From positions 8,756 through 72,755 of the forward strand of contig CALXRP010000007.1 of NCBI GenBank assembly GCA_944390885.1: a DNA stretch of 64,000 bases, read 5' to 3'. This DNA comes from an uncultured Alphaproteobacteria bacterium. Its GTDB lineage: Bacteria; Pseudomonadota; Alphaproteobacteria; RF32; CAG-239. A program made the position numbers and the translations under genes. The notes beneath the pieces are model-generated. The model saw only the letters and a program-made list of their open reading frames with translations, had not been told where the DNA came from and searched no databases. Shown here one piece after another: positions 1 to 64,000 of this stretch; positions within the stretch are counted from its first letter, which is position 1, and each line of letters starts with the position of its first letter.

Positions 1-425
1 GCAAGACCGGTACGACAAACGACAATAAAGATTCTTGGTTTATTGGTTTTTCGCCGGATTTGGTCGTTGGTATTTATATCGGGTTTGACGAACCCCGAAC
101 GCTTGGTAAACGCGAAACCGGCGCAACGGCGGCCTTGCCGATATTTTACGACTTTATGCAGCAGGCCTTGAAAGACCAGCCGGATATACCGTTCCGTATT
201 CCGAACGGCATCAAACTTGTCCGCGTAAACCACAATACCGGCAAACCGGCAACGCCGATGGACAAGGCCGTGATTGTCGAAGCGCTGAAACCGGATTTTG
301 ATTTTGACAAGCAGGGGCAGCGCGTTATCGGTGACGATTCGTCGTCAACTTCCGAAACGGAAACGCCGGCCTCCGGCTATTCCTCGGATGAGGGCGGAGA
401 TTTTCAGCTTGGCGGACAATATTAA
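1..425 (+). CDS. mrcA: penicillin-binding protein 1A, C-terminal fragment (5' end outside window)
   Basis: The frame is open from the window edge. Translation starts KTGTTNDNKDSWFIGFSPDLVVG (KTG box of the transpeptidase module) and runs into the 60..425 ORF, ending in a Ser/Thr/Gly-rich tail. Confidence 0.75.
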   Translation, partial: KTGTTNDNKDSWFIGFSPDLVVGIYIGFDEPRTLGKRETGATAALPIFYDFMQQALKDQPDIPFRIPNGIKLVRVNHNTGKPATPMDKAVIVEALKPDFDFDKQGQRVIGDDSSSTSETETPASGYSSDEGGDFQLGGQY

Positions 426-437
426 GGAGAAAGAAAA

Positions 438-1533
438 ATGCGTGCGGAAATCACGGAAATTGTTGACGAGATCAGGCAGTCTTTAGAACTGCTGAGGAGG
501 TCTCTTTGACTATGACAATGCCGTATTGCGGCTGAGCGAACTCAATGCATTGAGCGAAGATGCCAATCTTTGGAGCGATGCCGAAAAAGCCAAAAAGCTG
601 ATGAGCGAGAAAACACGACTGGAAGATAATCTCCACCGTTATGAGGCAATGGCCAAAGCTTTGGATGATATTGTTGACCTGGTTGAAATGGCCGAGACCG
701 AAAATGATGAGGTCATAATCGCCGAGGCTTATCACGAATTACAACAGTTAAAGGAAGATGCCAAACGCGGCGAGCTGGAGGCTTTGCTCTCCGGAGAAGT
801 TGATGCTAATGACGCCTTTTTAGAGGTTCATGCCGGCAGCGGCGGTACGGAAGCGCAGGATTGGGCTGAGATGCTTGTCCGGATGTATAGCCGCTGGGCG
901 GAAAGCCGCAAATTCAAAGTTGAATATGTTGAGGAAACCGAAGGCGATGTCGCCGGCATCAAATCGGTTACGTTAAAAATTTGCGGCCATAATGCTTATG
1001 GTTGGCTCAAGTCGGAAACCGGGGTTCACCGACTGGTGCGGATTTCGCCGTTTGACAGCGCGGCTCGTCGTCATACAAGCTTTGCGTCCGTCGGCGTTTA
1101 TCCCGTTTTGGATGATGATATAGAAATTGAGATTAACGAGGCCGATTGCCGGGTTGATACTTATCGTGCCAGCGGTGCCGGCGGCCAGCATATTAACAAA
1201 ACCGATTCTGCCGTGCGGATTACGCATATTCCGACCGGAATAGTTGTTCAATGCCAAAACCAGCGTTCTCAGTTTCAGAACCGGGAAGCAGCCTGGAAAA
1301 TGTTAAAAGCCCGTCTCTATGAATTGGAGCTGAAAAAACGCGAAGAAGCCGAACAAACAATGCGGGATAACCAAAGCGACATCGGTTGGGGCCATCAGAT
1401 ACGCTCATATGTTTTGCAGCCTTATAAAATGGTAAAAGACTTGCGGACGGAGGTCGAAACCTCTGATACCAAGGCCGTGTTGGACGGCAATATTGATATG
1501 TTTTTAAGTGCGGCGCTGGCCCAAAAATTATAG
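438..1533 (+). CDS. prfB: peptide chain release factor 2 (programmed +1 frameshift at 507/508)
   Basis: Frame 0 (438..506, [23 protein letters not shown]) hits TGA at 507..509 inside AGGAGG-TCT-CTT-TGA-C. The +1 frame from 508 joins the 526..1533 ORF, which carries the SPF (RISPFDS) and GGQ ([10 protein letters not shown]) motifs. Confidence 0.95.
495..510 (+). promoter_or_regulatory. RF2 autoregulatory +1 recoding site (internal SD AGGAGG plus CTT TGA C)
   Basis: The sequence aggaggtctctttgac was read directly. It is identical in logic to the classical prfB frameshift cassette. Confidence 0.9.
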
Positions 1534-1543
1534 CGGAGAGAAA

Positions 1544-2389
1544 ATGAAAACACTCGGGAAATGGCTGAAGTTCGGGATAGGGGGAGTAGTTTCCGTTTAT
1601 CTTGCCCTTTGTGCAATCGCCTGGTCTTTTCCGGAACTGTTTTTTTATCATCCGTCATCTGAAGAACCAAATCTGCAAAATGCCGAGGCAAACGGTTTTG
1701 CCGCGGAGCGCGTAGATTTCAAGTCCGCTGACGGCACGCCTCTGTTCGGCTGGTATATACCCCCGCGCGACAATCGTTTTCCGGTAATTGTCTACCTTCA
1801 CGGCAATGCTTATAATATCGAACGTTTTTATCCCAAATTGCTTCCGCTGGCAGAAGCCGGATACGGCGTCTTTATGCCGGAATATCGCGGCTTTGGCGGA
1901 ATTCCGGGCAGAATAACGCAGGCTGGTTTGGAGGCCGATGCTCTGGCCGCGGTTAAGGAGCTGCGCCGAATGGGATATAATAATTCGCAGCTGGTCATGT
2001 ACGGAATGTCGCTCGGCTCACATCTGGCCATTAATAATATACACCGCTTGCAAGATGGCGGAAATTTTGCCGGACTTATTTTGGAAGTGCCGTTTGACAA
2101 TATAGAAAACGCCGCCCGGAAAGCCGTTTGGGTACCGTTGCCGTTAAAATATATTGTCCGCGACAAATATCATAATGAAGAGATGTTGTCGCAGGTAAAA
2201 GCGCCTGTTTTGGTTATGACCGGAACGGAAGATACGGTTGTGCCGCTTGAATTGGCAAAAAATTTATATACATTTGCAAAAGATCCGAAAAAGATGATTA
2301 TATATCAGGGGGGAACACACAGCGGTTTGTATGAACTGCGCAATTACCGCGATGTTCTTTCCTGGCTGGATGAAATGGTAAGAAAGTAA
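1544..2389 (+). CDS. alpha/beta hydrolase (membrane-anchored serine hydrolase)
   Basis: ATG at 1544 follows a GGAGAG RBS, and the N-terminus has a hydrophobic anchor. Motifs: HGNAYN oxyanion region, GMSLGS nucleophile elbow (GxSxG), and late D and H (TGTEDTVVP, GGTHSG). Confidence 0.8.
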   Translation: MKTLGKWLKFGIGGVVSVYLALCAIAWSFPELFFYHPSSEEPNLQNAEANGFAAERVDFKSADGTPLFGWYIPPRDNRFPVIVYLHGNAYNIERFYPKLLPLAEAGYGVFMPEYRGFGGIPGRITQAGLEADALAAVKELRRMGYNNSQLVMYGMSLGSHLAINNIHRLQDGGNFAGLILEVPFDNIENAARKAVWVPLPLKYIVRDKYHNEEMLSQVKAPVLVMTGTEDTVVPLELAKNLYTFAKDPKKMIIYQGGTHSGLYELRNYRDVLSWLDEMVRK

Positions 2390-2392
2390 AAG

Positions 2393-5300
2393 ATGAAAAT
2401 AATCAGTAATCGGGCATATATTTTTCATAAAACGATGGATTACATCGGTGTTGCAATCCTGGGGTTGATACTGCTGTTTTTATGGCAGCTGTACAGCGGG
2501 CCGATAGCCATTCCGTTTTTGAAGCCGTATATTATCAAAGCCTTGAATCATGATGATGCCGAATACCAGGTAACGTTGGATTCGGTGAATCTTGAACTGG
2601 TGCGTTCAATTAAGCCGATTAAGATTATTGCCAATAATGTAACTTATCGCAAAAATGACGGAAGTTTTAGTGTCAATGCGCCGAAAACCTCGGTATCTTT
2701 TAGTATCAGGGCGTTATTGCATGGTGTTATTGCGCCGAGCAATATTGAGGTTAATGACCCCAGAATTTACGTCTTTACCGATTACGGTGTAAAAAAAGAG
2801 CAGGAAAATATCGCCAATCAGAAAAAGCTTGCTTTTTATTTTGATTATTTTGAAGATTTTCTTGAGCGCTTTAACTCCGATGACAAAACTTATACGGAAA
2901 GCTATGTAAATGGTATAGAAATTAACAATGCCGAAGTGGAGTTTCATGAGGTTGATCTCGGACGCAAATGGATTTTTTCCGACTTAAATTATCGTTTTTC
3001 CCGCAATTTTACCTCTATTGAATCCGATATCAGTGCATTGATGAAGTTTGATGATAAGCTGGCTTCGATCGGACTGGATATGGAATATAAAATGTTGGGT
3101 GAAAAACTATTGTTGGAATTTTATTTTTCCGATATTGTGCCGTCGCAATTTGCCGATTCCATGCCGGATAAAAAGTTATCCGCCCAGTTGGCCAAAGTTG
3201 ATTTGCCTTTGAGCGGAAAAATAGATGCCAAAATTGATTTTAGCAATGTCTTAAAAAACAAAAATAATGTTGCCAAAAGTTTGGACGATGCCTTGGAAGA
3301 AATGAGTTTTTCGCTTGAAGGTGGTAACGGCAGCATCCAGTTCTCCGAGGGCGCGGATTATAAATACAATGTTGCATCCGTAATATTAAACGGCAATATT
3401 TCTGCCGGATTGGATAAGGTGAGTGTAAAAGATGCCAAATTTGATCTGGATAATCAGAAAACAATATTAAATTTAGAGCTGACCGGGCTGAAAAAATATT
3501 TTCTTGAGCAGTCGCCGGAAGATTTGAAAATAGCCTTTCAGGCAGATATACCGGAACTAAAATTTGATGACCTGTATCACCTTTGGCCGCGGGCTTTGGC
3601 GGAAGATGCCTGGCTTTGGTGTGAAGACAGTCTGTACGGCGGTCTGGCCCAAAATGCCCGGTTTAATGTTGATTTTGCTTACGATCCGAAACAAAAAGCA
3701 ATTGTATTCAAAGACTTCAAAGGCCGGGCAGATGCCGTCGGCGTAAATTTGAATTATCTGCGCGGCATGCCGGATATCAAAGATATTTACGGCACTTTCA
3801 GTATTGATACCAAGGAATTGAAAGTTGTCGTTGATAAAGGTGTTTCCAATGGGGTTATCATGACCGGCGGATCGGTGCTGTTATATGATTTGGACAAGGA
3901 AGATAACTTTGCCGACATTAAGATTGTTGCGGAAAGTTCCATTACCGACGCTTTAAAACTGATTGATAATCCGCCGCTCGGTTTTGCTTCTGAAATGGGC
4001 CTGAAACCGGGGGCAATTGAGGGAAATGCAGTAACAGATTTGGAACTCAAATTTGAGTTGCGCAATGATCTGGATACAGACGATGTAAACGTCAAAGTAA
4101 AATCTGAGCTTAAAGACGTAATAATCCCGGATATCATCAAAGGCAAAAGCGTAAAAGCTCAAGCACTAAAACTGGATGTGACCAACGCCGGCATGCTGGT
4201 TGAAGGAGATGTGACTCTGGATGGATCTCCTTTTAAACTGATTTGGGATGAAAACTTTACCAAGGAGAAAAATTATAACAGCCGTTATCAGCTGGCTTTT
4301 GTTTATGATAAAGCATTCAAAGAAAAATGGGGAATTGATTATGAAATTCTAAATCCGCCGTATATTGACGGAACGGCAGATGTTTTGGCAGAGATCACAT
4401 CTTATCCGCAAGAAAAAATGAAAGTAAATCTAAATGCCGAATTAACGAACGCCAAGTTGGATTTTTCATTTTTGGGGTTAAATAAAAAGCTCGGAGAAAA
4501 GGCGCTGTTAAAAGCCGAAATTGATGTGAACAACGGTAAAATAACCTCCGTTCCGTCATTAAGTTTTGATAAATTTGATTTTAATCTTCAGGGAAAACTG
4601 GCTCTGAACAAAGACCAGAAGGTAACATCTATTGACATTTCCGGAATCAGAGCCCCAAAAACGGCGGCCAAAGCCAAGGTTGAATTTGCCTACAAACCAA
4701 AAGAAAAAATCAAGGTCAATATTTCCGGTACCAGTTATGATCTCTCAGCCTTTTTTGCGCCGAAAGAAGATGAAATCACCAAAACGTCAAAGAAAATACG
4801 GAGCGAAAAAAACATCTCCCGTCCCAAAACTGAAGATAAATGGAAAGATATTACCGATACGGATATTAACATTGCGGTCAATAATTTGTGGACAAGCGAA
4901 AATTCTATGATTAAAAATTTTGCCGGTTCTGCCAAATTGGTCAAAGGAACCGGTATCAAAGAAATCCGCCTGGTTGGGAACTTTACTTCTTCTCCCCATT
5001 CCTATCTGCGTTTGAATTATGTACCGCACGCCAATAAGGAATTTATGCTGGATATTGACAGCAATGATGCCGGAAATACATTAAAATTTTTGCGCCTTTA
5101 TGATAACATGCAGGGCGGACGCTTGAACGTCAGTGCCCGACGGGATAAAAATCAAGACTTTGTCGGACATGCCAAAATTCGGGATTTCAGCGTACATAAT
5201 ACGCCGGTTTTAGCAAAACTGCTGACGGTTGCCTCTTTTTCAGGAATGGTAAATTTGCTGACCGGTGAAGGAATAAAATTCTCGCATTTTGATGCCCCGT

Positions 5301-5635
5301 TTACTTATTCAAACCAAATATTGTCGGTTAAAGAAGCCAAGACTTTCGGCAATGTTTTGGGAATTACCGCCAACGGCAGTTATGATTTGTATTATGATAA
5401 TATTGATGTCAAAGGAGTTGTAGCTCCGGCCTACAGCTTAAACAGCCTGATCGGAAAAATACCGCTGGTCGGCAGTTTGCTTTCCGGCAAAGACGGAACG
5501 GTTTTTGCTGCCAATTATCAAATCAAAGGAAATATTGAAGATCCGCAAATCAGTCTAAATCCGCTTTCGGCACTGAGCCCGAGTTCGTTAAAAGATATGT
5601 TGTCTTCTGTCTTTGGAGAAAACAATGGCAAATAG
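2393..5635 (+). CDS. AsmA-family / YhdP-like (DUF3971-type) large envelope protein
   Basis: 1080 aa with an N-terminal TM segment and a long beta-rich body. The C-terminus (IGKIPLVGSLLSGKDGTVFAANYQIKGNIEDPQISLNPLSALSP) is typical of AsmA-like C-terminal regions. Confidence 0.65.
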   Translation: MKIISNRAYIFHKTMDYIGVAILGLILLFLWQLYSGPIAIPFLKPYIIKALNHDDAEYQVTLDSVNLELVRSIKPIKIIANNVTYRKNDGSFSVNAPKTSVSFSIRALLHGVIAPSNIEVNDPRIYVFTDYGVKKEQENIANQKKLAFYFDYFEDFLERFNSDDKTYTESYVNGIEINNAEVEFHEVDLGRKWIFSDLNYRFSRNFTSIESDISALMKFDDKLASIGLDMEYKMLGEKLLLEFYFSDIVPSQFADSMPDKKLSAQLAKVDLPLSGKIDAKIDFSNVLKNKNNVAKSLDDALEEMSFSLEGGNGSIQFSEGADYKYNVASVILNGNISAGLDKVSVKDAKFDLDNQKTILNLELTGLKKYFLEQSPEDLKIAFQADIPELKFDDLYHLWPRALAEDAWLWCEDSLYGGLAQNARFNVDFAYDPKQKAIVFKDFKGRADAVGVNLNYLRGMPDIKDIYGTFSIDTKELKVVVDKGVSNGVIMTGGSVLLYDLDKEDNFADIKIVAESSITDALKLIDNPPLGFASEMGLKPGAIEGNAVTDLELKFELRNDLDTDDVNVKVKSELKDVIIPDIIKGKSVKAQALKLDVTNAGMLVEGDVTLDGSPFKLIWDENFTKEKNYNSRYQLAFVYDKAFKEKWGIDYEILNPPYIDGTADVLAEITSYPQEKMKVNLNAELTNAKLDFSFLGLNKKLGEKALLKAEIDVNNGKITSVPSLSFDKFDFNLQGKLALNKDQKVTSIDISGIRAPKTAAKAKVEFAYKPKEKIKVNISGTSYDLSAFFAPKEDEITKTSKKIRSEKNISRPKTEDKWKDITDTDINIAVNNLWTSENSMIKNFAGSAKLVKGTGIKEIRLVGNFTSSPHSYLRLNYVPHANKEFMLDIDSNDAGNTLKFLRLYDNMQGGRLNVSARRDKNQDFVGHAKIRDFSVHNTPVLAKLLTVASFSGMVNLLTGEGIKFSHFDAPFTYSNQILSVKEAKTFGNVLGITANGSYDLYYDNIDVKGVVAPAYSLNSLIGKIPLVGSLLSGKDGTVFAANYQIKGNIEDPQISLNPLSALSPSSLKDMLSSVFGENNGK

Positions 5636-6113
5636 GCTGAAAATCGGGATTGATTTTCATGGCGTGATTACGGCCAATCCTCATTTTTTCAGTGCCTTTA
5701 GCCAAGGAGCCGTAAAACGCGGCTGGGAAATTCACGTTATTACCGGCGGCCCGGCTGATGTGGTTTGCAAAATGCTGGATGATTGGAAAATTGCCTATAC
5801 CACAATTTTTGCCATACTTGATTTTTATGAAGCGTTGAATAAAGTGCAGCATATTACGGATAATAAATTTCATGTGGAAGACAAATTATGGGACAGCGCC
5901 AAAGCGCGGTACTGCAAAGAACATGGCATAGATATTCATATTGATGACAGTACGATTTATAAAAAATGGTTTTCAACACCTTATTGCCTCTATGATACGT
6001 TTGAAAGCAGCTGCCGGTTGGAAGACGGAAAGAAAATGGATTTTTCCGGCAGTGCGGAAATTGCTTTGAATGAAGTGGAAAATGCCGTCCGAAAAAAACA
6101 ATCGGCTTCATAA
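5613..6113 (+). CDS. hypothetical protein, possibly HAD-like fold
   Basis: The 166-aa ORF overlaps the upstream stop, suggesting translational coupling. IGIDFHGVIT and HIDD resemble degenerate HAD motifs I and IV. The assignment is weak. Confidence 0.45.
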   Translation: MEKTMANRLKIGIDFHGVITANPHFFSAFSQGAVKRGWEIHVITGGPADVVCKMLDDWKIAYTTIFAILDFYEALNKVQHITDNKFHVEDKLWDSAKARYCKEHGIDIHIDDSTIYKKWFSTPYCLYDTFESSCRLEDGKKMDFSGSAEIALNEVENAVRKKQSAS

Positions 6114-6323
6114 AAGTCGGAATTTTTTTATAAATCAAAATTAAATCATTCTTAAGAAATCCCCATTATACTATGCGCGAAAAAAGAAGGGACGATATGC
6201 CTTTGTGGGCAGAAAGCTCAAAAACTAACGGTTATAAACGAAAGTAAGCCTGGAAGTTGCACGGATCGCGGCTAAATTAGACGGGCTTTCAAAAAATAAA
6301 TGCCGTAAGGCCCAAAATAAAAG

Positions 6324-7037
6324 GTGAATAAAATGATAACTGAAGAGATTGTCCATGTCAAAGGCCGGCCTCGGAAGCTGGTCGTTTTTCTGCACGGTTA
6401 TATAGACAGCGCTCCTGCTCTTGACCGGAAAATAAACCTCCTCGTTGACGGGTTGGATAATGCAGCGGTTCATATCCCGCAAGCTCCGGTCATTTGTGAA
6501 ATTCATGAAAATAAACGCCAGTGGTACTCCATGCATCGTTTTGATCCGGACGATGCTCGCAAATTTGTACCGACAATGGAAGAATGTGTTGCCATTTATG
6601 ATCGTATGGGGCAGGGATTGGCAGAGGCATACTCTTATCTGGACGAATATATTGAAGAGCGGCTTAATATGTATGGTCTGGAGGCAAAAGACCTTTATCT
6701 TTGCGGCTTTTCGCAAGGGGCTATGCTGGCTTTGTATTATGCCTTAAGACATGAGGAAACAATCGGCGGCTGCATCAGCTTCAGTGGTATTTTAACGCCG
6801 CATACCTACTTGCTGAAACACCATAAAAGCTCGCCGGATGTTTTACTTATTCATGGCAATGCCGACAACCTGGTGCGTTTTGAAGCGCTGAATTTTACAC
6901 GCAGTCTCTTGGAGCAAATGGGTTGCAATGTTTCGACCTATGTTGTGGAAGAAGGACGCCACATGGTAACGGAAGACGGACTGGCACAAGCCTTACGTTA
7001 TATCTCGCGTCATCAACTAAAGCAAAAGGCTGTCTGA
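6324..7037 (+). CDS. phospholipase/carboxylesterase-family alpha/beta hydrolase
   Basis: Motifs FLHGY, GFSQGA (GxSxG), IHGNADNLV and a late GRHMV His match the Abhydrolase_2 pattern. Start is GTG at 6324, or ATG at 6333. Confidence 0.8.
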   Translation: MNKMITEEIVHVKGRPRKLVVFLHGYIDSAPALDRKINLLVDGLDNAAVHIPQAPVICEIHENKRQWYSMHRFDPDDARKFVPTMEECVAIYDRMGQGLAEAYSYLDEYIEERLNMYGLEAKDLYLCGFSQGAMLALYYALRHEETIGGCISFSGILTPHTYLLKHHKSSPDVLLIHGNADNLVRFEALNFTRSLLEQMGCNVSTYVVEEGRHMVTEDGLAQALRYISRHQLKQKAV

Positions 7038-7040
7038 TTA

Positions 7041-8066
7041 TCAAAGAAAAGGATAGGGAATAACCACGCCGCCGTCTGAACTCAGACTGCCGGTAATCCG
7101 TTGAATATTCAGCACAGAATCTTCGCCCAATGTCCTGTTGTAAATTTCTTTATAATTGCCGTATTGTTTTAATGCCTGGCGAAAACCTTTGGGGTTCATT
7201 TCAAATTTTTGCCAGAGTGCGGGAGCATATCCGAGCATATTGCGGATTGATGGATCTTGGGCATTTTCTAAAATATCGACATTAGCGGAGGTAATGCCGT
7301 ATTCTTCAGCCAGATACAAGTTGTTGATAATCCAGCTTATGATACTTTGCAACCGGGTGTTTTCTCTGCTGACATAAGCATACACCGGTTTAGCTGTGAT
7401 AACTTCCGGTAAAACGGCCGGTTTTGATTTCTGCTGTTCAAAAACAACGGATTTTAAGAACGTTTCATTACCGGTCAATAAAGCACAACGATTAAGCATA
7501 AAAGCTTCTTTAGCTTTTTGCTGACTCGGAAATCTAATGGCTTTCAGCTTCAGATTATATTGCCGATTATAAAGATCAAGGTTGTATAATTCTTCGGAGT
7601 TGTTGACGGAACAAACGGTCTTTCCCTTAAAGTCAAGCATAGATGTTGCGTCGCCCGGCTGGCGGGCCGCAAACATCTGCCTGTCAAAATACAAAAGCCC
7701 GGCCGGAACGATTCTGCGGGAAATATCCAAAGAAGCGGAATAGGGCGTATTGCCGAGCATAACGTCGACTTTCCCGCTTTGCAGAGCGGTCGCAGCCTCG
7801 GATTGCGGAACGTTCACCAGTTCAAAATATTTTTCATTGCCAAAGATGACGGAAGAAAAAATCTTGCAGATTTCCGCATCAAACCCCTGCCACTGCTTAT
7901 CGTCGTCACGATAGGCAAAGGCTCTGCTGTGAAGGGAGGTTCCGCAGCGAATGGCGCCGTGCGATTTAATATAGCGCAATCCGGCATCTTCCGCAAAAGA
8001 AGGCTGAGCGGAAAATAAAACGGCAAAAATCAAAAATATGTATTTAAGTTTCATTTTTTTAACCAA
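7041..8066 (-). CDS. amino-acid ABC transporter periplasmic substrate-binding protein (AapJ-like)
   Basis: 341 aa with a signal peptide (LFSAQPSFA). IRCGT...WQGFDAEICK...SGKVDVML matches general L-amino-acid binding proteins. Confidence 0.8.
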   Translation of the reverse strand: MVKKMKLKYIFLIFAVLFSAQPSFAEDAGLRYIKSHGAIRCGTSLHSRAFAYRDDDKQWQGFDAEICKIFSSVIFGNEKYFELVNVPQSEAATALQSGKVDVMLGNTPYSASLDISRRIVPAGLLYFDRQMFAARQPGDATSMLDFKGKTVCSVNNSEELYNLDLYNRQYNLKLKAIRFPSQQKAKEAFMLNRCALLTGNETFLKSVVFEQQKSKPAVLPEVITAKPVYAYVSRENTRLQSIISWIINNLYLAEEYGITSANVDILENAQDPSIRNMLGYAPALWQKFEMNPKGFRQALKQYGNYKEIYNRTLGEDSVLNIQRITGSLSSDGGVVIPYPFL

Positions 8067-8113
8067 TGTGCTATATTATAATATCAGGCAAAATAACTAT
8101 AAGGCATTTTTTT

Positions 8114-8815
8114 ATGAAACGTAACCATTTTTTGCAACTTATTATCCTCTGTTTTGCAATACTGATTTCTGCACCGCTCCGGGCCGCGCCGATAGATGAT
8201 AAAACGGCCGCCGACTGGGTGCGGGAAAAAGGCGGAATTTTGCTCAATACGTTTAATGAAAAAGACCTTTCGGTAAAATACCGGCAGCTGGATACGTTGT
8301 TTTTAAAATATGTCGATTTGGATTATGTTGGCAAATTTGTGCTGGGCAAATATTGGAAAAACCTAAATAAAGAGCAACAAAAACGATATATTTCTTTATT
8401 CAAAAGATACGCCTTGTCGCTGTATAAAGGCTTTCCGTTAAATTTTGACAACCGTCTTTCTTTTAAGGTAAACAACGTTGAAGGGCGTACAAATTATACT
8501 GATGTCTGGACGTCAATAACCTTGGCGCCGAAAGAAAAGGAAAGTACCGAAACCTCTGTTACTGTCGCTTTTCGTCTGCAACAAACGGGAAAAGAGATAA
8601 AAATTATTGATATCACGCTGGGTGAAAGCAGTTTGATATTGTCTTATCGCAGCCGTTTTTATCAAATGATGCAAGAGGCGGATTCGGATCCCGAATGGTT
8701 TTTGGAAGATTTGGAAACCATTACCAAATCAAATGAAAAAAATAACCAGTTACAGCTGGAAAACGCAGAAACCCCGGCTGCTGGAAATATCCAACCGGTC
8801 GCTTCGCCCGAGTAA
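8114..8815 (+). CDS. MlaC/Ttg2D-family phospholipid-binding periplasmic protein
   Basis: ATG at 8114 with a signal peptide (LISAPLRA). YVGKFVLGKYWKNLNKEQQKRYISLFKRYALSLY is the typical MlaC core. Confidence 0.7.
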   Translation: MKRNHFLQLIILCFAILISAPLRAAPIDDKTAADWVREKGGILLNTFNEKDLSVKYRQLDTLFLKYVDLDYVGKFVLGKYWKNLNKEQQKRYISLFKRYALSLYKGFPLNFDNRLSFKVNNVEGRTNYTDVWTSITLAPKEKESTETSVTVAFRLQQTGKEIKIIDITLGESSLILSYRSRFYQMMQEADSDPEWFLEDLETITKSNEKNNQLQLENAETPAAGNIQPVASPE

Positions 8816-8888
8816 AGGCAAAAAAGCTGTTGAATTTCCTTAGATATAAGATTATTATCTCTTTCATGTTTTAAAGAGGAGGATAATC

Positions 8889-10277
8889 ATGACCAAAATA
8901 TATCTGCACAATACTGTTAGCCGCCGCAAGGAGGAGTTCGTTCCCATTGACGCCAATAACGTGCGGATGTATGTCTGTGGACCGACGGTTTATGACAAAG
9001 CCCACCTCGGAAACGCCAAAACCTCCGTTGTCTTTGACGTTTGGTACCGCCTGCTGCGCGCTGTTTACGGTGCAGAACATGTTACCTATGTTTCCAATAT
9101 TACGGATGTCGATGACAAGATTTTAAACAAACATAAAGAAACCGGCAAGCCGATACGAGAAATTACCGAACAGACCTATCAGTGGTATCTGGATGATATG
9201 AAAAGGCTGAACGTTCTGGATCCGAACTTTCGTCCCCGGGCAACGGAATATATCGGCGAGATGATAGAACTGGTCAAACGCCTGCTTGCCAATGGACATG
9301 CTTATGAAGCCGCCGGCCATGTGCTTTTTAGTGTTGATTCCATGCCAAATTACGGATTTTTATCCGGCCGTTCCATGAAGGAAATGCTCGCCGGAGCCCG
9401 GATTGATGTTGCCGATTACAAAAAGAACCCGGCAGATTTTGTTTTGTGGAAACCTTCCGATGCCGATCAGCCTGGTTGGGACAGCCCCTGGGGCTACGGA
9501 CGGCCGGGCTGGCACTTGGAATGCTCGGCAATGAGCTCCAAACTGCTGGGCAACGATTTTGATATTCACGGCGGCGGATCAGATCTGATCTTCCCACATC
9601 ATGAAAACGAATGCGCTCAGTCTTGCTGCGCTTTTGAGGGCTCAAAATTTGCCCATTACTGGATTCATGCCGGTATGTTGATGGTGGACGGCGTTAAGAT
9701 GTCAAAATCGCTGGGCAATTTTTATATTGTTGACGAGATTTTGGCAAAATATCCGGCCGAGGCATTACGCCTGCTGTTTTTGAGCGGACATTATCACCAG
9801 CCGTTCAACTTTACTTTTGAGGGCTTAAACCAGGCCAAAGCGACTTTGGATAAATTCTATAATGCGCTGCTGAAAAATGCTGCTGTTGAAGTTGATAAAA
9901 ATATTGAGCCGGATGCCCGGGTACTGGAAGCGCTGGCCGATGACCTGAACACGCCGCTGGCAATTTCCTATCTGCACGAGATTGTCAACAACCTGAACAA
10001 GGCTGAAACAACAGAAGATAAGCAAAAATATAAGTCGCAATTGTTGGCGGGCGCTGATCTGCTGGGTCTGCTGTGGCAGCAGCCGGAAGTTTGGTTCAAA
10101 GGAGGGGAGAACGCATCGGCTTTGGATGAAAAAGCCATCGAGGCCAAAATCGCCGAACGCCTTGCCGCCAAAAAGAACAAAGACTATGCTCTGGCCGATA
10201 AAATCCGCAATGACTTGAAAGCGCAGGGCATTCTGCTGGAAGACGGCCCCTCCGGCACAACCTGGAAAATTGCCTGA
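8889..10277 (+). CDS. cysS: cysteine--tRNA ligase
   Basis: 462 aa with a HIGH-type motif (AHLGNAKT), KMSKS (VKMSKSLGN) and WHLECSAM. A strong RBS GAGGAGG lies upstream. Confidence 0.95.
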   Translation: MTKIYLHNTVSRRKEEFVPIDANNVRMYVCGPTVYDKAHLGNAKTSVVFDVWYRLLRAVYGAEHVTYVSNITDVDDKILNKHKETGKPIREITEQTYQWYLDDMKRLNVLDPNFRPRATEYIGEMIELVKRLLANGHAYEAAGHVLFSVDSMPNYGFLSGRSMKEMLAGARIDVADYKKNPADFVLWKPSDADQPGWDSPWGYGRPGWHLECSAMSSKLLGNDFDIHGGGSDLIFPHHENECAQSCCAFEGSKFAHYWIHAGMLMVDGVKMSKSLGNFYIVDEILAKYPAEALRLLFLSGHYHQPFNFTFEGLNQAKATLDKFYNALLKNAAVEVDKNIEPDARVLEALADDLNTPLAISYLHEIVNNLNKAETTEDKQKYKSQLLAGADLLGLLWQQPEVWFKGGENASALDEKAIEAKIAERLAAKKNKDYALADKIRNDLKAQGILLEDGPSGTTWKIA

Positions 10278-10305
10278 ATTTAAGAATGCAAATTTTCTTT
10301 AATGC

Positions 10306-10337
10306 AAAATGCCGCGTTTGCCGGCATTTTGTTTTTT
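10306..10337 (+). terminator. intrinsic terminator after cysS
   Basis: AAAATGCCG / CGGCATTTT stem followed by GTTTTTT. Confidence 0.7.
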
Positions 10338-10603
10338 AGAAACAAAGCCAAAACAGCGTCAGACAGATTTTATAAACTTTGCGCAGAGATTTTCTGTATC
10401 GGGGCTTGTAAAAAATTCGGGTATCGGACAAAGGCGGAGAAGGCGGCGTATCGGGAAGAAAGGGAGAAAAAGGAAAAACGTCCTGATGTAAAAGACGGGG
10501 CGGCTGTTTATAAAAAATCACATCCGGGCGAGGGTATCTTTTTGCCCTCAAACGGTCAAATCTTTTGTTCTTCAATGTTTGTTTCCTGCCTTTGGTATAA
10601 ATG

Positions 10604-10628
10604 AAAGCCCCTGAAAAACAGGGGCTTT
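10604..10628 (-). terminator. hairpin downstream of the 10640..10873 gene
   Basis: AAAGCCCCTG-AAAAA-CAGGGGCTTT is a perfect 10-bp stem, U-rich on the minus-strand reading. Confidence 0.5.
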
Positions 10629-10639
10629 GTCTCGGAGCT

Positions 10640-10873
10640 TTAATTTATTTTGTATTCCTCGGTAGTGTTTTGAATATTGTTGCAAACAGCTTTTGCAAAA
10701 GACTTTTTGGCAATATATGTCAGAAACAGCGGCTCTTCCAGTTTTAACATTCCCAAAGCCTCTTCAAGCGCTTCAAAACTTTGATGTATTTTGCTGATTA
10801 AAACGGCATTGTTGTTAATCAGGTCATAAGTCGCTGCAGTCTCTTCGTTAAGATGTCTCATTATTGCCTCCAA
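10640..10873 (-). CDS. hypothetical small protein
   Basis: A 77-aa ORF with a GGAG-like RBS and a terminator downstream. No family recognised. Confidence 0.4.
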   Translation of the reverse strand: MEAIMRHLNEETAATYDLINNNAVLISKIHQSFEALEEALGMLKLEEPLFLTYIAKKSFAKAVCNNIQNTTEEYKIN

Positions 10874-11080
10874 ATTAATTTTTTTTGTGGATAACTAATA
10901 TTCAGTCCTCGACAAGAATGTTAGCAGCAAATTTTTTATCTGGGTAGTAGGTAAAATTCGATACCCGTAAACGAAAAATAGGTGCACTGACAAACTTGAA
11001 ATTTTTTAATTATTTCATATATATAGCAAACCTTCGCAAAAAATATCCTTCTTAAAAAGTCTTTCAAACCGATTCGAAAC

Positions 11081-11770
11081 TTACGGCTCCATGATAACAC
11101 ACTCAATACCGCTGTTCTTTTCGGCAAGCCGTTTTTGAAAATCCTGCGGATTAACGGGGCCTTGCGTGAACAGGTCATAATGAATGGGTACAACGGTTTT
11201 AACGCCCAGCCATTCTGCTGCCAGAGCTGCTTGTTCAATATCCATATTGACGCGGCCGCCGATGGGAATGAGTGCCATATCCGGCTTGTAAATTTCTTTA
11301 ACCAGCTTAAAATCAAGGTTAATGGCCGTATCGCCCATATGATAGATTTTAATGCTGCCAAAATCAAAGATAATACCGGTTGCAATGTTAAAAGGCGTAT
11401 TGTCCGGCAGCAGCCCGCAATGCACAGCCGGGCGGAAAATTGCCTTTCCCCAGGAAAAAAGCTGCTCAACGCCGACCGGAACGCCGAAGGCTTTTGCTCC
11501 CTGGCTCTGGCAATATCGCGCGACTTCAAAAGTTGTGGTAATCGTAATGTCGTTCTTTTGGGCAATGCTTATGGAATCACCGATATGGTCGGCATGCCCA
11601 TGCGTTACCAGAATATCATCAACGATGATGTCTTCGGCTTTTCGGGTAGCCATTGGCGCATTGGTCAAAAAAGGATCAACGGCAATTTTGTGTCCGTCTT
11701 TTTCAAAGATAAAACCGCTGTGGCCGAGAAAAGTAATGTCAACACCGCCGCGGTTCAGAATTTTTGTCAT
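11081..11770 (-). CDS. metal-dependent hydrolase, MBL fold (UPF0173 family)
   Basis: ITFLGHSGF...VDPFL...ILVTHGHADHIGD is the signature of UPF0173 beta-lactamase-fold hydrolases. Confidence 0.85.
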   Translation of the reverse strand: MTKILNRGGVDITFLGHSGFIFEKDGHKIAVDPFLTNAPMATRKAEDIIVDDILVTHGHADHIGDSISIAQKNDITITTTFEVARYCQSQGAKAFGVPVGVEQLFSWGKAIFRPAVHCGLLPDNTPFNIATGIIFDFGSIKIYHMGDTAINLDFKLVKEIYKPDMALIPIGGRVNMDIEQAALAAEWLGVKTVVPIHYDLFTQGPVNPQDFQKRLAEKNSGIECVIMEP

Positions 11771-11783
11771 GAGATGTCAGTCC

Positions 11784-11975
11784 TTATCCGATATGTTTGA
11801 ATTTGTTAAAAATAATTTTGCTCTCGGCAGAAGAATGCCCGGGAACCGGATAACGGTTTTTCTCCCAGTTGTCGACCAGCGTGTCAATAATCTGGCGGTG
11901 CCGGATATTGGGAGATGTTGTCAGCCCGTTAGACATTTCCCCGATTAAATAATTGGCTATATTTATTCTCTGCAT
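11784..11975 (-). CDS. hypothetical small protein, co-transcribed with the MBL hydrolase
   Basis: A 63-aa ORF preceded by a strong GGAGGAG RBS, ending 13 nt before the next gene. Confidence 0.5.
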   Translation of the reverse strand: MQRINIANYLIGEMSNGLTTSPNIRHRQIIDTLVDNWEKNRYPVPGHSSAESKIIFNKFKHIG

Positions 11976-12058
11976 ACTTCTCCTCCTTCAAAAGGGTTAA
12001 GTAACATCATTAATATATTAACCAAATATTAACAAAAAAGTCCACATAGATAAAATTA

Positions 12059-13033
12059 TTATATCGCGGAAGGCTTGTAAAGCTTCCAGGTGGAGTCGAT
12101 AATATTTTCCAAATCGCTGTGAACGGCCGACCAGCCGAGGAGCTTTTGCGCCTTTTGGGCCGAGGCGAGCAAAACGGCCGGATCCCCGGCGCGTCGTCCG
12201 GCAAATTCGTAGGGAATCTCTTTCCCGGTAATCTCGCGCGCTTTCAAAATCATCTCCAGAACGCTGACGCCGTTTTCCGTCCCCAGGTTAAAAATCTGGC
12301 TCTGATTGTTTTTCTGCAAATATTCCAAAGCCTTCAAATGAGCTGCGGCCAGATCGGATACATGAATATAATCGCGGATGCAGGTTCCGTCGCGGGTATC
12401 ATAATCATTGCCGAAAATCATCACCTTTTTCCGAATGCCGCAAGCCGCCTCCATAATAATCGGCAAAAGGTTCTGCGGATTTTTTTCAAGCCCTTTGACG
12501 GCGCCTTCCTCGTCGTAACCGACGGCGTTAAAATAGCGCAGCGAAATAAATTTAATACCTTTCAGTCGGTCATACCAATTCATATAATTTTCCATATCAA
12601 GCTTGGTAAAACCATAAAAATTTATCGGCGCGGTCGGGTGCTGTTCGTCAACCGGCAGATATTCCGGCAGGCCGTAAACCGCCGCGGAGGAAGAAAAGAT
12701 GATCTTTCTGACGTCGGCTTCTGTCATGGCATTAAGGGTATTAATGGCGCCGATAAGATTGTTGTTGGCATATTTGCCCGGATTTTCCATCGATTCTCCG
12801 ACAGCTTTCTTTGCCGCCAGAAAAACGACGGCATCAATATTTTGTTTCATGGCTCGGAGCAGGGCGGGATAATCCAGAATATCGCCCTGAACAAAGCCGG
12901 CATCCGAAAAAAGATTCTGCGCGCAGCCGGTCGAAAGATTATCATAAACGCAAACCTCGTGCCGGGCAGACAGCAGGGATTTAACAACATGGCTGCCGAT
13001 ATATCCGGCGCCGCCGATGACCAGAATTTTCAT
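12059..13033 (-). CDS. galE: UDP-glucose 4-epimerase
   Basis: MKILVIGGAGYIGSH Rossmann motif plus GalE-like length and sequence throughout. ATG at 13033 with a GAGGAAG RBS is preferred over the upstream TTG at 13048. Confidence 0.9.
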   Translation of the reverse strand: MKILVIGGAGYIGSHVVKSLLSARHEVCVYDNLSTGCAQNLFSDAGFVQGDILDYPALLRAMKQNIDAVVFLAAKKAVGESMENPGKYANNNLIGAINTLNAMTEADVRKIIFSSSAAVYGLPEYLPVDEQHPTAPINFYGFTKLDMENYMNWYDRLKGIKFISLRYFNAVGYDEEGAVKGLEKNPQNLLPIIMEAACGIRKKVMIFGNDYDTRDGTCIRDYIHVSDLAAAHLKALEYLQKNNQSQIFNLGTENGVSVLEMILKAREITGKEIPYEFAGRRAGDPAVLLASAQKAQKLLGWSAVHSDLENIIDSTWKLYKPSAI

Positions 13034-13150
13034 AAACAACTTCCTCAAGCATAAAGGTTAAATAAAGTCAAAAAAACAATAACAGATAAAATAAATGAAA
13101 AAAAGTGTTGACTAACAGAAATAAACATATTATTAATTCATCCAGTTGAT

Positions 13151-13236
13151 GGGGGTATGGCGGAACTGGTAGACGCGCTAGACTCAAAATCTTGTGGCCT
13201 CAGGCCGTGTCAGTTCGAGTCTGACTACCCCTACCA
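13151..13236 (+). tRNA. tRNA-Leu (anticodon CAA), CCA encoded
   Basis: Acceptor GGGGGTA/TACCCCT, D-arm GGTAGA, anticodon loop CTCAAAA, long variable arm, T-arm GTCAG-TTCGAGT-CTGAC, and 3' ACCA. Confidence 0.9.
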
Positions 13237-13591
13237 CTTTTGAAAGACCTTGATGTTAATCAAGGCTTTTTTTGTTTTTAAACATCTTTCCCCGAACACA
13301 ATAACCGCTTTTCTTTCCTGCGTTAAAATCACCGGCCGCAAAATCTCTGGCTTTGGGCGCTGCAATCTGTTTTCGGCAAAAGATAATAAGTCCTGTTTCC
13401 ATGTCGATTGTCCTCTCCCGCTTTCCCGGCGTCCTCTCCTTTGCCGTATCGCTTTGACGGCTTTTCTTGCATTTTATTATCAAAAATTATCACTCGGAAA
13501 GCACTGAAAAAGCTGTTTATATCTTTTGTAAAATGATTGACTATTATTCTTTTAGAGAATAGATTTATTCTAAAGAAAGTCAGAGGGAAAA

Positions 13592-13840
13592 ATGAAAATT
13601 TGGAATATATATCAGTTCAATAAACAGGACAAAGAATTGCTGAGCCGCCTGAAAATTTCTTCTGAGACGACGTCGGAAATTCCTGTTGAAATTGATTTCC
13701 TGAAATTCTCCGGCAGCAGGGAAGTATATATCCGCCACGTTTTTTATAACGAAATCGACATCAAACCCTTTTTATCGCTTCAGACCATTCAATATTACAC
13801 CAGCCGGATAGAAGAGGATTTGCAAAATGAAAGAACTTGA
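13592..13840 (+). CDS. hypothetical small protein
   Basis: An 82-aa ORF with a GAGGGAAAAA RBS, downstream of operator-like palindromes. Confidence 0.35.
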   Translation: MKIWNIYQFNKQDKELLSRLKISSETTSEIPVEIDFLKFSGSREVYIRHVFYNEIDIKPFLSLQTIQYYTSRIEEDLQNERT

Positions 13841-13956
13841 TTTGTTGAAATTGCAGCTGCAAAGCTTTGAGCGCATTTTCGGACCGCATCTCCTGCCGCG
13901 CCGTTCAGTGCTTCGAGCCGATAACGACAATAACCCGCCCAAACCGGAGAAAAACG

Positions 13957-14202
13957 ATGATAACGCTGACTAAAACCGAACAGGAAGTCTGCCGCCTTTT
14001 CCGGCAAAAACGCACTTTTGAGCAAGCCTATCGCCGCAGCCGTTTCCGCGGACAGGGAAATTTTATGTGTTATATTAAGCGATTGCTGTCTTTGGGCGTG
14101 TTGGAAGAATATGTGCATTTCTACGAGCGCGACGGCTTGATCAATGAACACCGCACTTATCTCTGCACCAAAAGAAATTTATCAATTAACAAAAAGATAT
14201 AA
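13957..14202 (+). CDS. hypothetical small protein (possible HTH)
   Basis: Internal ATG at 13957 with a GGAG RBS. TKTEQEVCRLFRQKRTFEQA loosely resembles a LuxR/sigma region-4-type helix-turn-helix. Confidence 0.35.
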   Translation: MITLTKTEQEVCRLFRQKRTFEQAYRRSRFRGQGNFMCYIKRLLSLGVLEEYVHFYERDGLINEHRTYLCTKRNLSINKKI

Positions 14203-14217
14203 TGTTAAGTTAATGCA

Positions 14218-14853
14218 TTACATAAATTTCGTAACCGCAATAACTTTTCCACACACCTTTATCTGATCCGGATTATTGACCGACAGCGGCGGATAAAGCG
14301 GATTATCGGAAGAAATCAGCGCGGAATTGTTAAAAATATCAAAGCGAATGCGCTTAACCAGCAGCTCTTGCCGGATGCAGAAAAGATAAAGCCCGTCGCT
14401 TTCCGGGGAGGTAACCGAGATATCCACCCAGATAACGTCCTGGTCATTGATTGTCGGCTGCATACTGTCTCCGTAAATTGATAAAATCTTTATTTTATCG
14501 GGAGATATGTTTTTAAGTTGAGGAAAAAGATTAACATTTGCCAGCTGATGCCCGATAACTTTCGGCGTCAGGATATTGCCGTTTTCGGCAACGGATTCCC
14601 GCGCGTCAATAATTTCAATCATCGAAACGCCCGCCGGACTAAACGCATAGGGCGAAACCTGTCCGAATTCGGATTTTACGACATTATCAAGCGTTGTTCC
14701 GAACAAATCGGCAATTTTTTGTGCCATTTCGCTTTTGAGGGAAATATTGCCGTTCTCAATTTTGGTCATGGTCGATTGGGTAACGCCAACGGCCTCGGCA
14801 AGCTGTGTAACGGTTTTATGATGCATTTTGCGCAGATTTTTAATATTGTTCAT
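14218..14853 (-). CDS. CI/LexA-type phage repressor (XRE HTH plus S24 peptidase domain)
   Basis: The N-terminal HTH is TVTQLAEAVGVTQSTMTKIENG. The C-terminal part has the S24 catalytic Ser (GDSMQPTI) and Lys (LLVKRIRF). Confidence 0.85.
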   Translation of the reverse strand: MNNIKNLRKMHHKTVTQLAEAVGVTQSTMTKIENGNISLKSEMAQKIADLFGTTLDNVVKSEFGQVSPYAFSPAGVSMIEIIDARESVAENGNILTPKVIGHQLANVNLFPQLKNISPDKIKILSIYGDSMQPTINDQDVIWVDISVTSPESDGLYLFCIRQELLVKRIRFDIFNNSALISSDNPLYPPLSVNNPDQIKVCGKVIAVTKFM

Positions 14854-14882
14854 TTTTTTCTCCTGCTGACAGTATATTCAAT

Positions 14883-14970
14883 AAAAGAATAAATTTCAAG
14901 AGTAAAAAATATTCTGGATAAGATTTTATTATTCTTGACTTTTAATTCTATTAAAGAATATTATTCTATT
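14883..14970. promoter_or_regulatory. divergent promoter/operator region between the repressor and the rightward genes
   Basis: Multiple AGAAT/ATTCT half-sites, including the palindrome ATTCT-ATTAA-AGAAT (14945..14959) and AGAAT-ATT-ATTCT (14955..14967). A TTGACT -35 lies at 14934..14939. Confidence 0.55.
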
Positions 14971-14986
14971 AAGCAAGGAGGGCACA

Positions 14987-15607
14987 ATGCCAAAGATTTT
15001 AGGATGGCGTTCCGCTGATAATGATAATTTTCCGTCAGAAAATCCGGCGCATAATTACGCCATAACCGTTTCAGTGCCGAAAAAAGGCCTTGGAAAAAAA
15101 CTGCGAGCAGCCAAACTCCAAATATCGGAACCTCAGGCCGGTGATGTCGTCTGTCGACAGCCGGTTTCCGGCCGCGGCGGCGTTTTATATCGTTATGCGG
15201 ATGCCGGCTGGCTTGATATGGGCGACAAGCGGTATACGGCGGAAGACCGGATTCGGGTGGCGGAACGGCTGCACCGGGATTTTCGTCTTTCTCAGTTTTC
15301 GGATTGCAAGGCCGTTGAGCTGGGAAAAATAACGCCGGAAATTTGCGGCGATTTCACTTTGCTGGACAATGTATTGGACGCACGCACCCGTTATCAGCAG
15401 GCCATGATGAGTATCCCGCACGAATTTTGGCCCAGCGTCAGACGCGTGTGCATTGAGGATAAAGAGCTTTTTGATAATGATAACGGCGAAAGCAAACGCC
15501 AGCAGGCCTATCGGACTTATGCCGCCAAGGTTGACCTGTGCCGCGGCCTCGACCGCCTGATAGAACACTACCTTCGCCGCAAAAAAGAAAAAAACAAAGC
15601 AGTTTAA
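14987..15607 (+). CDS. hypothetical protein, first gene divergent from the repressor
   Basis: A 206-aa ORF with an AGGAGGG RBS. The C-terminal half (DARTRYQQAMMSIPHEFWPSVRRVCIED...LDRLIEHY) recalls alphaproteobacterial DUF6456-type proteins, from memory only. Confidence 0.5.
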   Translation: MPKILGWRSADNDNFPSENPAHNYAITVSVPKKGLGKKLRAAKLQISEPQAGDVVCRQPVSGRGGVLYRYADAGWLDMGDKRYTAEDRIRVAERLHRDFRLSQFSDCKAVELGKITPEICGDFTLLDNVLDARTRYQQAMMSIPHEFWPSVRRVCIEDKELFDNDNGESKRQQAYRTYAAKVDLCRGLDRLIEHYLRRKKEKNKAV

Positions 15608-15882
15608 TTATATCTATTTTTATAAAACATTTTTTATTTGACTTCCGGGGGCATTTCGCATAGCTTAGTTTTGCATTGGTTGATTACCAATGCGGGGTTT
15701 GAAAGCCCCTTTTCAGGTTTTCTGCATGAGCAGATGTAAAAACTACCTTTTTGCCTTATGGCAGGAAGGTAGTAAAATACGTTATATCTAACAAATATAC
15801 TACACTATTTCCTGAAAATAGCTTTCAACTTCCTGCCACCTCTCATCAAGGTGGTTTTTTGTTAATTTGTCAGGAGAATATT

Positions 15883-16563
15883 ATGAAAAAGTTTTTACTA
15901 ATATCTTTTATAATGCTAACTGCTTGCAAATCAATAAGTTATAATGATGTTAATCCAGAAATTAAACCAAATAGTAATTTATTGCCAGCGTTAATCACTG
16001 TTGTAGATATGAATAATTTAGAATCTGTATATTCATCAGGGGGCTATCAAGGTATTGCTAATAATTATGGTACAGGATACGGAGCAAATCCTTGGGCCGG
16101 ATGGGCACAAACAACCGTAGTAAATGGAACGTCTTATAAAGATGCACGAGTCAACGATGTTATAAACATTTTTGAAAAAGAAGTAAAAGAGAATATTTCT
16201 TCACCTTATGGAGAGAAAAAGGGATATGTTGCACTGAAATTAGGGTATCGGGGAAATGATACCTCAATTTTTTATATATTACCCTCTATGCTCTCCTTAT
16301 TTACAATTAACATTTTAGGCTTTCCGGTAAATGAAATAACACAATCCCTAGAAGTACAGGTAGAAATATGGAACAATAAAAAGGAGTTAATTGCTAAATA
16401 TACAGAAAATGTTGTAAATTCCGACTTTATTGCAATGTATTGGGGGTATAATGAAACAAATATATGGAGAAAAGTTGCTGCAGACAATATAAAACAAGCA
16501 TTAGAAAAAATTAGATATAAAATAAATGAAGATGCACTGACAATTAAAAAGAAACTTAAATAA
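15883..16563 (+). CDS. lipoprotein (AT-rich moron)
   Basis: ATG at 15883 after an AGGAGAA RBS. MKKFLLISFIMLTAC has a lipobox (LTAC). The gene is AT-rich relative to its neighbours. Confidence 0.6.
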   Translation: MKKFLLISFIMLTACKSISYNDVNPEIKPNSNLLPALITVVDMNNLESVYSSGGYQGIANNYGTGYGANPWAGWAQTTVVNGTSYKDARVNDVINIFEKEVKENISSPYGEKKGYVALKLGYRGNDTSIFYILPSMLSLFTINILGFPVNEITQSLEVQVEIWNNKKELIAKYTENVVNSDFIAMYWGYNETNIWRKVAADNIKQALEKIRYKINEDALTIKKKLK

Positions 16564-16689
16564 TATCTCAGGGGAGGGAGCCCCTCCCCAAAATATATAA
16601 TGGTCGTGCATTATATAAAAATAGCGTCTTCTCTTTTGCTAGATATGAAATTAATATCATGTCAAACAATTCATAATAAGGACTGACAA

Positions 16690-16983
16690 ATGACGAAGAC
16701 TGCTGTTAAAGAAAAACACTCGGGCAGAAAACCCGAAGAAATCCGCCGTGGCCTGCAAGAACTGATTAACGATATGAAAAATGCCGCCCGGCATCTGCCT
16801 CAGGCTCAAAAAGCTTATATCACCTTATGCCTGACCGAAAAACTTTTAACCCGCTGCCTGAGCGTCAGCCGGGAGACATTACTGACTCTCGAGCTGTTGC
16901 AGGCAAATGACAACAACCGGCTCAAAGAAAATCTGACCCGCCTGCACACCGATTTGCTCTCCCGGGATATCCGGATAAAATAA
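16690..16983 (+). CDS. hypothetical protein
   Basis: A 97-aa ORF with an AAGGA RBS, lying upstream of the terminase genes. Confidence 0.4.
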   Translation: MTKTAVKEKHSGRKPEEIRRGLQELINDMKNAARHLPQAQKAYITLCLTEKLLTRCLSVSRETLLTLELLQANDNNRLKENLTRLHTDLLSRDIRIK

Positions 16984-17189
16984 CCAAATATGAAATAAGT
17001 TGTTGATAACTTTAGAGGGCTTAATTGACATCGGTGACACCGCGTGATAAAAATTTTGTTATGGTGGTGAAGTGTAGGCAGAGGCAGGCGCTCACCACCG
17101 TTTTGTTATCATAATCCATTGTTTCTTTTCTTGTTATAACAAGCCAAAGCTCTCCGTATCCACGGGGAGCTTTGCTTTTGGAGAAAGTT

Positions 17190-17495
17190 ATGCCCAAAAG
17201 AAAAACTTATGCCCGGGAAGACAGTTTTGCCGAACTCGACGAGGTAATCTTTCTGGCGCGCGAAGCCGGACAGCTGACTTCCATGCTCAAGGCCATAGAG
17301 TTAAAAGGCAAGCTTGCCGGCCTCTATGCCGAAAACAAAAAAACGGAAGAAGAACCGGACATTGCCCGGATATTGGTAAAATTTGTAGATAATTTAGAGG
17401 AAAGATATGAGAAAAACAAACGCCAAACCCAAGACCAAATGTGCCGAGATGGCCCGGGTGTTTGCGCCGCTGATGACCGAGAAAAAGCGGATTAA
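17190..17495 (+). CDS. terminase small subunit (putative)
   Basis: ATG at 17190 with a GGAGAAAG RBS, positioned directly before and overlapping TerL. AIELKGKLAGLYAENKK resembles the conserved C-terminal motif of Terminase_2-type small subunits. Confidence 0.6.
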   Translation: MPKRKTYAREDSFAELDEVIFLAREAGQLTSMLKAIELKGKLAGLYAENKKTEEEPDIARILVKFVDNLEERYEKNKRQTQDQMCRDGPGVCAADDREKAD

Positions 17496-18756
17496 GTTTT
17501 ATTACGGCGGACGTGCCGGCGGAAAATCTTATGCTTTTGCCGACAGCCTGCTGTTTTTGGGGCGGCAGAAAAAGCTTTTTATCGCCTGCCTGAGGGAGAT
17601 TCAGGAATCAATCAAAGATTCGGTCCACAAACTTCTGTGCGACCGGATTTCTTTTTATTCTCTGGGCGATTATAAAATTTATGAAACCAAAATAGAAAAC
17701 ACAATCACCGGCACAAAGTTTATCTTCAAAGGCCTGCGCGATCAGGACAGCCAGAAAATAAAATCCCTGGAAGGCGTGGACATTGCCTGGATTGAAGAGG
17801 CGCAAACCATCAGCAAAAAAAGCTGGGAGATTTTGGAGCCGACGATTCGCAAAGACGGTTCCGAAATCTGGATTTCTATGAACCGTGAAGAAGAAAACGA
17901 TCCTTTGTGGATGGCCGTTGCTGCCAATCCCGATGAAAGAACGCTTGTCCGCTGCGTCAATTATTACGATAACCCGTTTTGTCCGGAAGAAATCAAATAT
18001 CAGGCCGAAAAATGCCGGAAAAACTCACCCGATGACTATGCGCATATCTGGCTCGGCGCCCCGATCGTGCAGAGCAATACCAAGCTGATTTCCGGAACCG
18101 ACGTCCGCCGGGCTTTTGAAGCCAAAATGAACGGGAGTACCTCGCCGCTGATTATCGGATTGGATATTGCCAGATTCGGCGATGACGCAACTTCTTTTTG
18201 CTTTCGCAAAGGCCGGTGGTGCTACCGCTTTGAGAGTTATTATAAACAAGACAACGTCGGTGTGGCCAATCTGGCAACCCGTTTTATCAAAGAATGCCGC
18301 CCGTACCGGATTTTTATGGATATCGGTGGGCAGGGCGCCGGCGTATATGACATTTTAAAAGACCGCGGTTTTGGGGAGATTATCCGCGGGATTTATTTTG
18401 GCGAAAAAGCAATTAACGAAGAGCGTTATTTCAACCGGCGCGCCGAAATGTGGGACAGCGTCAATCAGTGGCTCAAATCTCAGCCGCCTGTCCAGCTTCC
18501 CGAAGATGAGGAACTGTTTAACGATTTAACTGCGGTCAATAAGAAATATGACCGGAAAGGAAGGTTGCAAATGGAAGAAAAAGATGAGGTCAAAAAACGT
18601 CTTGGACGCTCTCCGGACAAAGGAGATGCTTTGGCATTAACCTTTGCCGAACCGGTTTATGATTGCGGTGAACCGAAATTATACGGCAACGGTAAGGTCT
18701 CAATAGAAGAAATGTTTGCCCTCGCCGCGGGTGAAAAAGATAATTCCGGCTGGTAA
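17407..18756 (+). CDS. terminase large subunit (PBSX/Terminase_3-like)
   Basis: Walker A YYGGRAGGKSYA, an ATPase-plus-nuclease-sized protein (449 aa), and IWLGAP... typical of PBSX-family TerL. An alternative start lies at 17449. Confidence 0.9.
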   Translation: MRKTNAKPKTKCAEMARVFAPLMTEKKRIKFYYGGRAGGKSYAFADSLLFLGRQKKLFIACLREIQESIKDSVHKLLCDRISFYSLGDYKIYETKIENTITGTKFIFKGLRDQDSQKIKSLEGVDIAWIEEAQTISKKSWEILEPTIRKDGSEIWISMNREEENDPLWMAVAANPDERTLVRCVNYYDNPFCPEEIKYQAEKCRKNSPDDYAHIWLGAPIVQSNTKLISGTDVRRAFEAKMNGSTSPLIIGLDIARFGDDATSFCFRKGRWCYRFESYYKQDNVGVANLATRFIKECRPYRIFMDIGGQGAGVYDILKDRGFGEIIRGIYFGEKAINEERYFNRRAEMWDSVNQWLKSQPPVQLPEDEELFNDLTAVNKKYDRKGRLQMEEKDEVKKRLGRSPDKGDALALTFAEPVYDCGEPKLYGNGKVSIEEMFALAAGEKDNSGW

Positions 18757-18762
18757 AACTCT

Positions 18763-18850
18763 CCGAAAAATAGCTTCAATACTTTTGCTTATCCCGCTGT
18801 GCAATTTCCCGGCGGGATTTTTTTATAACCCCAAACAAGATAAGGAGAAA
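18763..18850 (+). repeat. direct repeat copy 1 (terminator hairpin plus RBS), left flank of cassette 1
   Basis: ccgaaaaatagcttcaatacttttgcttatcccgctgtgcaatttcccggcgggatttttttataaccccaaacaagataaggagaaa is repeated at 21005..21092. Confidence 0.95.
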
Positions 18851-18854
18851 GGAA

Positions 18855-19718
18855 ATGAATGAAGAAAGCAAAGCAACACAAAAATGTATACAGGATCTAA
18901 TGGAAGGCAGAGCCTTATTAAGACGAGGTTATCGACGTCCGGGACAGTCAGAATATTATTATCTGACCAAAAATTTTGATGACAGTTATAATCAGATAGA
19001 TGTTCCTGATGATTTCGGCCGTCAGTGGTTCGGAAAGACACTACCAGATAACTTTCAAAATGATTATAAAATAACAAAAGACATGAATGAACATCCAGAA
19101 AAATATTATATTTGGTATACAATGAGCGACAACAAAGTTAGAAGTTTACATGCTGAACGGCATGGAAAAATTTTTAGATGGGATACACCACCGCAAGGAG
19201 GACATCCGGGAGAAGATTATAATTGCAGATGTTTGGCAATCCCATATAAACCACAGTATGATCAAAAAAAATTTTTAAATGATCTAATAAAGAATATTGA
19301 TGAAACGCAGGGAAAAATTGATTTATTTAACGCAGAAATAGCTACAATGGAAAAATGGATTAAAAATATTAGGGAAGAAAAAATTAAAATTTATAAAAAA
19401 ATTCAAAAAAGTTCTTTAGAAGGATTAAAGAATGGCATAGAAGGAGCAAACGAAAATGGCGGAATTGTAGCGGAAATTGCTGGAAAAATTAAAAATAATC
19501 CATATTTAGATTTTTATAATTTATTAGCCGGAAGAACAAGTGGAATGTTTGCAACAACGTTAGCCGAATATAATAGTCAAAAAAGACAATTACTTCAATT
19601 ATCTCAAGATGAAAAAATTATAGCAGGCCAAATTGAAAAAAGAAAAGACGCCGTATCTGATATGCGAAAGGAAATGCACAAAATGAAACAGTATATGGAA
19701 TTAATTAATGCTTTTTAA
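18855..19718 (+). CDS. Mu F / SPP1 gp7-like minor-head-domain protein with an unrelated coiled-coil C-terminal half
   Basis: WYTMSDNKVRSLHAERHGKIFRWDTPPQGGHPGEDYNCRCLAIPY matches the conserved core of the Phage_Mu_F domain. The remaining ~150 aa are K/E/I-rich. The gene is AT-rich. Confidence 0.7.
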   Translation: MNEESKATQKCIQDLMEGRALLRRGYRRPGQSEYYYLTKNFDDSYNQIDVPDDFGRQWFGKTLPDNFQNDYKITKDMNEHPEKYYIWYTMSDNKVRSLHAERHGKIFRWDTPPQGGHPGEDYNCRCLAIPYKPQYDQKKFLNDLIKNIDETQGKIDLFNAEIATMEKWIKNIREEKIKIYKKIQKSSLEGLKNGIEGANENGGIVAEIAGKIKNNPYLDFYNLLAGRTSGMFATTLAEYNSQKRQLLQLSQDEKIIAGQIEKRKDAVSDMRKEMHKMKQYMELINAF

Positions 19719-20289
19719 GATAACAAACATAAAAACAACATAAAAGCGGAGTTTGTAATGATGTTATAAAAGCAAGAGAAATTCCCTCAGGAATAAATAC
19801 CCTGCTCAGAAAAAACGGAAGATAGAGAACCGTGGCCGCTGACATCCATTGAAAATAACTGTTTTTGTTTTTGAATAAAATATCTTGTATCGATATCGTT
19901 TTTTGAGCGGCAATCAAGGCCGGAATTAAACTTAAGCGACATAGAAAATATAAGCCTAGCAGATAGACGCATAAAACCTGCCAGATTGTGGAAATTGGTA
20001 TTAATTGAATAATAAAAACCAAAATAAAATAACCGGCGGTAATGGCAGAATCTGCCAAAAAATAAGAGAAAAACAACCGAAAAGAGAAAAAGCGTAAACA
20101 AAGATCGTTATGCAAAAGATAAAGATATATACTTAAAGACGTTATACAATAAGCAAAGGCATTAAGCAGGATTTTTATCGATGAGGGCAAGAGAAAAATA
20201 TTTATTAAAAATACCGGTGTAATAAATACAATAAAAATGTCTATTTTTCTCAGAAATAAAACAATAGCGTCTTTTAATACACTTAACAT
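19705..20289 (-). CDS. polytopic membrane protein (cassette 1)
   Basis: 194 aa with multiple long hydrophobic segments. It is convergent with, and overlaps, the 3' end of the MuF-like gene. Confidence 0.55.
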   Translation of the reverse strand: MLSVLKDAIVLFLRKIDIFIVFITPVFLINIFLLPSSIKILLNAFAYCITSLSIYLYLLHNDLCLRFFSFRLFFSYFLADSAITAGYFILVFIIQLIPISTIWQVLCVYLLGLYFLCRLSLIPALIAAQKTISIQDILFKNKNSYFQWMSAATVLYLPFFLSRVFIPEGISLAFITSLQTPLLCCFYVCYLKKH

Positions 20290-20477
20290 GGAAGAACCCG
20301 TCTTTTATATCTTGTACTTAATAATAAAAAACTTTAAATTTAGTGTCAAATAATAAAAGCAACCATCCTTTTATAAAGTTACAATATTTTAATAAATATG
20401 GAAAATATTATAATGGTAAATAAAGGAAAAGAAAGTTCTAAGGAAAGTCATAATATTTATAACAAAAAGCAAAAATA

Positions 20478-20972
20478 ATGTTTCGTGTTTGGCCAAAATT
20501 TTTATATATCTTTGCCAGTATGGTCTGTTTAAGTCTGATCTTTTGCATTGGCGCTGTTGTAATCAACCATAATACGCAAGGAGCACAATGTGACATATAC
20601 CTATGGCAGCAAGATGATATAGTCGGAAAAATAAACTTTCAAAGCTGGTTCAATTGGTATTGGCTCGGAGTGCCTTGCCGCCTAACGGCCGGTGCCGTTT
20701 TCGGAATTTACCTTTTGGCAATACCGTTATATTGGCTGTTGCGGGAGATCGGAACGAAACTCTGGAAAATCTCAAAAACCGGCCGTTTTATGGTCGTTGA
20801 ATATCTGCTTTGGCTGATTGCTTATTATGCCATTTTGATGATGAAAACAATCAGTAATCAAATTTCTGTTACTTGGAACATATTATATAATGCCGGAATG
20901 GGAAGTCTGGTACTAAGCCTGCCTTTGCTGGCCTTTATAATAATGATTATTTTGGCAGAAAATGAGCATTAA
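20478..20972 (+). CDS. polytopic membrane protein (cassette 1)
   Basis: 164 aa with several hydrophobic segments. AT-rich. Confidence 0.55.
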   Translation: MFRVWPKFLYIFASMVCLSLIFCIGAVVINHNTQGAQCDIYLWQQDDIVGKINFQSWFNWYWLGVPCRLTAGAVFGIYLLAIPLYWLLREIGTKLWKISKTGRFMVVEYLLWLIAYYAILMMKTISNQISVTWNILYNAGMGSLVLSLPLLAFIIMIILAENEH

Positions 20973-21004
20973 ACAGCTTATTGTCCGTCGTTTATGTAAA
21001 GCTC

Positions 21005-21092
21005 CCGAAAAATAGCTTCAATACTTTTGCTTATCCCGCTGTGCAATTTCCCGGCGGGATTTTTTTATAACCCCAAACAAGATAAGGAGAAA
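21005..21092 (+). repeat. direct repeat copy 2, right flank of cassette 1
   Basis: Essentially identical to 18763..18850 and ends at the RBS of the GroES-like gene. Confidence 0.95.
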
Positions 21093-21096
21093 CTTC

Positions 21097-21357
21097 ATGA
21101 TTGCACATGCCGTCATGGACCGGGTTTTTATCCGCCTGAAACCGGTCGAAAAACAAACAACCGGCGGAATAATCCTGACCGACGATTTTGAGCACCGGCG
21201 GACGATTGGAACGGTCGAAAGCGTCGGGCCGCAGGTTTCCGGCGTCAAACCGGGAGACAAAGTTTTGTTTCATGTTTTTGATGAATTGCCGACATATGAT
21301 TCTGATGTCGTTGTCGTTCGGGAAAACAGCATTTTAGGAGTAATAACAGATGAATAA
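21097..21357 (+). CDS. GroES-like co-chaperonin (Cpn10 family)
   Basis: An 86-aa protein. DRVFIRLKPVEKQTTGGIILTD...GTVESVGPQ...VKPGDKVLF...ENSILGVI aligns motif-by-motif with GroES (DRVIVK..E.K.AGGI.L..., VGDIV.F, ...ILA.V). Confidence 0.7.
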   Translation: MIAHAVMDRVFIRLKPVEKQTTGGIILTDDFEHRRTIGTVESVGPQVSGVKPGDKVLFHVFDELPTYDSDVVVVRENSILGVITDE

Positions 21358-23269
21358 TATAATCCCCGTATATAAAAACGAAGTCGAAACCTGGATAGAG
21401 CGGCTGTCCGCGGCGGAACGGCATTATGAAAAATACCACCGCCTGGTGGCCGAAACCAGAAATTATTATAAAGACCAAACTTCTGACATAGCCCGTGCCG
21501 GCCGTTACAATATCTTTTGGTCGACGGTCGAAACGTTAAAACCCTTTTTATATTTCAAGCAGCCCAAGCCCTACATTGAACGCCGCAACAAAAACGCCGA
21601 TCCGGCAGAAACACTGGCTTGCCGGATTTTGGAAAAGGCACTGGCCTGGAATATGGAACAATTTGATTTTGACAGCGTATTAAAATATGCCCGCAACGAT
21701 TTTCTGATATCAGGCATGGGGCTTGTCTGGGAGCAGTATATTCCGGAGTTCCGGAGCTTGCCGGACAGCGAAAATCCCGAAAAAGAAATTGAGGTCAAAG
21801 TCGGAGAAAGAGTAGAAACCGTTTATGTCGATCCGGCCGATTTTATTGCCGATTGTGATAGAGTCGGCATTTGGGAAGACGCGGCCTGGATTGCTAAAAG
21901 GATTCATATGGGCAAGACGGAAGCGGTTGAATTGTTCGGCGAACATCTGGCACCGTTTATAATCCGCCCCGATGAAAAAGACTATGCCAAAAAAGACGTT
22001 TGTATTTATGAAGTCTGGGATAAGACGGCGCGAAAAGTCTATTGGCTCTGTAAAGAATATAAAAACGGATTTTTAAAAGTCGCAAACGATCCTTTTGGGC
22101 TGAAAGGCTTTTTCCCGTGTCCGAAACCGGTTTTTGCCACCATGACCAATAACAGCATTATCCCGACGCCGGACTATTCGATGATTAAAGAAATGCTTTC
22201 TGAGCTGGACGGCATCAACAATCGGATGCGCCTGACGATGAAAGCGCTGAAAGTTTCCGGCTGTTATGACAATTCTTTTCCCGAGTTAAAAAGCATCCTG
22301 AATAAGGACATAACGCTTGTATCGCTCAATGATTTTCAAAAACTCAAAGACAACGGCGGCATTCGCGGGATTATAGACTTTGTTCCGGTTGAGCAGTATG
22401 TAACGGCTCTGGAACAACTGGCGGCCAGAAGACAGGATATTATTGCCAAGATTTTTGACGTAACCGGCGTATCGGATATTATGCGCGGCAGCTCCAATCC
22501 CGGCGATACGGCAACGGCCGTCCGTGAAAAGACCAATTTCGGCACTTTGCGCAATCAGGATCGCCAAAATGATATGCAGCGCTTTATCGGGGATTTGTTC
22601 CGGATTAAGGCGGAAATTATCTGCCGTTGTTTTTCGGAAGAAACGCTGCTGGGATTTTTGCCGCCGGAAGAACGGCAAAATACGGCGCTGGCCAAAGATG
22701 CCGTCCGGCTGTTAAAAACCGATAACTTGCGCGGTATGGTGCTGGGTGTGGAAACCGACGTTGCTTTTCAGCAGGCGCAGGAAGCCGCCAAAACGCTGGA
22801 AGGCATAAACACCATAAATGAGCTGATTGCAAAAGCTTTTCAAACCGTATCAAGCCAGCCGCTGCTGTTGCCGTTATACCGCCAGATGATAATGTCTGTT
22901 GTGGTAACAATGCCGAAATCCCGCCAGTTTACGGCAACGGTTGAAAAAGTTTTTAACGATATTGAACGGGAGCTGAATAAGCCGGACGAAACTCTGCCGC
23001 AAAAGCCGAACGAGGCTCTGACTCTGGAGCGGGAAAAAGCCGCGGCGCAATATCAGCTGGAACGGGAGAAAAACAACTTAAAAGCCCGCGAATTGCAGTT
23101 AAAAGAGTGGGTCGAGCAAAACAAACTCTATATGACCAATAAAGAAATGGAAATGCAGGCACGGTTGAAAACCGCCCAGCTTGAAAAAATGCCGGAGAAA
23201 AATGCCGCTTTGGCGCCTTTCTCTGACAACCCCGGAAATATCTCTTCCGGATTTGTAAAAGAATTCTGA
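21350..23269 (+). CDS. portal protein (putative)
   Basis: 639 aa, lying next in order after the terminase. The long C-terminal coiled-coil (LEREKAAAQYQLEREKNNLKARELQLKEW...) is reminiscent of P22-type portal barrels. No motif-level proof. Confidence 0.6.
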   Translation: MNNIIPVYKNEVETWIERLSAAERHYEKYHRLVAETRNYYKDQTSDIARAGRYNIFWSTVETLKPFLYFKQPKPYIERRNKNADPAETLACRILEKALAWNMEQFDFDSVLKYARNDFLISGMGLVWEQYIPEFRSLPDSENPEKEIEVKVGERVETVYVDPADFIADCDRVGIWEDAAWIAKRIHMGKTEAVELFGEHLAPFIIRPDEKDYAKKDVCIYEVWDKTARKVYWLCKEYKNGFLKVANDPFGLKGFFPCPKPVFATMTNNSIIPTPDYSMIKEMLSELDGINNRMRLTMKALKVSGCYDNSFPELKSILNKDITLVSLNDFQKLKDNGGIRGIIDFVPVEQYVTALEQLAARRQDIIAKIFDVTGVSDIMRGSSNPGDTATAVREKTNFGTLRNQDRQNDMQRFIGDLFRIKAEIICRCFSEETLLGFLPPEERQNTALAKDAVRLLKTDNLRGMVLGVETDVAFQQAQEAAKTLEGINTINELIAKAFQTVSSQPLLLPLYRQMIMSVVVTMPKSRQFTATVEKVFNDIERELNKPDETLPQKPNEALTLEREKAAAQYQLEREKNNLKARELQLKEWVEQNKLYMTNKEMEMQARLKTAQLEKMPEKNAALAPFSDNPGNISSGFVKEF

Positions 23270-23292
23270 ACGGAATTTTTTTTGTTTTAACC

Positions 23293-23322
23293 GCAGGCAG
23301 AGATATCTCCGCCTGCTTTTTT
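23293..23322 (+). terminator. intrinsic terminator after the portal gene
   Basis: GCAGGC...GCCTGC stem (extended GGCAGAGAT/ATCTCCGCC) followed by TTTTTT. Confidence 0.7.
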
Positions 23323-23330
23323 GTATTCTG

Positions 23331-23473
23331 AAAACAGAGCCGGGATATCGTCATATCCCGGCTTTTCTAAATTGCTCTGGATGGACACGCGCTTCTCCAT
23401 CATATATCTACACTAACAAACCAGTGGACACCACTGCGTGATTTTCTGGCCCTCAGAACAATCTGAGAACAAT
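23331..23473 (+). repeat. degenerate direct repeat copy 1, left flank of cassette 2
   Basis: Contains the perfect hairpin AGCCGGGATAT-CGTC-ATATCCCGGCT, then TTTTCTAAATTGCTCTGGA and CTCAGAACAATCT(G/A)AGAACAAT. All three blocks recur in 24234..24407. Confidence 0.85.
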
Positions 23474-23576
23474 GTAGCATTTGTCTTAAGAAAGTCAAGC
23501 ACGAAAGATTAAATTATTGCTTGTAAAATTATTGTGTTTAATTATTATAATTACTATTATTATCAAAGGAGAGAGC

Positions 23577-24233
23577 ATGAAAAAATATGTTGTCTTAATA
23601 GGACTTGTTGGAATATTATGCTGCAATTCTGCCAAAGCAGATTTTTGGAATGATTTTTTGCGCATTCAGTGCCTGCCGGAACTAAAAAGCCTGTATATGA
23701 CGGTAGAACATCCACGTACCAGTGAAGAACTGCAGGAAAAATTACTGACACAATCTGCGGATTATATTCAAAAATACGGATTATATAATTTACAGGCGCT
23801 TTATAAGCTTGATAATAATGACAAAATATTGTGGCAAAAGAGCTATAATGCTTCCTGCAAAATTGATAATAGGATATTTGAGATACAGATAAACGCGCTT
23901 AATCCGAAAAAAAATTATAAAATAGGAGATAAATATCAATTTCTTTCCGGTGAAGGGAGCGCTGGTATTTATCAGCAATTTTACCTGACTGTTAAAATGA
24001 ATAACAAAGTCATTATTGATGCGCTGGAAGCGGTAAGCCCCAATAATGGCAGAATGATAACTTCCGTACAATTTGATTTAACTCATCCGTCAAATCCGTT
24101 GCTTGATATCCATTATAATTGGGACGGTGATGATATGAGAGCTGATTGGAAAGTGTATAATAGAACTTTCTTTTTGGATAAAAAAGAGTTTACGCCGGTC
24201 ACTTCTGAAAATTTGTGGATAGAGACGGAATAA
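23577..24233 (+). CDS. secreted protein of unknown function (AT-rich moron)
   Basis: ATG at 23577 after an AAAGGAGAGAG RBS, with signal peptide MKKYVVLIGLVGILCCNSAKA. The upstream extension to 23517 is unlikely. Confidence 0.55.
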   Translation: MKKYVVLIGLVGILCCNSAKADFWNDFLRIQCLPELKSLYMTVEHPRTSEELQEKLLTQSADYIQKYGLYNLQALYKLDNNDKILWQKSYNASCKIDNRIFEIQINALNPKKNYKIGDKYQFLSGEGSAGIYQQFYLTVKMNNKVIIDALEAVSPNNGRMITSVQFDLTHPSNPLLDIHYNWDGDDMRADWKVYNRTFFLDKKEFTPVTSENLWIETE

Positions 24234-24407
24234 AAAACAGAGCCGGGATATCGTCATATCCCGGCTCTGGAAAAGCAAGAATATCGTCATATTCAGGCTT
24301 TTCTAAATTGCTCTGGACGGTCGCGGGCCTCCATCATCCTCTAATATAAAATTACTCTTATATGTGACCAACCACTTTCTGGTCTCTCAGAACAATCTAA
24401 GAACAAT
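24234..24407 (+). repeat. degenerate direct repeat copy 2, right flank of cassette 2
   Basis: Has the same three sequence blocks as 23331..23473, with a ~32-nt internal insertion. Confidence 0.85.
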
Positions 24408-24594
24408 ATAATGATAAAAGGAGAAGAGACAAGGAAATATTGTTGTAAGAATTTATGATTACAATTTGGGGGATAGGTGATTAAAAAACAAAGCGGGAAT
24501 AATTAAGTTCCTGCTTTTATTTTGTTCCGCCACCTTGCCTTTGCCCGGATTTTGATTATCTCTATCGCATATTCAAAAACAAGGGAGCGGCAAT

Positions 24595-25476
24595 ATGCAT
24601 ATTTTTTCAAAAAATACGCTGATTTTTTTCGGTATATACTGGTTGTTGGGGTTGATTTTCGGCCTGTTGGGCACTCAGGCCTGGCTGATATATTCCGAAA
24701 TTATGCTTTATTTGCTTTTGCTGCTGTGGTTTGTCCGAATTTTCCGCTTAAAAACTGAAACTTTCGACAAACTGCGCCAACGCCGGCCGCGCCTGGCCTG
24801 TTATCTGGCGTTTCAAGGCTGCCTGCCGCTGATTTTTGCCATGGTTCTGGCCGTTTCGTTCACGCCGTGGTTTCCCCGGCTGTCTGAAGAAATAAGGCAT
24901 ATCTTGCAAAACAATTTATACGGGGTTTGCTGGGGTTCAACGCTGATAGTCCTGCTGTTTGCCCGCATAACGCTTCTGTTTCGGCGGTCGGATGACCCTC
25001 TGGAAATCATCGAGGGCGATAAAGATAACCCGGCAGACGATGCCAAAGGTTTTGTATTCAATTTGTTGCTGTCCGGCGGGCTTTATTGGATTGTCTTTTT
25101 GCCGCTCACGGCGGGCGCATTGCGTTTTAACAGCCGGGAGCTGGAAACGGCGGGAGATATCTGGCGAACGATTTTTGCTTTGGAGCTGTTTTGGTTGATA
25201 TTTATTAAAACACCGGATTTCCTGGTTAAATTCCGGCAGCAGTTGCCGTTGCTCAGCCGTTATCTGGCCTCGTTCGGATGGCTGGCATATTTCTGGCTCC
25301 TGGTGCCTTTTATTCTGATTTACGAATTGTCTGTCTATCCTCACGGCATTCCGTCCGGACATTGGCTGCTGATAATAGCCCCTTATGCCCCGTTGTTTAA
25401 CCTGCTGGCTATGCTGCTGCCGCTTCCGCTGATATATTGGCGGGAGAAACGCCGGCCGATACGGGCTGAACCATAA
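24595..25476 (+). CDS. polytopic membrane protein inside the head module
   Basis: 293 aa with a GGGAGCGG RBS and about 8 hydrophobic segments. No family recognised. Confidence 0.55.
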   Translation: MHIFSKNTLIFFGIYWLLGLIFGLLGTQAWLIYSEIMLYLLLLLWFVRIFRLKTETFDKLRQRRPRLACYLAFQGCLPLIFAMVLAVSFTPWFPRLSEEIRHILQNNLYGVCWGSTLIVLLFARITLLFRRSDDPLEIIEGDKDNPADDAKGFVFNLLLSGGLYWIVFLPLTAGALRFNSRELETAGDIWRTIFALELFWLIFIKTPDFLVKFRQQLPLLSRYLASFGWLAYFWLLVPFILIYELSVYPHGIPSGHWLLIIAPYAPLFNLLAMLLPLPLIYWREKRRPIRAEP

Positions 25477-25574
25477 GTTTTTTTAATCCCGGGCTCTCTT
25501 GGCGGAGCCCTTTTTATCATCTGCCGCGCAATTGCTGCGGCTTTTTTTATGCCTGAAAACAAGGAGAATTTTTC

Positions 25575-25793
25575 ATGAGCCGGTTAAAAGACGAAGTCAC
25601 GCTGCCGGATGGCACGGTCGTGGCTTCTTTTGAAGAAATTAACCGCTGGCTGAAAGCCAATAATCTGGCCTGGGCCGGCGATTATTCGGACGACTTTCGC
25701 AAGAAGGTGCGTCTGCAACAACAACGGGCGGAACATCAGGAAACGATGGACGCCTTTTTACATAACTATAAAAGGAAAATATGGAATGAGTAG
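25575..25793 (+). CDS. hypothetical small protein
   Basis: A 72-aa ORF with an AAGGAGAA RBS that overlaps the next start. Confidence 0.45.
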   Translation: MSRLKDEVTLPDGTVVASFEEINRWLKANNLAWAGDYSDDFRKKVRLQQQRAEHQETMDAFLHNYKRKIWNE

Positions 25794-26739
25794 TGAAACC
25801 CAAAAAATTGTGGAAGAAGTCGTCAGACGGTACCGCGAGGGGCAAAAGGCCGCCGCGGCACAGGAGACGGCTTCAAACGGCTATTCCGGAAATGAGGCGC
25901 AGGAGCTTTCTGCCGCAGAAGATCCCTACGCCGAAGCTCCGGGATTTTATCCGCCGGAATTTGCCGGCATATTTCGCAATCTTCCTTTTGAATTCCGAAA
26001 ATTTCTGCATGAACGCGAGGCCGACGTTACGCACGCGTTTAAGGAACTCGGACAAGAAATCGAAGATTGCCGCTGGATGAAAGAAGTTTACGGCGAACGG
26101 CAGGAGCGTCTGCGCCGCAATTTCGGCTTTCTTTCGCCGCAGCAGTATTTTGCATATATGGCGGCGTTGGATGATGCGCTGGAAGCCAGCCCGGAAGAAA
26201 CACTCCGCCAGCTGGCCGGACATTATGGCGTTGCCGGACGGCTGTTTGCGGCGGCTCCGGTCGAAAACAAGGCGCAGCTGGGCGAATACGTCCGGCAGGT
26301 TTCCGGTATTGCCGGCAAACTGACCGAATTGGAACGCCGCTTTCAAAAAGTCAATGAAGATTTCGCCGCTGCCCGTCAGCGCGATGCAGAACGCCTGTTC
26401 AAAGAATTTATGGAAGCCCGGGATGAAAAAGGCCGGGCCAAACATGAGTTCTTTGCCAGCGTCAAACCGGTCGTCTACCGCCTGTTGCTGACCGGTGCGG
26501 CCGCGGATTTGGAAGAAGCTTATGAAATGGCGGTTTGGGCGAATGCCGACATCCGGGCTCGCCTGATTGCCGACAATACGGATGCTTCAATCAAATCAAA
26601 AGCCGAAGAGGCCGTCAAGGCCAAAAAAGCGTCATTCTCCCCGAAAGGACACCAGAAGTCAAAACCGGATTATTCCAAAATGACGACGCGTGAGATCGTG
26701 GAATCAATTGTCGCACAATATCGAAACAACCAACTTTAA
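25786..26739 (+). CDS. scaffolding protein (putative)
   Basis: 317 aa, acidic and helical (A/E/R/K-rich), lying between the portal and capsid genes. Confidence 0.5.
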   Translation: MSSETQKIVEEVVRRYREGQKAAAAQETASNGYSGNEAQELSAAEDPYAEAPGFYPPEFAGIFRNLPFEFRKFLHEREADVTHAFKELGQEIEDCRWMKEVYGERQERLRRNFGFLSPQQYFAYMAALDDALEASPEETLRQLAGHYGVAGRLFAAAPVENKAQLGEYVRQVSGIAGKLTELERRFQKVNEDFAAARQRDAERLFKEFMEARDEKGRAKHEFFASVKPVVYRLLLTGAAADLEEAYEMAVWANADIRARLIADNTDASIKSKAEEAVKAKKASFSPKGHQKSKPDYSKMTTREIVESIVAQYRNNQL

Positions 26740-26769
26740 ACTTAAATTTTTTAGAAAAGGAAAATAAAA

Positions 26770-27765
26770 ATGACAGCTTTACCTGTTGATGATGTAATGG
26801 CTTTCACCTTGGAATGCCGCACCGGCACTTTGTCGGATAACATATCCAAAAACAACGCGTTGCTGAAAAGGTTGAAGGAAAAAGACAATATCAAGGAAAT
26901 TACCGGCGGCAGCCGCATTCTGGAAGAACTGGAATACGGCGAAGGCGATATGGTTTGGTATTCCGGCTATGATACCATCAATTTCACGCCCAAGCAGTTG
27001 TTTACCGCGGCCGAATACGCCCTCAAACTCTGTGCCGTTCCGGTTGCAATCTCCGGGGAAGACCAGCTGCGCAACTCCGGTGATGCCCAAATCATGGAAC
27101 TGATGGTCAAACGCGTTGACAATGCCGTTAAAACCATGTGCAACAAAATGTCCGCAGCAATTTACGGCGACGGTACGGAATCTTCCGGCAAGGCCATCGG
27201 CGGGCTCAAACTGCTGGTTGCGGATAATCCGTCTACCGGTACGGTCGGCGGCATCAACCGCGCAACGGCCGGCAACGAGTTCTGGCGCAACCAGTCTTTA
27301 ACGGCTTCCGAGGCGCTGACGGTAGATACTATCCGTCCGACCATGGACAAATTGTATATGTCTTTGTGCCGCGGCACCGACAAACCGGACTTGATTGTTA
27401 CCGGAACGTCTTTGTACAGCCTGCTTGAAGAATCTATGGCTTCACTGCAGCGTTATACCGACCCGAAAATGGCCGATGCCGGTTTTGCCACCCTGCGTTT
27501 CAAGGGTGCCGACGTAATTTGCGACGGCGGACAGGGCGGCCATTGTCCGGAAGACCGGATGTACTTCCTCAATACCGATTATCTGTATCTGCGTCCGCAT
27601 AAAGACCGCAATATGAAGGTCATCGGCGGAGAGCGTGCGGCCATCAATCAGGATGCCGTTTATAAAATTATCGGCTGGGCCGGTAATATGACCATGTCCA
27701 ATGCGTCTTTGCAGGGTGTTTTGCTCAACAAAACCTCTGCCTCAACGGATAGCGACGGGGAATAA
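26770..27765 (+). CDS. major capsid protein (putative, HK97-fold type)
   Basis: 331 aa directly after the scaffold-like gene. The N-terminal pattern NNALLKRLKEK...GGSRILEELEYGEG...WYSGYD...ISGEDQLRNSG is typical of a widespread podoviral capsid family, from memory. Confidence 0.65.
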   Translation: MTALPVDDVMAFTLECRTGTLSDNISKNNALLKRLKEKDNIKEITGGSRILEELEYGEGDMVWYSGYDTINFTPKQLFTAAEYALKLCAVPVAISGEDQLRNSGDAQIMELMVKRVDNAVKTMCNKMSAAIYGDGTESSGKAIGGLKLLVADNPSTGTVGGINRATAGNEFWRNQSLTASEALTVDTIRPTMDKLYMSLCRGTDKPDLIVTGTSLYSLLEESMASLQRYTDPKMADAGFATLRFKGADVICDGGQGGHCPEDRMYFLNTDYLYLRPHKDRNMKVIGGERAAINQDAVYKIIGWAGNMTMSNASLQGVLLNKTSASTDSDGE

Positions 27766-27840
27766 TATAAAAACAAAAACACAATGGGAGGGGCTGTTAT
27801 GGCTCCTCCTTCATTTTTGCACCAATGGAAAGGAATACAA

Positions 27841-28410
27841 ATGGATTTTGGATTATTTGATAAAATCGCTCAAAACACCAATCCGGAAGACGGTATTGTC
27901 GCCCGTTTTTATGACCGTTCGGTTAAAACGGAAGAAGTGACCAAAGATGGTTTTCCGGTCTTTAAAAATGTCTGTTTTGTCGAAATCCGGATTAAGGATA
28001 ATCCGTCGGAGGTTTATGACCAGCCGGCAACCAAAGAGAAAATCGAGCGTTTCCCGGCGGCCTACGCCCGCTATCAGCTGATGAAAAAGCAGATAAAAGA
28101 GGGAACGCCGCTTGAGCAGTTTGCCTTTTTGACGGCCGGAGAAATAGAGAGTTTGAAAATCCGCGGAATCTTCACCGTCGAAGCGCTGGCTGAGCTGGAT
28201 GAAGAAAAGGCCGTTCAGCTGGAAATCGGAAGGGAGCGGGAATTGGCACAGAAGTTTCTGGCCGCTTCTGCTCATAATTCCGAAATTTCTTCCTGGCAAA
28301 AACAGGAAGAAAAATACCGGCAGACAATAGCACAGCTGCAAAACAAAGTCGAACAACTGCAGGCACAGTTGAAAAAATCAACCGAAACCGCTAAAACAAA
28401 GGAGAAATAA
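27841..28410 (+). CDS. hypothetical virion-module protein
   Basis: ATG at 27841 with a GGAAAGGAA RBS gives 189 aa with a C-terminal coiled coil. The stop abuts the next start. Confidence 0.5.
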   Translation: MDFGLFDKIAQNTNPEDGIVARFYDRSVKTEEVTKDGFPVFKNVCFVEIRIKDNPSEVYDQPATKEKIERFPAAYARYQLMKKQIKEGTPLEQFAFLTAGEIESLKIRGIFTVEALAELDEEKAVQLEIGRERELAQKFLAASAHNSEISSWQKQEEKYRQTIAQLQNKVEQLQAQLKKSTETAKTKEK

Positions 28411-28411
28411 A

Positions 28412-29236
28412 ATGCCAACCAATAAACTTCTTGAAGACAAGTTGAATAACTGGGCCAAAAACTGGCGCAGACAACAAGAAGAAATGTCATATTCGCCCCA
28501 ATATCAGGCCCAAAACCAAACCCCGTACAACACATCTGCTCCAAACTGGCAACAGACGCCATATCAGCCGCAGGCACAGTCGTTTGCGGCTCAGCCTGCT
28601 GTACCGCAACAGCCTCAACAAGTGTCGGCACAGACTTCGGTCTTAAGTCCTGAAATTGCCAACGCCGCTTTTCAAAAAGGCTTTACGTCTAAACAAAAAT
28701 CCGGCTTTCCCCGAATAAATACGGTTACTCAGGCCATGCCTAATATGAGAAATACTGCGTTTTATCCAGTATATGGCGGTGCTCAGACGGTATATAACAT
28801 AGGAGAAACTTTGTATAAAACAGGAGAAGAAATAGGAGAAAAAATAGGAGAAGGAGTGGTAGATTATCGCACCTATGATCCTTATACAGATGTTCCTAAT
28901 GTTATTTCACCTAATCAGACCTATATACAAAATGTTACGAATTTGGCTAAAGAGGCTAAAAGAGTAGGGGTAATGAACCTTGGTGATGATAAAAAACATC
29001 AATATGTTTCATGTTTTGGTGCGTCTAATGGTATGCCAATTACAATAGGAACGGCTGGAGTTTTAAAAGAAGGTATTGATACATATAAAAAAATTTCAAA
29101 TCCAAGGCTAAAAAATCAATATGGAGGAACATTTGGTGTGTTAGCAGACAGCTTGAAAGATCTAACTAATGATGCTTATGGTCTTTATTTAGGATATACG
29201 GGAAATGATTGTGGTCGTATTCTTAAAAAAAGATAA
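28412..29236 (+). CDS. chimeric protein: Q/P-rich backbone-like N-terminus plus AT-rich C-terminal domain of unknown function (candidate effector)
   Basis: 274 aa. Nucleotide composition drops near 28740, from about 45-50% to about 33-37% G+C by spot counts of 60-nt lines. The C-terminal ~165 aa contain DKKHQYVSCFGASNG...DSLKDLTNDAYGLYLG. Confidence 0.6.
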   Translation: MPTNKLLEDKLNNWAKNWRRQQEEMSYSPQYQAQNQTPYNTSAPNWQQTPYQPQAQSFAAQPAVPQQPQQVSAQTSVLSPEIANAAFQKGFTSKQKSGFPRINTVTQAMPNMRNTAFYPVYGGAQTVYNIGETLYKTGEEIGEKIGEGVVDYRTYDPYTDVPNVISPNQTYIQNVTNLAKEAKRVGVMNLGDDKKHQYVSCFGASNGMPITIGTAGVLKEGIDTYKKISNPRLKNQYGGTFGVLADSLKDLTNDAYGLYLGYTGNDCGRILKKR

Positions 29237-29261
29237 AATTTAAGTTGAAAAAATAGAAAAT

Positions 29262-29297
29262 ATAAGCTATCCTTTCAAAATATGAAAGGATAGCTTA
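29262..29297 (+). promoter_or_regulatory. perfect 16-bp hairpin covering the RBS of the first small membrane gene
   Basis: ATAAGCTATCCTTTCA-aaat-TGAAAGGATAGCTTAT. The right arm contains AAGGA 12 nt before the ATG at 29301, and no T-run follows. Confidence 0.6.
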
Positions 29298-29300
29298 TAA

Positions 29301-29579
29301 ATGAAAGAACGGATACAAAATTTCATCAGAGTATTTGCAGCCTTTATGGTTGTAGATATTTTTCTATTTTTTATGCTTCGGTGGGTAATAGAATATGAGT
29401 GGGCTGTAATAGTTTGGGGAGCACCTTTTTTATCCATTCCCATAGCTTTAGTGTTAGCAATTTTCGCATTCTTCAAAATAACATTCAAAATTCCTTATGC
29501 TCAAATTGTGCGTTGGGGGATAGTTGTTGATACTATAATATTTGGGATCGAAATGTTGAACAATATGATGTTTAAATGA
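29301..29579 (+). CDS. small membrane protein A1
   Basis: 92 aa, MKERIQNFIRVFAAF..., with about 3 hydrophobic segments. It is a paralogue of A2 (30291..30581). Confidence 0.55.
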   Translation: MKERIQNFIRVFAAFMVVDIFLFFMLRWVIEYEWAVIVWGAPFLSIPIALVLAIFAFFKITFKIPYAQIVRWGIVVDTIIFGIEMLNNMMFK

Positions 29580-29609
29580 TATTCAGGCAAAATAGAAAGA
29601 GAAAAGATA

Positions 29610-29867
29610 ATGAAAGAACGTTTTTGGAATTTAATGTTTTTGTGTGGTATGTTTCCCTCGTTATTTTTTTTGTTATTCATTGGTCTTTTTGGGGGAATAG
29701 GAACGATAATGTTTTTGGCCGTCATTTTAGGCTGGATATGGGCAATAAGCATTTTCTTAGTGCTGGTGGGGGTTCCTCTTCCGTATGTCAAACAAGAGTA
29801 TACAGAGTTAGCACTTTTCCTCTTGTTTCCTGAAATATTTATTTTAGGTGCCCTTGTACCTTTTTAG
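29610..29867 (+). CDS. small membrane protein B1
   Basis: 85 aa and almost entirely hydrophobic. Positional equivalent of B2. Confidence 0.5.
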   Translation: MKERFWNLMFLCGMFPSLFFLLFIGLFGGIGTIMFLAVILGWIWAISIFLVLVGVPLPYVKQEYTELALFLLFPEIFILGALVPF

Positions 29868-29930
29868 TAGACAAATATAAAAAAATCTAATATTGTCAAA
29901 GTATCTGAAAAATAAAGGATATTTGATAAT

Positions 29931-30119
29931 ATGAGGAAAACAAAAAAAGAACAAAAGAAAGAGGGAGAAGTTGCCGTGCAAACAACAGCTTTCTCCCGCT
30001 TTTATAATTTCATTAATAATATCGATTATAAAAAACATTGGAAAATATTAGGTTTTTTAGTTATTTTCACCATAATTTTAAGTCTTAGCTTTTTTATAAT
30101 GTTATGGTGTGCATTATAG
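29931..30119 (+). CDS. small membrane protein C1 (basic N-terminus plus one TM)
   Basis: 62 aa, MRKTKKEQKK.... The start region, including 41 nt aaggatatttgataatatgaggaaaacaaaaaaagaacaaaa, is identical to that of C2. Confidence 0.5.
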   Translation: MRKTKKEQKKEGEVAVQTTAFSRFYNFINNIDYKKHWKILGFLVIFTIILSLSFFIMLWCAL

Positions 30120-30128
30120 GGGTAAAAA

Positions 30129-30251
30129 ATGAAAAAATTTAATGTATGGTTCAAATTTTGTTTGTTATGTTTAGGATATTTAATTATCATACCACCATTC
30201 TTGCTGGCATTATATTTAAATATTATAATGATTTGGTCTGAAATTAGTTAA
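30129..30251 (+). CDS. mini membrane protein D1 (40 aa)
   Basis: A manually found ORF, MKKFNVWFKFCLLCLGYLIIIPPFLLALYLNIIMIWSEIS. It is below the ORF-track cutoff and has a positional counterpart, D2. Confidence 0.3.
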   Translation: MKKFNVWFKFCLLCLGYLIIIPPFLLALYLNIIMIWSEIS

Positions 30252-30290
30252 TACTAATATTTAACAAAATAAAATATATAAAAGATAAAA

Positions 30291-30581
30291 ATGAAAGAAC
30301 GGATACAAAATTTTATCAGGGTTTACGCTGCATGGGTTGCAATTGCGCCCTTGTCTATAGTTGGTGAAATATTAGGTTTTTCAGGGAATTATGCTCCATA
30401 TGTTTTTATAGCATTACAGATTATTTTATTCATCTTAGCATTTCTGGCCTTCTTTAATATCACATTAGGTATTCCTTACCGCAAGATAATACAATATGCT
30501 CTGTATATAGATTGGATTTTGTTTTTTATTGCCTTGGTTATTGGATTGCCAATAATCGCATCGCTTATGAGAGGGATATAA
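30291..30581 (+). CDS. small membrane protein A2
   Basis: 96 aa, MKERIQNFIRVYAAW.... The first ~13 residues are nearly identical to A1 and the rest has diverged. Confidence 0.55.
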   Translation: MKERIQNFIRVYAAWVAIAPLSIVGEILGFSGNYAPYVFIALQIILFILAFLAFFNITLGIPYRKIIQYALYIDWILFFIALVIGLPIIASLMRGI

Positions 30582-30582
30582 A

Positions 30583-30858
30583 ATGATAAAACAATTTTTT
30601 CATCAGTTGGCAATGTTGTTAACAATGACCGTTCCTGTCTTTTTTATGGGAATAATTGGTGTTCAAAAAGAAAATTTATTTTTGGATTGGCTTTGTATAG
30701 CTTTATTATTTTTTCTGTCAGGGTGTTTTTTATGCATTTTGTTCGGGAAAAAATTGTCGCTCTTAAAACAAGAAAATGTAGAAATTGCATTATTTCTGAC
30801 ATACATTGAACTTTTAATATTAGTATTTCTTTTTGCTGATACAGTTAAGGATATTTGA
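30583..30858 (+). CDS. small membrane protein B2
   Basis: 91 aa and hydrophobic, abutting the A2 stop. Confidence 0.5.
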   Translation: MIKQFFHQLAMLLTMTVPVFFMGIIGVQKENLFLDWLCIALLFFLSGCFLCILFGKKLSLLKQENVEIALFLTYIELLILVFLFADTVKDI

Positions 30859-30862
30859 TAAT

Positions 30863-31078
30863 ATGAGGAAAACAAAAAAAGAACAAAAACAACTTGAAGA
30901 ATCTAGTATTAAAGATACAGATTCTTCAAGTTTAGTTATTAAATTTTTTGATAAAATAAAAGCAATAAATTATTTTCGTCATTGGAAATACATTATTAGA
31001 ATATTGCTATTAAGCATTCTTCTATTTGGTTATATTTATTGTATAACTTTTTGCACCGTTATAAAGTCAGAATTATAA
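30863..31078 (+). CDS. small membrane protein C2
   Basis: ATG at 30863, MRKTKKEQKQ..., with a C-terminal TM. Paralogue of C1. Confidence 0.5.
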   Translation: MRKTKKEQKQLEESSIKDTDSSSLVIKFFDKIKAINYFRHWKYIIRILLLSILLFGYIYCITFCTVIKSEL

Positions 31079-31094
31079 TAAAAGGGAATGATCT

Positions 31095-31214
31095 TTGAAT
31101 AAGTTTTTAGTTTATTTAAATTTTACATTAATAATCATTGGATATATATTTTCATTAAGTCTATTTTTTTATATGTTATATTGGACAATTATTTTTACTG
31201 TAAGTCTTTTTTGA
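31095..31214 (+). CDS. mini membrane protein D2 (39 aa, TTG start)
   Basis: A manually found ORF, (M)NKFLVYLNFTLIIIGYIFSLSLFFYMLYWTIIFTVSLF. The conserved KF and GY positions match D1. The start codon is weak. Confidence 0.25.
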   Translation: MNKFLVYLNFTLIIIGYIFSLSLFFYMLYWTIIFTVSLF

Positions 31215-31374
31215 AAGTAGCAGTTAAATTTTTATAAAAAACAAATTATCAGTAAAATTTAACTAAAGAAAATAGCTTACGCCGTAATATCGGCGTTTTT
31301 TTGTATACCGAACATCTGCTCAAGCCTGAACAGGTGTTCTTTTTTTATTAAATAACAATCAATAAGGAGAAAAC

Positions 31375-32088
31375 ATGAAGAATATGCTTGAAATCTGCCG
31401 TGAGGCGGCAAGCCTTGTTGCGGCCCAAAAGCCGGAAGACTTGTTTAATGAAGATTCCCAACAGGAGGCTGTTTTCCTGAGCGTTGCCAAAGACACTTTA
31501 GACAGCCTGCTGCGCTATGGTGATTGGCAGGAACTGACCAAAGAGGGCGTTTTGCGCACTTCCGGCGGCCGCACTTCTTATCTTATCAAACAGTTCTGCC
31601 CCGATTTTTATTCTATATTGAATAATACGGTCTATATCAAAGACAGCGCGGAAAAAGTTATCGGCGCCATCACTCCGCAGGATTGGATGCGTGAAAAATA
31701 TTTCAACTGCCCCGGTGCCGGTCTGAAGTTCAAAATCCAAAACGGCATGATCAAGTTTCTGACCCCGCCGCCGGACGGGATTAAGATTGTTTTTCAGTAC
31801 CGCTCGTCAAACATTGTGTTTGATGCAGCAAACGGCTATGAGGAAAAATCCGAACTGACCAAAAATACCGATGTGCCGATTTTTGATGAATTTTTGGTCA
31901 AAAAAGGCATCGTCTGGCGCTGGAACCGGCGCAACGGTATGCCGTATGAAGAAGAATTTAACGAATACGAGCGCGAAGTCAAAGCCAAATTCGGCAGCGG
32001 CCTGGCCTCCCGCGATATTAACCTTGCCGGTATGGTTTTTGATCCGGCGGCAGAAGGAGTATATGTCAATGCAGCAAAGAACAATTAA
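31375..32088 (+). CDS. virion structural protein (putative adaptor or tail component)
   Basis: 237 aa with an AAGGAGAAAA RBS. This is where backbone-like composition resumes. It overlaps the next gene. Confidence 0.5.
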   Translation: MKNMLEICREAASLVAAQKPEDLFNEDSQQEAVFLSVAKDTLDSLLRYGDWQELTKEGVLRTSGGRTSYLIKQFCPDFYSILNNTVYIKDSAEKVIGAITPQDWMREKYFNCPGAGLKFKIQNGMIKFLTPPPDGIKIVFQYRSSNIVFDAANGYEEKSELTKNTDVPIFDEFLVKKGIVWRWNRRNGMPYEEEFNEYEREVKAKFGSGLASRDINLAGMVFDPAAEGVYVNAAKNN

Positions 32089-33622
32089 CCGCAGCGCCAA
32101 ATCGGTCAACTACACGCTGCCCAGCCCGATTGGCGGATTAAACGCCCGCGACAGCCTGGATTTGATGTCAGAAACCGATGCCGTCGTCATGGACAATTAT
32201 CTCCCGCTGGATACCAAAGTTGCTTTGCGCCGCGGTTATGTCCGTTATGCGGCGCTGGATGGAAAAGTCCGGACGCTGGCGGAATACAAATTGCCCGATG
32301 AAAACCGCTTTTTGGCTTTTGCCGGTTCCACAGTTTATAATATTTCTTCCAAGGCTGCCATAAAGGATTATAAAAAAGATTTCGGCGAAGGGCGCTGGCA
32401 GTATTGCCAGTTCAAAAACCGCCTGCTGCTGGTCAACGGATATGACAAGCCGCAGACGTTTTATGTTGATGACAACGGCGACGAACATTTTGAAGAAGCC
32501 TCTTTTTCCGGCACCAATTTGCTGCCGCAACGGCTGATTAACGTTTGTACGTCGCACCAGCGGCTTTTCTTTGTCGAGAAAGGCACGCTCAATGCCTGGT
32601 ATTCCGAGGGTGTGGGAGAAGTGCAGGGAACCTTGGTCAAATTTGACCTTTCAACAATTTTTCGCGACGGCGGAGAACTTGTGGCAATCGCCTCCTGGAC
32701 ACAAGACGGCGGGCAGGGAATTGACGACCTGACGGTTTTTATCACGTCGGAAGGCGAAGCGGCCGTTTACCGCGGTTCTGACCCCGGAGATGCCGACGAC
32801 TGGGAGTTAAAAGGCGTTTTCCGGATGAGCCGGCCGATAGGCTATCGCTGCCTTTTGCCTTATCAGGGAGATGTGGTCATTATATCGGAAGACGGGTATA
32901 TTCCGCTGTCAAAGGCGCTGCCGATGGAGCAGGCCAATGCGTCTCAGATTGCCTTTTCCGATAAAATCCGGGGCTTGGTGCTGGACAGAACCAGAAACAA
33001 CAAGGGAAAAGAGGGCTGGCAGGGGATTATCTACGGCCGCGGCGGATATGCTTTGTTTAACGTTCCGGTCAACCAGCAGTTTGAACAGCACGTTATCAAT
33101 ACCAATACCGGCGCCTGGTGCCGTTTTACCAATATCCGCGCCTTGTGCTGGGGGCTGTTTCAGGGGCGCCTGTATTTCGGCGGGGAAGACGGCGTCTATC
33201 TGTTTGACGAAGGCTATTCGGACAATAAAGTCCATATCTTTGGCAAAATAGCTCAGGCCTATACAAATCTCGGTAATGGAAATTTGAAGAAAATTCAAAT
33301 GATTAATCCGCGTACAAAGTCAAGCACCAAATATGCGTTGGTTGTTTATGCCAATGTGGATTTTGATGACAAAGATAAGGCCTATGCCGAAAATATCGGT
33401 TATTCCGGTGTGACCAAATGGAACACTGCGGCCTGGAGCAGCCTGGACAATCCGATCGGCACCAAATGGGCAACGCTGAAAGGAAAAATCCGCAGCCAGT
33501 GGATTGGCTGTTCGGCAACCGGCTTCAAAATCAGCCTTGTTTTTCAGACCAAAACCAGGGGAAACCTGATTGAATGGTATGATACCGGTTTTCGTTACGA
33601 GTCCGGCAGCGGTATCTTATAA
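32063..33622 (+). CDS. virion structural protein (putative tail component)
   Basis: ATG at 32063 (MSMQQRTINRS...) with a GAAGGAG RBS gives 519 aa. The 31871 extension lies inside the previous gene and was rejected. Confidence 0.55.
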   Translation: MSMQQRTINRSAKSVNYTLPSPIGGLNARDSLDLMSETDAVVMDNYLPLDTKVALRRGYVRYAALDGKVRTLAEYKLPDENRFLAFAGSTVYNISSKAAIKDYKKDFGEGRWQYCQFKNRLLLVNGYDKPQTFYVDDNGDEHFEEASFSGTNLLPQRLINVCTSHQRLFFVEKGTLNAWYSEGVGEVQGTLVKFDLSTIFRDGGELVAIASWTQDGGQGIDDLTVFITSEGEAAVYRGSDPGDADDWELKGVFRMSRPIGYRCLLPYQGDVVIISEDGYIPLSKALPMEQANASQIAFSDKIRGLVLDRTRNNKGKEGWQGIIYGRGGYALFNVPVNQQFEQHVINTNTGAWCRFTNIRALCWGLFQGRLYFGGEDGVYLFDEGYSDNKVHIFGKIAQAYTNLGNGNLKKIQMINPRTKSSTKYALVVYANVDFDDKDKAYAENIGYSGVTKWNTAAWSSLDNPIGTKWATLKGKIRSQWIGCSATGFKISLVFQTKTRGNLIEWYDTGFRYESGSGIL

Positions 33623-33635
33623 AAGGAGAAAATCC

Positions 33636-34055
33636 ATGGAAACGGAAATCATCCACGATGAATGCGGCGTCATTAAAGACTGGGTTTGCTTTGGTTTGGG
33701 AGAAGATACCCAATGGTGCGGAGAAAATTATACCTGCGGTTTTTCCCGGAACGGCAAAATGATCGGCGGACTGATTTTTCATGACTACCGCAAAAATACA
33801 GATGTCTGGTGGACAATCTTCAGCACGGATAAACGCTGGTGTACCAAAAGGGTGCTGAAATACATTTTCGGCGTCGCTTTTAAAGATTTGCATTGCCAAA
33901 GAATAAGCCTGATGGTCGCGGACGATAACCTGCCTTGCCTGAATTTTGTCAGAAAGCTTGGCTTTCGCGAAGAAGGAAGATTGCGGGCTTATCGAGAAAA
34001 CGGCGGGGATTGCATTCTTTTCGGTATGTTAAAAAGGGAATGCCGTTATTTGTAA
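33636..34055 (+). CDS. GNAT-family N-acetyltransferase
   Basis: ATG at 33636 after an AAAGGAGAAAA RBS. RISLMVADDNLPCLNFVRKLGFREEGRLR is a typical GNAT motif A / beta4-alpha3 region. Confidence 0.7.
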   Translation: METEIIHDECGVIKDWVCFGLGEDTQWCGENYTCGFSRNGKMIGGLIFHDYRKNTDVWWTIFSTDKRWCTKRVLKYIFGVAFKDLHCQRISLMVADDNLPCLNFVRKLGFREEGRLRAYRENGGDCILFGMLKRECRYL

Positions 34056-34086
34056 CAGCACCATAAACGGGGGGAGGGTGAAAGCC

Positions 34087-34179
34087 TTCCTCTTTTTTTA
34101 TGCCGACAATCCGGCGCCATAATTTTATTACAAATCATAAAAGGAGAAAATAAATGAGTAAAAGCATCGGAAAACTGCT
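34087..34179 (+). repeat. direct repeat copy 1 (terminator tail, RBS, first 26 nt of CDS), left flank of cassette 4
   Basis: A 93-bp segment, ttcctctttttttatgccg(a/g)caatccggcgccataattttattacaaatcataaaaggagaaaataaatgagtaaaagcatcggaaaactgct, that recurs at 36117..36209 with 1 mismatch. Confidence 0.95.
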
Positions 34180-34903
34180 TGGTGGTAAATATGAGCCAAT
34201 GCCGATTGAGAACAATTTTAACAAAAATCGGCAGGTAAATTATTTTGAACTATTCGGGAAAAATGAACAATCTTACATTGAACCGACACCGGCCTGGGGA
34301 CAGTCATTATATCAAGAACAAAATATATCATACATACCACAAGAGAGAAGAAACACTGAATATTTTCCTTCTCGTTTTGAAAAATTTGTTAGAAATTTAA
34401 AGAGCCCAGAAGTTGAAGGGATAGGATATGAAGATAACTTAGCGAAAATAGATCAAAGGACGCATACTGGAATTATACAGCCGACGTTAAATCGTTTTTT
34501 AAGGGCTCATCCGCACTATAGAGAGACATTTCCTAACGATATAAAAGATTTAACTCAACATCATATTGATATCATTTATAAAAACGATTACTACGATGCA
34601 TATCGAATAAATGAAATTCAAAATGAAAAGTTGGCGGAAACAATGTTTGATAGCTATGTCAATCATAGTCCGAAGGATATTACAAAATGGCTTCAAGAAG
34701 GGATTAATCTTTATAGTCATAATACTGTAAGTGAAGACGGTATTTTGGGGAGTCAAACAATAAATAGTTTAAATTATATTGATGAAAATACAGTTGCTTT
34801 GATTAATAATTATGTTCTAGAAAAAAGAATTGAAGAGGCCAAACAAAAAAGACCAAACTATAGAGGCCTAATTCCAAGAATCAACAGATTAAGAATGGAA
34901 TAA
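34154..34903 (+). CDS. GH108-like muramidase with PG_binding_3-like C-terminal domain (divergent); N-terminal 11 aa shared with the gene at 36184
   Basis: VEGIGYEDN...THTGIIQPTL...IKDLTQHHIDIIYKNDYYDAYRINEI...MFDSYVNHSP...SEDGILGSQTINSLN follows the GH108 (hEGGy..., GIt..tl, Y...yw) plus DGiiGpkT pattern. MSKSIGKLLGG comes from the duplication. Confidence 0.6.
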   Translation: MSKSIGKLLGGKYEPMPIENNFNKNRQVNYFELFGKNEQSYIEPTPAWGQSLYQEQNISYIPQERRNTEYFPSRFEKFVRNLKSPEVEGIGYEDNLAKIDQRTHTGIIQPTLNRFLRAHPHYRETFPNDIKDLTQHHIDIIYKNDYYDAYRINEIQNEKLAETMFDSYVNHSPKDITKWLQEGINLYSHNTVSEDGILGSQTINSLNYIDENTVALINNYVLEKRIEEAKQKRPNYRGLIPRINRLRME

Positions 34904-34950
34904 AGCTTATCAAAAAGTTAATACAAGATGCGTTTGAAGTAATTTTTTAT

Positions 34951-35412
34951 CTAGAACGCATCTTGGTTTTTTTGTAAATCAAGCAAGGCACCTAATATTT
35001 TTTCTTGAAATTTGAACCAATCACCGCGATTAAATATTTGTTGCATTGTGCCACAAGACGGAATGCAATATTTGTTGTCATTTCTTAAATCCCAATAAAA
35101 ATCAAGAATCTGCTGACGAATTGCATTATATCTTGCCGTCATGGCTGCTTGCGTTTCCTGAGTAAATTCGGAATCAAGAAGCTGGTATATCTGTTGATCC
35201 ATACACTCATTTGCCTTTATTCCAGCCGAAATATTGCCAGTCGTAGATGTCGGATTGTTTTCAAAAGCTTTTTCCCAACATTGAAAACTAATCTGAGCGG
35301 CTTGCTTTTCACCGTAACTTAAAATTTTGTCCTCTTCTTGCATGTTACAACAATTAAGAAGAAGTAACACCGCTAAAATACGCAAGATATTTTTGTTCAT
35401 TTTTATCCTCAA
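34951..35412 (-). CDS. secreted or lipid-anchored Cys-containing protein
   Basis: 153 aa (or start at 35400, MNKNILRILAVLLLLNCC). It has a signal sequence and several Cys. The organisation is loosely LprI/DUF1311-like, a weak match. Confidence 0.5.
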   Translation of the reverse strand: MRIKMNKNILRILAVLLLLNCCNMQEEDKILSYGEKQAAQISFQCWEKAFENNPTSTTGNISAGIKANECMDQQIYQLLDSEFTQETQAAMTARYNAIRQQILDFYWDLRNDNKYCIPSCGTMQQIFNRGDWFKFQEKILGALLDLQKNQDAF

Positions 35413-35537
35413 ATTAACTTGCTAAAATCTACTATTCTAATATAATAACAGCAAAAGTTTAATTAAATGCAAATGTCATAATAGTTTGGATATTAAATTT
35501 TTATAAGGAAATAATATGAGTGCAATAGGGGATAATC

Positions 35538-35792
35538 ATGCCATCAATTATTCACTGGATAATCTGGGTATTACTGTTAGTACATATATTTCAGAACATT
35601 TTAAAACGGTATAAATTAAAAAATCCGGAAGTCTGGGCAAACATTTTTTCATTACTGACCTGCGGTATAATCTTCGGCTGCCTAAGCCCGACTTTTTCTT
35701 TTGGTTTTTTGTACGGGGTGGTTGGTGCGGTTGTTCCGAGTATGTTCCGTTTTACGGCCAACAAAAAGAGTGATAAAAATGCAGATAATTAA
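35538..35792 (+). CDS. small membrane protein (holin-sized)
   Basis: 84 aa with 2-3 hydrophobic segments and a basic C-terminal tail. Confidence 0.5.
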   Translation: MPSIIHWIIWVLLLVHIFQNILKRYKLKNPEVWANIFSLLTCGIIFGCLSPTFSFGFLYGVVGAVVPSMFRFTANKKSDKNADN

Positions 35793-36075
35793 AGAAATAG
35801 CAAGTTTTTGGAGCTTTGGGCTGCTGATTAGTTTTTTATTTGAAGCAACGTTGCTGATATTTATGCTGCAGCGGATTTTTCAATATTTTATTTCAGATTC
35901 GGCCAGGCTGTACAAAACGCTGACCATTTTAACGACGCCGTTTTTAATCGTCTATATATACGATCCCCGTTTTTTGCTTATTCCGTATAGTATAGAAACG
36001 GCATTTCTGTTTGTCATCCCGCTGACAATAATCTTAAAACCGCTTGCCGTTTTCTGTGATAAAGAAGTAAAATAA
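35779..36075 (+). CDS. small membrane protein (holin-sized)
   Basis: ATG at 35779 overlaps the previous stop. 98 aa with about 3 hydrophobic segments. Confidence 0.5.
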   Translation: MQIIKEIASFWSFGLLISFLFEATLLIFMLQRIFQYFISDSARLYKTLTILTTPFLIVYIYDPRFLLIPYSIETAFLFVIPLTIILKPLAVFCDKEVK

Positions 36076-36116
36076 CAGAACATAGGTTCGATTTCATAGA
36101 GGAAAGATGTTTATCT

Positions 36117-36209
36117 TTCCTCTTTTTTTATGCCGGCAATCCGGCGCCATAATTTTATTACAAATCATAAAAGGAGAAAATAAATGAGTAAAAGCATCGG
36201 AAAACTGCT
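36117..36209 (+). repeat. direct repeat copy 2, right flank of cassette 4
   Basis: See 34087..34179. It is preceded by the perfect terminator hairpin GAGGAAAGAT-GTTT-ATCTTTCCTC plus a T-run. Confidence 0.95.
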
Positions 36210-37056
36210 CGGGGGCGGCGGCGCCAGCACGTCGATGTACGCTTCCGAACGGGAATACTTGAATTATCTCAATAATAAAGACACGTCTTTGGTTGACAAT
36301 ACACTCAACAATTTGAACCAAAGCGCCTACAATTTATCGCAGACGCTGAGCAGCCGGCCGGATTATGTTTATTCGGTAGATGCTTCGGATGCGGCCCGGC
36401 AGCGGGCAGAAAATGCAACATATAATTCATATGTCAGCAGGTTGACGCCGCAATTTGAGCAACAGCAACGCCAACTGGAAACCCGTCTGCAAAACCAGGG
36501 CTTAAGTGTAGGCAGCGAAGCTTATCAAAATGCCATGAACTCAATGTATCAGCAACAAAATGATGCTCTGAACCAGGCTGCTTATAACAGCGTTTTACAA
36601 GGACAACAGGCTTTTAGCAACAGCCTGTCGGATTCCATTCGGGCCGGAAATTTCTCAAATGCCGCCCGGCAGTATCCGGTAAACGAAATCTTGCAGTTAA
36701 TATCCAATTCAATGAGCGGCGATGATGTGGCCCTGGCAAAATATCAAGCTCAGTTGGGAGCAGATTCCCGCATTGCTCAGAACAAAGCCGCAAATTCGGC
36801 CGGTCAATATGCCCTGGGTAATCAGTTTCTGAGCGGAGCGGCCATGGCAATGTTCTCTGATGCCAGAGTGAAGGAAAACATCGTTCCGGTCGGCAGATTG
36901 GATAACGGCCTGACCGTATATTTGTTCAACTATATCGGCGAAGAGATTCCGCAAATCGGGCTGATTGCGCAAGAAGTCGCGGAATACCGCCCGGAGGCCG
37001 TCATGCAGGACGAATACGGCTTGCTGCATGTCAATTATGCTCTGGCCGCAGCTTAA
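36184..37056 (+). CDS. fibre/needle-like virion protein with C-terminal intramolecular chaperone (peptidase S74) domain
   Basis: The body is Q/N/S-rich. The C-terminus, SDARVKENIVPVGRLDNGLTVYLFNY...IGLIAQEVAEYRPEAV, is the hallmark S74 auto-cleaving chaperone motif (SDxRxKxNI). Confidence 0.75.
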   Translation: MSKSIGKLLGGGGASTSMYASEREYLNYLNNKDTSLVDNTLNNLNQSAYNLSQTLSSRPDYVYSVDASDAARQRAENATYNSYVSRLTPQFEQQQRQLETRLQNQGLSVGSEAYQNAMNSMYQQQNDALNQAAYNSVLQGQQAFSNSLSDSIRAGNFSNAARQYPVNEILQLISNSMSGDDVALAKYQAQLGADSRIAQNKAANSAGQYALGNQFLSGAAMAMFSDARVKENIVPVGRLDNGLTVYLFNYIGEEIPQIGLIAQEVAEYRPEAVMQDEYGLLHVNYALAAA

Positions 37057-37124
37057 AATTTTTGATGTAACTTCAGCCGCTCTTGCATAATGCCGGAGCG
37101 GCTTTTTTTATATAAGGAGGAAAA

Positions 37125-37922
37125 ATGCCTTTTGACAGTGAAGGAAATTTTACCCGGATTCACAGTTGGGAAGATGACCGGATAAATGACATTGATATTG
37201 TAACCGACCACCATGATGAAGAAGACAATAACCTTGCCGAAGGCTTGTCGCAAACTTTTTTGCGTGACGGTCGCGTTGCAATGCGCGGCAATATAGACGC
37301 CGGCAATTTTCAAATAAAAAACCTGGCCAACGGCGCACTGGATTATGATGCCGTCAACCGCAAACAGGTGCTGGACAAGCTCGATGAGCTGAAAACGGAA
37401 ATCAAAGATATCCTGAACGATAATATGAACTTAGGTGATATCAAAGCCTCTTTGCAAACGGCCAATCACGGAAACTGGCTTTTATGCGACGGACAGGCCG
37501 TCAGCCGGACGGATTATGCCGACTTGTTTGAGCTTGTCGGAACAAATTTCGGTGCCGGCGACGGCGTGACGACTTTTAATATTCCGGATTATCGCGGCAA
37601 GTTTCTGCGCGGACTGGGCGGTAATTCTGCCGAAGACGTTTATACCACGCAGGAAGAAGGTCTGCCCGACCATACGCATATGATAGCCAATACCAATAAC
37701 GGAGGCTCAATCTATACGACGCTCGGTGATAATTATTTGGCCAGAGAAGGCGGCGGCAGTGCCACATCTGCCGTATCATACCGGCTTAACGGAACCGACA
37801 CGGTCGCAAACGTCGGCAAGACCAATGCCGCCAGCGTAGCAAACGAAATTTACGGAAAGTCAGTCCATGTAACGCCGGTTAACCAGGCCGTAAACTATTT
37901 TATTAAAGCAAAGGAGGACTAA
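37125..37922 (+). CDS. tail fibre protein with phage tail-collar domain
   Basis: GNWLLCDGQAVSRTDYADLFELVGTNFGAGDGVTTFNIPDYRGKFLRG is the canonical Collar-domain motif. Confidence 0.8.
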   Translation: MPFDSEGNFTRIHSWEDDRINDIDIVTDHHDEEDNNLAEGLSQTFLRDGRVAMRGNIDAGNFQIKNLANGALDYDAVNRKQVLDKLDELKTEIKDILNDNMNLGDIKASLQTANHGNWLLCDGQAVSRTDYADLFELVGTNFGAGDGVTTFNIPDYRGKFLRGLGGNSAEDVYTTQEEGLPDHTHMIANTNNGGSIYTTLGDNYLAREGGGSATSAVSYRLNGTDTVANVGKTNAASVANEIYGKSVHVTPVNQAVNYFIKAKED

Positions 37923-37923
37923 A

Positions 37924-38274
37924 ATGGCAGGAATGATTTTACCAAATATGATAATTGTTCGCAAAGGCGACAGCTTTGATATCGTGCTGCAGTTCCGGAC
38001 AGATAATAAACCTTGGGATTTAACGGATTGTACCGTTAAAATGACGGTCAGAAATAATGAAGAAAAAATTTTGTTTACCAAGTCTGGTGAGATTTTTGAC
38101 GTTTCCGGCGGCAAGGTGCGGCTAAAGCTTTTGCCTGCCGATACCAATATCACACCCGGTGATTACAAAACCGATATCCAGATAAAGTTAAAAACCGGCG
38201 ATATCCATACGGTATATCCCGGAGACGTAAACAAAGTTGCGGTTTTTCGCATAACTCAGGATGTAACGGAGTGA
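37924..38274 (+). CDS. small beta-rich tail-associated protein (possibly Ig/BppU-N-like)
   Basis: 116 aa, tightly packed between the fibre genes, with an alternating beta-strand-like pattern. The family call is weak. Confidence 0.45.
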   Translation: MAGMILPNMIIVRKGDSFDIVLQFRTDNKPWDLTDCTVKMTVRNNEEKILFTKSGEIFDVSGGKVRLKLLPADTNITPGDYKTDIQIKLKTGDIHTVYPGDVNKVAVFRITQDVTE

Positions 38275-38278
38275 TAGT

Positions 38279-39907
38279 ATGAGTATAATAAATGAAGAGG
38301 CCGGAGTTACCGTTTTTAACGGGACCGGACAAAAGATTGAAGTCTTGTTTCAGGAAGAGGTACAGTTGGATATTGACGTACCTCTTTTTTATATCAAATC
38401 GGGAGAGGAAGAAATTCAGGCTTATGTCAATAATCATGCCAAACCGGAATTGAATGAATACACCGGACAGAAAAAGCAGGACATTTCCGAACAGACGGCT
38501 GAAAGTTTGGCGCAGATTTCCGAAAAAACTGCCGAAGATATAGAAATGGTAAAAGAAAAAATAAATACATATGTTGAAAACACGGCCGAACCGGCGCTGC
38601 AGCATTACGCCGATGAGACAGTAAAGCCGCAGCTTGAAGCAGTTGTTTCCGAAGCCGAAAACGCTGCCGGAAATGCGGCCGCCAGTGCGGAGGAAGCTCA
38701 GAATTTATCAGCTTCGGCTTTGTCATCTGCCACCCAAGCAGAAAGCAGCGCGTCAGACGCCTCCGCTTCAGCGGAGACAGCGGCCGGTTTTGTAGAAACA
38801 GCCAGAAAATGGGCAATCGGGACAATTGAAGAACAACCGGAAGGCAGCTCGGAATATTGGGCGGGAGAAGCCAAACTCTCTGCTGAAAACGCAAATGTCG
38901 GCTATGAGCTTTTTCAACCGGCCTGGTTTGATCATAAGCCTGAATCGGCAAGCTGGCTGCGGGCGGATACTTTCAGTTGGCAAGACGGCGGCGTATATTT
39001 TGCCGCTTATAATGAATTGGCCGCTCAATATGCTGATACATCATCGGCAGAAACCGCGGATACCGTCGGCGATATTACAATTACTTATAAAAGAACACCG
39101 AAAGGCTATAAAATCTGCACACCGGAACAAGCGGAGAATGTTGAGGCTTTATATGAGAGCACCGGTGTAGCATGGTATTATATTCTGGACACGGAAACCG
39201 AACGTTTCAAGCTGCCCCGAACAAAATGGGGATTCGTCGGCTGCCGGAGCAACGTTGGAACTTATATACCGGAAACCTTGCCAAACATTACGGGAAGTGT
39301 CGCCAGAGATATTTCGGAAGCTGCTATGACAGGTGCCTTAAAGGTTAATTCCTCATACGGAGGGGCGATGTGGAGTGGCTCGACAACTGTAAACCGTATG
39401 CGCGATTGGTCTTTTAATGCATCTCTCAGTTCTTCTGTGTATCAGGACGAAGCACCGGTCCAGCAGAGGGCTGTAGAGATGTATCTGTACTTCTTTGTCG
39501 GCAATATGATAAAGGACGATACTCTCATAGATGCCGGACAAATCACGGAAGCGTTGAGCGAAAAGCTGGATATTGATCTGAACAATCTTTCCGTATCGGG
39601 AAAAAGCACAATTTGCGGTCTTGGTAAACCAAGCGGAAGATACATAAATCTGACATTGGGAGCAACCGGAAGCACTTATACGGCACCTGCAAACGGCTGG
39701 GCAGCCTGGGGCGGACAATTTTCGACCGCGGCAGGAAACTTATCAATCGGCAATGATTCTTTTTACTCGCAAGGAACGGCAACGAGCGGCGCCCAATATA
39801 TCGGCGTATATATTCCCGTAAAAAAAGGCGAAAATTTTTATGTCGATTACGCCCAGGTTTCAGCAACCGTGTTGTTTAGATTTATTTATGATGAAGGAGA
39901 AAACTAA
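38279..39907 (+). CDS. tail fibre protein
   Basis: 542 aa with an Ala/Ser/Glu-rich coiled region (AENAAGNAAASAEEAQNLSASALSSATQAESSASDASASAETAAG) typical of phage fibres, located in the fibre cluster. Confidence 0.7.
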   Translation: MSIINEEAGVTVFNGTGQKIEVLFQEEVQLDIDVPLFYIKSGEEEIQAYVNNHAKPELNEYTGQKKQDISEQTAESLAQISEKTAEDIEMVKEKINTYVENTAEPALQHYADETVKPQLEAVVSEAENAAGNAAASAEEAQNLSASALSSATQAESSASDASASAETAAGFVETARKWAIGTIEEQPEGSSEYWAGEAKLSAENANVGYELFQPAWFDHKPESASWLRADTFSWQDGGVYFAAYNELAAQYADTSSAETADTVGDITITYKRTPKGYKICTPEQAENVEALYESTGVAWYYILDTETERFKLPRTKWGFVGCRSNVGTYIPETLPNITGSVARDISEAAMTGALKVNSSYGGAMWSGSTTVNRMRDWSFNASLSSSVYQDEAPVQQRAVEMYLYFFVGNMIKDDTLIDAGQITEALSEKLDIDLNNLSVSGKSTICGLGKPSGRYINLTLGATGSTYTAPANGWAAWGGQFSTAAGNLSIGNDSFYSQGTATSGAQYIGVYIPVKKGENFYVDYAQVSATVLFRFIYDEGEN

Positions 39908-40320
39908 TGTCGGAACAAGTAGATTATGATCCGGGGCAAGTGTTGGAAGCCCTGAATGACAAAACAGATTCGGATGCCGCCAATTTGTCGTCGGCCGGGC
40001 AAAGTCTGATCTCTGGGCTGGGAATGCCGGGAGCAAGATACATTTGGTCAATATTCAATAATACGGTGACAAATACAAAACAAAATTTTACGGCACCGGC
40101 AAACGGCTACATAAAAATAGCTTCAGCGGCAAACGTTGATGTAGATTTGCTGATTGGCGGTGATTATAAAGCCACTTGCGGTAATAATAACGGAGCCAAT
40201 CGGGGACTGATGTTTCCGATAAAAAAAGGTGAAATTGCTCAAATATATACAATCGCCGCCGGAGCAACGGCAACAATGGCAAATTCGGGATTTATTTATG
40301 CAGAAGGAGAAAAACAATGA
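39907..40320 (+). CDS. paralogue of the tail-fibre C-terminal tip domain
   Basis: 137 aa. VLEALNDKTDSDAANLSSAGQSLISGLGMPGARYI...FTAPANGY...FPIKKGE...FIYAEGEKQ parallels the last ~130 aa of 38279..39907 (ITEALSEKLDIDLNNLSVSGKSTICGLGKPSGRYI...YTAPANGW...IPVKKGE...FIYDEGEN). The start overlaps the stop (TAATG). Confidence 0.6.
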   Translation: MSEQVDYDPGQVLEALNDKTDSDAANLSSAGQSLISGLGMPGARYIWSIFNNTVTNTKQNFTAPANGYIKIASAANVDVDLLIGGDYKATCGNNNGANRGLMFPIKKGEIAQIYTIAAGATATMANSGFIYAEGEKQ

Positions 40321-40697
40321 TTTATATCGGATTAATTAATAATGAAATCAAACTTTCCGGCAGTGATGCCGAAGCCGTACGGGACGGAGCTTTTGCCTGC
40401 GGTCTGGTTTTGGATTCGATACAGTCAACGGAAAGAGAAGTCATAACCGCCTGGAACGGAAAAATGTATTTCAAGGGTGAGGAACCGGAAAAGCCTTATG
40501 ATTACGCGGAAGAACGCCGTCAGGCTTATCCCGGCGTAACGGAACAGCTTGATAAACTTTATCACGATATTGATGCCGGTTTGTTTGGAGAAGAGGCAAA
40601 AACGTCCGGATTCTATCTGGCACGCAAAGAAGTAAAAGATACCTATCCCAAGCCGGAAGAAACTTCCGAAAACAATGAAGGAGAAGCGGGCGTATAG
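40317..40697 (+). CDS. hypothetical protein (possible fibre assembly or accessory protein)
   Basis: 126 aa with ATGA overlap onto the upstream gene. The call is by position only. Confidence 0.45.
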   Translation: MIYIGLINNEIKLSGSDAEAVRDGAFACGLVLDSIQSTEREVITAWNGKMYFKGEEPEKPYDYAEERRQAYPGVTEQLDKLYHDIDAGLFGEEAKTSGFYLARKEVKDTYPKPEETSENNEGEAGV

Positions 40698-40720
40698 CCC
40701 GCTTTTTTAGGAGAAAAAGC

Positions 40721-40966
40721 ATGGATTGGGGGTTAGTAGCCGGATTGGCAGCGCTATGCGGTGTTGTGGTCAATTTCATCCGCATCGGACGCTGGCAGGG
40801 AAGCATTGAAACCAGAGTCGATAAAGTGGAAAAAAATTTTGATAAACAGGATATCCGTTTGGAAAATTTAACCACGTCAATTAACGAGCAGAATAAAATT
40901 CTGACCAAAATTGAAGTCAAACTGGATCTGATTTTTCGTGAAAATAAAATAAAGGGCAAAAAATGA
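40721..40966 (+). CDS. holin-like membrane protein (putative)
   Basis: 81 aa with one N-terminal TM (WGLVAGLAALCGVVVNFI) plus a coiled coil. It is the first of four overlapping small genes ending with spanins. Confidence 0.4.
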   Translation: MDWGLVAGLAALCGVVVNFIRIGRWQGSIETRVDKVEKNFDKQDIRLENLTTSINEQNKILTKIEVKLDLIFRENKIKGKK

Positions 40967-41100
40967 AAAAAACAAAAAATATTCGGCGGCTGATGCTTTT
41001 GGCCGCCGTCTTAACCCTTGCAGCGGTGTCGTTATTATATCCGCAGCATGCGGAAAGCGTAGCCCGGGCATTTTCTTTGTTATTAGGAGCGGGAATATGA
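40963..41100 (+). CDS. mini membrane protein (45 aa)
   Basis: A manually found ORF, MKKTKNIRRLMLLAAVLTLAAVSLLYPQ..., with ATGA overlaps at both ends. Confidence 0.35.
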   Translation: MKKTKNIRRLMLLAAVLTLAAVSLLYPQHAESVARAFSLLLGAGI

Positions 41101-41303
41101 AAGGGCGGTTGTTCGGAATATCCGGCATAGCGGCATTATGCCTTTTGAGTTATTTTCTCGGCCGCAGTCATTGCCGTGTTCAAATCGTAACAAAAGAAAT
41201 AGAGGTGGTGAAATATGTATCGGCACAATATCGTAAAATCTCATCGGAACCTAATCTGGAGCGTAGTGCTCTGCTTGAGCTCATGCGCCGCGGACAACTC
41301 TGA
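41097..41303 (+). CDS. i-spanin (Rz-like, putative)
   Basis: 68 aa with an N-terminal TM and a charged periplasmic part. It contains the start of an out-of-frame lipoprotein gene. Confidence 0.5.
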   Translation: MKGRLFGISGIAALCLLSYFLGRSHCRVQIVTKEIEVVKYVSAQYRKISSEPNLERSALLELMRRGQL

Positions 41304-41445
41304 TATCTGTCCGACATTTCCTCTGGCCGGCAGTCGTGTGGCAGAAGAGTTGGAACAGGCGGAATATAAAGATTTTAAAAATACCTGGGAATGGATCGGA
41401 CGATTGGAAAAGCTCAAAAGGCAGCTTGATCTGTGTCATGATTAA
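41215..41445 (+). CDS. o-spanin (Rz1-like lipoprotein, putative)
   Basis: 76 aa with a lipobox LSSC (VVLCLSSCAADN). It begins inside the i-spanin gene in another frame, the classic overlapped spanin architecture. Confidence 0.55.
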   Translation: MYRHNIVKSHRNLIWSVVLCLSSCAADNSDICPTFPLAGSRVAEELEQAEYKDFKNTWEWIGRLEKLKRQLDLCHD

Positions 41446-41499
41446 TTAAGTATTAACCGGAATTGAGATATAATAAAAAATCCGAAAGAAGAAATAAAC

Positions 41500-42819
41500 A
41501 TGGAAAATACGGATCAAAAAGATTATCATGCCCTGGCTCTGGAAGCTTATCGCGGCGGAGATTATCCTCGTACGATTCATTATGCCCTGAGCGGCCTGAA
41601 AAATGCGCCGAACAACGCCGATTTATTGTGCGATTGCGGCAGTGCTTATTTTATGCTCGGAGATTATGAAAAAGCCGAAAGCTACTATCGCAATGCCTGG
41701 ACGCTTGTTCCGAACTCCGAAATGGTCAATATGAACCTGCTGAATGTTGATTTTGCCTGCAAGCGATATGCTGCCGCTTTGTCCAGGGCAAGCCGGATAT
41801 TGCGTGCAAATCCCGATAATGTCGATACGCTGCTTACCGTCGGCTCCATATATTTTGAACAAAAAAGATATGCGGATTCCAAACGCTATCTGGAGCGTGT
41901 ATTGGCGCTGCGGCCTGAGAGTTTTTGGGCCTTGAATTATATGGGGCAGTGCGCTGAAAAAACGGGCGATTATGATAACGCACTCACTTATGGGCTACAG
42001 GCAGTCAAAGCCAGTGGCGGAGAAGATTCCCAACATATAAACTACGCATATTCGCTGTATGAAATCAGCATGGAAACCGGCATGGAAAAAGTAATGCCCT
42101 ATGCCGAACGATGGTTGGATTCTTTTCCTGAAAATCCGATTGTGAGATATGCCGTGTCTGCATTAAAGAACGATGTTTCCGCAAAAGTTTCCGATACGTT
42201 TTATGTGCAAAAAGTTTTTGACTTTTTTGCAGATTCTTTTGAAGAAGCTCTGCAAAATTTAGATTACCGTGTTCCGGAATATATCAATGGATTTTTAAAG
42301 CGCTTTTACGGTTGGAATTTTTTTCGGAACCTGGAGATTCTTGACCTTGGCTGCGGAACAGGTTTGGTCGGAAAATATTTGGCCGATTATGTCGGAAAGG
42401 GGCATATTTACGGCGTGGATTTATCTGCCGAAATGTTAAAAAAAGCCCAACAGAAAAACATTTATTCCAAATTATTTTGCGGTGATCTCCTGCATTTTTT
42501 GAATGATAAAATATCTTGCCTGGATCTGATAACCGCGGCAGATGTTTTTATTTATTTCGGAAGTTTGGATTCCCTCTTTGCCAAAATAAATCAGGCATTA
42601 AAAAAAGGCGGTCGGACAATTTTTTCGTTATCGCAAAATCGGATAAACGAACGTGATTATTTTCTGCATGCCAGCGGACGCTTTGTCCATAGTTGGGGAT
42701 ATATAACGCATGTTCTGCAGAAAAACGGATTCCGTCTTGAAAAAGTCAAAGAAGAAATTTTACGTTATGAGGGGGATAACCCTGTTTTCGGCTGGATTAT
42801 CTCTGCCCGGAAAATCTGA
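41500..42819 (+). CDS. TPR-repeat protein fused to a class I SAM-dependent methyltransferase
   Basis: The N-terminal half is TPR-like (AYFMLGDYEKAESYYRNAW...). The C-terminal half has motif I, ILDLGCGTGLVGKYL, and post-I, VDLSAEML. Confidence 0.75.
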   Translation: MENTDQKDYHALALEAYRGGDYPRTIHYALSGLKNAPNNADLLCDCGSAYFMLGDYEKAESYYRNAWTLVPNSEMVNMNLLNVDFACKRYAAALSRASRILRANPDNVDTLLTVGSIYFEQKRYADSKRYLERVLALRPESFWALNYMGQCAEKTGDYDNALTYGLQAVKASGGEDSQHINYAYSLYEISMETGMEKVMPYAERWLDSFPENPIVRYAVSALKNDVSAKVSDTFYVQKVFDFFADSFEEALQNLDYRVPEYINGFLKRFYGWNFFRNLEILDLGCGTGLVGKYLADYVGKGHIYGVDLSAEMLKKAQQKNIYSKLFCGDLLHFLNDKISCLDLITAADVFIYFGSLDSLFAKINQALKKGGRTIFSLSQNRINERDYFLHASGRFVHSWGYITHVLQKNGFRLEKVKEEILRYEGDNPVFGWIISARKI

Positions 42820-43003
42820 TTCTCAAAAGTTTTTTAAGTAAAATCCGCTTACAAATTTTTCAGATTCGTTTATGATTATTTCCGCATAAGAATGGAAGAA
42901 TATGTATATTTGTTTTCATTCCTGGATAAAGTCTTGGAAATAAAACTCATCGACGCCAAAAACTATCCTTGGCAGTAATATTTTTTGCAATCATTTTCCT
43001 TAT

Positions 43004-43270
43004 GTCATTGCCGGGGCGTGTTTTTTTATTGTCATTCCTTCAAAGCACAAAGCCCTTCACAGAAAATGTCGGAGCAACGCGGGGTACGGGGCACAATGAC
43101 ATCAACCCGCCGCGCGCCTGCCGTGCAGGTCATCCCCGGGCTTCGACCCGGGGATCCAGATCAACAATAAAGCCAATTTATTAACGTGGATTGCCGGGTT
43201 AAACCCGGCAATGACAAAAGAAAAGAAAGTCCGGCAATAACATTAGAAAAGAAAGCCCGGCAATGACAGT
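43004..43270. repeat. cluster of palindromic MITE/REP-like repeat fragments
   Basis: Copies of GTCATTGCCGGG...CCCGGCAATG/GAC and GTCATCCCCGGGCTTCGACCCGGGGATCC in both orientations. One unit (~43040..43160) is homologous to the 60.2-60.8 kb array unit. Confidence 0.8.
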
Positions 43271-43627
43271 GCTTAAAAACAATTCCCCCCTCACTTGAAA
43301 GGGAGGGCCGGGGTGGGTTAACCAGCCCGATTACCGAATGATTTCTTAGCTTTTGGCCCAAAGAGGTGATAATGAAGTGCAGAGCATTGGAGCGTAGCGA
43401 CTTTAACTTTGGGCTAAAAGCTTAGAAAATGAGGTTGGGCTTGACTTTTGCTTACTTTTGGTCAAGCAAAAGTAAGAAAGTATTTTTGGCACTCAAAAAG
43501 TAACAATAAAAAATAATTTCATACAAAAAAAGAAAGAAAAATAAAGGATGAATTCAGAGCGGAGGAAATAAAAATGCCCGGGATATAACCGGACATTTTT
43601 ACCAAACAATTTTGCCTCTAAGAAAAA

Positions 43628-43870
43628 CTATTTTGAAGTCTTTTTAGAAGAAGAGCTGCTGCTTTTTTTCGAGCTTGCGGAAGAAGTTTTTTTGCAAGAC
43701 GAAGAAGAGCATTTTTTGCTGGAAGAGCAAGAGCTTTTGCTGTTTGTATGATACAACTGCTCAATAGCCATAGCCCAGTGCTGGCTTTCCATACCGGACG
43801 GGCATCCGGAATTTTGCCAGATGTAGTAAGCAGCTTCTCTGATTGCATTTTCATTATAATTATTTGCCAT
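43628..43870 (-). CDS. DUF2934-like small protein with Ser/Lys/Cys-rich tail
   Basis: IREAAYYIWQNSGCPSGMESQHWAMAIEQL resembles the DUF2934 core. The C-terminal 40 aa are SSS/KK low complexity. GGAG-type RBS. Confidence 0.55.
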   Translation of the reverse strand: MANNYNENAIREAAYYIWQNSGCPSGMESQHWAMAIEQLYHTNSKSSCSSSKKCSSSSCKKTSSASSKKSSSSSSKKTSK

Positions 43871-44084
43871 AATATAACTCCTGAAAAATTAAATTTTTTA
43901 CCAATCACCAATTAATATATACGTAAAATTTTATACGTCAATATCTAAAAGTTTGAATTTGTTAAATTTGCAAAATAAACTTAATTTCTGCATTAAAATT
44001 GTTGCAAAAATAATCAATAAATTTTATAGATAAATCTGAAGGTTTTTTAATCTGATTTTTTAGTATTTTATACGAGGTATATTT

Positions 44085-46277
44085 ATGGAAAATTTATTAT
44101 CTAAAGAAGAAATGGAAGCGGTTATAACCGGCAATCACGGCAATGTTTTTGCCGTTTTGGGCATCCACAAAGACAAGGGCAGCAAAGAGGTTTTTATCCG
44201 CACATATCAGCCGCATGCCAAGTCGGTTGAACTGCTCAAATATGATGATTCCTCGCTCGGATTTTTAACCAAACTTGATGATCGCGGATTTTTCCAAATC
44301 AATGTCGGAGCTGTTGATAATTTTCCATATCGCTTTCGTATTGAAAACGACCTCGGACAGTTTTACCTCAAAGAAGATGAATACAGATTCCCTTCTGTTT
44401 TAGGCGATATTGACGTCTATCTTCTGGCAGAAGGCAACCACCTCGAAATGTATAAAAAACTCGGCGCCCATGTCATGGAAATGGACGGCGTCAAAGGTGT
44501 CGGATTCGCTGTCTGGGCACCGAACGCCAAGCGTGTCAGCGTTGTCGGCGGTTTTAACAATTGGGACGGCCGTGCCCATGTTATGCGTAAACATCCGACC
44601 TGCGGCGTCTGGGATATTTTTATCCCCGGCCTCAAAGAAGGCGAGCTTTATAAATACGAGGTCAAAACGCAGGAAGACTATATTCTGGTCAAATCTGATC
44701 CGGTAGCTTTCTGGTCTGAAAAACGCCCGAATACCGCTTCGGTTGTTTATGAGTCAAAGTATCATTGGAATGATGACGGCTGGATGAACTATCGCGAAGA
44801 GCACAACAGTTTTGACAAGCCGATGTCAATTTACGAGGTTCACCTCGGTTCATGGCGCCGCAAAGACGGCAACGAATTTTTGACCTACCGCGAATTGGCG
44901 GATACTTTGGTGCCCTATGTCAGCAATATGGGCTTTACCCATGTCGAGTTTATGCCGTTGACGGAGCATCCGTTGGATTCTTCCTGGGGCTATCAGGTTG
45001 TCGGAATGTTTTCGCCGACCAGCCGTTTCGGCACACCGGACGACCTGCGTTATTTGATTGATAAATTCCACGAGGCAAACATTGCCGTAATTATGGACTG
45101 GGTTCCGGCGCATTTTCCGAAAGACGGCCACGGATTAAACGAGTTTGACGGCACGCATTTGTATGAACACGCCGACCCGCGCAAAGGCGAACATTCCGAC
45201 TGGGGAACAAAAATTTATAACTACGGCCGGACAGAAGTTTGCAACTTCTTGTGCGCAAGCGCGTTGTACTGGCTCAAGGAATTTCATATCGACGGACTGC
45301 GCGTTGATGCCGTTGCCTCAATGCTGTATCTGGATTATTCCCGTAAAAACGGCGAATGGATTCCCAACATTTACGGCGGCAACGAGAACCTAGAAGCCAT
45401 CTCTTTCCTGCGCCGGATGAACGAGTTGGTTTATGGTCAGAACAAAGGGGCGTTTACCTGCGCCGAAGAGTCCACTGCCTGGCCGATGGTTTCCCGCCCG
45501 ACAACAATGGGCGGTCTCGGTTTCGGATACAAATGGAATATGGGCTGGATGAACGATACCTTGAAATATATGAGCAAAGACCCGATATATAGAAGGTTCC
45601 ACCACGGAATGCTGACATTTGGTCTGCTTTATGCCTTTAATGAAAATTTCATCCTGCCGATTTCGCATGACGAGGTTGTTCACGGCAAAGGTTCTATGTT
45701 GTCCAAAATGCCGGGTGATGAATGGCAGAAGTTTGCCAACCTGAGAGCATATTACGGCTTTATGTATACCCACCCGGGTAAAAAGCTTTTGTTTATGGGT
45801 TGCGAGTTTGGCCAGGATTGGGAATGGAACTCGGAAGAGAGCCTGCGGTGGCATCTGCTGCAATATCCGATGTATAAGGGAATGCAAAATTGCGTCCGCG
45901 ATTTGAACTATATGTACAAAGGCAATCCGGCCTTTTATGAGGTTGATTTTGACTATCGCGGTTTTGAGTGGATTGATCACAGCAATGCCGACGACAGTGT
46001 AATTTCTTATATGCGCAAAGGCTCAACGCCCGGCGACTATATGATCGTTATCTGCAACTTCACGCCGGTTGTCCGGCATGATTTCCGCGTCGGTGTCCAT
46101 GAGCGGATAAAATATCAGGAAATCTTTAACAGCGACGATGTCAATTACTGGGGCAGCGGCGTCAAGAACGAGGGCTTTATGCAGGCGAGCGACATTCCGG
46201 CCAACGGCAAAGAATATTCGATTGAAGTCGTGCTGCCGGCCTTGTCGACAATCGTTATCAAACCGATAAGAGAATAA
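44085..46277 (+). CDS. glgB: 1,4-alpha-glucan branching enzyme
   Basis: 730 aa with GH13 motifs (DWVPAHF, GLRVDAVASM, AEESTAWP, LPISHDEVVHGK) and GlgB-like sequence throughout. Confidence 0.95.
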   Translation: MENLLSKEEMEAVITGNHGNVFAVLGIHKDKGSKEVFIRTYQPHAKSVELLKYDDSSLGFLTKLDDRGFFQINVGAVDNFPYRFRIENDLGQFYLKEDEYRFPSVLGDIDVYLLAEGNHLEMYKKLGAHVMEMDGVKGVGFAVWAPNAKRVSVVGGFNNWDGRAHVMRKHPTCGVWDIFIPGLKEGELYKYEVKTQEDYILVKSDPVAFWSEKRPNTASVVYESKYHWNDDGWMNYREEHNSFDKPMSIYEVHLGSWRRKDGNEFLTYRELADTLVPYVSNMGFTHVEFMPLTEHPLDSSWGYQVVGMFSPTSRFGTPDDLRYLIDKFHEANIAVIMDWVPAHFPKDGHGLNEFDGTHLYEHADPRKGEHSDWGTKIYNYGRTEVCNFLCASALYWLKEFHIDGLRVDAVASMLYLDYSRKNGEWIPNIYGGNENLEAISFLRRMNELVYGQNKGAFTCAEESTAWPMVSRPTTMGGLGFGYKWNMGWMNDTLKYMSKDPIYRRFHHGMLTFGLLYAFNENFILPISHDEVVHGKGSMLSKMPGDEWQKFANLRAYYGFMYTHPGKKLLFMGCEFGQDWEWNSEESLRWHLLQYPMYKGMQNCVRDLNYMYKGNPAFYEVDFDYRGFEWIDHSNADDSVISYMRKGSTPGDYMIVICNFTPVVRHDFRVGVHERIKYQEIFNSDDVNYWGSGVKNEGFMQASDIPANGKEYSIEVVLPALSTIVIKPIRE

Positions 46278-46301
46278 TCTTATCCGAAAGGAGAAAACAT
46301 A

Positions 46302-48380
46302 ATGGTAAAAATTCATCCCCGCGACGGCAGCCCCTATCCTTTAGGCGCGCATTATGACGGCGAAGGGGTGAGTTTTTCCCTGTTTTCAGCCAATGCCGAA
46401 AAGGTGGAACTCTGCCTTTTTAATGATGCCGGAACGGAGGAAACCGCCCGCTTTGCCATTTTGGAAAATGACAATAATATCTGGCATATTTATCTTCCGG
46501 GCATCAAACCGGGACAGGTTTATGGCTATCGTGTTTACGGGCCGTACAAACCATTGGAAGGACACCGTTTTAATCCGAACAAATTGTTGATCGACCCTTA
46601 CGGCCGCCGCCTGACCGGAAAATTAATCTGGAATAAGGCCATCTTCGGTTATGACGTTGACAGCCCGCAAAAAGACTTGTCTTTCAGCCCGCTCGACAGC
46701 GCGCCTTATGTGCCGAAATCCGTAGTAACGCAAGACGACTTCGACTGGGAGGATGATACTCCGCCGAACCATAAATTTGAAACCTCGGTAATTTATGAAA
46801 CGCATTTAAAAGGCTATACCAAACTGCACCCGCAAATCCCGGATAAAAAGCGTGGCACTTTTGCCGGGATGACCGAGAATGTTGTCATCAGCTATTTGAA
46901 ATGGCTGGGAATTACGGCGGTAGAATTTTTGCCGTTGCACGCTTTCTTTGGCAATCGGCATAAAAAAGGCTATATCAAAGACAATTACTGGGGCTACGAG
47001 AGCTATAGCTTTTTTGCGCCGGAACAAACATATCTTTACTCTCATAATCTGAACGAGATTAAGCAGCTGGTCAAAACGCTGCACCAAAACGGCATTGAAG
47101 TTCTGATGGATGTGGTGTTTAATCATACCGGCGAGGGCAACCAGCTTGGGCCGACTTTGTGCTATCGCGGTATTGATAATGCCAGTTATTATACGCTGCA
47201 GCAGGAAAACAAACGTTACTATTATGACAGCACTGGCTGCGGGGCTTCGTTTAATATTCAGAACCCGCAAGTGTTGAAACTGGTTATGGATTCCCTCCGC
47301 TATTGGGTAGAGGAGTTTCACGTTGACGGTTTCCGCTTTGATCTTGCGCCGACACTCTGCCGCTATAAAACGACGGTAAGTTCGCATTGCGGATTTTTAT
47401 ATGCCGTCGCGCAGGATCCCGTTTTGAAAAAAGTCAAATTGATTGCCGAACCGTGGGATGTCGGTATCGGCGGTTATCAGGTCGGAGCATTTCCTCCGGG
47501 CTGGGCGGAATGGAATGACAAATACCGCGATGTCATCCGCCGTTTCTGGAAAGGCGACAAATATCAGATTGGCGAGCTGGCCAGCCGGCTTGCAGGTTCA
47601 AGTGATGTCTTTAGTCATAATAACCGCGATATCTGGAGCAGCGTCAATTTTATAACCGCACATGATGGTTTCTGCCTGCGTGACTTGGTCAGCTATAATC
47701 ATAAGCACAACGAAGCCAATGGAGAAGATAACCGCGACGGAACGGATTCCAACTGGAGCTGGAATTCCGGGCAGGAGGGCGAAACCGCCAACCAGACTAT
47801 TCGGGCAAACCGCTATGCCAGAGCCAAAGCCATGTTGGCAACACTGCTTTTGTCCTTTGGCACGCCGATGATGGTTGCCGGTGATGAATTTGCCCATACC
47901 CAGATGGGAAACAATAACCCCTATTGCCAGGACAATGCCATCACCTGGATAACCTGGGAGGGGATAAGCAAACGCGGCAAAGAGCTTGCCAAATTCACCC
48001 GCCGGCTGATAAAGCTGCGCCGCCGCCTGAGTATTTTCCTGCGCCGCAAATTCTTTAAAGGCGAACCGGTAGACGGCAGCAAAATCAAAGACCTGACCTG
48101 GTATACCGAAAAGGGAGAAGAATTTTCGGTTGCCGACTGGCAGATGCCTGACCGCCGTTTTCTGGCTTACAGCATTTATGACGGAACAAGTTACATTTTC
48201 TGTATCTTAAACGCCGGCTCATCGGAGATAGAATGGAAACTGCCTAATTTGGACAACAAGCTGAAATGGCAGCTTCTGCTCGACAGCTCAGACAAATTTA
48301 ATGCCCGGACAGACATTAAATCCAAAAAAGTTATCACCGTTCCGGCCTGGAGCGTATTGCTTTTTGAAATCAAAAAATAG
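46302..48380 (+). CDS. glgX: glycogen debranching enzyme
   Basis: 692 aa with GH13 motifs (DVVFNHT, GFRFDLA, AEPWD, FITAHDGF) and a GlgX-type N-terminus (GAHYDGEGVSFSLFS). Confidence 0.9.
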   Translation: MVKIHPRDGSPYPLGAHYDGEGVSFSLFSANAEKVELCLFNDAGTEETARFAILENDNNIWHIYLPGIKPGQVYGYRVYGPYKPLEGHRFNPNKLLIDPYGRRLTGKLIWNKAIFGYDVDSPQKDLSFSPLDSAPYVPKSVVTQDDFDWEDDTPPNHKFETSVIYETHLKGYTKLHPQIPDKKRGTFAGMTENVVISYLKWLGITAVEFLPLHAFFGNRHKKGYIKDNYWGYESYSFFAPEQTYLYSHNLNEIKQLVKTLHQNGIEVLMDVVFNHTGEGNQLGPTLCYRGIDNASYYTLQQENKRYYYDSTGCGASFNIQNPQVLKLVMDSLRYWVEEFHVDGFRFDLAPTLCRYKTTVSSHCGFLYAVAQDPVLKKVKLIAEPWDVGIGGYQVGAFPPGWAEWNDKYRDVIRRFWKGDKYQIGELASRLAGSSDVFSHNNRDIWSSVNFITAHDGFCLRDLVSYNHKHNEANGEDNRDGTDSNWSWNSGQEGETANQTIRANRYARAKAMLATLLLSFGTPMMVAGDEFAHTQMGNNNPYCQDNAITWITWEGISKRGKELAKFTRRLIKLRRRLSIFLRRKFFKGEPVDGSKIKDLTWYTEKGEEFSVADWQMPDRRFLAYSIYDGTSYIFCILNAGSSEIEWKLPNLDNKLKWQLLLDSSDKFNARTDIKSKKVITVPAWSVLLFEIKK

Positions 48381-48388
48381 GAGGGATC

Positions 48389-50533
48389 ATGCAGGACAAT
48401 CTTCAACAGCTGGCTGACAAATTGGGGATTCTGACCAAATTTAGCGACGCGGGCATTTGCAAAAAAGACTATTACCCTCCCGAGAGCGTCATCCGCTTTT
48501 TTGCCGAGAGTTTCGGATATAAGGCCGGCAGCGATGCCGAAATCAATGCCTCTTTGGAAAAAATCGGACGCAAACGCTGGCAAAAAGCTCTAGAAAATAT
48601 ATATGTCTGCGAGCAGGGCAGCATCAGGCTGGATATTGTCGTTCCGGTTCCGACAAGCATAGATAATGCCCGGATTAACTTAAAATACCAAAATACTGAA
48701 AGCGAGTTTTCCATTCCGCTGGATGTTGTCATCACCGGAGAAGAAAGAGAAATCGGCAAAACGGTATACAGCCGTCTGGAATTGCTGTTAAAAGCCGATT
48801 TGGAGGTTGGGTATTACGATGCCGAAGTCAGCCTCGGCGGCAAAAAATACAAAACAACCCTGGCCGTTGCCCCGCAGCATTGTTATCATAACGAGGCTTT
48901 GGAAAAAAACAAACTCTGGGGGTTTGCCGTTCAGCTGTATTCGATCAGAAGCGAGCGCAACTGGGGTGTCGGCGACTTTACCGATTTAAAAAATCTGGTC
49001 TGGATTGCTTCCCGCGCCGGTGCAGACATCATCGGTCTGAACCCGCTGAACGTTTTATCGCATGATTACCCGGAGAATTGCAGCCCGTATTGTGCAATCA
49101 GCCGTTTGTTCTTAAACCCGATATACATTGACATTGAGCAGGTTCCCGAGTTTAACCCGGAAGATATTGCCGTCCTGCAGGGTGAAATCGCCGGCCTGCG
49201 CAATGCCGAGCTGATAGATTACCCTGGTGTTTATAATTTGAAAATCCGCTTGCTGGAAAAAATGTATGACCGTTTGTTAAAAGACAAAAAATCGGCAAGA
49301 ATGGCGGAGTTCAAAACCTTTTGCAAAGAGCAGGGAACGGAATTGGAGCGCCTGGCCGTATATCAGGCTTTGTACGAAGAAAAGACCAAAACGGTCTGGG
49401 GCGGATGGAAAGCCTGGGATGAAAAATTACGCAACCCGAATTCTCTGGCCGTTAAAGAATTTGCCAAAGAGCACGAGAAACGCGTCGGCTTTTTCAAATA
49501 TCTGCAGTTTGAGGCTGCCCGCCAGTATGATGAAGTTGCCAAAGCGGTCAAAGATGCCGGTTTGAAAGTCGGCTTGTATCGCGATCTCGCTGTCGGTGTC
49601 GGACAAGACAGCGCCGAACTCTGGAGCAATTATGAGGCTTATGTCAAAGATGCCGGAGCCGGTGCGCCGCCTGATGCTTTGTTTGTTCAGGGGCAGAAAT
49701 GGGGCTTGGGCGCGTTCAATCCTTATACCTTAAAAGAGCAGGGTTATGAGCCTTTTATCAAAATCCTGCGGGCCAATATGCACGGTGCCGGAGCCATCCG
49801 GGTAGACCACGTTATGTGCCTGATGAGGCTGTACATTGTGCCGAATAATGAAGATATGGGCACCTATATTATGTATAACTTTGCCGATATGATGAACATT
49901 CTGGCAATAGAAAGTTACTTAAACCGCTGCGTTGTGGTCGGAGAGAGCATCGGCAATGTTCCGGAAGGCTTTATTGAGGCGATAGAAAGCAAAAACATCA
50001 AATCCTTAACGGTATTGTGGGAAGAACGCGAATGCGGCGTCGGTGACTTCAAAGCGCCGTCGTCTTATCCGGAAAATGCCTTTGCCTCGGTCGGAACGCA
50101 TGATATGCCGCCGCTCAGGATGTGGTGGTTCGGCTATGATATTGAAGAACGCTTCCGTGTCGGAATTGTACCGGATGAAGAAACCAAAGCCAGAGATTAT
50201 CATGCCCGCGAGCTGGATCGTTGGAAATTGCTGTTTGCATTAGACAGCAACGGTGTCTGGCCGGAAGACAACCTGCGCAAAAACAATTACATTTACGGCG
50301 AGGCCTACCCGGAAGGAATTGAAGAAGCCGTGCACCGTTTTGTTTCGCGCAGTGCGTCAAAAGTCTTTCTGGCGGAATTGGAAAACATTCTGCATGTTGA
50401 AAAAATGCAGAACCTGCCGGGTACTTTCCGCGAATGTCCGAACTGGCGGCGCAAACTTCCGGTACCCCTTGAACGTCTTGAAAGCGACATCGCTTATATC
50501 CGCAATATTAATGCAATAAAACGGGAGAGATAA
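48389..50533 (+). CDS. malQ: 4-alpha-glucanotransferase (amylomaltase, long form)
   Basis: 714 aa with GH77 signatures (WGVGDFTDL, IRVDHVMCL, GTHDMPP). Confidence 0.9.
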   Translation: MQDNLQQLADKLGILTKFSDAGICKKDYYPPESVIRFFAESFGYKAGSDAEINASLEKIGRKRWQKALENIYVCEQGSIRLDIVVPVPTSIDNARINLKYQNTESEFSIPLDVVITGEEREIGKTVYSRLELLLKADLEVGYYDAEVSLGGKKYKTTLAVAPQHCYHNEALEKNKLWGFAVQLYSIRSERNWGVGDFTDLKNLVWIASRAGADIIGLNPLNVLSHDYPENCSPYCAISRLFLNPIYIDIEQVPEFNPEDIAVLQGEIAGLRNAELIDYPGVYNLKIRLLEKMYDRLLKDKKSARMAEFKTFCKEQGTELERLAVYQALYEEKTKTVWGGWKAWDEKLRNPNSLAVKEFAKEHEKRVGFFKYLQFEAARQYDEVAKAVKDAGLKVGLYRDLAVGVGQDSAELWSNYEAYVKDAGAGAPPDALFVQGQKWGLGAFNPYTLKEQGYEPFIKILRANMHGAGAIRVDHVMCLMRLYIVPNNEDMGTYIMYNFADMMNILAIESYLNRCVVVGESIGNVPEGFIEAIESKNIKSLTVLWEERECGVGDFKAPSSYPENAFASVGTHDMPPLRMWWFGYDIEERFRVGIVPDEETKARDYHARELDRWKLLFALDSNGVWPEDNLRKNNYIYGEAYPEGIEEAVHRFVSRSASKVFLAELENILHVEKMQNLPGTFRECPNWRRKLPVPLERLESDIAYIRNINAIKRER

Positions 50534-50574
50534 AAAAAGGCTCTGATAGATGCAAAATCATCAGAGCCTTTTTT

Positions 50575-51216
50575 TTAATAAAGTTTTCCTCCGGCAATAA
50601 TAGTCTGTTGTGCAATGTGAGCCGGCAGTTTTCCTGCATAAAAGATTGTTTGAAAACGATTAAGTTTTAGAATCTCGTCATAAGATTCGGCAATCTTATC
50701 ATAAGGAATAAAAATCTCAAATCCCACAACCTTATCGGCCAATTCTATCGGCATTTGCCTCAAAACTTCTTCTGCTGTCGGATTAGGAAAAGGCCTGCAA
50801 CTGGAACGATGATATGTCGTAATTTCCAATACCTTGCATAAACCGTAAATATCCAAAGCAACCGGAACGGGAGCATAATTAAAAGATGCTTCAATAATGT
50901 CCACCGGCTCAGCCCAATATAATTCCGAACCCGGATTTTCATCAGGTCCGCCGAAATAACATACTTTTCCGTTTTTATCAACTCTGACCAATGGTCTGAT
51001 CCGTCTGGCCAAAGAAATAAGATCAAGAGAAGTATTGGTCATCAGAGCATCATAACTACTCATAATATCGACCTTGTGCCTGGCAGTTTCCTCATCAATA
51101 TCAAACCGCTTTTGCAAATAAATAATTTTATCCTGTGTGTTCATATTATAAAAATTTAAATGATACAATAATAACTTATAGGCTAAACAGTCTAATAAGC
51201 TGGTTTCAAAAGTCAA
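50575..51216 (-). CDS. hypothetical protein
   Basis: A 213-aa ORF. The likelier start is M25 (MNTQDK, 51144). No family recognised. Confidence 0.45.
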   Translation of the reverse strand: MTFETSLLDCLAYKLLLYHLNFYNMNTQDKIIYLQKRFDIDEETARHKVDIMSSYDALMTNTSLDLISLARRIRPLVRVDKNGKVCYFGGPDENPGSELYWAEPVDIIEASFNYAPVPVALDIYGLCKVLEITTYHRSSCRPFPNPTAEEVLRQMPIELADKVVGFEIFIPYDKIAESYDEILKLNRFQTIFYAGKLPAHIAQQTIIAGGKLY

Positions 51217-51253
51217 GAAAATATTTCAGCGGAAAACAACATGATAATCAAGG

Positions 51254-52555
51254 CTAAAGCTTTTTCTCTTGCGGAGAAATAAGCTCTTTTGCTTTATCCA
51301 TCAACGAATCGTCTTCAGAAATTTTATGAAAAATACGGGTGGTATCCAAGGGAATGGGATAAGTCGGCGACGGGCTGACATAGTTGATTTCCCGCAACAT
51401 AATGTGTTTTAGGCAGAAGACAACAAAAATTCCGGCAGTCACGGCATAAGCGCCGACAAAGCTTATAGGTCCCCATTCCTGCATAAAGAAAGAAATGATA
51501 ATCGGACCGAAAATCATGCCGACACTCTGCAGCAAAATCAGCATGCCGCTGGCTTCCACCCGCTCATCATCGGCAATCATATCATTAACGTGCGAAACTG
51601 AGATCGGATAAAGCACAAAAGTTCCAAAGCCCGTGAGCAAAGCGCCGACAATTAAAGGAACTGTTCCGGAGTTGATAAAAAAATGTACCCAGGGCACAAC
51701 CAAAAACAAAAAACCGCCAACAAACAGCATAACCAGCCGCCGGTCAAAATAATCCGAAAGTTTGCCGATAGGGAGTTGGATAGCCATACCGCCGAACACA
51801 CCGAAAAACATAAATAAAGATGTGTCTTCCAAAGAAAGTTTCATTTGGTGAGCATAAATCGCGCCGAGAATATAAAAAGCCCCGACAAAAACGCCGCTGG
51901 TCAAACAACCGATAACCCCGACCGGCGTTTTTTTATAAAGGGCAATCAGCGACATGTTTTTATGTACGGTGATTGCAGGGGTTGGCAGGGCGGTCAGTGA
52001 AATCGGTACCAGGGCAACCGAAAGCAGGACGGAAACGGTAATATAAATTGCCACGCCGCTCGGATCGGGGATATTCAAAAGCAGCTGTCCGGAACTGGCG
52101 CCAAGGTAAGAGCTGATCATATATAAAGACATAATCATCCCGCGGTTGGCATTTGTTGCCCGGGCGTTAAGCCAGCTTTCCAGACACATAAAAGCCGAAC
52201 CGATGCAATAACCTTCCAAAAAGCGCAATGCGCCCCAGAAATATAAATTCTGTGAAAAAAAGTGCAAAAGGACAATCCCGGAAAAAAGAGAAATATAGGT
52301 TGAAAAAGCCCGAATATGTCCGACCTTATTAATGATGTGATAAGAGGTGACCGAAGCCGCAATATATCCGGTATAATACATTGCCAGAATAATACCGGCG
52401 GCAAAAGTGTTATTGCTGTTTTCGGCCAGGCGAAGAGCCAACGTCGAACTCAAAAGCCCGTAAGCGCAACAGGTTAGCACTGTTCCGAAAAAGAAAGCCG
52501 TCAGCGGAGAAACGATTTTTTCCAACGATTTAAAATGTTCAAGCATACTATTCAT
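51254..52555 (-). CDS. MFS transporter
   Basis: 433 aa with about 12 hydrophobic segments and MFS-like loop motifs. Confidence 0.8.
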   Translation of the reverse strand: MNSMLEHFKSLEKIVSPLTAFFFGTVLTCCAYGLLSSTLALRLAENSNNTFAAGIILAMYYTGYIAASVTSYHIINKVGHIRAFSTYISLFSGIVLLHFFSQNLYFWGALRFLEGYCIGSAFMCLESWLNARATNANRGMIMSLYMISSYLGASSGQLLLNIPDPSGVAIYITVSVLLSVALVPISLTALPTPAITVHKNMSLIALYKKTPVGVIGCLTSGVFVGAFYILGAIYAHQMKLSLEDTSLFMFFGVFGGMAIQLPIGKLSDYFDRRLVMLFVGGFLFLVVPWVHFFINSGTVPLIVGALLTGFGTFVLYPISVSHVNDMIADDERVEASGMLILLQSVGMIFGPIIISFFMQEWGPISFVGAYAVTAGIFVVFCLKHIMLREINYVSPSPTYPIPLDTTRIFHKISEDDSLMDKAKELISPQEKKL

Positions 52556-52668
52556 GGCACAATCCTTGTTTCTGATCTCTTAATCTACAAGATAAAAAAA
52601 TTTTTTCAATAACTTATCTTGCTAATCCTCAGTTCTTAAGTTAAAATCCGCCTCAAAGGAGAATAAAG

Positions 52669-53061
52669 ATGAAAGATGTATCAGCCGGGATTATCATTTG
52701 CAATAAAAAATTGTTGATAGCTCAACGGCGGCACGGCAAAAACCAGGAATATTTATGGGAGTTTCCGGGCGGCAAATTGGAAGAGGGCGAGACGCTGCCC
52801 GAATGCTTAAAAAGAGAAATCAAAGAGGAACTGGACAAAGAAATTGAAGTCGGCGATTTTTTTATGACCTCGGTATATGAATACGAAAACGGCGCCATTC
52901 GCTTAAATGCTTATTTTGCCACAATGAAAGACCGGAAAATTCCGTCGCATGTCGATCATGAACAAGTCAAATGGATAGATTTGAGCGAAATTGACGATTA
53001 TACTTTCGCGCCGGCCGATATTCCGATAAAAGAGGCTTTAAAAAATTTCTTCACCTCATAA
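52669..53061 (+). CDS. mutT: NUDIX hydrolase, MutT-type (8-oxo-dGTP diphosphatase-like)
   Basis: 130 aa with a Nudix box, GGKLEEGETLPECLKREIKEEL, and a MutT-like C-terminus (W..LSEIDDYTFAPADIPI). Confidence 0.8.
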   Translation: MKDVSAGIIICNKKLLIAQRRHGKNQEYLWEFPGGKLEEGETLPECLKREIKEELDKEIEVGDFFMTSVYEYENGAIRLNAYFATMKDRKIPSHVDHEQVKWIDLSEIDDYTFAPADIPIKEALKNFFTS

Positions 53062-53117
53062 TTTTATAATGTTTGATACTCGCTGGACAAAATGAAATAA
53101 AATTTCGAAAAAAAAGG

Positions 53118-53168
53118 TTGAAGCAAGCTGTATTTTGTGATAATATCAAAAATGTAATTAAATTACAT
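53118..53168 (+). promoter_or_regulatory. strong sigma70-like promoter with operator-like palindrome
   Basis: TTGAAG (53118..53123), a 17-nt spacer, then TG-A-TAATAT (extended -10, 53141..53146). It is followed by ATGTAATT-A-AATTACAT (53152..53168). Confidence 0.5.
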
Positions 53169-53376
53169 TGTATATTATTAACAAAACTGAAGAAAGGCAT
53201 TTTTAGCGCTGTTTGTATCAGAATTTATCAGTAAAGCCGGAAAAGTAGTCAACGCAGACGAGCCCGTTAAAATGTGAAGTACAGTAACATTGGGATTTTA
53301 AAAGAAGGTTTGAACATAAACAATTTTACAAATATCTGAAAAAACACTTCTGCAGTTTTATAAATATATAAAAGAT

Positions 53377-53709
53377 ATGACAAAAAATATATCTTGCGTA
53401 GAGTTCGTAAACTGCACACCGCACGCTATCTTGCTTAACGACGGACGGGTTTTTGAGCCCTCCGGCGTTATTGCCAGAGTAAGTGCAAAGACATCTGAGT
53501 TCGATGCCAATGGCATTGCAACCCAGAGCTTTGGTGCGGTAGAGAATCTTCCTGCCCCAAAAGATGGAACGATTTATATCGTTTCCGCGCTTGTTCTGGG
53601 CAGAGCTCAGATTGAGGGCAGAATGGACGTTGTTGCTCCGGCCACGGGGCATAAGGACTGCATCAGAGAGAACGGATTTATCAAATCCGTTCCCGGATTT
53701 GTGCGTTAA
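53377..53709 (+). CDS. hypothetical conserved-looking protein
   Basis: A 110-aa ORF preferred over the antisense 53326..53757 ORF on composition. No family assigned. Confidence 0.5.
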   Translation: MTKNISCVEFVNCTPHAILLNDGRVFEPSGVIARVSAKTSEFDANGIATQSFGAVENLPAPKDGTIYIVSALVLGRAQIEGRMDVVAPATGHKDCIRENGFIKSVPGFVR

Positions 53710-53792
53710 GAATGAACTTCCGAGAAATCGGCATATCGGAAAAAGGAGCTTCTTCAAGCTCCTTTTTTTTTATGACAATATATCTCAAAATT

Positions 53793-55844
53793 TTACTGCC
53801 CGTTGAGCTGCAGACGCTTGGCCAGCAAAGCATCTTTCAGAATTTGCGGACTATAAAGCAACGCGATTTCTTCTTCTCTGGTAAAATCAGCTTCTAGGCC
53901 GTGATTGATAAAATTCTCAAGCTTAATCTGGGCTCTTTCCAAATCCGAAGCCTTAATTTCCGGTGCCGGACCGTTGGTTTCCAGCATCATCAAATGCAAA
54001 TTGTTCATAACGGCATCGGTAGCCAGCAATTCCGCCCCCTGATAAGGACGCTGAGTTTTTTCTGCCAGAATTTCTTTAGCTTTAATTGCTTTCTGCAAAA
54101 TTTCCGGCAGCTTTGCCTCTTCGGGAATAATAAAGAATTTATGCTTTGCAGCCCATCTTCCGGCTTTTTCATAAGATGAAATCATGGAAATCGGAATAGA
54201 CAGCATTAAACCGACCGTGATCGGCAGCATCCACCAAAACAGATCATGCGCATGATACCAGACGACAATCGTCGTAACAATCCCAAGCACCGTATGCCAG
54301 ATATGACGGCGGAAAGCCTCCGCAAAAGACGTTCCCGTTTCATCACGGTTTTGCGTATTCCAGCTCACGGCGTTTCCGGTCAGAATGTCAAAAACAAACT
54401 TGCTCTGAAACATCATCATAATCGGGGCAAACAGCGCGCTGATAACAATTTCCGAAAAAACACTCTTTATTGCGCCCAGCCGTCCTCCGATAAGCTTTTT
54501 GTCTTTGTTTTGCAAAAGATAAACAATCAACCCGAGGAACTTGGGAAAAATCAGCATAAACATCGACAAGATAAACAAAGCGATTGTTCCGATCTTGTCA
54601 AAAATCGGCCAGGTCGGGAAAAGGGTGTACGATTGCGGAAAATAAATCGGCGGAAAAATCTCGCGGCCGAGAGCCGTCATCAGGCCGACCAGCAAAAAAC
54701 AGAGCCAGATCGGCGAAGACAAATAAGACATAATGCCGATAATAAAATGAATCCGGCTGACAGGGTGCAGACCTTTGGAAATCAGCACCTTGATATGCTG
54801 CAGATTCCCCTGGCACCAGCGGCGGTCGCGTACGGCAAAATCAATCATCGACGGCGGACATTCTTCATAGCTTCCTTTCAGCTCAGGCAAAAGCCAGGCC
54901 GACCAACCGCCCCGTCGGATAAGCGCGGCCTCCACAAAGTCATGGCTGAGAATATGCCCTCCGAAAGGTGCCTTTCCTTTCAGCACGGGCAGCCCGCAGC
55001 AGGCCATAAAAGCCTTAACCCGGATAATGGCATTATGCCCCCAATAATTACTGTCGCCAACCTGCCAATAAGCCAGTCCGGCAGAAACAATCGGGCCATA
55101 AACTTTTCCGGCAAATTGCTGAATCCGGGCAAATAAAGAATGTTTGTTGATGCACATCGGCGGGGCTTGAATAATGCCGGCATGCAGATTAGCCTCCATC
55201 AGCTGCGACATGGTCAGCATTGTCTTTCCGGTCAGCAGACTGTCAGCATCCAAAACAATCATAAAGTCGTATCTGTTGCCCCATTTGATGCAAAAATCCT
55301 CAATATTACCGCTTTTCCTGGCCGTATTTTTTGCTCGGCGGCGATAATAAAGATTTATCTCCTCCGGCATAAGTTTTCGAGCTTCAAGCCAATGTTTTTC
55401 TTCTTCAATCCAGACTTTCGGATTCGTCGTATCGCTCAAAACAAAAATATCATAAGCCTTGCCTTGCCCGGTTTGCTGCAGTTCCTCCGCCATGGCCAGC
55501 AGGTTGGCAAAAACGCCGGTGGAAGATTCGTTATAAACCGGCATCAACAGTGCGGTTCTGGTTTGAAGCCTGGTATCTTCCGGCACCCAGACAACGCCGG
55601 GAACTTTCCTTTTGCGCAAAAGCTCAATAAAACCGAAAATGCTTGACCAAAAAAACAGGGCAATCCAGGCAAAGGTCAAAATAAACAAACCAATCATCAG
55701 TGTTTTGGTCAGCCATGTTGAATCGCTCGGAATAACCGTAATCCATTTCATCGTTGCCAAAAGGGTGCTGACAAACATCAGCCCGAAAACTTTAATCCTC
55801 CGGTTGCGGATTCTTTTGGGATTAATCGGAAAATATTCTTCCAT
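53793..55844 (-). CDS. opgH: glucans biosynthesis glucosyltransferase H
   Basis: 683 aa with a GT2 core, DAD (LDADS) and QxxRW-type (RDRRWCQGNLQH) motifs, flanked by TM segments. OpgH-like throughout. Confidence 0.9.
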   Translation of the reverse strand: MEEYFPINPKRIRNRRIKVFGLMFVSTLLATMKWITVIPSDSTWLTKTLMIGLFILTFAWIALFFWSSIFGFIELLRKRKVPGVVWVPEDTRLQTRTALLMPVYNESSTGVFANLLAMAEELQQTGQGKAYDIFVLSDTTNPKVWIEEEKHWLEARKLMPEEINLYYRRRAKNTARKSGNIEDFCIKWGNRYDFMIVLDADSLLTGKTMLTMSQLMEANLHAGIIQAPPMCINKHSLFARIQQFAGKVYGPIVSAGLAYWQVGDSNYWGHNAIIRVKAFMACCGLPVLKGKAPFGGHILSHDFVEAALIRRGGWSAWLLPELKGSYEECPPSMIDFAVRDRRWCQGNLQHIKVLISKGLHPVSRIHFIIGIMSYLSSPIWLCFLLVGLMTALGREIFPPIYFPQSYTLFPTWPIFDKIGTIALFILSMFMLIFPKFLGLIVYLLQNKDKKLIGGRLGAIKSVFSEIVISALFAPIMMMFQSKFVFDILTGNAVSWNTQNRDETGTSFAEAFRRHIWHTVLGIVTTIVVWYHAHDLFWWMLPITVGLMLSIPISMISSYEKAGRWAAKHKFFIIPEEAKLPEILQKAIKAKEILAEKTQRPYQGAELLATDAVMNNLHLMMLETNGPAPEIKASDLERAQIKLENFINHGLEADFTREEEIALLYSPQILKDALLAKRLQLNGQ

Positions 55845-55846
55845 CG

Positions 55847-56293
55847 TCAGTCCTTTTTGCGTTTATGAAAAATTTTGCTGATAAAACCGTGCGGAGCCTC
55901 GATTTTTTGGGGCTTCATCTCGGCAAAGCTGTATTCCGGAGCTGTTGCAAACAATTTTTCCTGTGCCACGGGATAAAATGTTTTTTCTTCTTCGCCAAAG
56001 TTAAAATCACGGTATTTGTCTTTGGACGAAGAAACCAAAAAGCCAAACTTATACTGCGCTGTCAGCAGCTCATCATCCAGCCGGCTGCCGGGAAAGGCTT
56101 TTTGGGCCTTTTCCAAAATAATCTTGTCCAAAAAGGCCGAAATCTCTTGCTTTTGCGCAGAGGCCTCCCATTTTTTTAATATCTCATTTTCAGCAGCTTC
56201 AAGCGGCCTTCCGGAAAAGCCGAGATTTTGCAGATAAGCGCGAATAATATCCCGGCTGCTTTGAATTTTTACGGCAACCATTGATAACTCCAT
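55847..56293 (-). CDS. hypothetical protein wedged between opgG and opgH
   Basis: A 148-aa ORF that overlaps the opgG 3' end by 25 nt and stops 2 nt before the opgH start codon. No family recognised. Confidence 0.5.
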   Translation of the reverse strand: MELSMVAVKIQSSRDIIRAYLQNLGFSGRPLEAAENEILKKWEASAQKQEISAFLDKIILEKAQKAFPGSRLDDELLTAQYKFGFLVSSSKDKYRDFNFGEEEKTFYPVAQEKLFATAPEYSFAEMKPQKIEAPHGFISKIFHKRKKD

Positions 56294-57837
56294 ACTTCAG
56301 AAACATCTTCGGTACCTTTTTTCAAGACGATCCTGATCTCCGACGTTTTGCCGTTCGGCCTAAAGTCCACATAAGCGGTCAGGCCTTTTGTCAACGGATT
56401 CAACATCAGATGCGAGCCGACAATTTTTCCCTCGCTGGCAGAAGCGTCAATTCTGATCTCGTTGTTGTCAAAAGCCTTGGTAACGGCAGAAGACGGCGCA
56501 AAATCAACAACAAACTTGCGTTTTTCTGTTTCCAACATGCCGGAAACGCCGCCAATCCCCGTACGCGTAGCGGTAACGGCAACCGGTTTGTCTTTTTCGA
56601 ACGGAATATCAGATCCCCAGATCAAACGATATTGAAAATAATATTCTTTACCGGGAACGGCTTTTTTCTTAGGAACCCAATAGGCAACAATATTGTCATG
56701 AATTTCTTGAATGGAGGGGATTTCCACCAATTCAACCCAGCCTTTTCCCCAGTTGCTGATCGGCTCAACCCAGGCGCTCGGACGGAGTTCGTACATTGCC
56801 TCAAAATCCTGATAATGTTCCGGATCCGTATCACGCTGCATCAGGCCGAAACCCTTCGGTCCGTTGTCTTCAAAAGCAGAGATACGCAGATATTTTGAGT
56901 TATCCAGCGGCCGCCACAACCACTCGCCGTTGTTGTTATGTACAAGCAGCCCGTCGCTGTCATGAACCTCCGGCCGGTGATCGTCAAAACGGTTTTTGGT
57001 ATTTTCGCCAAACAAAAACATAGATGTCAGCGGGGCGATCCCGAGCTTATTGATTTCTTTACGCGGAAAAAGTTTTGCCTGAACTTCCATAACTGTGTCT
57101 TTGCCCGGAGCAATGGCAAAACTGTAGGCTCCGGCAACGCTCGGGCTGTCCAACAGGGCATAAACGATAACGGATTGAGATTTTCGCGTCGGTTTTTCCA
57201 ACCAGAACTCTTTAAAAATCGGAAATTCCTCACCGGTCTGAACGGCTGTGTCAATAGCCAGCCCGCGGGCAGAAAGGCCGTATTTATTACCTTTGCCCAG
57301 AGCCCGGAAATAACTGGCCCCCAAAAAAGAAACCAGCTCGTCAAAATAGCGGGCGGTGTTCAGCGGGCTGTGCAATCTGAAACCGGCATAACCGAGATTC
57401 TCAAGCTTTGTGGTATCAAGCTTGTTGCGGCCATAATCAAAAAACTGCGGAGAATATTTAATCGGATGGGAACGCCCGTTAATAACTTCATTAATCGGAA
57501 CCGAAACGTTAAACAAGGATCCGAGATGAAAAAACTGCAGCTCAAACGGCAGCCTCTGACCAAACCACGGGCCGTTATTACGGACAAAGCGAATATCTCG
57601 GTGTTCGTCATAATTGAGTTTTTTCACATCTTCCGGAAGATTCGTTCCCGGAGCAACATAAGGCTGCGCAGCAAGTTTCTTGGCCATTTCGCTGAGAACA
57701 TCATAGTCAAAAATTTCTCCCTCGGCAATAACCGGAACGCTTTCTGCCGAACGGTCTTTGATATAAAATTTCCAGCCTCCCCAGGCCAGGCCGGCAATAA
57801 TCAAAATAGCCGGCAGCTTCTTAAGGAATTTCTTCAT
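56269..57837 (-). CDS. opgG: periplasmic glucans biosynthesis protein G
   Basis: ATG at 57837 after an AAGGAGAAGAA RBS, with a signal/anchor sequence. MdoG-like sequence throughout (FRLHSPLN, FLGASYFRA, GLMQRD). Confidence 0.9.
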   Translation of the reverse strand: MKKFLKKLPAILIIAGLAWGGWKFYIKDRSAESVPVIAEGEIFDYDVLSEMAKKLAAQPYVAPGTNLPEDVKKLNYDEHRDIRFVRNNGPWFGQRLPFELQFFHLGSLFNVSVPINEVINGRSHPIKYSPQFFDYGRNKLDTTKLENLGYAGFRLHSPLNTARYFDELVSFLGASYFRALGKGNKYGLSARGLAIDTAVQTGEEFPIFKEFWLEKPTRKSQSVIVYALLDSPSVAGAYSFAIAPGKDTVMEVQAKLFPRKEINKLGIAPLTSMFLFGENTKNRFDDHRPEVHDSDGLLVHNNNGEWLWRPLDNSKYLRISAFEDNGPKGFGLMQRDTDPEHYQDFEAMYELRPSAWVEPISNWGKGWVELVEIPSIQEIHDNIVAYWVPKKKAVPGKEYYFQYRLIWGSDIPFEKDKPVAVTATRTGIGGVSGMLETEKRKFVVDFAPSSAVTKAFDNNEIRIDASASEGKIVGSHLMLNPLTKGLTAYVDFRPNGKTSEIRIVLKKGTEDVSEVWSYQWLP

Positions 57838-58010
57838 TTCTTCTCCTTGGTTAATCAGCATGCTGTTTTCACAAATACAGAGCAGATTTGCCCAAAAGTC
57901 AAGGACAAAAGCACCAATGTTTAATAACCTGTCCCGGGTGCCCTTGACAAGATTTGTCCGAGGATATAAAACAGTAAAAACAATAAAATAAACAATGTGA
58001 GTAAAATAGA

Positions 58011-58493
58011 ATGTTTAAGAAACTGGCAAATGAGTTTAAGACTTTCGCCATGCGCGGAAATGTCATTGATATGGCCGTCGGTATCATTATTGGCGCAGCT
58101 TTCGGCAAAATAGTCGATTCTTTGGTAAAAGACATTATTATGCCGCCGATCGGGCTGTTGCTCGGCAGCGTCGATTTTACAAACCTGTTTATTGTCTTAA
58201 AAAACGGAGCAACCCCCGCACCTTATGTTTCTTTGGATGCCGCTCGGGAGGCCGGTGCCGTGACCTTAAACATCGGCGTATTTATAAACGTTGTCATTAG
58301 CTTTATTATTGTTGCCTTTGCCGTTTTTATTTTGATCAAAGCCATTAATAGGCTGCAGGCAAAAATTGATAAAAAAGCCAAGGCAGATGCCGCCAAAGCA
58401 GAACCGGTTACCAAAGAATGTCCGTTTTGCTGCACGCAAATTCCGGTCAAGGCAACCCGCTGTCCGAATTGTACGTCCGAATTAAATAAGTAG
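58011..58493 (+). CDS. mscL: large-conductance mechanosensitive channel with C-terminal zinc-ribbon extension
   Basis: [27 protein letters not shown] is the canonical MscL TM1. The extra tail is [23 protein letters not shown] (CxxC...CxxC). Confidence 0.9.
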
Positions 58494-58554
58494 CTAAAAG
58501 CCAAACTCCCGGTTTCTCATTCAGAAATCCGGGAGTTTTTTTGTGCTCTGTTAA

Positions 58555-60210
58555 TTATCTGATGGTACAGCTGTTCTCTTTAACGTTAACTTTAGGAACG
58601 CACCATTTCTTATTGCCGGCCTCAGACGAAGCCTGACCGCAGTAGGTTGCACGTCCGTCCATCGTATATCCGGAACAGTCTGAATCAGAAGAACAGGATT
58701 TGACGGCGCAGGAATACCCACTGCTGTGGCTGCCATGGCATCTGATCAGGCGTCCGCTCGGCATAACGCCAAGATAATAAAAGCAGTTGCATCCTCCACT
58801 GGTTCCGACATAAGCCGTACTGCTGTCTTTAAATTTATATTTGCTTCCACCGCCAACTTTTGAATCTATCGTTGTTTTACAATCATTGACGCTCAATCCT
58901 TCAACACATTTTCCTAAACGTGTATTGCACCGGAAAAAATAACGCCATGGTAAACCTCTTGTCGCATAAGTTTTTGAGGTTCCTGGATAAGTATTGTTTA
59001 CACAGTCGTTATCTGTCCGACATTCGCTGCATTTTCCGTTAACGACATAAGGTGTGATTCCTGAGCAGCTCGGTGTCGCCGGAGCGGAGTTACATTTATA
59101 ACATTTAGTACTGCTTTGTACACCGCAGGAACATCTTTTATAAGATGTACTGCTGTATCCGTTAGAACAAGATGTCGAATATCCGCTCGGGCAAGAATAA
59201 CTGTGGCTGTGCGGCGGATTTGAATTACAGCGGGTACATCTGCTGCAGGAGTTGTAAGATGCACAACCATACGAGCAGGATTTAGATGTTACGGAACAAT
59301 CCGTATTATATTGGCACTGGTAACATCCCGTTCCGCATTCGGTTGTTGAAACTTTTACCCTTTTATAAGTCGAAGAACAAGAAACTGATTTTTGTCCTGA
59401 GCGGCAGGTATCGTTACATCTGTAACAGCTCTGTCCGCCGTTACATTCAGTTGTTCCGGCATAAGAACCGGTATAAGATGTACTTGAACCGGACGGACAG
59501 GATTTACATCTGTTACATCTTGACCCGCATTCGGTTGTTGTGGCATAAGAACCGGTATAGTTTTTAGAAGTCCCTGACGGGCAGGTATCATCACAGCAAC
59601 GATAACAGGTATAGCCGCAGGTATCCCTTCCTGATGATCCGCGTGACGGGTCACAGGTGACTTTATAATCGGTCGGACAACCGGCAGAAGGAGAAGCGGT
59701 ACAGCATTTGCCGTAAGAATTATCCCATGGACAACGGTTTGAGGTGGCATAAAGCCGTCCCGGAGAACAGGAGTTGACATATCCTTGTTCGCGGCAGGCT
59801 CTCGGCCGGTCTTCTTTACAACCTTTGTAATAAGGTTTGCCGTTCGGACATTGCCCGTTAACAAAAGACGGCAAAGAACAGGTCTGCGTATTATAGCCGT
59901 TATTCTTACACCATTTAACGGCATCACATTTCAAGTAATGTTCATCACGGGAACAAGTGCCGACTTTAGCCTGATATTGCGGACATTCACCGGAAGAATA
60001 GTAGGTATATCCTTCTTTCTCACAATACTCAGTATCGGAGTTGATGTTCATGTTAATATCACCCTGAACAACCTCATCATCCATACAATCGGGCAGAAAG
60101 CAAACACCTGCAGAGGCATTGGAAGGCGGGAGGAAGACTGCGAAAGCAGCGGCAACGGCAAAGGTTGACACCGCAGAGTTAAGTTTCATGTGTAGCATAG
60201 TGTTATTCAT
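58555..60210 (-). CDS. secreted, extremely cysteine-rich repeat protein
   Basis: 551 aa with a GGGAGGAG RBS and a signal peptide (...FLPPSNASA). I counted about 62 Cys by hand. A repeated module reads CPSG(T/S)S..YTGSYA.TTEC....C.RC. Confidence 0.7.
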   Translation of the reverse strand: MNNTMLHMKLNSAVSTFAVAAAFAVFLPPSNASAGVCFLPDCMDDEVVQGDINMNINSDTEYCEKEGYTYYSSGECPQYQAKVGTCSRDEHYLKCDAVKWCKNNGYNTQTCSLPSFVNGQCPNGKPYYKGCKEDRPRACREQGYVNSCSPGRLYATSNRCPWDNSYGKCCTASPSAGCPTDYKVTCDPSRGSSGRDTCGYTCYRCCDDTCPSGTSKNYTGSYATTTECGSRCNRCKSCPSGSSTSYTGSYAGTTECNGGQSCYRCNDTCRSGQKSVSCSSTYKRVKVSTTECGTGCYQCQYNTDCSVTSKSCSYGCASYNSCSRCTRCNSNPPHSHSYSCPSGYSTSCSNGYSSTSYKRCSCGVQSSTKCYKCNSAPATPSCSGITPYVVNGKCSECRTDNDCVNNTYPGTSKTYATRGLPWRYFFRCNTRLGKCVEGLSVNDCKTTIDSKVGGGSKYKFKDSSTAYVGTSGGCNCFYYLGVMPSGRLIRCHGSHSSGYSCAVKSCSSDSDCSGYTMDGRATYCGQASSEAGNKKWCVPKVNVKENSCTIR

Positions 60211-60247
60211 TTTCGGTCTCCTCCCTTATAAAAATTCTTTTCTTCTC

Positions 60248-60780
60248 GTCATCCCCGAGCTTCGACCCGGGGATCCATATTTCAAAGCACCTTGTTATTC
60301 ACAAACCCCGTCATAGTAACGCGGTCTCTGGAGCACAGTGCATTCAACTCGCCGCGCACCTGCCGTGCAGGTCATCCCCGGGCTTCGACCCGGGGATCCA
60401 TACTTCAAAGCACCTTGTCATTCACAAATCCCGCCGGAGTAACGCGGTCTCTGGAGCACAGTGCATTCAATTCGCCGCGCGCCTGCCGTGCAGGTCATCC
60501 CCGGGCGCTTTATTTTTTTAGTCATTGCCGGGCTTGACCCGGCAATCCATATTTCAAAGCACCTTGTTATTCACAAACTCCGTCATAGCATCGCGATCTC
60601 TTAGGCACAGTGCCAACAACCGATCGCTCAGGCCGGTGCCTGTGGATTCTCGGGTCAAGCCCGAGAATGACAAATACTTCAAAGCACCTTGTCATTCACA
60701 AATCCCGCCGGAGCAACGCGGTCTCTTGAGCACAGTGTATTCAATTCGCCGCGCGCCTGCCGTGCAGGTCATCCGCCGGG
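60248..60780. repeat. tandem array (about 4.3 units, 123-bp period) of a composite palindromic repeat
   Basis: Unit starts at 60248, 60371 and 60494 (GTCATCCCCG(A/G)GCTTCGACCCGGGGATCC + ATAYTTCAAAGCACCTTGTYATTCACAAA... + CGCCGCGCRCCTGCCGTGCAG). Later units are variant or partly inverted. Confidence 0.9.
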
Positions 60781-60911
60781 TGTGCCTAAAAACGACAATA
60801 AAGATACTATAGCACAAGAAAAGGCGTGTGTCAACCACATCTGAAAAATAGGATAGAATTTTTGGATAAAATAACAAAAAAGCTCTTCAAATTTTTGAAG
60901 AGCTTTGAGCA

Positions 60912-61427
60912 TTACAATAGAAAAATAACATCTTCATCATACTTTCCGTATTGAGTATGATCATTTTCTATAATTTTGAAAATCCTCTTGTCAGAACATT
61001 CTTCTTCAATAACCTCACAGTCTGAGAGGATAAATTTTGAACATCCTGGCTGAATTTTAACTTCAATTGCCTCGCCGTTTTTAATAAAAACTTTCTCTCC
61101 GTCAGGAAAAAGGATAACGGCATCTTTTTCATCACGCGTCATTTGCCATCCTTTCTGATGAAGGGAATAATCAATATTCATACCGGCCTTCATTGTAACA
61201 AAAGTCTGATATTGTGGCACAACTGCCGGCGGCAGAATACAACGAACGCGGGGAGTTTGGATTTTCCAGTCTGTAGATGTTGCAAAACCGGTGCCGTTCC
61301 AGCCGATAGAAAGAATCAACTCAGCAAAGCAGTTTCTTTCTGAACAACCAAGCATGGTTGCGACACATCTGGCAACTTGTTCCGGATTATTATAAACCGG
61401 CGCTATTTTTTTCTCTAATCTTTCCAT
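60912..61427 (-). CDS. hypothetical protein
   Basis: A 171-aa ORF with no family recognised. Confidence 0.45.
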   Translation of the reverse strand: MERLEKKIAPVYNNPEQVARCVATMLGCSERNCFAELILSIGWNGTGFATSTDWKIQTPRVRCILPPAVVPQYQTFVTMKAGMNIDYSLHQKGWQMTRDEKDAVILFPDGEKVFIKNGEAIEVKIQPGCSKFILSDCEVIEEECSDKRIFKIIENDHTQYGKYDEDVIFLL

Positions 61428-61556
61428 ATAATAATTCAGTTAAATAATTTATAATACAAAAACAGTTTACTTGTTTTGTAAATTTTGTCAAGAGCCAGTT
61501 GCGTATAAAAAAACGGCCGTCAAAATACGACCGTTTTTATTCCTTCCATAAATCGG

Positions 61557-61925
61557 CTAAGCTCTGGCCTTTTGTGCTTTTCTTTCTTCAACCAAACGGT
61601 TAAAAGCTTCTTTTCTTTTTTCATAAGCAGCATTTTCTTTTTCATATTCTTTACGAATTGCAGCAACTTCACCTTTTTCATTATCCCCGGCAATCATTTT
61701 TGCAGTACCTTCGGAAAATTCTCTTTTTTTAGCTTGTTCGGCAGCTTCTTTTCTCCGGCGGGCACGTTCGATTTTTGCTTTTGCATAAGCTTGATTGGCT
61801 TCTTCCAGATCTTTATTGATATGCTCTTCAATACCGCCGTCGCGGTCACGCAGTCCTTTCTTATGTTCGTCCATTGTCATAACGTTCATGTTCTTGTCGA
61901 CGATTTTTGCGTTTTTATCAGCCAT
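61557..61925 (-). CDS. hypothetical highly charged (K/E/A-rich) protein
   Basis: ATG at 61925 (MADKNAKIV...) preceded by a GGAGGG RBS. The longer 61976 start is unlikely. Confidence 0.5.
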   Translation of the reverse strand: MADKNAKIVDKNMNVMTMDEHKKGLRDRDGGIEEHINKDLEEANQAYAKAKIERARRRKEAAEQAKKREFSEGTAKMIAGDNEKGEVAAIRKEYEKENAAYEKRKEAFNRLVEERKAQKARA

Positions 61926-62058
61926 TTTTCCCTCCGGGGTTTTTAACTGTTGTTCCATATAGACAAAATACCACATTTTCTCGCCGGAAACAACAATTTT
62001 TATGTTACAATTATGTTACATAAATTACTTGCTAATCCATTAAAATAATGTTAATACT

Positions 62059-63207
62059 GTGAACAAATTACGCAAAAAGAAGCAGATAATGATAAAGAAA
62101 CTTCTAAAAATCCTTTCTTTTGCCTTTGTTTTCAGCCCGGCAGCCGTGCAGGCAGCGGTAAATGTTGCCGTCATTGCCCCGAAAGCAGGAGAATTCCGTC
62201 GTTTGGGAACAGAGATAATAGAAGGCGTCAGGATTGCCGTTAACGAGATTAATGAAAACGGCGGTCTTAACGGTGAAAAAATAAACCTGATTACGGTAGA
62301 CGACCAATGCAATGACCGTCTGGCGGTTTCGACTGCCCAGATGATGTCATTAAACACGTCTAAAGCAGATCGGATGAATCTGGTAATCGGGCCATATTGC
62401 ACCAATGCCTTTCAACAAGTGGCATCGATTTATGCCAAAGCGGGGATTTTCCAAATTATTCCGATCTCAATCAGCGCCCAGAATGCCGGAAGCAATTATA
62501 AAGGGTTGATAAAAATGGTCGGCTTTTCCGAGCGTCAGGGACAAGATTTTCTGGCCTTTTATCAGCGGCATTTTGCCGATAAAAATTTGGCCATGATTTA
62601 TGACAGTCGCCAAAGCGATACGATAGACGTGGCACGCATTGTCCGCAGCGAGTTTCAAAAAGTGGCACCTGCCGGAATCTTGCGAATGTATAACCTGGCG
62701 GATTACGGCAATGATCTTGATTTTCTTGCCCGCGATATTTATGACAACGGCGCCGAGGCTGCGTATATTCTCGGCCGTCCGAAATCTGTTGCCAAACTTG
62801 CCAAATACTTAAAGCAGGAAGATGATGAATTTATTATTTTCACCAATCGCTACCAGTCTCAGGAATCTTATGACAAAATCCTGGGCGATTTGGCGGAAGG
62901 CGCTTATGTCGTGGCTTTGCCGTCTTTAAAAGATGATCCCGCTTTTACCGAAACATTAGTGCGCCTGCGGCTGCTCGGGGTTGAGCCGGAGGGACTGGCG
63001 GTCTATGGTTATTCGGCGGTAAAATTATGGGAGTCTCTTGTTGAAAAAGCCGATTCGTTTTCCTACGAAAAATTGGCAGATGCCGTTAATAAAAACAAAA
63101 TAGATACAGCCTGGGGAGAAATGATGTTTAACAACGGAAACCCGGATAATTCAGTCCGTTACAGCGTTTATCAGATTCAAAACGGCGAATATACACAGGT
63201 TTATTGA
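62059..63207 (+). CDS. branched-chain amino-acid ABC transporter substrate-binding protein (LivJ/K type)
   Basis: Signal peptide (...SPAAVQA). VAVIAPKAGEFRRLGTEIIEGVRIAVNEINENGGLNGEKINLITVDDQC matches Peripla_BP_6 proteins. Start is GTG at 62059, or ATG at 62089. Confidence 0.8.
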   Translation: MNKLRKKKQIMIKKLLKILSFAFVFSPAAVQAAVNVAVIAPKAGEFRRLGTEIIEGVRIAVNEINENGGLNGEKINLITVDDQCNDRLAVSTAQMMSLNTSKADRMNLVIGPYCTNAFQQVASIYAKAGIFQIIPISISAQNAGSNYKGLIKMVGFSERQGQDFLAFYQRHFADKNLAMIYDSRQSDTIDVARIVRSEFQKVAPAGILRMYNLADYGNDLDFLARDIYDNGAEAAYILGRPKSVAKLAKYLKQEDDEFIIFTNRYQSQESYDKILGDLAEGAYVVALPSLKDDPAFTETLVRLRLLGVEPEGLAVYGYSAVKLWESLVEKADSFSYEKLADAVNKNKIDTAWGEMMFNNGNPDNSVRYSVYQIQNGEYTQVY

Positions 63208-63287
63208 TTTTTTTGTTCCTTTCTCAAATAATTCATATATAATTCCAAACACTAAAAACTTTTTCTAACAAACAAGGTAAAAATAAA

Positions 63288-63758
63288 ATGGCAGGAAGTA
63301 TTAATAAAGTAATTTTGGTCGGAAACCTCGGCGCAGATCCTAAAGTCAGCAATACCGCCGGCGGTTCAAAAATCGTAAATCTGAGCATTGCAACATCGGA
63401 TAACTGGACAGACAAAAACTCCGGCGAGCGCAAAGAACGCACGGAATGGCACCGCGTGGTTATTTTTAACACGGCTCTGGCTAATGTTGCCGAAAGATAC
63501 CTGCACAAAGGCTCCAAGGTTTATCTCGAAGGCCAGCTCCAAACCCGCAAATGGGAAGACAACAACGGGCAGGAACGCTATACTACCGAAGTTATTGTCC
63601 CGAATTTTAGCGGCAGCCTGGTTCTTTTGGATGCCAAAGGTGACGGCACCATGGGCGGTGACAATTCCGTCTTTACGCCGGCCGGCGGGGCTTCGGGCTG
63701 GGACAGCACACCGAGTGCGGCTCCTTCGGCCGATCTGGATGACGATATTCCGTTTTAA
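63288..63758 (+). CDS. ssb: single-stranded DNA-binding protein
   Basis: [14 protein letters not shown]...TEWHRVV OB-fold core, a Gly-rich linker and the acidic tail DLDDDIPF. Confidence 0.95.
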
Positions 63759-63778
63759 GCCGCTGACAATCTTTTTTG

Positions 63779-63808
63779 GGGCGCTCCGCAATGGAGCGCT
63801 TTTTTTTT
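63779..63808 (+). terminator. intrinsic terminator after ssb
   Basis: GCGCTCC-GCAAT-GGAGCGC followed by a run of nine T. Confidence 0.8.
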
Positions 63809-64000
63809 GCCCGTAGAAAGAAACGGCGTTAACTTTTGGTCTCAAAATTCCGGTGCCAAAATCACCAAAATCGATTTTAAGGCCGTTTTTTTGCCCGTAG
63901 AAACGTTTTTGCGGGTATAACTCGGAGATTTTTCTGGTTTTAACGGTACGTTATGCTAAAATCCTTACAGTTTAAATGAATGTAAAGGATAATAAATTGA

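Follow-up and report, generated by a model that had tools for sequence, protein, structure and literature searches.

A prophage cassette block between terminase and GroES-like genes in gut Alphaproteobacteria: a putative polymorphic effector/immunity array with a 66-residue N-terminal module

In the analysed window, a 64-kb stretch (64,000 nt) of DNA from an uncultured alphaproteobacterium, a block of 2.15 kb lies between the gene for the large terminase subunit (TerL) and a GroES-like gene. On balance, this block is probably one unit, together with the leftover of a second unit, of a polymorphic effector/immunity array that is driven by recombination and located at the TerL-GroES junction of a prophage. 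Judged from its sequence, it resembles the MuF toxins of phages, but its constant part appears to be a new module of 66 residues (N66) and the payloads of the array seem mostly to attack the cell wall.

The left backbone gene, TerL (17407..18756, plus strand), matched Pfam Terminase_3 (2.5e-34) and phrog_3717, and TerL identity among the sister elements is 97-99%. The right backbone gene (21097..21357, plus strand) encodes a GroES-like co-chaperonin (Pfam Cpn10, 1.7e-12; phrog_3188), and profile matches place a portal gene on the same side of the block. Upstream there is an S24 repressor, and the element is flanked by a tRNA-Leu. A search for an attL/attR repeat shared by this tRNA-Leu flank and the element's right end was negative, and no recognisable integrase or replication gene was found within the element. 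The right end carries a separate lysis-like set, in which small holin- or spanin-like genes are clustered at 40.7-41.4 kb. The element appears to be a tailed prophage of small size whose hosts are uncultured gut Alphaproteobacteria.

Repeats and cassettes in the TerL-GroES slot

The block is bracketed by two copies of an 88-bp segment, at 18763..18850 and 21005..21092 (both plus strand), which an earlier note on this DNA had described as nearly identical and as containing a hairpin, a T-run and a ribosome-binding site (RBS). Pairwise comparison in the window bore this out: the two copies are 100% identical, and beyond the 88 bp a similarity of 95% over 99 nt reaches both start codons. Each copy has a terminator-like hairpin (AUCCCGCUG...CGGCGGGAU), then U7 and then the RBS AAGGAGAAA, which belongs to ORF A in copy 1 and to the GroES-like gene in copy 2. 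Copy 1 is placed in the left recombination arm and copy 2 forms the right one. A consensus terminator scan did not pick up the hairpin because its loop is 10 nt. As a whole, the 88-nt repeat is no more stable than shuffled sequence (z = -0.52), and only the local hairpin is regarded as a meaningful structure.

The interior of the block (18851-21004) has a GC content of 32.5%, against 47.8% in TerL and 47.2% in GroES plus portal. In most IMG/VR relatives with loci covering both genes, TerL and GroES are only ~0-75 bp apart, and therefore the block reads as an insertion. The earlier proposal that ~2.15 kb was inserted at the terminase-GroES junction was thus upheld when presence or absence of the block was checked in relatives, most of which lack it and have TerL directly beside GroES. 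A single insertion between two repeats, as pictured at that time, gives way to a slot that holds an array of cassettes with a repeat ahead of each.

In the sister loci, tblastn maps revealed one to at least three cassettes in this slot, in differing combinations, and a repeat copy stands 5' of every N66 gene and of GroES (loci L004-L010). Comparison of the sequences shows a cassette to be ordered as the 88-nt terminator/RBS repeat, a gene opening with N66, a variable C-terminal payload and a partner that is predicted to be located in the envelope. In the same comparison, the repeat plus the N66 coding sequence (~290 nt) serves as the left homology arm, with the following repeat as the right arm, and homologous recombination adds, exchanges and removes cassettes. 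Within the sister loci the N-terminal ~66 residues are 80-91% identical and the C-termini are unrelated. The C-termini of cassette genes matched PF01464, PF05838, PF21277 or PF04233; the variable parts are SLT-like, GH108 or VgrG3-like muramidase in the sister loci, and a MuF core plus a coiled-coil hairpin in the window. All sister-locus payloads are predicted to target peptidoglycan and their partners to be envelope proteins, with the VgrG3-like protein paired with a 163-aa signal-peptide protein and the GH108 protein with a 228-aa anchored protein. Loss of the effector with retention of its partner was found in L005, where an orphan ORF B lies beside a 14-codon ORF A remnant and an orphan gene of the 163-aa partner (imm163) is present, and in the window, where an SLT remnant precedes ORF C.

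An empty TerL-repeat-GroES site had no match in JGI metagenomes, the repeat hairpin was absent from the IMG/VR search, and no excised circle of the cassette was found in metagenome searches. One Logan unitig (L003) has both ends inside the repeat; a circular cassette was rejected as its explanation, and it was read as an assembly-graph effect.

ORF A, the N66 module and its relatives

The three ORFs reported previously in the block were confirmed, with lengths of 287 (ORF A), 194 (ORF B) and 164 aa (ORF C). ORF A (18855-19718, plus strand; ORF call) begins with N66 (18855..19052, plus strand), which is also part of the left homology arm. With the N-termini of SLT-like and VgrG3-like proteins in the sister loci, N66 of ORF A shares 88-91% identity (80% over the first ~75-79 residues), and with GH108 fusion proteins of other metagenomes ~60-65%. 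The DNA homology of ORF A to other alleles stops at 19051, exactly at codon 66, and in the close clade the MuF core is on the variable side of this breakpoint. MuF, which had been assumed to be the constant module, is therefore replaced in that role by N66, the constant and recombining part. N66 had no match in Pfam or PHROGs, including a PHROG search with N66 alone. We propose that N66 may be a trafficking or virion-targeting domain.

The MuF/SPP1 gp7 core of ORF A (19050..19244, plus strand) covers residues ~66-130. Residues 78-128 align with positions 60-111 of 112 in PF04233 (51.3 bits; cut-off 29.6) and residues 66-130 with positions 43-107 of 109 in TIGR01641 (51.7 bits; cut-off 39.65). 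ORF A thus matches only the C-terminal part of both profiles, yet above the cut-offs, which agrees with the description of ORF A as holding the conserved MuF core only. The invariant residues of the core in alignment A2 are D92, K94, R96, H99, H117, C124 and C126.

The C-terminal half of ORF A (residues 131-287; 19245..19718, plus strand) is a putative payload, modelled by AlphaFold2 as an antiparallel coiled-coil hairpin with a Gly-rich tip. Its two helices (137-200 and 231-283) reach a pLDDT of 96, and the tip (197-229) is of low confidence. A Foldseek search of the model against the PDB returned only generic coiled-coil hairpins, all with E > 0.01, and phmmer with ORF A against PDB sequences returned nothing. 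The 157-residue half had no homologue in Pfam or PHROGs, including a PHROG search with it alone, and therefore the full-protein PHROG alignments (phrog_324 and others) are not independent evidence for a canonical MuF-like tail. These results are in line with the earlier view of this half as unrelated and coiled-coil-like. Homologous tails are found in P0002, P0004 and P0079. No enzyme domain and no payload of a known T6SS effector family was found in ORF A; a PADLOC match to LmuB, a protein of coiled-coil type, was regarded as compositional. ORF A is missing from most IMG/VR relatives and from L004 and L006, in which TerL is 97% identical. Since these two sister elements carry no MuF gene at all, ORF A should not be an essential head protein, and the alternative raised in the earlier note, that it is the functional minor head protein, is disfavoured.

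A profile search with N66 in 1.84 billion proteins gave 94 cluster representatives, in nearly all of which the domain is N-terminal. Among the 67 proteins scanned for other domains, MuF was found in 12, GH108 and SAA in 8 each, VgrG3-like_C and Tlde1 in 5 each, phage lysozyme and YkuD in 2 each, and SLT and pesticin in 1 each. The C-terminus of p274 has a weak similarity to an N66-linked SAA-like domain (pairwise E = 0.002), which is a hint only. More distant relatives combine N66 and a MuF core with lysozyme or GH108 tails. In related IMG/VR phages an N66 gene follows TerL (L032) or belongs to the tail module (L035), each time beside a secreted or membrane partner, and within one phage group N66 genes occupy three different positions in the structural modules. 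Distant N66 genes in L017-L019 lie among chromosomal housekeeping genes, with partners downstream and no phage genes within a few kb; for this setting, cellular export fits at least as well as capsid loading. A scan of metagenome contigs for N66 added two short contigs and no more.

Candidate immunity partners

ORF B (19705..20289, minus strand) encodes a 194-aa polytopic membrane protein with ~5 or 6 hydrophobic helices. It is convergent with ORF A, which it overlaps by 14 nt. ORF B adjoins an ORF A homologue in five contexts (the window, L009, L014, L046 and L045) and diverges together with the effector across them; identity falls to 43% for the effector and 33% for the partner in L045, where the effector lacks N66. 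We consider ORF B a putative cognate immunity protein or partner of the ORF A C-terminus. Upstream of ORF B, the promoter scan located a conserved 40-nt element with a sigma-70-like promoter (20319..20358, minus strand). The promoter-like site, TTGACA-17 nt-TATTAT at 20349..20321 of the minus strand, matches at 11 of 12 positions, and the 40-nt element recurs in the L005 and L012 arrays.

ORF C (20478..20972, plus strand) encodes a 164-aa membrane protein with four hydrophobic helices. Its predicted topology has four transmembrane helices with the N-terminus inside, a positive-inside pattern and a 39-aa periplasmic loop with two Cys. Directly 5' of ORF C is a 26-nt remnant, the 3' end of an SLT-type effector gene (20452..20477, plus strand; ...NIYNKKQK-stop). 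It is identical to the corresponding end of the SLT-like gene of L004, and homology to L004 resumes at 20452. In L004, the stop codon of the SLT-like gene overlaps the start of the C homologue. The gene that is translationally coupled to the SLT-like effector in L004-L008 shares 91-92% identity with ORF C, the homologues in L012 and L016 share 68-71%, and the SLT-C pairing is kept in at least seven contexts. In L046, no C follows the A-B pair. ORF C is the partner of an SLT-type effector, and in the window it is probably an orphan immunity gene because it is kept beside only 26 nt of the 3' end of the SLT gene. An A-B-C triple is also conserved in three loci at ~60% identity, so ORF C could serve ORF A as well. 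NCBIfam gave no match for B, C or the other partners. The earlier note had treated B and C as two multi-pass membrane proteins attached to one toxin; both do have hydrophobic helices, but they are not its joint partners, since B goes with the ORF A C-terminus and C with the SLT-like effector.

Proposed function, alternatives and related systems

The route that we favour is that these proteins are envelope effectors delivered by virions. N66, aided in the ORF A allele by the MuF core, would target the effector into the capsid, and the effector would then be ejected into the envelope of the cell attacked by the particle. The sister payloads would degrade or miswire peptidoglycan; the site of action of the hairpin payload of ORF A would probably be the inner membrane or envelope, given that B, its partner, is an integral membrane protein. 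The partners, B and C included, would be made by the lysogen and neutralise incoming cognate effectors, and orphan partners would widen the protection of the lysogen. As a counterpoint to capsid delivery, each virion may carry only a few enzyme molecules, possibly too few for killing. Nor was a known toxin fold recognised in the C-terminal half of ORF A.

A wider reading, which we put forward tentatively and hold to be improbable in its full form, is that N66 is a capsid-loading signal and the particles of this compact element are a toxin vehicle. Exchangeable peptidoglycan or membrane effectors would be injected into the periplasm of rival gut Alphaproteobacteria, and cognate and orphan immunity arrays would define kin. 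The element has no recognisable integrase or replication gene but carries at least three repeat-bracketed cassettes and further arrays of immunity-like genes.

Superinfection exclusion after the logic of T4 gp5 with Spackle and Imm is an unlikely explanation, albeit one with a precedent, as Spackle inhibits the virion lysozyme gp5 (PMC7677548, PMC7650644). N66 proteins would then be virion openers of the wall or membrane, the partners would be prophage inhibitors of superinfecting relatives, and the polymorphism would reflect an arms race between phages, not the killing of bacteria. This would suit payloads that are mostly peptidoglycan hydrolases, partners that are all envelope-exposed, and cassette genes that sit in structural modules; orphan partners would broaden the range of exclusion. 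However, most related phages have no N66 gene within the ~7-22 kb read, and therefore an N66 protein is not needed for entry. Moreover, payloads of the Tlde1/YkuD type and pesticin-like ones are toxins, not enzymes that punch holes, one array can hold several full effectors, and some N66 loci have no nearby phage genes. The last point, with L017-L019 and their downstream partner genes amid housekeeping genes, speaks for the idea that a T6SS-like or other secretion system of the cell exports the effectors, that N66 is its recognition domain, and that the prophage carries the cassettes as morons and gives them mobility only. VgrG3-like_C and Tlde1 are typical T6SS effector domains and, being AT-rich and equipped with a promoter-like site and a terminator of their own, the cassettes resemble morons. 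We nevertheless assign this idea a clearly low probability: N66 is fused to the virion-associated MuF core in 12 of the 67 proteins, N66 genes lie at three positions inside the structural modules of one phage group, and the 64-kb window has no secretion-system gene.

It is still harder to regard ORF A as an ordinary MuF/gp7-type minor head protein of the element, with B and C as unrelated morons. The MuF core does pass the cut-offs of both Pfam and TIGRFAM, ORF A lies inside the packaging/head module, and no second MuF gene was detected in the element. Yet sisters with 97% identical TerL have an SLT-like N66 gene only, in most related phages TerL is next to GroES and no MuF match was obtained, the profiles are matched in their C-terminal part only, and the A-B linkage is kept over deep divergence, with B outliving the deletion of ORF A. 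Least credible of all, and rejected by us, is that the cassettes are alternative lysis modules of an endolysin and a holin-like membrane protein. The sister genes are indeed SLT, GH108 and lysozyme-like enzymes beside small membrane proteins, but the shared charged N66, the tandem copies and the orphan partners fit poorly, the partners include soluble proteins with a signal peptide, an enzyme domain is missing from ORF A, and the holin- or spanin-like cluster is separate.

Among known systems, the MuF polymorphic toxins of temperate phages (Jamet et al. 2017, PMC5576092), including Apk2 and Bxa (PMC11699363), are similar in many respects. MuF is the hypothesised capsid-targeting domain of those prophage toxins (PMC5576092, PMC11699363, PMC5512222). 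In both systems a prophage gene with a MuF element is located in the packaging/head module, here between TerL and GroES/portal, the C-termini are variable, a small partner or immunity gene is adjacent, and capsid delivery is hypothesised; extra (poly-)immunity genes are suspected for MuF toxins, comparable to the orphan partners here. Unlike MuF toxins, the constant module here is N66 with its breakpoint upstream of the MuF core, of which only the C-terminal part is present and on the variable side; only the distant fusions of N66 and MuF core with lysozyme or GH108 approach the MuF-constant layout. The MuF toxins described so far, mostly from Firmicutes, act in the cytoplasm, whereas the sister payloads here are predicted to target peptidoglycan and the partners to be envelope proteins; the word "peptidoglycan" is absent from the text of Jamet 2017 (PMC5576092). 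In addition, the present cassettes are bounded by repeats and arranged in tandem between TerL and GroES, their hosts are gut Alphaproteobacteria and not Firmicutes or Bacteroidales, and ORF B, with 194 aa and convergent, differs from MuF toxin immunity genes, which are under 150 aa and co-directional. The earlier classification as a prophage polymorphic toxin/immunity family with MuF therefore appears to hold for a polymorphic, toxin/immunity-like system in the head module; it does not hold for the constant part, which is N66, or for the peptidoglycan payloads, which are unlike those of MuF toxins. Unlike the minor head proteins SPP1 gp7 and Mu F, ORF A is not syntenic in all close relatives and its MuF match is not full-length.

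The sister payload families (PF21277, PF10908 and lysozyme-like) with their periplasmic or membrane partners recall the T6SS pairs VgrG3-TsiV3 and Tlde1-Tldi1. However, no VgrG, PAAR, Hcp or other T6SS context occurs in the 64-kb window or the loci read, and N66 genes lie inside phage structural modules. To our knowledge, N66 is unlike the T6SS trafficking domains described. CDI (cdiA-CT/cdiI) and Rhs orphan arrays share with the present system the replacement of cassettes by homologous recombination via conserved sequence 5' of the variable toxin part, tandem cassettes, immunity genes kept after toxin loss, and 3' remnants of toxins. Their cassettes are promoterless C-terminal fragments, whereas each cassette here retains an entire gene that is translated separately and has an RBS and an N-terminal module of its own, and the homology arms include the intergenic terminator/RBS repeat. 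As in T4 gp5 with Spackle and Imm, a cell-wall enzyme, virion-borne in T4 and putatively so here, has a phage-encoded counterpart in the periplasm or membrane, an inhibitor in T4 and a candidate inhibitor here, but T4 has one fixed pair and the present system polymorphic arrays. The block is also like phage morons, being an AT-rich insertion between conserved late genes with its own promoter-like site and terminator; unlike morons, its units are exchangeable and share a protein-coding homology arm.

In conclusion, the cassettes of this poorly studied group of gut bacteria define N66, a protein module outside Pfam and PHROGs, and four candidate immunity families that had no annotation. The cassettes suggest a simple recombination scheme by which effector arrays may be built in a phage late operon. 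The route by which MuF-type toxins encoded by prophages arrive at their targets is still an open question (PMC11699363). The natural domain swaps described here place one 66-residue module on assayable cell-wall enzymes or on a MuF core, each with a candidate envelope antidote, and therefore head loading by a short N-terminal module and action in the periplasm of a recipient become directly testable.

The block between the TerL and GroES-like genes

The 88 bases at 18763-18850 recur at 21005-21092 without a single difference when compared within the window, so the repeat described as near-identical in the earlier note is exactly identical. Over 99 nt, a span that extends into both start codons, the two copies are 95% similar. 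Each copy has a 9-bp G+C-rich stem, a 10-nt loop and seven T, followed by AAGGAGAAA. The TerL stop codon lies 6 nt ahead of the first copy, which contains the RBS of ORF A; the second contains that of the GroES-like gene. The 2154 bp between the repeats have a GC content of 32.5%, compared with about 47-48% in the flanking genes, and encode ORF A (18855-19718, plus strand, 287 aa), ORF B (19705-20289, minus strand, 194 aa) and ORF C (20478-20972, plus strand, 164 aa). TerL and GroES are separated by about 0-75 bp in most related IMG/VR contigs that cover both genes (portal 48-60% identical). Since the two genes adjoin in most relatives, the ancestral order is TerL-GroES-portal and the block is an insertion at this junction, as the earlier note had supposed.

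ORF calls, profile matches and helix prediction also bore out the earlier description of three ORFs with a partial MuF core and two membrane proteins. ORF A matches PF04233 at residues 78-128 only (profile positions 60-111 of 112) and TIGR01641 at residues 66-130 (positions 43-107 of 109), both with scores above the curated cut-offs. In its AlphaFold2 model (mean pLDDT 69.6, alignment of 13 sequences), the N-terminal 66 residues (N66) form a small alpha/beta module, which is followed by the beta-rich MuF core and an extended coiled-coil hairpin of two antiparallel helices (137-200 and 231-283, pLDDT up to 96) with a low-confidence, Gly-rich tip (197-229). With this model, Foldseek returned generic coiled coils only, and the C-terminal half alone had no match in PHROGs. 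B and C matched no family in any library searched. B is predicted to have about five or six hydrophobic helices, and C four that follow the positive-inside rule, with two cysteines in an outward loop of 39 residues.

Exchangeable cassettes and their partners

Homologues of ORF A share its first ~66 residues (56-91% identical), and the rest is unrelated: SLT-like (PF01464), GH108 (PF05838) or a VgrG3-like C-terminal muramidase (VgrG3C; PF21277). These genes occupy the TerL-GroES slot of sister elements whose TerL is 92-99% identical. L004 and L006 carry N66-SLT with C. L009 carries N66-VgrG3C with imm163, a 163-aa signal-peptide protein on the minus strand, and then A, B (minus strand) and C. 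In L005 a remnant of A with B is followed by a GH108 fragment with imm228 (a 228-aa anchored protein), N66-SLT with C, and an orphan imm163; B, imm228 and imm163 are all on the minus strand. L012 has N66-SLT with C, then N66-GH108 with imm228 (minus strand). One MAG, on two contigs (L013 and L014), has N66-GH108 with imm228 after TerL, and imm163, A, B and C before GroES; another (L015 and L016) has N66-VgrG3C with imm163 after TerL, and N66-SLT with C before GroES. In L004-L010, a repeat copy lies upstream of every N66 gene and of GroES. Aligned as DNA, the window and the other alleles are homologous across the repeat and N66, and the homology ends at 19051, that is, at codon 66. The left arm thus consists of the repeat plus N66 (about 290 nt), with the next repeat as the right arm. 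The slot is very probably an array of exchangeable effector-partner cassettes.

B lies beside an effector with the MuF core and hairpin in five contexts: the window, L009 (B identical to that of the window), L046 (effector 75%, partner 72% identical), L014 (65% and 58%) and L045 (43% and 33%). The L045 effector has a different N-terminus without N66, yet its convergent 3' overlap with the partner is retained. C is translationally coupled to the SLT-like effector in L004-L008, L012 and L016. In the window, homology to L004 restarts 26 nt 5' of the C start codon, and these 26 nt are identical to the final codons of the SLT-like gene. In L046 the A-B pair is followed by a different N66 cassette, without C. 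We conclude from these gene neighbourhoods that B is the putative cognate partner of the ORF A C-terminus and that C is probably the leftover of an SLT-C cassette. By analogy with MuF toxin loci, the earlier note had suggested both membrane proteins as possible immunity proteins; such a pairing with ORF A is supported for B and less likely for C. An extra role of C towards ORF A is possible, given that the A-B-C triple is conserved in three loci. We infer a membrane or envelope target for the ORF A C-terminal half, as B, its putative partner, is an integral membrane protein and the payloads of the sister elements all act extracytoplasmically.

The L005 array has the repeat joined to 14 leftover codons of ORF A (MNQMKQHMELINAF) beside an intact B, that is, effector loss with partner retention as in known polymorphic toxin loci. 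Upstream of B there is a strong sigma-70-like promoter match (11/12 positions), located within a 40-nt element that recurs in other arrays.

Several further observations concern this slot. Downstream of the A-B pair, L046 (1919-3019) has more N66 cassettes: an N66 protein of 139 aa whose 75-residue tail is novel, a 141-aa membrane protein and the beginning of one further N66 gene. The Logan unitig L003 (2214 nt) opens with repeat positions 59-88 and closes with positions 1-30, the cassette assembling as its own repeat-bounded unitig. Its ends are most simply an assembly-graph effect of the repeat; such a unitig would also be expected under population polymorphism at the slot. In a more distant relative, the human faecal phage scaffold MT835830.1 (L001, 3098-4837), the protein encoded in the slot is unrelated (579 aa, with a long Gly-rich stretch) and has no Pfam or PHROG match, so the slot is a hotspot beyond the N66 family.

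The N66 family and the surrounding element

Searching 1.84 billion cluster representatives with an N66 profile yielded 94 proteins, with the domain N-terminal in nearly all; the few multi-stretch matches are probably spurious. A Pfam scan of 67 of the 94 found Phage_Mu_F in 12, GH108 and SAA in 8 each, VgrG3-like_C and Tlde1 in 5 each, Phage_lysozyme and YkuD in 2 each, and SLT and Pesticin in 1 each. The recognised payloads are all peptidoglycan-acting, except MuF, the SAA-like domain and a PG_binding_3 module (2 members). In more distant members a MuF core comes after N66, and the tail is lysozyme-like, GH108 or coiled-coil/Gly-rich, which suggests that N66 and the MuF core may be an older two-part head-associated module. 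In related IMG/VR phages the N66 gene lies straight after TerL (L032) or within the tail module (L035), adjoining secreted or membrane partners. Three distant members are found among housekeeping genes at non-phage chromosomal loci (L017, 4960-6970; L018, 7432-9938; L019, 2399-5508). Their tails are SAA-like, Gly-rich or Tlde1-like, and tandem paralogous anchored Cys-rich proteins or small membrane proteins are encoded downstream. A conserved ~155-aa gene upstream of the N66 gene in L018 and L019 could encode an adaptor. Non-exhaustive literature searches found no description of N66.

The window contig is also present in an ENA gut metagenome, and the nearest genomes on record are MAGs that come from human and deer guts and belong to uncultured Alphaproteobacteria. 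The element starts next to a tRNA-Leu(CAA) gene (13151-13236) and contains, in order, an S24 repressor, a DUF6456 gene, TerL, GroES, portal, a major capsid gene (phrog_9953), tail and fibre genes and small holin-/spanin-like ORFs. It ends at about 41.4 kb, where host glycogen-metabolism genes follow. It contains neither an integrase nor replication genes that could be recognised, and no att repeat shared by its left edge (13151-14853) and right end (40300-41450) was found; in related IMG/VR phages, AAA_24, C5-methylase and GapR genes are present 5' of the repressor. The element has LactB and epimerase genes as neighbours in each of three lineages, and host genes (82-85% identical) have diverged about as much as element genes (84-92%). 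That it is defective or domesticated is only a possibility, because tRNA-targeted integration at the adjacent tRNA-Leu could be the ordinary explanation of the shared site. At its right end (40721-41445), four small overlapping ORFs (81, 45, 68 and 76 aa) with N-terminal TM segments, the last with a lipobox-like LSSC motif, resemble a holin and spanin set.

The element has at least two further instances of the signature of repeat-bracketed AT-rich genes. One is bounded by a 99-nt direct repeat (34087-34185 and 36117-36215, 97% identical), which comprises a T-run as well as the RBS and first ten codons (MSKSIGKLLGG) of an ejection-protein-like gene (36184-37056). This AT-rich cassette (34087-36215, 33% GC) encodes a GH108 protein (34154-34903, 249 aa), two small membrane proteins and, in antisense orientation, a secreted or lipoprotein-like protein of 153 aa (34951-35412) with weak similarity to imm228. 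A 33-nt hairpin element at 23331-23363 recurs exactly at 24234-24266, with a third, degenerate copy in the region 23331-24331; the AT-rich gene between the hairpins (23517-24233, 238 aa) matches no family, and this slot 3' of the portal gene contains other genes in L004 and L009. In the region 28412-31374, a 274-aa protein with a Q-rich linker (28412-29236), whose L004 homologue matches Pfam SAA, the domain type fused to N66 in 8 of the 67 members, precedes a 2.1-kb island (27.7% GC). Small membrane proteins are encoded there as two paralogous triplets in tandem, and they resemble an immunity array. An AT-rich gene without family matches (15751-16563; 216-270 aa, 37% GC) separates the DUF6456 gene from the small genes located 5' of TerL; sister elements have an antisense GNAT acetyltransferase here, making it one more variable slot.

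Possible functions of the array

A structural role of ORF A as a MuF head protein, which the earlier note had offered as an alternative, is disfavoured, since the gene is missing from sister elements and most relatives. The cassettes are also unlikely to be lysis modules: they share the N66 module, include orphan partners and soluble secreted partners, and the element has a separate cluster of lysis-like genes. Chief among the rivals is a penetration-protein/superinfection-exclusion system resembling T4 gp5-Spackle (PMC7677548), which would involve the same physical steps for another purpose. The evidence best supports a polymorphic effector/immunity array that would be turned over by homologous recombination, and with moderate confidence the pairs may be an antagonistic effector and its immunity protein.

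MuF has been hypothesised to target toxins to capsids (PMC5576092, PMC11699363, PMC5512222). This hypothesis, the recurrent MuF fusion and the repeated placement in structural modules of one phage group make delivery through the capsid a tentative proposal, somewhat on the doubtful side. A cellular secretion route also stays under consideration, given the N66 genes in non-phage loci and the payload families of T6SS type.

The MuF polymorphic toxin family, to which the earlier note had likened the locus, is the nearest known kind. The likeness is partial, since the constant module here is N66, missing from Pfam and PHROGs, and the breakpoint lies upstream of the partial MuF core. Peptidoglycan-targeting MuF toxins are not mentioned in Jamet et al. 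(PMC5576092), whereas the payloads here are directed at peptidoglycan, with envelope proteins as partners. A further difference is the arrangement of the cassettes in repeat-bounded tandem arrays, and the hosts are gut Alphaproteobacteria.

Follow-up and report, generated by a model that had tools for sequence, protein, structure and literature searches.

Peptidoglycan toxins such as pesticin, colicin M, and the T6SS effectors Tge are inactive in the cytoplasm of their producers and are neutralized by dedicated periplasmic immunity proteins, namely Pim, Cmi, and Tgi, respectively; the colicin M family is treated in PMC5821083. Temperate phages are known to carry MuF polymorphic toxins (Zhang et al. 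2012, PMC3482391; Jamet et al. 2017, PMC5576092); most of those reported so far act as nucleases or ADP-ribosyltransferases, and the immunity against them is cytoplasmic. Orphan cassettes of toxin and immunity genes are found in CDI/Rhs loci (Poole et al. 2011, as cited in PMC5576092). As for muramidases of family GH108, Brucella abortus SagA, a membrane-anchored autolysin for T4SS assembly whose catalytic triad is E17/D26/T31 (Glu-Asp-Thr), is encoded adjacent to a periplasmic protein, PhiA, that was proposed as its inhibitor, and PhiA, which is an MliC/PliC-type β-barrel, showed no inhibition of SagA in vitro (PMC8334348).

The window analyzed here, i.e., the whole 64,000-nucleotide stretch of alphaproteobacterial DNA, contains a small podovirus-like prophage of a gut alphaproteobacterium in which a block of 1.9 kb lies between two direct repeats. 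With a probability of roughly two in three, we consider this block to be one filling of a phage-borne polymorphic effector/immunity slot that extends from a GNAT acetyltransferase gene to a virion structural gene with an S74 chaperone (Table 1). The effector gene would be composed of a leader derived from the S74 gene, a disordered N-region of ~50 residues rich in Y/N/Q/P/E, and an exchangeable C-terminal payload. The payload in the window, a GH108 domain without a signal peptide, is predicted to cleave peptidoglycan upon reaching the periplasm, either brought in or on virions or released by lysis, while the exported Cys protein most likely binds and blocks the muramidase in the periplasm of the lysogen, thereby conferring immunity. 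The membrane-protein pair TM84/TM98 would be a retained orphan membrane immunity against the 167-residue payload that sister prophages carry at the same site. The leader copies would supply both translation signals and homology for insertion, swapping, and loss of cassettes by recombination. By synteny, orphan partner genes pile up at the slot.

Table 1. Features of the slot and its borders (positions in the window)
Feature	Position	Strand	Remarks
GNAT acetyltransferase gene, left slot border	33636..34055	+	Pfam Acetyltransf_4, phrog_4470; in all relatives
Intrinsic terminator 1 and T-run	34069..34100 (stem 34069-34094)	+	Fold -23.2 kcal/mol; 3' arm opens leader copy 1
Leader copy 1	34087..34185	+	Terminator tail, small hairpin 34101-34116, RBS, ATG, first 11 codons
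Effector gene, 249 aa	34154..34903	+	Pfam PF05838 2.1e-10; phrog_315 8e-20
Long hairpin and T-run, putative effector terminator between convergent genes	34924..34973	.	RNAfold of 34900-34990, -23.9 kcal/mol
Candidate immunity gene, exported Cys protein, 149/153 aa	34951..35400/35412	-	Signal peptide, 7 Cys
Sigma-70-like promoter match TTGCTA-16-TATAAT, upstream of TM pair	35419..35446	+	Consensus match only
Deletion scar with the 5' end (MSAIG...) of a membrane-protein gene (114 aa) that is intact in relatives	35494..35530	+	37 nt 100% to L023
TM84, small membrane protein (84 aa), first of pair	35538..35792	+	At least 2 hydrophobic spans
TM98, small membrane protein (98 aa), second of pair	35779..36075	+	At least 2 hydrophobic spans
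Intrinsic terminator 2	36098..36129 (stem 36098-36123)	+	Fold -23.2 kcal/mol; 3' arm opens leader copy 2
Leader copy 2	36117..36215	+	
S74 virion structural gene, 290 aa, right slot border	36184..37056	+	C-terminal Peptidase_S74 chaperone, Pfam PF13884; phrog_6121/4287

The polymorphism of the slot is evident from synteny. It is filled in all six same-genus prophages, with differing contents, and is empty in three distant relatives (L027, L028, and MT835830.1) because the GNAT gene there directly abuts the S74 gene. L022 carries the same cassette as the window with 98.8% identity. The first genes of L023, L024, L025, and L026 and of the metagenomic L047/L048 have MSKSIGK and the N-region in common and end in unrelated C-termini, diverging at about codon 60-62 (SY[IL]P junction); the homology of the window effector to them stops at about 34332-34340. 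The payload is GH108 in the window and an unassigned 146/174-, 167-, or 270-residue domain elsewhere, and in P0001 the GH108 payload is joined to a variant of the N-region that is also found on the 174-aa toxin of L026. The 174-aa payload had no Pfam match, and its likeness to serum amyloid A (DKYYENAKLAGTYEAAKK) was recognized by eye only. Among 50,697 phage records, Megablast found none that matched the tail region, PADLOC gave no significant anti-phage defense match, and the prophage's two further cassette arrays have constant modules that the N-region matched only weakly (E 0.004-0.2).

The repeat that brackets the block is 99 nt long with 96/99 identical positions (three mismatches). The 93-nt repeat with one mismatch described in the first-pass annotation is real, the mismatch being A/G at 34106/36136, and the interval is indeed AT-rich: its GC content is 0.334, while the flanks reach 0.491 and 0.468. 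The 64-kb window has only ten repeat families with a length of at least 40 nt, this one included, and the leader repeat is not a chance product since a repeat of such length cannot arise so in 64 kb. It comprises the 3' arm of a terminator with its T-run, a conserved hairpin of small size (GCCG-N-CGGC), the RBS AAAGGAGAAAA, and ATG plus 26-30 nt; as noted earlier, the translations of the genes starting at 34154 and 36184 both begin with MSKSIGKLLGG, and the likeness of the copies ends sharply past codon 11. The leader also heads an internal toxin gene in L047. Its copies are 91-97% alike within one genome and 75-84% between clades, and they co-vary within genome clades. Every toxin gene is headed by such a leader from the virion gene, and the copies evolve in concert. 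The S74 protein, which has homologues labeled as structural in Brucella phage Tb-like podoviruses, keeps its MSKSIGK N-terminus down to 50% identity, and the S74 genes at the distant empty sites already begin with MSKSIGKLFGAG or MSKSLG, which indicates that the graft proceeded from the S74 gene, the source of the 11 codons, to the effector. This direction agrees with the earlier proposal of a graft from the downstream gene, but the segment precedes every toxin gene and is no one-off insertion scar.

The effector has its first 11 residues in common with the S74 gene product and is semi-constant from residue 12 to about residue 62. Disorder is predicted for residues 1-70, and residues from about 73 to 249 correspond to a muramidase domain of the GH108 plus PG-binding type. 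The earlier assignment as a GH108 plus PG_binding_3-like hydrolase was borne out for GH108 by both Pfam (41.4 bits versus a cut-off of 21.2, residues 101-171) and fold, but the PG_binding_3 profile (PF09374) stayed below its threshold (13.4 versus 24.6 bits). The fold alignment covers the whole of the two-domain templates (176-197 columns), and relatives in L054 pass the PG_binding_3 cut-off (33.1 bits). The PHROG family matched by the effector (phrog_315) is an endolysin family, and a search against PDB sequences matched NMB1012 at 7e-4. In the AF2 model, residues 110-249 have a pLDDT of about 88 or more, save one ten-residue block near 75, and the top 14 Foldseek matches are all GH108 chains (2ikb, 2is5, 6v40, 6v3z, and 7dnp; probability 1.00, TMt 0.58-0.72). 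The assignment of the modeled payload to GH108, with the predicted fold of NMB1012, TtsA, and SagA, thus holds. E88, D100, and T103 are the candidate catalytic residues. The Asp is situated at T-3, as it is in P0002 and in the second GH108 protein of the genome, whereas the Glu-to-Thr spacing is 15 instead of 14, because EGIGY replaces EGGY and shifts the Glu by one residue. Given this shift and the weakness of the model at residues 86-94 (pLDDT <50), muramidase activity is not assured.

The effector has neither a signal peptide nor a TM segment, and its maximum KD19 value of 0.14 indicates no hydrophobic segment. No Pfam or PHROG match was obtained for residues 1-90, so that no recognized trafficking domain was found in the N-region by these searches; nor was a MuF domain (Phage_Mu_F) detected in the effector by Pfam or PHROGs, and the effector showed no similarity to the MuF-core cassette protein at 18855-19718 of the window. 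With a signal peptide on the partner and no hydrophobic segment in the muramidase, any protection would be directed at enzyme that comes from outside.

That partner, whose gene has its 3' end overlapped by the hairpin behind the effector gene, was predicted at first pass as a convergent signal-peptide protein with several Cys, and the ORF, the signal peptide, and seven Cys were all found. C41, C66, C112, and C116 are conserved, with the motif NKYCxPxCG, and two disulfides are probable. AF2 gave an all-alpha four-helix bundle (pLDDT 93). The family, which has 120 representatives, had no match in Pfam, NCBIfam, or PDB; the PDB profile search was empty, and Foldseek found nothing at E<1 in PDB or at E<0.4 in BFVD. 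Models of LprI/DUF1311 or MliC/PliC/PhiA in Pfam/NCBIfam were matched by 0/46 family members at E≤0.01. A known lysozyme inhibitor of the LprI/DUF1311 or MliC/PliC type was thus ruled out by Pfam, NCBIfam, PDB sequence, and Foldseek searches, and the Cys protein is a member of an undescribed exported four-helix family that often adjoins GH108-type enzymes. Among 12 genomes with the family across the class, six also have GH108, and every one of these six has a GH108 gene no more than 1 kb away from a family member (6/8 GH108 genes). Further convergent pairs exist in L029, L031, and L062, and in several of these a protein of 370-790 aa has GH108 as its C-terminal domain. The family adjoins GH108 in nine independent contexts; it neighbors GH108 in about half of the contexts examined, and the GH108 neighbor is absent for about half of the members examined. 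At 96%, the identity of the Cys-protein block to that of L024/L025 exceeds the 77-81% of the backbone, and these two prophages keep the block without GH108; both facts make it fit an orphan-immunity pattern.

Partners co-vary with payloads at the slot. At three loci TM~90/TM~94 come after the 146/174-aa toxins; TM114/TM116 come after the 270-aa toxin, a TM84 of the window type after the 167-aa toxin, and the Cys protein after GH108. The two small membrane proteins of the first-pass annotation were confirmed as ORFs with at least two hydrophobic spans each, but the holin role once suggested for them is contradicted by their neighborhoods: in L047, the gene right behind that of the 167-aa toxin P0004 is a TM84 orthologue, with TTGACT-16-TATAAT read by eye upstream of the orthologous pair, and paralogues (38-41%) follow the 146/174-aa toxins. 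Neither protein matched a holin, Pfam, PHROG, or PADLOC family or was homologous to the small-membrane-protein arrays of the window at 29.3-31.1 kb and 19.7-21.0 kb. By their neighborhoods, TM84/TM98 are not holins but the partner pair of the 167-residue toxin, orphaned in the window. The alignment of the window with L025 skips TM114 and TM116, and L023 retains the C-terminal part of a toxin as an orphan, together with the TM114/116 pair that belongs to it. These features agree with the definition of polymorphic toxins (Zhang et al. 2012) in that close relatives combine a constant N-part with C-terminal domains that are unrelated to one another. An adjacent co-varying partner gene and orphan cassettes are seen by synteny only, and no recognized N-terminal trafficking/secretion domain was found by Pfam, PHROGs, or a TM/signal scan. 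The earlier suggestion of a peptidoglycan effector with periplasmic immunity has gained support and is extended by the swapped payloads and partners and by the adjacency of the Cys protein to GH108.

Other explanations for the locus can be considered. The block might be a captured lysis module, with GH108 as the endolysin, TM84/TM98 as holin/antiholin, and the Cys protein as a lysis regulator, which is essentially the other suggestion of the first-pass annotation. GH108-PG3 proteins are common endolysins, and, in agreement with the earlier remark on the spanin-like cluster at 40.7-41.4 kb, PHROGs recognized no endolysin there and no other one elsewhere in the prophage; the sole "lysis" label, phrog_5107 "amidase", falls on a conserved 519/583-aa tail-region protein that has no Pfam amidase domain. 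P0002 in L029, the closest GH108 homologue, could be an endolysin there because the preceding gene weakly matches (E about 0.06) PHROG families of the gene before the holin-like gene of this prophage. The block is, however, absent from the three distant relatives with the same late-gene order, and four of the six same-genus prophages have payloads other than GH108. Moreover, the TM pair goes with non-muramidase toxins, has diverged paralogues within single arrays, and lacks a holin family match; the block lies about 4.6-5 kb upstream of the lysis cluster at 40.7 kb; and the retention of a periplasmic partner with GH108 across six families suits inhibition more than lysis timing. A lysis module is thus the least probable of the alternatives, and a very improbable one.

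Podoviruses possess muralytic internal proteins, and the effector might accordingly be a virion-borne entry enzyme that breaches the envelope, combined with inhibitors expressed by the lysogen against related phages, so that payload swapping would reflect an arms race between phages. Such a role would agree with the position of the gene among virion genes, with tail-tube-like genes on one side and a structural protein on the other, with the disordered N-region and an N-terminus shared with a conserved virion protein, and with partner genes that could be expressed in lysogeny because they are convergent or behind a promoter-like consensus match. In addition, the distant prophage G057 has GH108 and two Cys-protein genes directly after an S74-like gene, and a GH108/Cys-protein pair lies beside a portal-like gene (by eye) in L053. 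Nevertheless, related phages without any gene at the slot imply that it is not needed for infection, and GH108/Cys-protein pairs also occur in plainly chromosomal, non-phage settings, for example beside the dcw cluster (L054) and in a toxin island (L052); an entry enzyme is unlikely. A bacteriocin-type release, modeled on pesticin or colicin M, in which phage lysis sets the effector free, the disordered N-region serves to translocate it through the competitors' outer membrane, and periplasmic immunity counters it in lysogens, has little chance of being correct. The disordered N-terminus without a signal peptide, the periplasmic location of the immunity candidate, and the orientation of the effector gene, which would be co-expressed with the co-oriented late genes if the terminator is read through, are all compatible with it, but an N-region of 60 residues is too short for a receptor-binding domain, no TonB or Tol box was noticed, and such release gives no account of a leader copied from a virion protein.

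If the effector/immunity slot is real, temperate phages would have a second route, apart from MuF toxins, to bear swappable antibacterial weapons, with a carrier that amounts to little beyond the first 11 codons and the upstream signals of a virion gene and doubles as a recombination handle. A more specific version, which we put forward only tentatively and hold to be rather doubtful, is that the MSKSIGK N-terminus and the ~50-residue disordered region form a portable tag for virion loading/ejection, so that the particle delivers swappable envelope-degrading enzymes from which lysogens are shielded by periplasmic/membrane antidotes, the Cys family being GH108-specific inhibitors. The muramidase and the payloads of sister phages would then be a particle-delivered, tail-module counterpart of MuF toxins. 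Endolysins that are being developed as antibacterials belong to the GH108 family, as do TtsA and SagA of pathogens, and to our knowledge PhiA is the only GH108 inhibitor proposed so far. The Cys protein is a candidate for a specific protein inhibitor of GH108 muramidases, which, if true, would establish a new family of inhibitors, all-alpha and disulfide-bonded, that target these enzymes specifically, and the GH108/Cys-protein pair is small and soluble.

Compared with known systems, residues about 73-249 of the effector agree in two-domain fold and size with GH108-PG_binding_3 endolysins (N4 gp61 type; ElyA1/ElyA2, PMC7188820) and with TtsA (6v40). Unlike these, the effector has a 70-residue disordered extension with a virion-gene leader and EGIGY for EGGY, is not conserved in sister phages, and is paired with an exported partner. 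The combination of a peptidoglycan toxin with a periplasmic immunity candidate is reminiscent of pesticin/Pim, colicin M/Cmi, and Tge/Tgi, but the effector fold is GH108 rather than T4-lysozyme-like, ColM, or GH-type Tge, the immunity fold is different, and neither a TonB box nor T6SS genes were seen. With SagA-PhiA the slot pair shares an alphaproteobacterial GH108 muramidase, SagA (7dnp) being a fold match, and an adjacent periplasmic protein, while the Cys protein is an all-alpha four-helix bundle unlike PhiA and the effector, unlike SagA, is swappable cargo. With CDI/Rhs loci the slot has in common that tips are exchanged at a fixed junction, that toxin fragments are displaced and left as orphans, and that orphan immunity genes pile up, whereas the tiny carrier part, the phage context, and the duplicated leader that restarts each cassette in place of a VENN-like pre-toxin motif set the slot apart. 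Like MuF toxins, the effector is encoded inside a phage structural module, joins a constant N-part to a C-terminal toxin that can be exchanged, has small partner ORFs behind it, and is proposed to travel with the particle. It differs from them in that a MuF domain is replaced by 11 virion-protein residues and ~50 disordered ones as the constant part, in that the slot gene belongs to the tail module and not to the packaging module, and in that the payload is predicted to act in the periplasm, with a partner that is exported and encoded convergently.

The site between the GNAT gene and the S74 virion gene of the prophage (hereafter, the slot) was compared with its counterparts in seven related prophages, in metagenomic contigs and in one fecal phage record. 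The window lies on contig C7 of the 1.7-Mb genome of an uncultured host. In three distant relatives (prophages L027 and L028, and MT835830.1), whose large tail-region protein is 58-69% identical to that of the window prophage, the slot is empty and the GNAT gene directly adjoins the S74 gene. The S74 gene starts with MSKSIGKLFGAG or MSKSLG in L027 and L028 and with MSNSFGGG in MT835830.1, and further S74 homologues, to 50% identity, start with MSKSIGKVF. These starts show that the 11 codons of the leader, the direct repeat that brackets the slot, are native to the virion gene, which agrees in direction with the proposal of the first-pass annotation that the start of the muramidase gene was grafted from the downstream gene. 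Re-comparison of both leader copies also confirmed the reported 93-nt core with one mismatch and the common start MSKSIGKLLGG; over the full 99 nt, 96 positions agree (34087-34185 and 36117-36215), and similarity stops abruptly past codon 11 in both ORFs.

Features of the slot and the surrounding prophage, in window coordinates
Feature	Position	Strand	Remarks
CI-like repressor	14218-14853		prophage
Intrinsic terminator stem 1	34069-34094		-23.2 kcal/mol
Small hairpin GCCG-N-CGGC	34101-34116 and 36131-36146		directly past each terminator T-run; TGCCGaCAATCCGGCG / TGCCGGCAATCCGGCG
Muramidase gene	34154-34903	+	249 aa, no hydrophobic segment
Cys-protein gene	34951-35400	minus, convergent	149 aa, signal peptide
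Promoter match	35419-35446		TTGCTA-16-TATAAT, consensus match upstream of TM84/TM98
Deletion scar	35494-35530		37 nt, between promoter match and TM84
TM84	35538-35792		overlaps TM98
TM98	35779-36075		overlaps TM84
Intrinsic terminator stem 2	36098-36123		-23.2 kcal/mol
S74 gene	36184-37056	+	right border; phrog_6121 'virion structural protein', phrog_4287, C-terminal Peptidase_S74 chaperone

Each leader copy opens within an intrinsic terminator, in its 3' arm, and continues with the small hairpin, RBS and start codon. The 5' arms of the two terminators differ, yet their folding is equally stable. All relatives retain the small hairpin in each leader copy while the surrounding spacer varies by clade, and the hairpin may be a regulatory element, an antitermination element or a protein-binding site. 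Every filled relative has both copies, which are 91-97% alike inside a genome clade and differ by 16-25% among clades. This likeness, together with the clade-specific spacer present in both copies, indicates concerted evolution through ongoing recombination between the copies or through whole-array exchange. If leader copies of two phage genomes underwent unequal crossing-over, cassettes would be added, swapped or deleted and the repeat bracket would be regenerated. The leader also supplies each inserted gene with the RBS and initial codons of a late virion gene.

The slot is filled in all six same-genus prophages with a readable site, and its contents differ. The window and L022 (98.8% identical) carry the GH108 cassette. 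In order toward the S74 gene, L026 has a predicted 174-aa toxin, TM91 and TM96 (membrane proteins numbered by their length in residues); L025 has the 174-aa toxin, a TM pair, the Cys protein, TM114, TM116, TM83 and TM98; L024 and L048 have a 270-aa toxin, TM114, TM116, a TM pair, the Cys protein, TM84 and TM98; and L023 has a 146-aa toxin, a TM pair, an orphan fragment, TM114/TM116, TM84 and a truncated TM98, the fragment being a C-terminal piece of the 270-aa toxin that lies with TM114/TM116. In L047, the leader also heads an internal gene for a 167-aa toxin (P0004), with a TM83/TM98 pair before it and a near-identical copy of the window's TM84 after it. The first genes of all filled slots have MSKSIGK and an N-region in common, and their resemblance to the window's first gene, in DNA as in protein, stops at about 34332-34340 (codon 60-62), at an SY[IL]P motif. 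In P0001, the N-region variant known from the 174-aa toxin of L026 is joined to the GH108 payload (94% identical). Judged by synteny, the slot has polymorphic-toxin hallmarks: a constant head, exchangeable tips, tip-following partners, and orphan tips and partners. The non-GH108 payloads (174-aa in L025/L026, 146-aa in L023, P0004, and 270-aa in L024) share the motif F.[DN]GF.NG ... GG.Y, which the 270-aa protein has twice. At its tail, the 174-aa payload looks by eye like serum amyloid A (DKYYENAKLAGTYEAAKK), without a Pfam match.

The AT-richness noted earlier for the intervening block was confirmed (GC 0.334 over 1.9 kb; flanks, 0.491 and 0.468), and between the muramidase and Cys-protein genes lies a long hairpin that has a T-run. 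The 37-nt segment preceding TM84 is identical to the 5' end of the relatives' 114-aa membrane-protein gene and is a deletion scar. TM84 and TM98, described earlier as holin-sized, matched no family of holins and none in Pfam, PHROG or PADLOC. Their orthologue comes after the 167-aa toxin, and their identity to the pairs after the 146/174-aa toxins is 35-41%. They are read as an orphan pair of immunity genes that has a promoter-like consensus match upstream. At the right border, S74 homologues in Brucella Tb-like podoviruses carry a structural-protein annotation. The prophage (14218-41445) looks very small; the large terminase, assigned by eye, follows the CI-like repressor by 17.4 kb, and PHROGs recognised no replication gene or endolysin among the scanned prophage ORFs. 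The ORFs at 31375-32088 (237-aa tail protein) and 31871-33622 (583 aa) overlap by 218 nt; the true start of the latter likely gives about 519 aa, and its phrog_5107 label 'amidase' comes without a Pfam amidase domain.

The GH108-like identity of the 249-aa protein was upheld by a PF05838 match above cut-off and by fold, and phrog_315 (endolysin) matched at 8e-20. Its AF2 model is confident at residues 110-249 and disordered at 1-70 (pLDDT about 30), and its best 14 PDB matches are GH108 chains (NMB1012, TtsA, Sen1395 and Brucella SagA; prob 1.00). The catalytic residues of SagA are Glu17/Asp26/Thr31 (PMC8334348), and the candidates here are E88, D100 and T103. The EGGY motif appears as EGIGY, shifted by one residue, and residues 86-94 are poorly modelled; the enzyme is likely, though not certain, to be active. 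A second GH108 domain in the genome (L021, G000:C1:171012-171551), inside a 527-aa ORF, has the canonical HEGGY and is 32-34% identical to the window enzyme; no Cys-protein family member lies near it, the window's copy being the only family match in the genome.

Close relatives of the Cys protein are few, and a profile search gave 120 representative clusters, mostly of 130-170 aa, with four near-invariant cysteines (C41, C66, C112 and C116) and an NKYCxPxCG motif. None of 46 family members matched a lysozyme-inhibitor or other consistent Pfam/NCBIfam model, and the profile found no solved structure. The AF2 model (pLDDT 93.4), a signal helix and a four-helix bundle, gave nothing in Foldseek below E = 1 (PDB) or 0.4 (BFVD). 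P0007, a metagenomic 111-aa predicted protein in which the N-terminus of ribosomal protein S13 (PF00416) precedes the final 63 residues of the Cys protein, probably reflects a chimeric assembly or a contig rearrangement.

A class-wide sample of 401 genomes includes 12 with the Cys-protein family, and six of the 12 have GH108. Each of these six has a GH108 gene <1 kb from a family member, such pairs taking up six of their eight GH108 genes; in the remaining six, which have no GH108, the Cys-protein copies are solitary, as are P0013 and P0015. A Cys-protein homologue is convergent with P0002, the closest GH108 homologue (47% identical), and a GH108 gene also runs convergently to P0011 and to P0019. 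Several of the paired GH108 domains form the C-terminus of a 370-790-aa protein. Among same-genus prophages with 77-81% identical backbones, the Cys-protein block reaches 96% identity, and L024/L025 keep it without GH108. A distant prophage in genome G057 carries GNAT, an S74-like gene, a 372-aa GH108 protein and then two convergent Cys-protein genes. At this locus (L046, G057:C1:88000-106000), the module order is the same, but GH108 and the tandem Cys-protein genes lie downstream of the S74-like gene; the GH108 protein has a long P/N/Q/Y-rich N-part, and a 508-aa minus-strand gene with no assigned function comes after the Cys-protein genes. In a chromosomal island (L052, G334:C2:6000-20000), two long proteins share the N-terminus MFYRKPPG.FIFGAGRPANP, a third has a looser MFFKPPGGGLFG start, and the C-termini of all three differ, one ending in GH108 beside a Cys-protein gene; interleaved with roughly 290-aa membrane proteins, they appear to form a further family of polymorphic toxins, one whose head is unrecognised. 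At L053 (G054:C31:574-4903), GH108+PG_binding_3 forms the end of a 760-aa protein, which is convergent with a Cys-protein gene and lies near a 541-aa ORF whose N-terminus is portal-like by eye, a position resembling that of MuF toxins.

All functional statements here draw on sequence, structure prediction and synteny, and the best reading, at a probability of about two-thirds, is a polymorphic effector/immunity array carried by the phage, with GH108 as its payload here. The polymorphism of payloads and partners and the GH108/Cys-protein linkage support the earlier suggestion of a peptidoglycan effector with a periplasmic immunity protein, and an exported partner for an enzyme without an export signal would be sensible only if the enzyme comes from outside. 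An entry enzyme carried in the virion, countered by a blocker that the lysogen encodes, is an unlikely alternative arrangement, and bacteriocin-like release upon lysis is less probable still. Least probable of all is a true lysis module, the other earlier suggestion (a captured endolysin/holin module), which is weakened because GH108 is missing from most sister phages; some weight is retained because no second endolysin was recognised in the prophage.

As an effector/immunity array, the system would work in the manner of MuF toxins and of orphan-bearing CDI/Rhs arrays; having no MuF domain, it falls outside the MuF family. A full-text literature search found no paper connecting GH108 with an immunity protein. 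The nearest GH108-specific precedent is SagA/PhiA, in which PhiA is a beta-barrel and did not inhibit SagA in vitro (PMC8334348). The logic of an enzyme and its periplasmic antidote, as proposed for the window pair, is the same as that of pesticin/Pim, colicin M/Cmi and Tge/Tgi.
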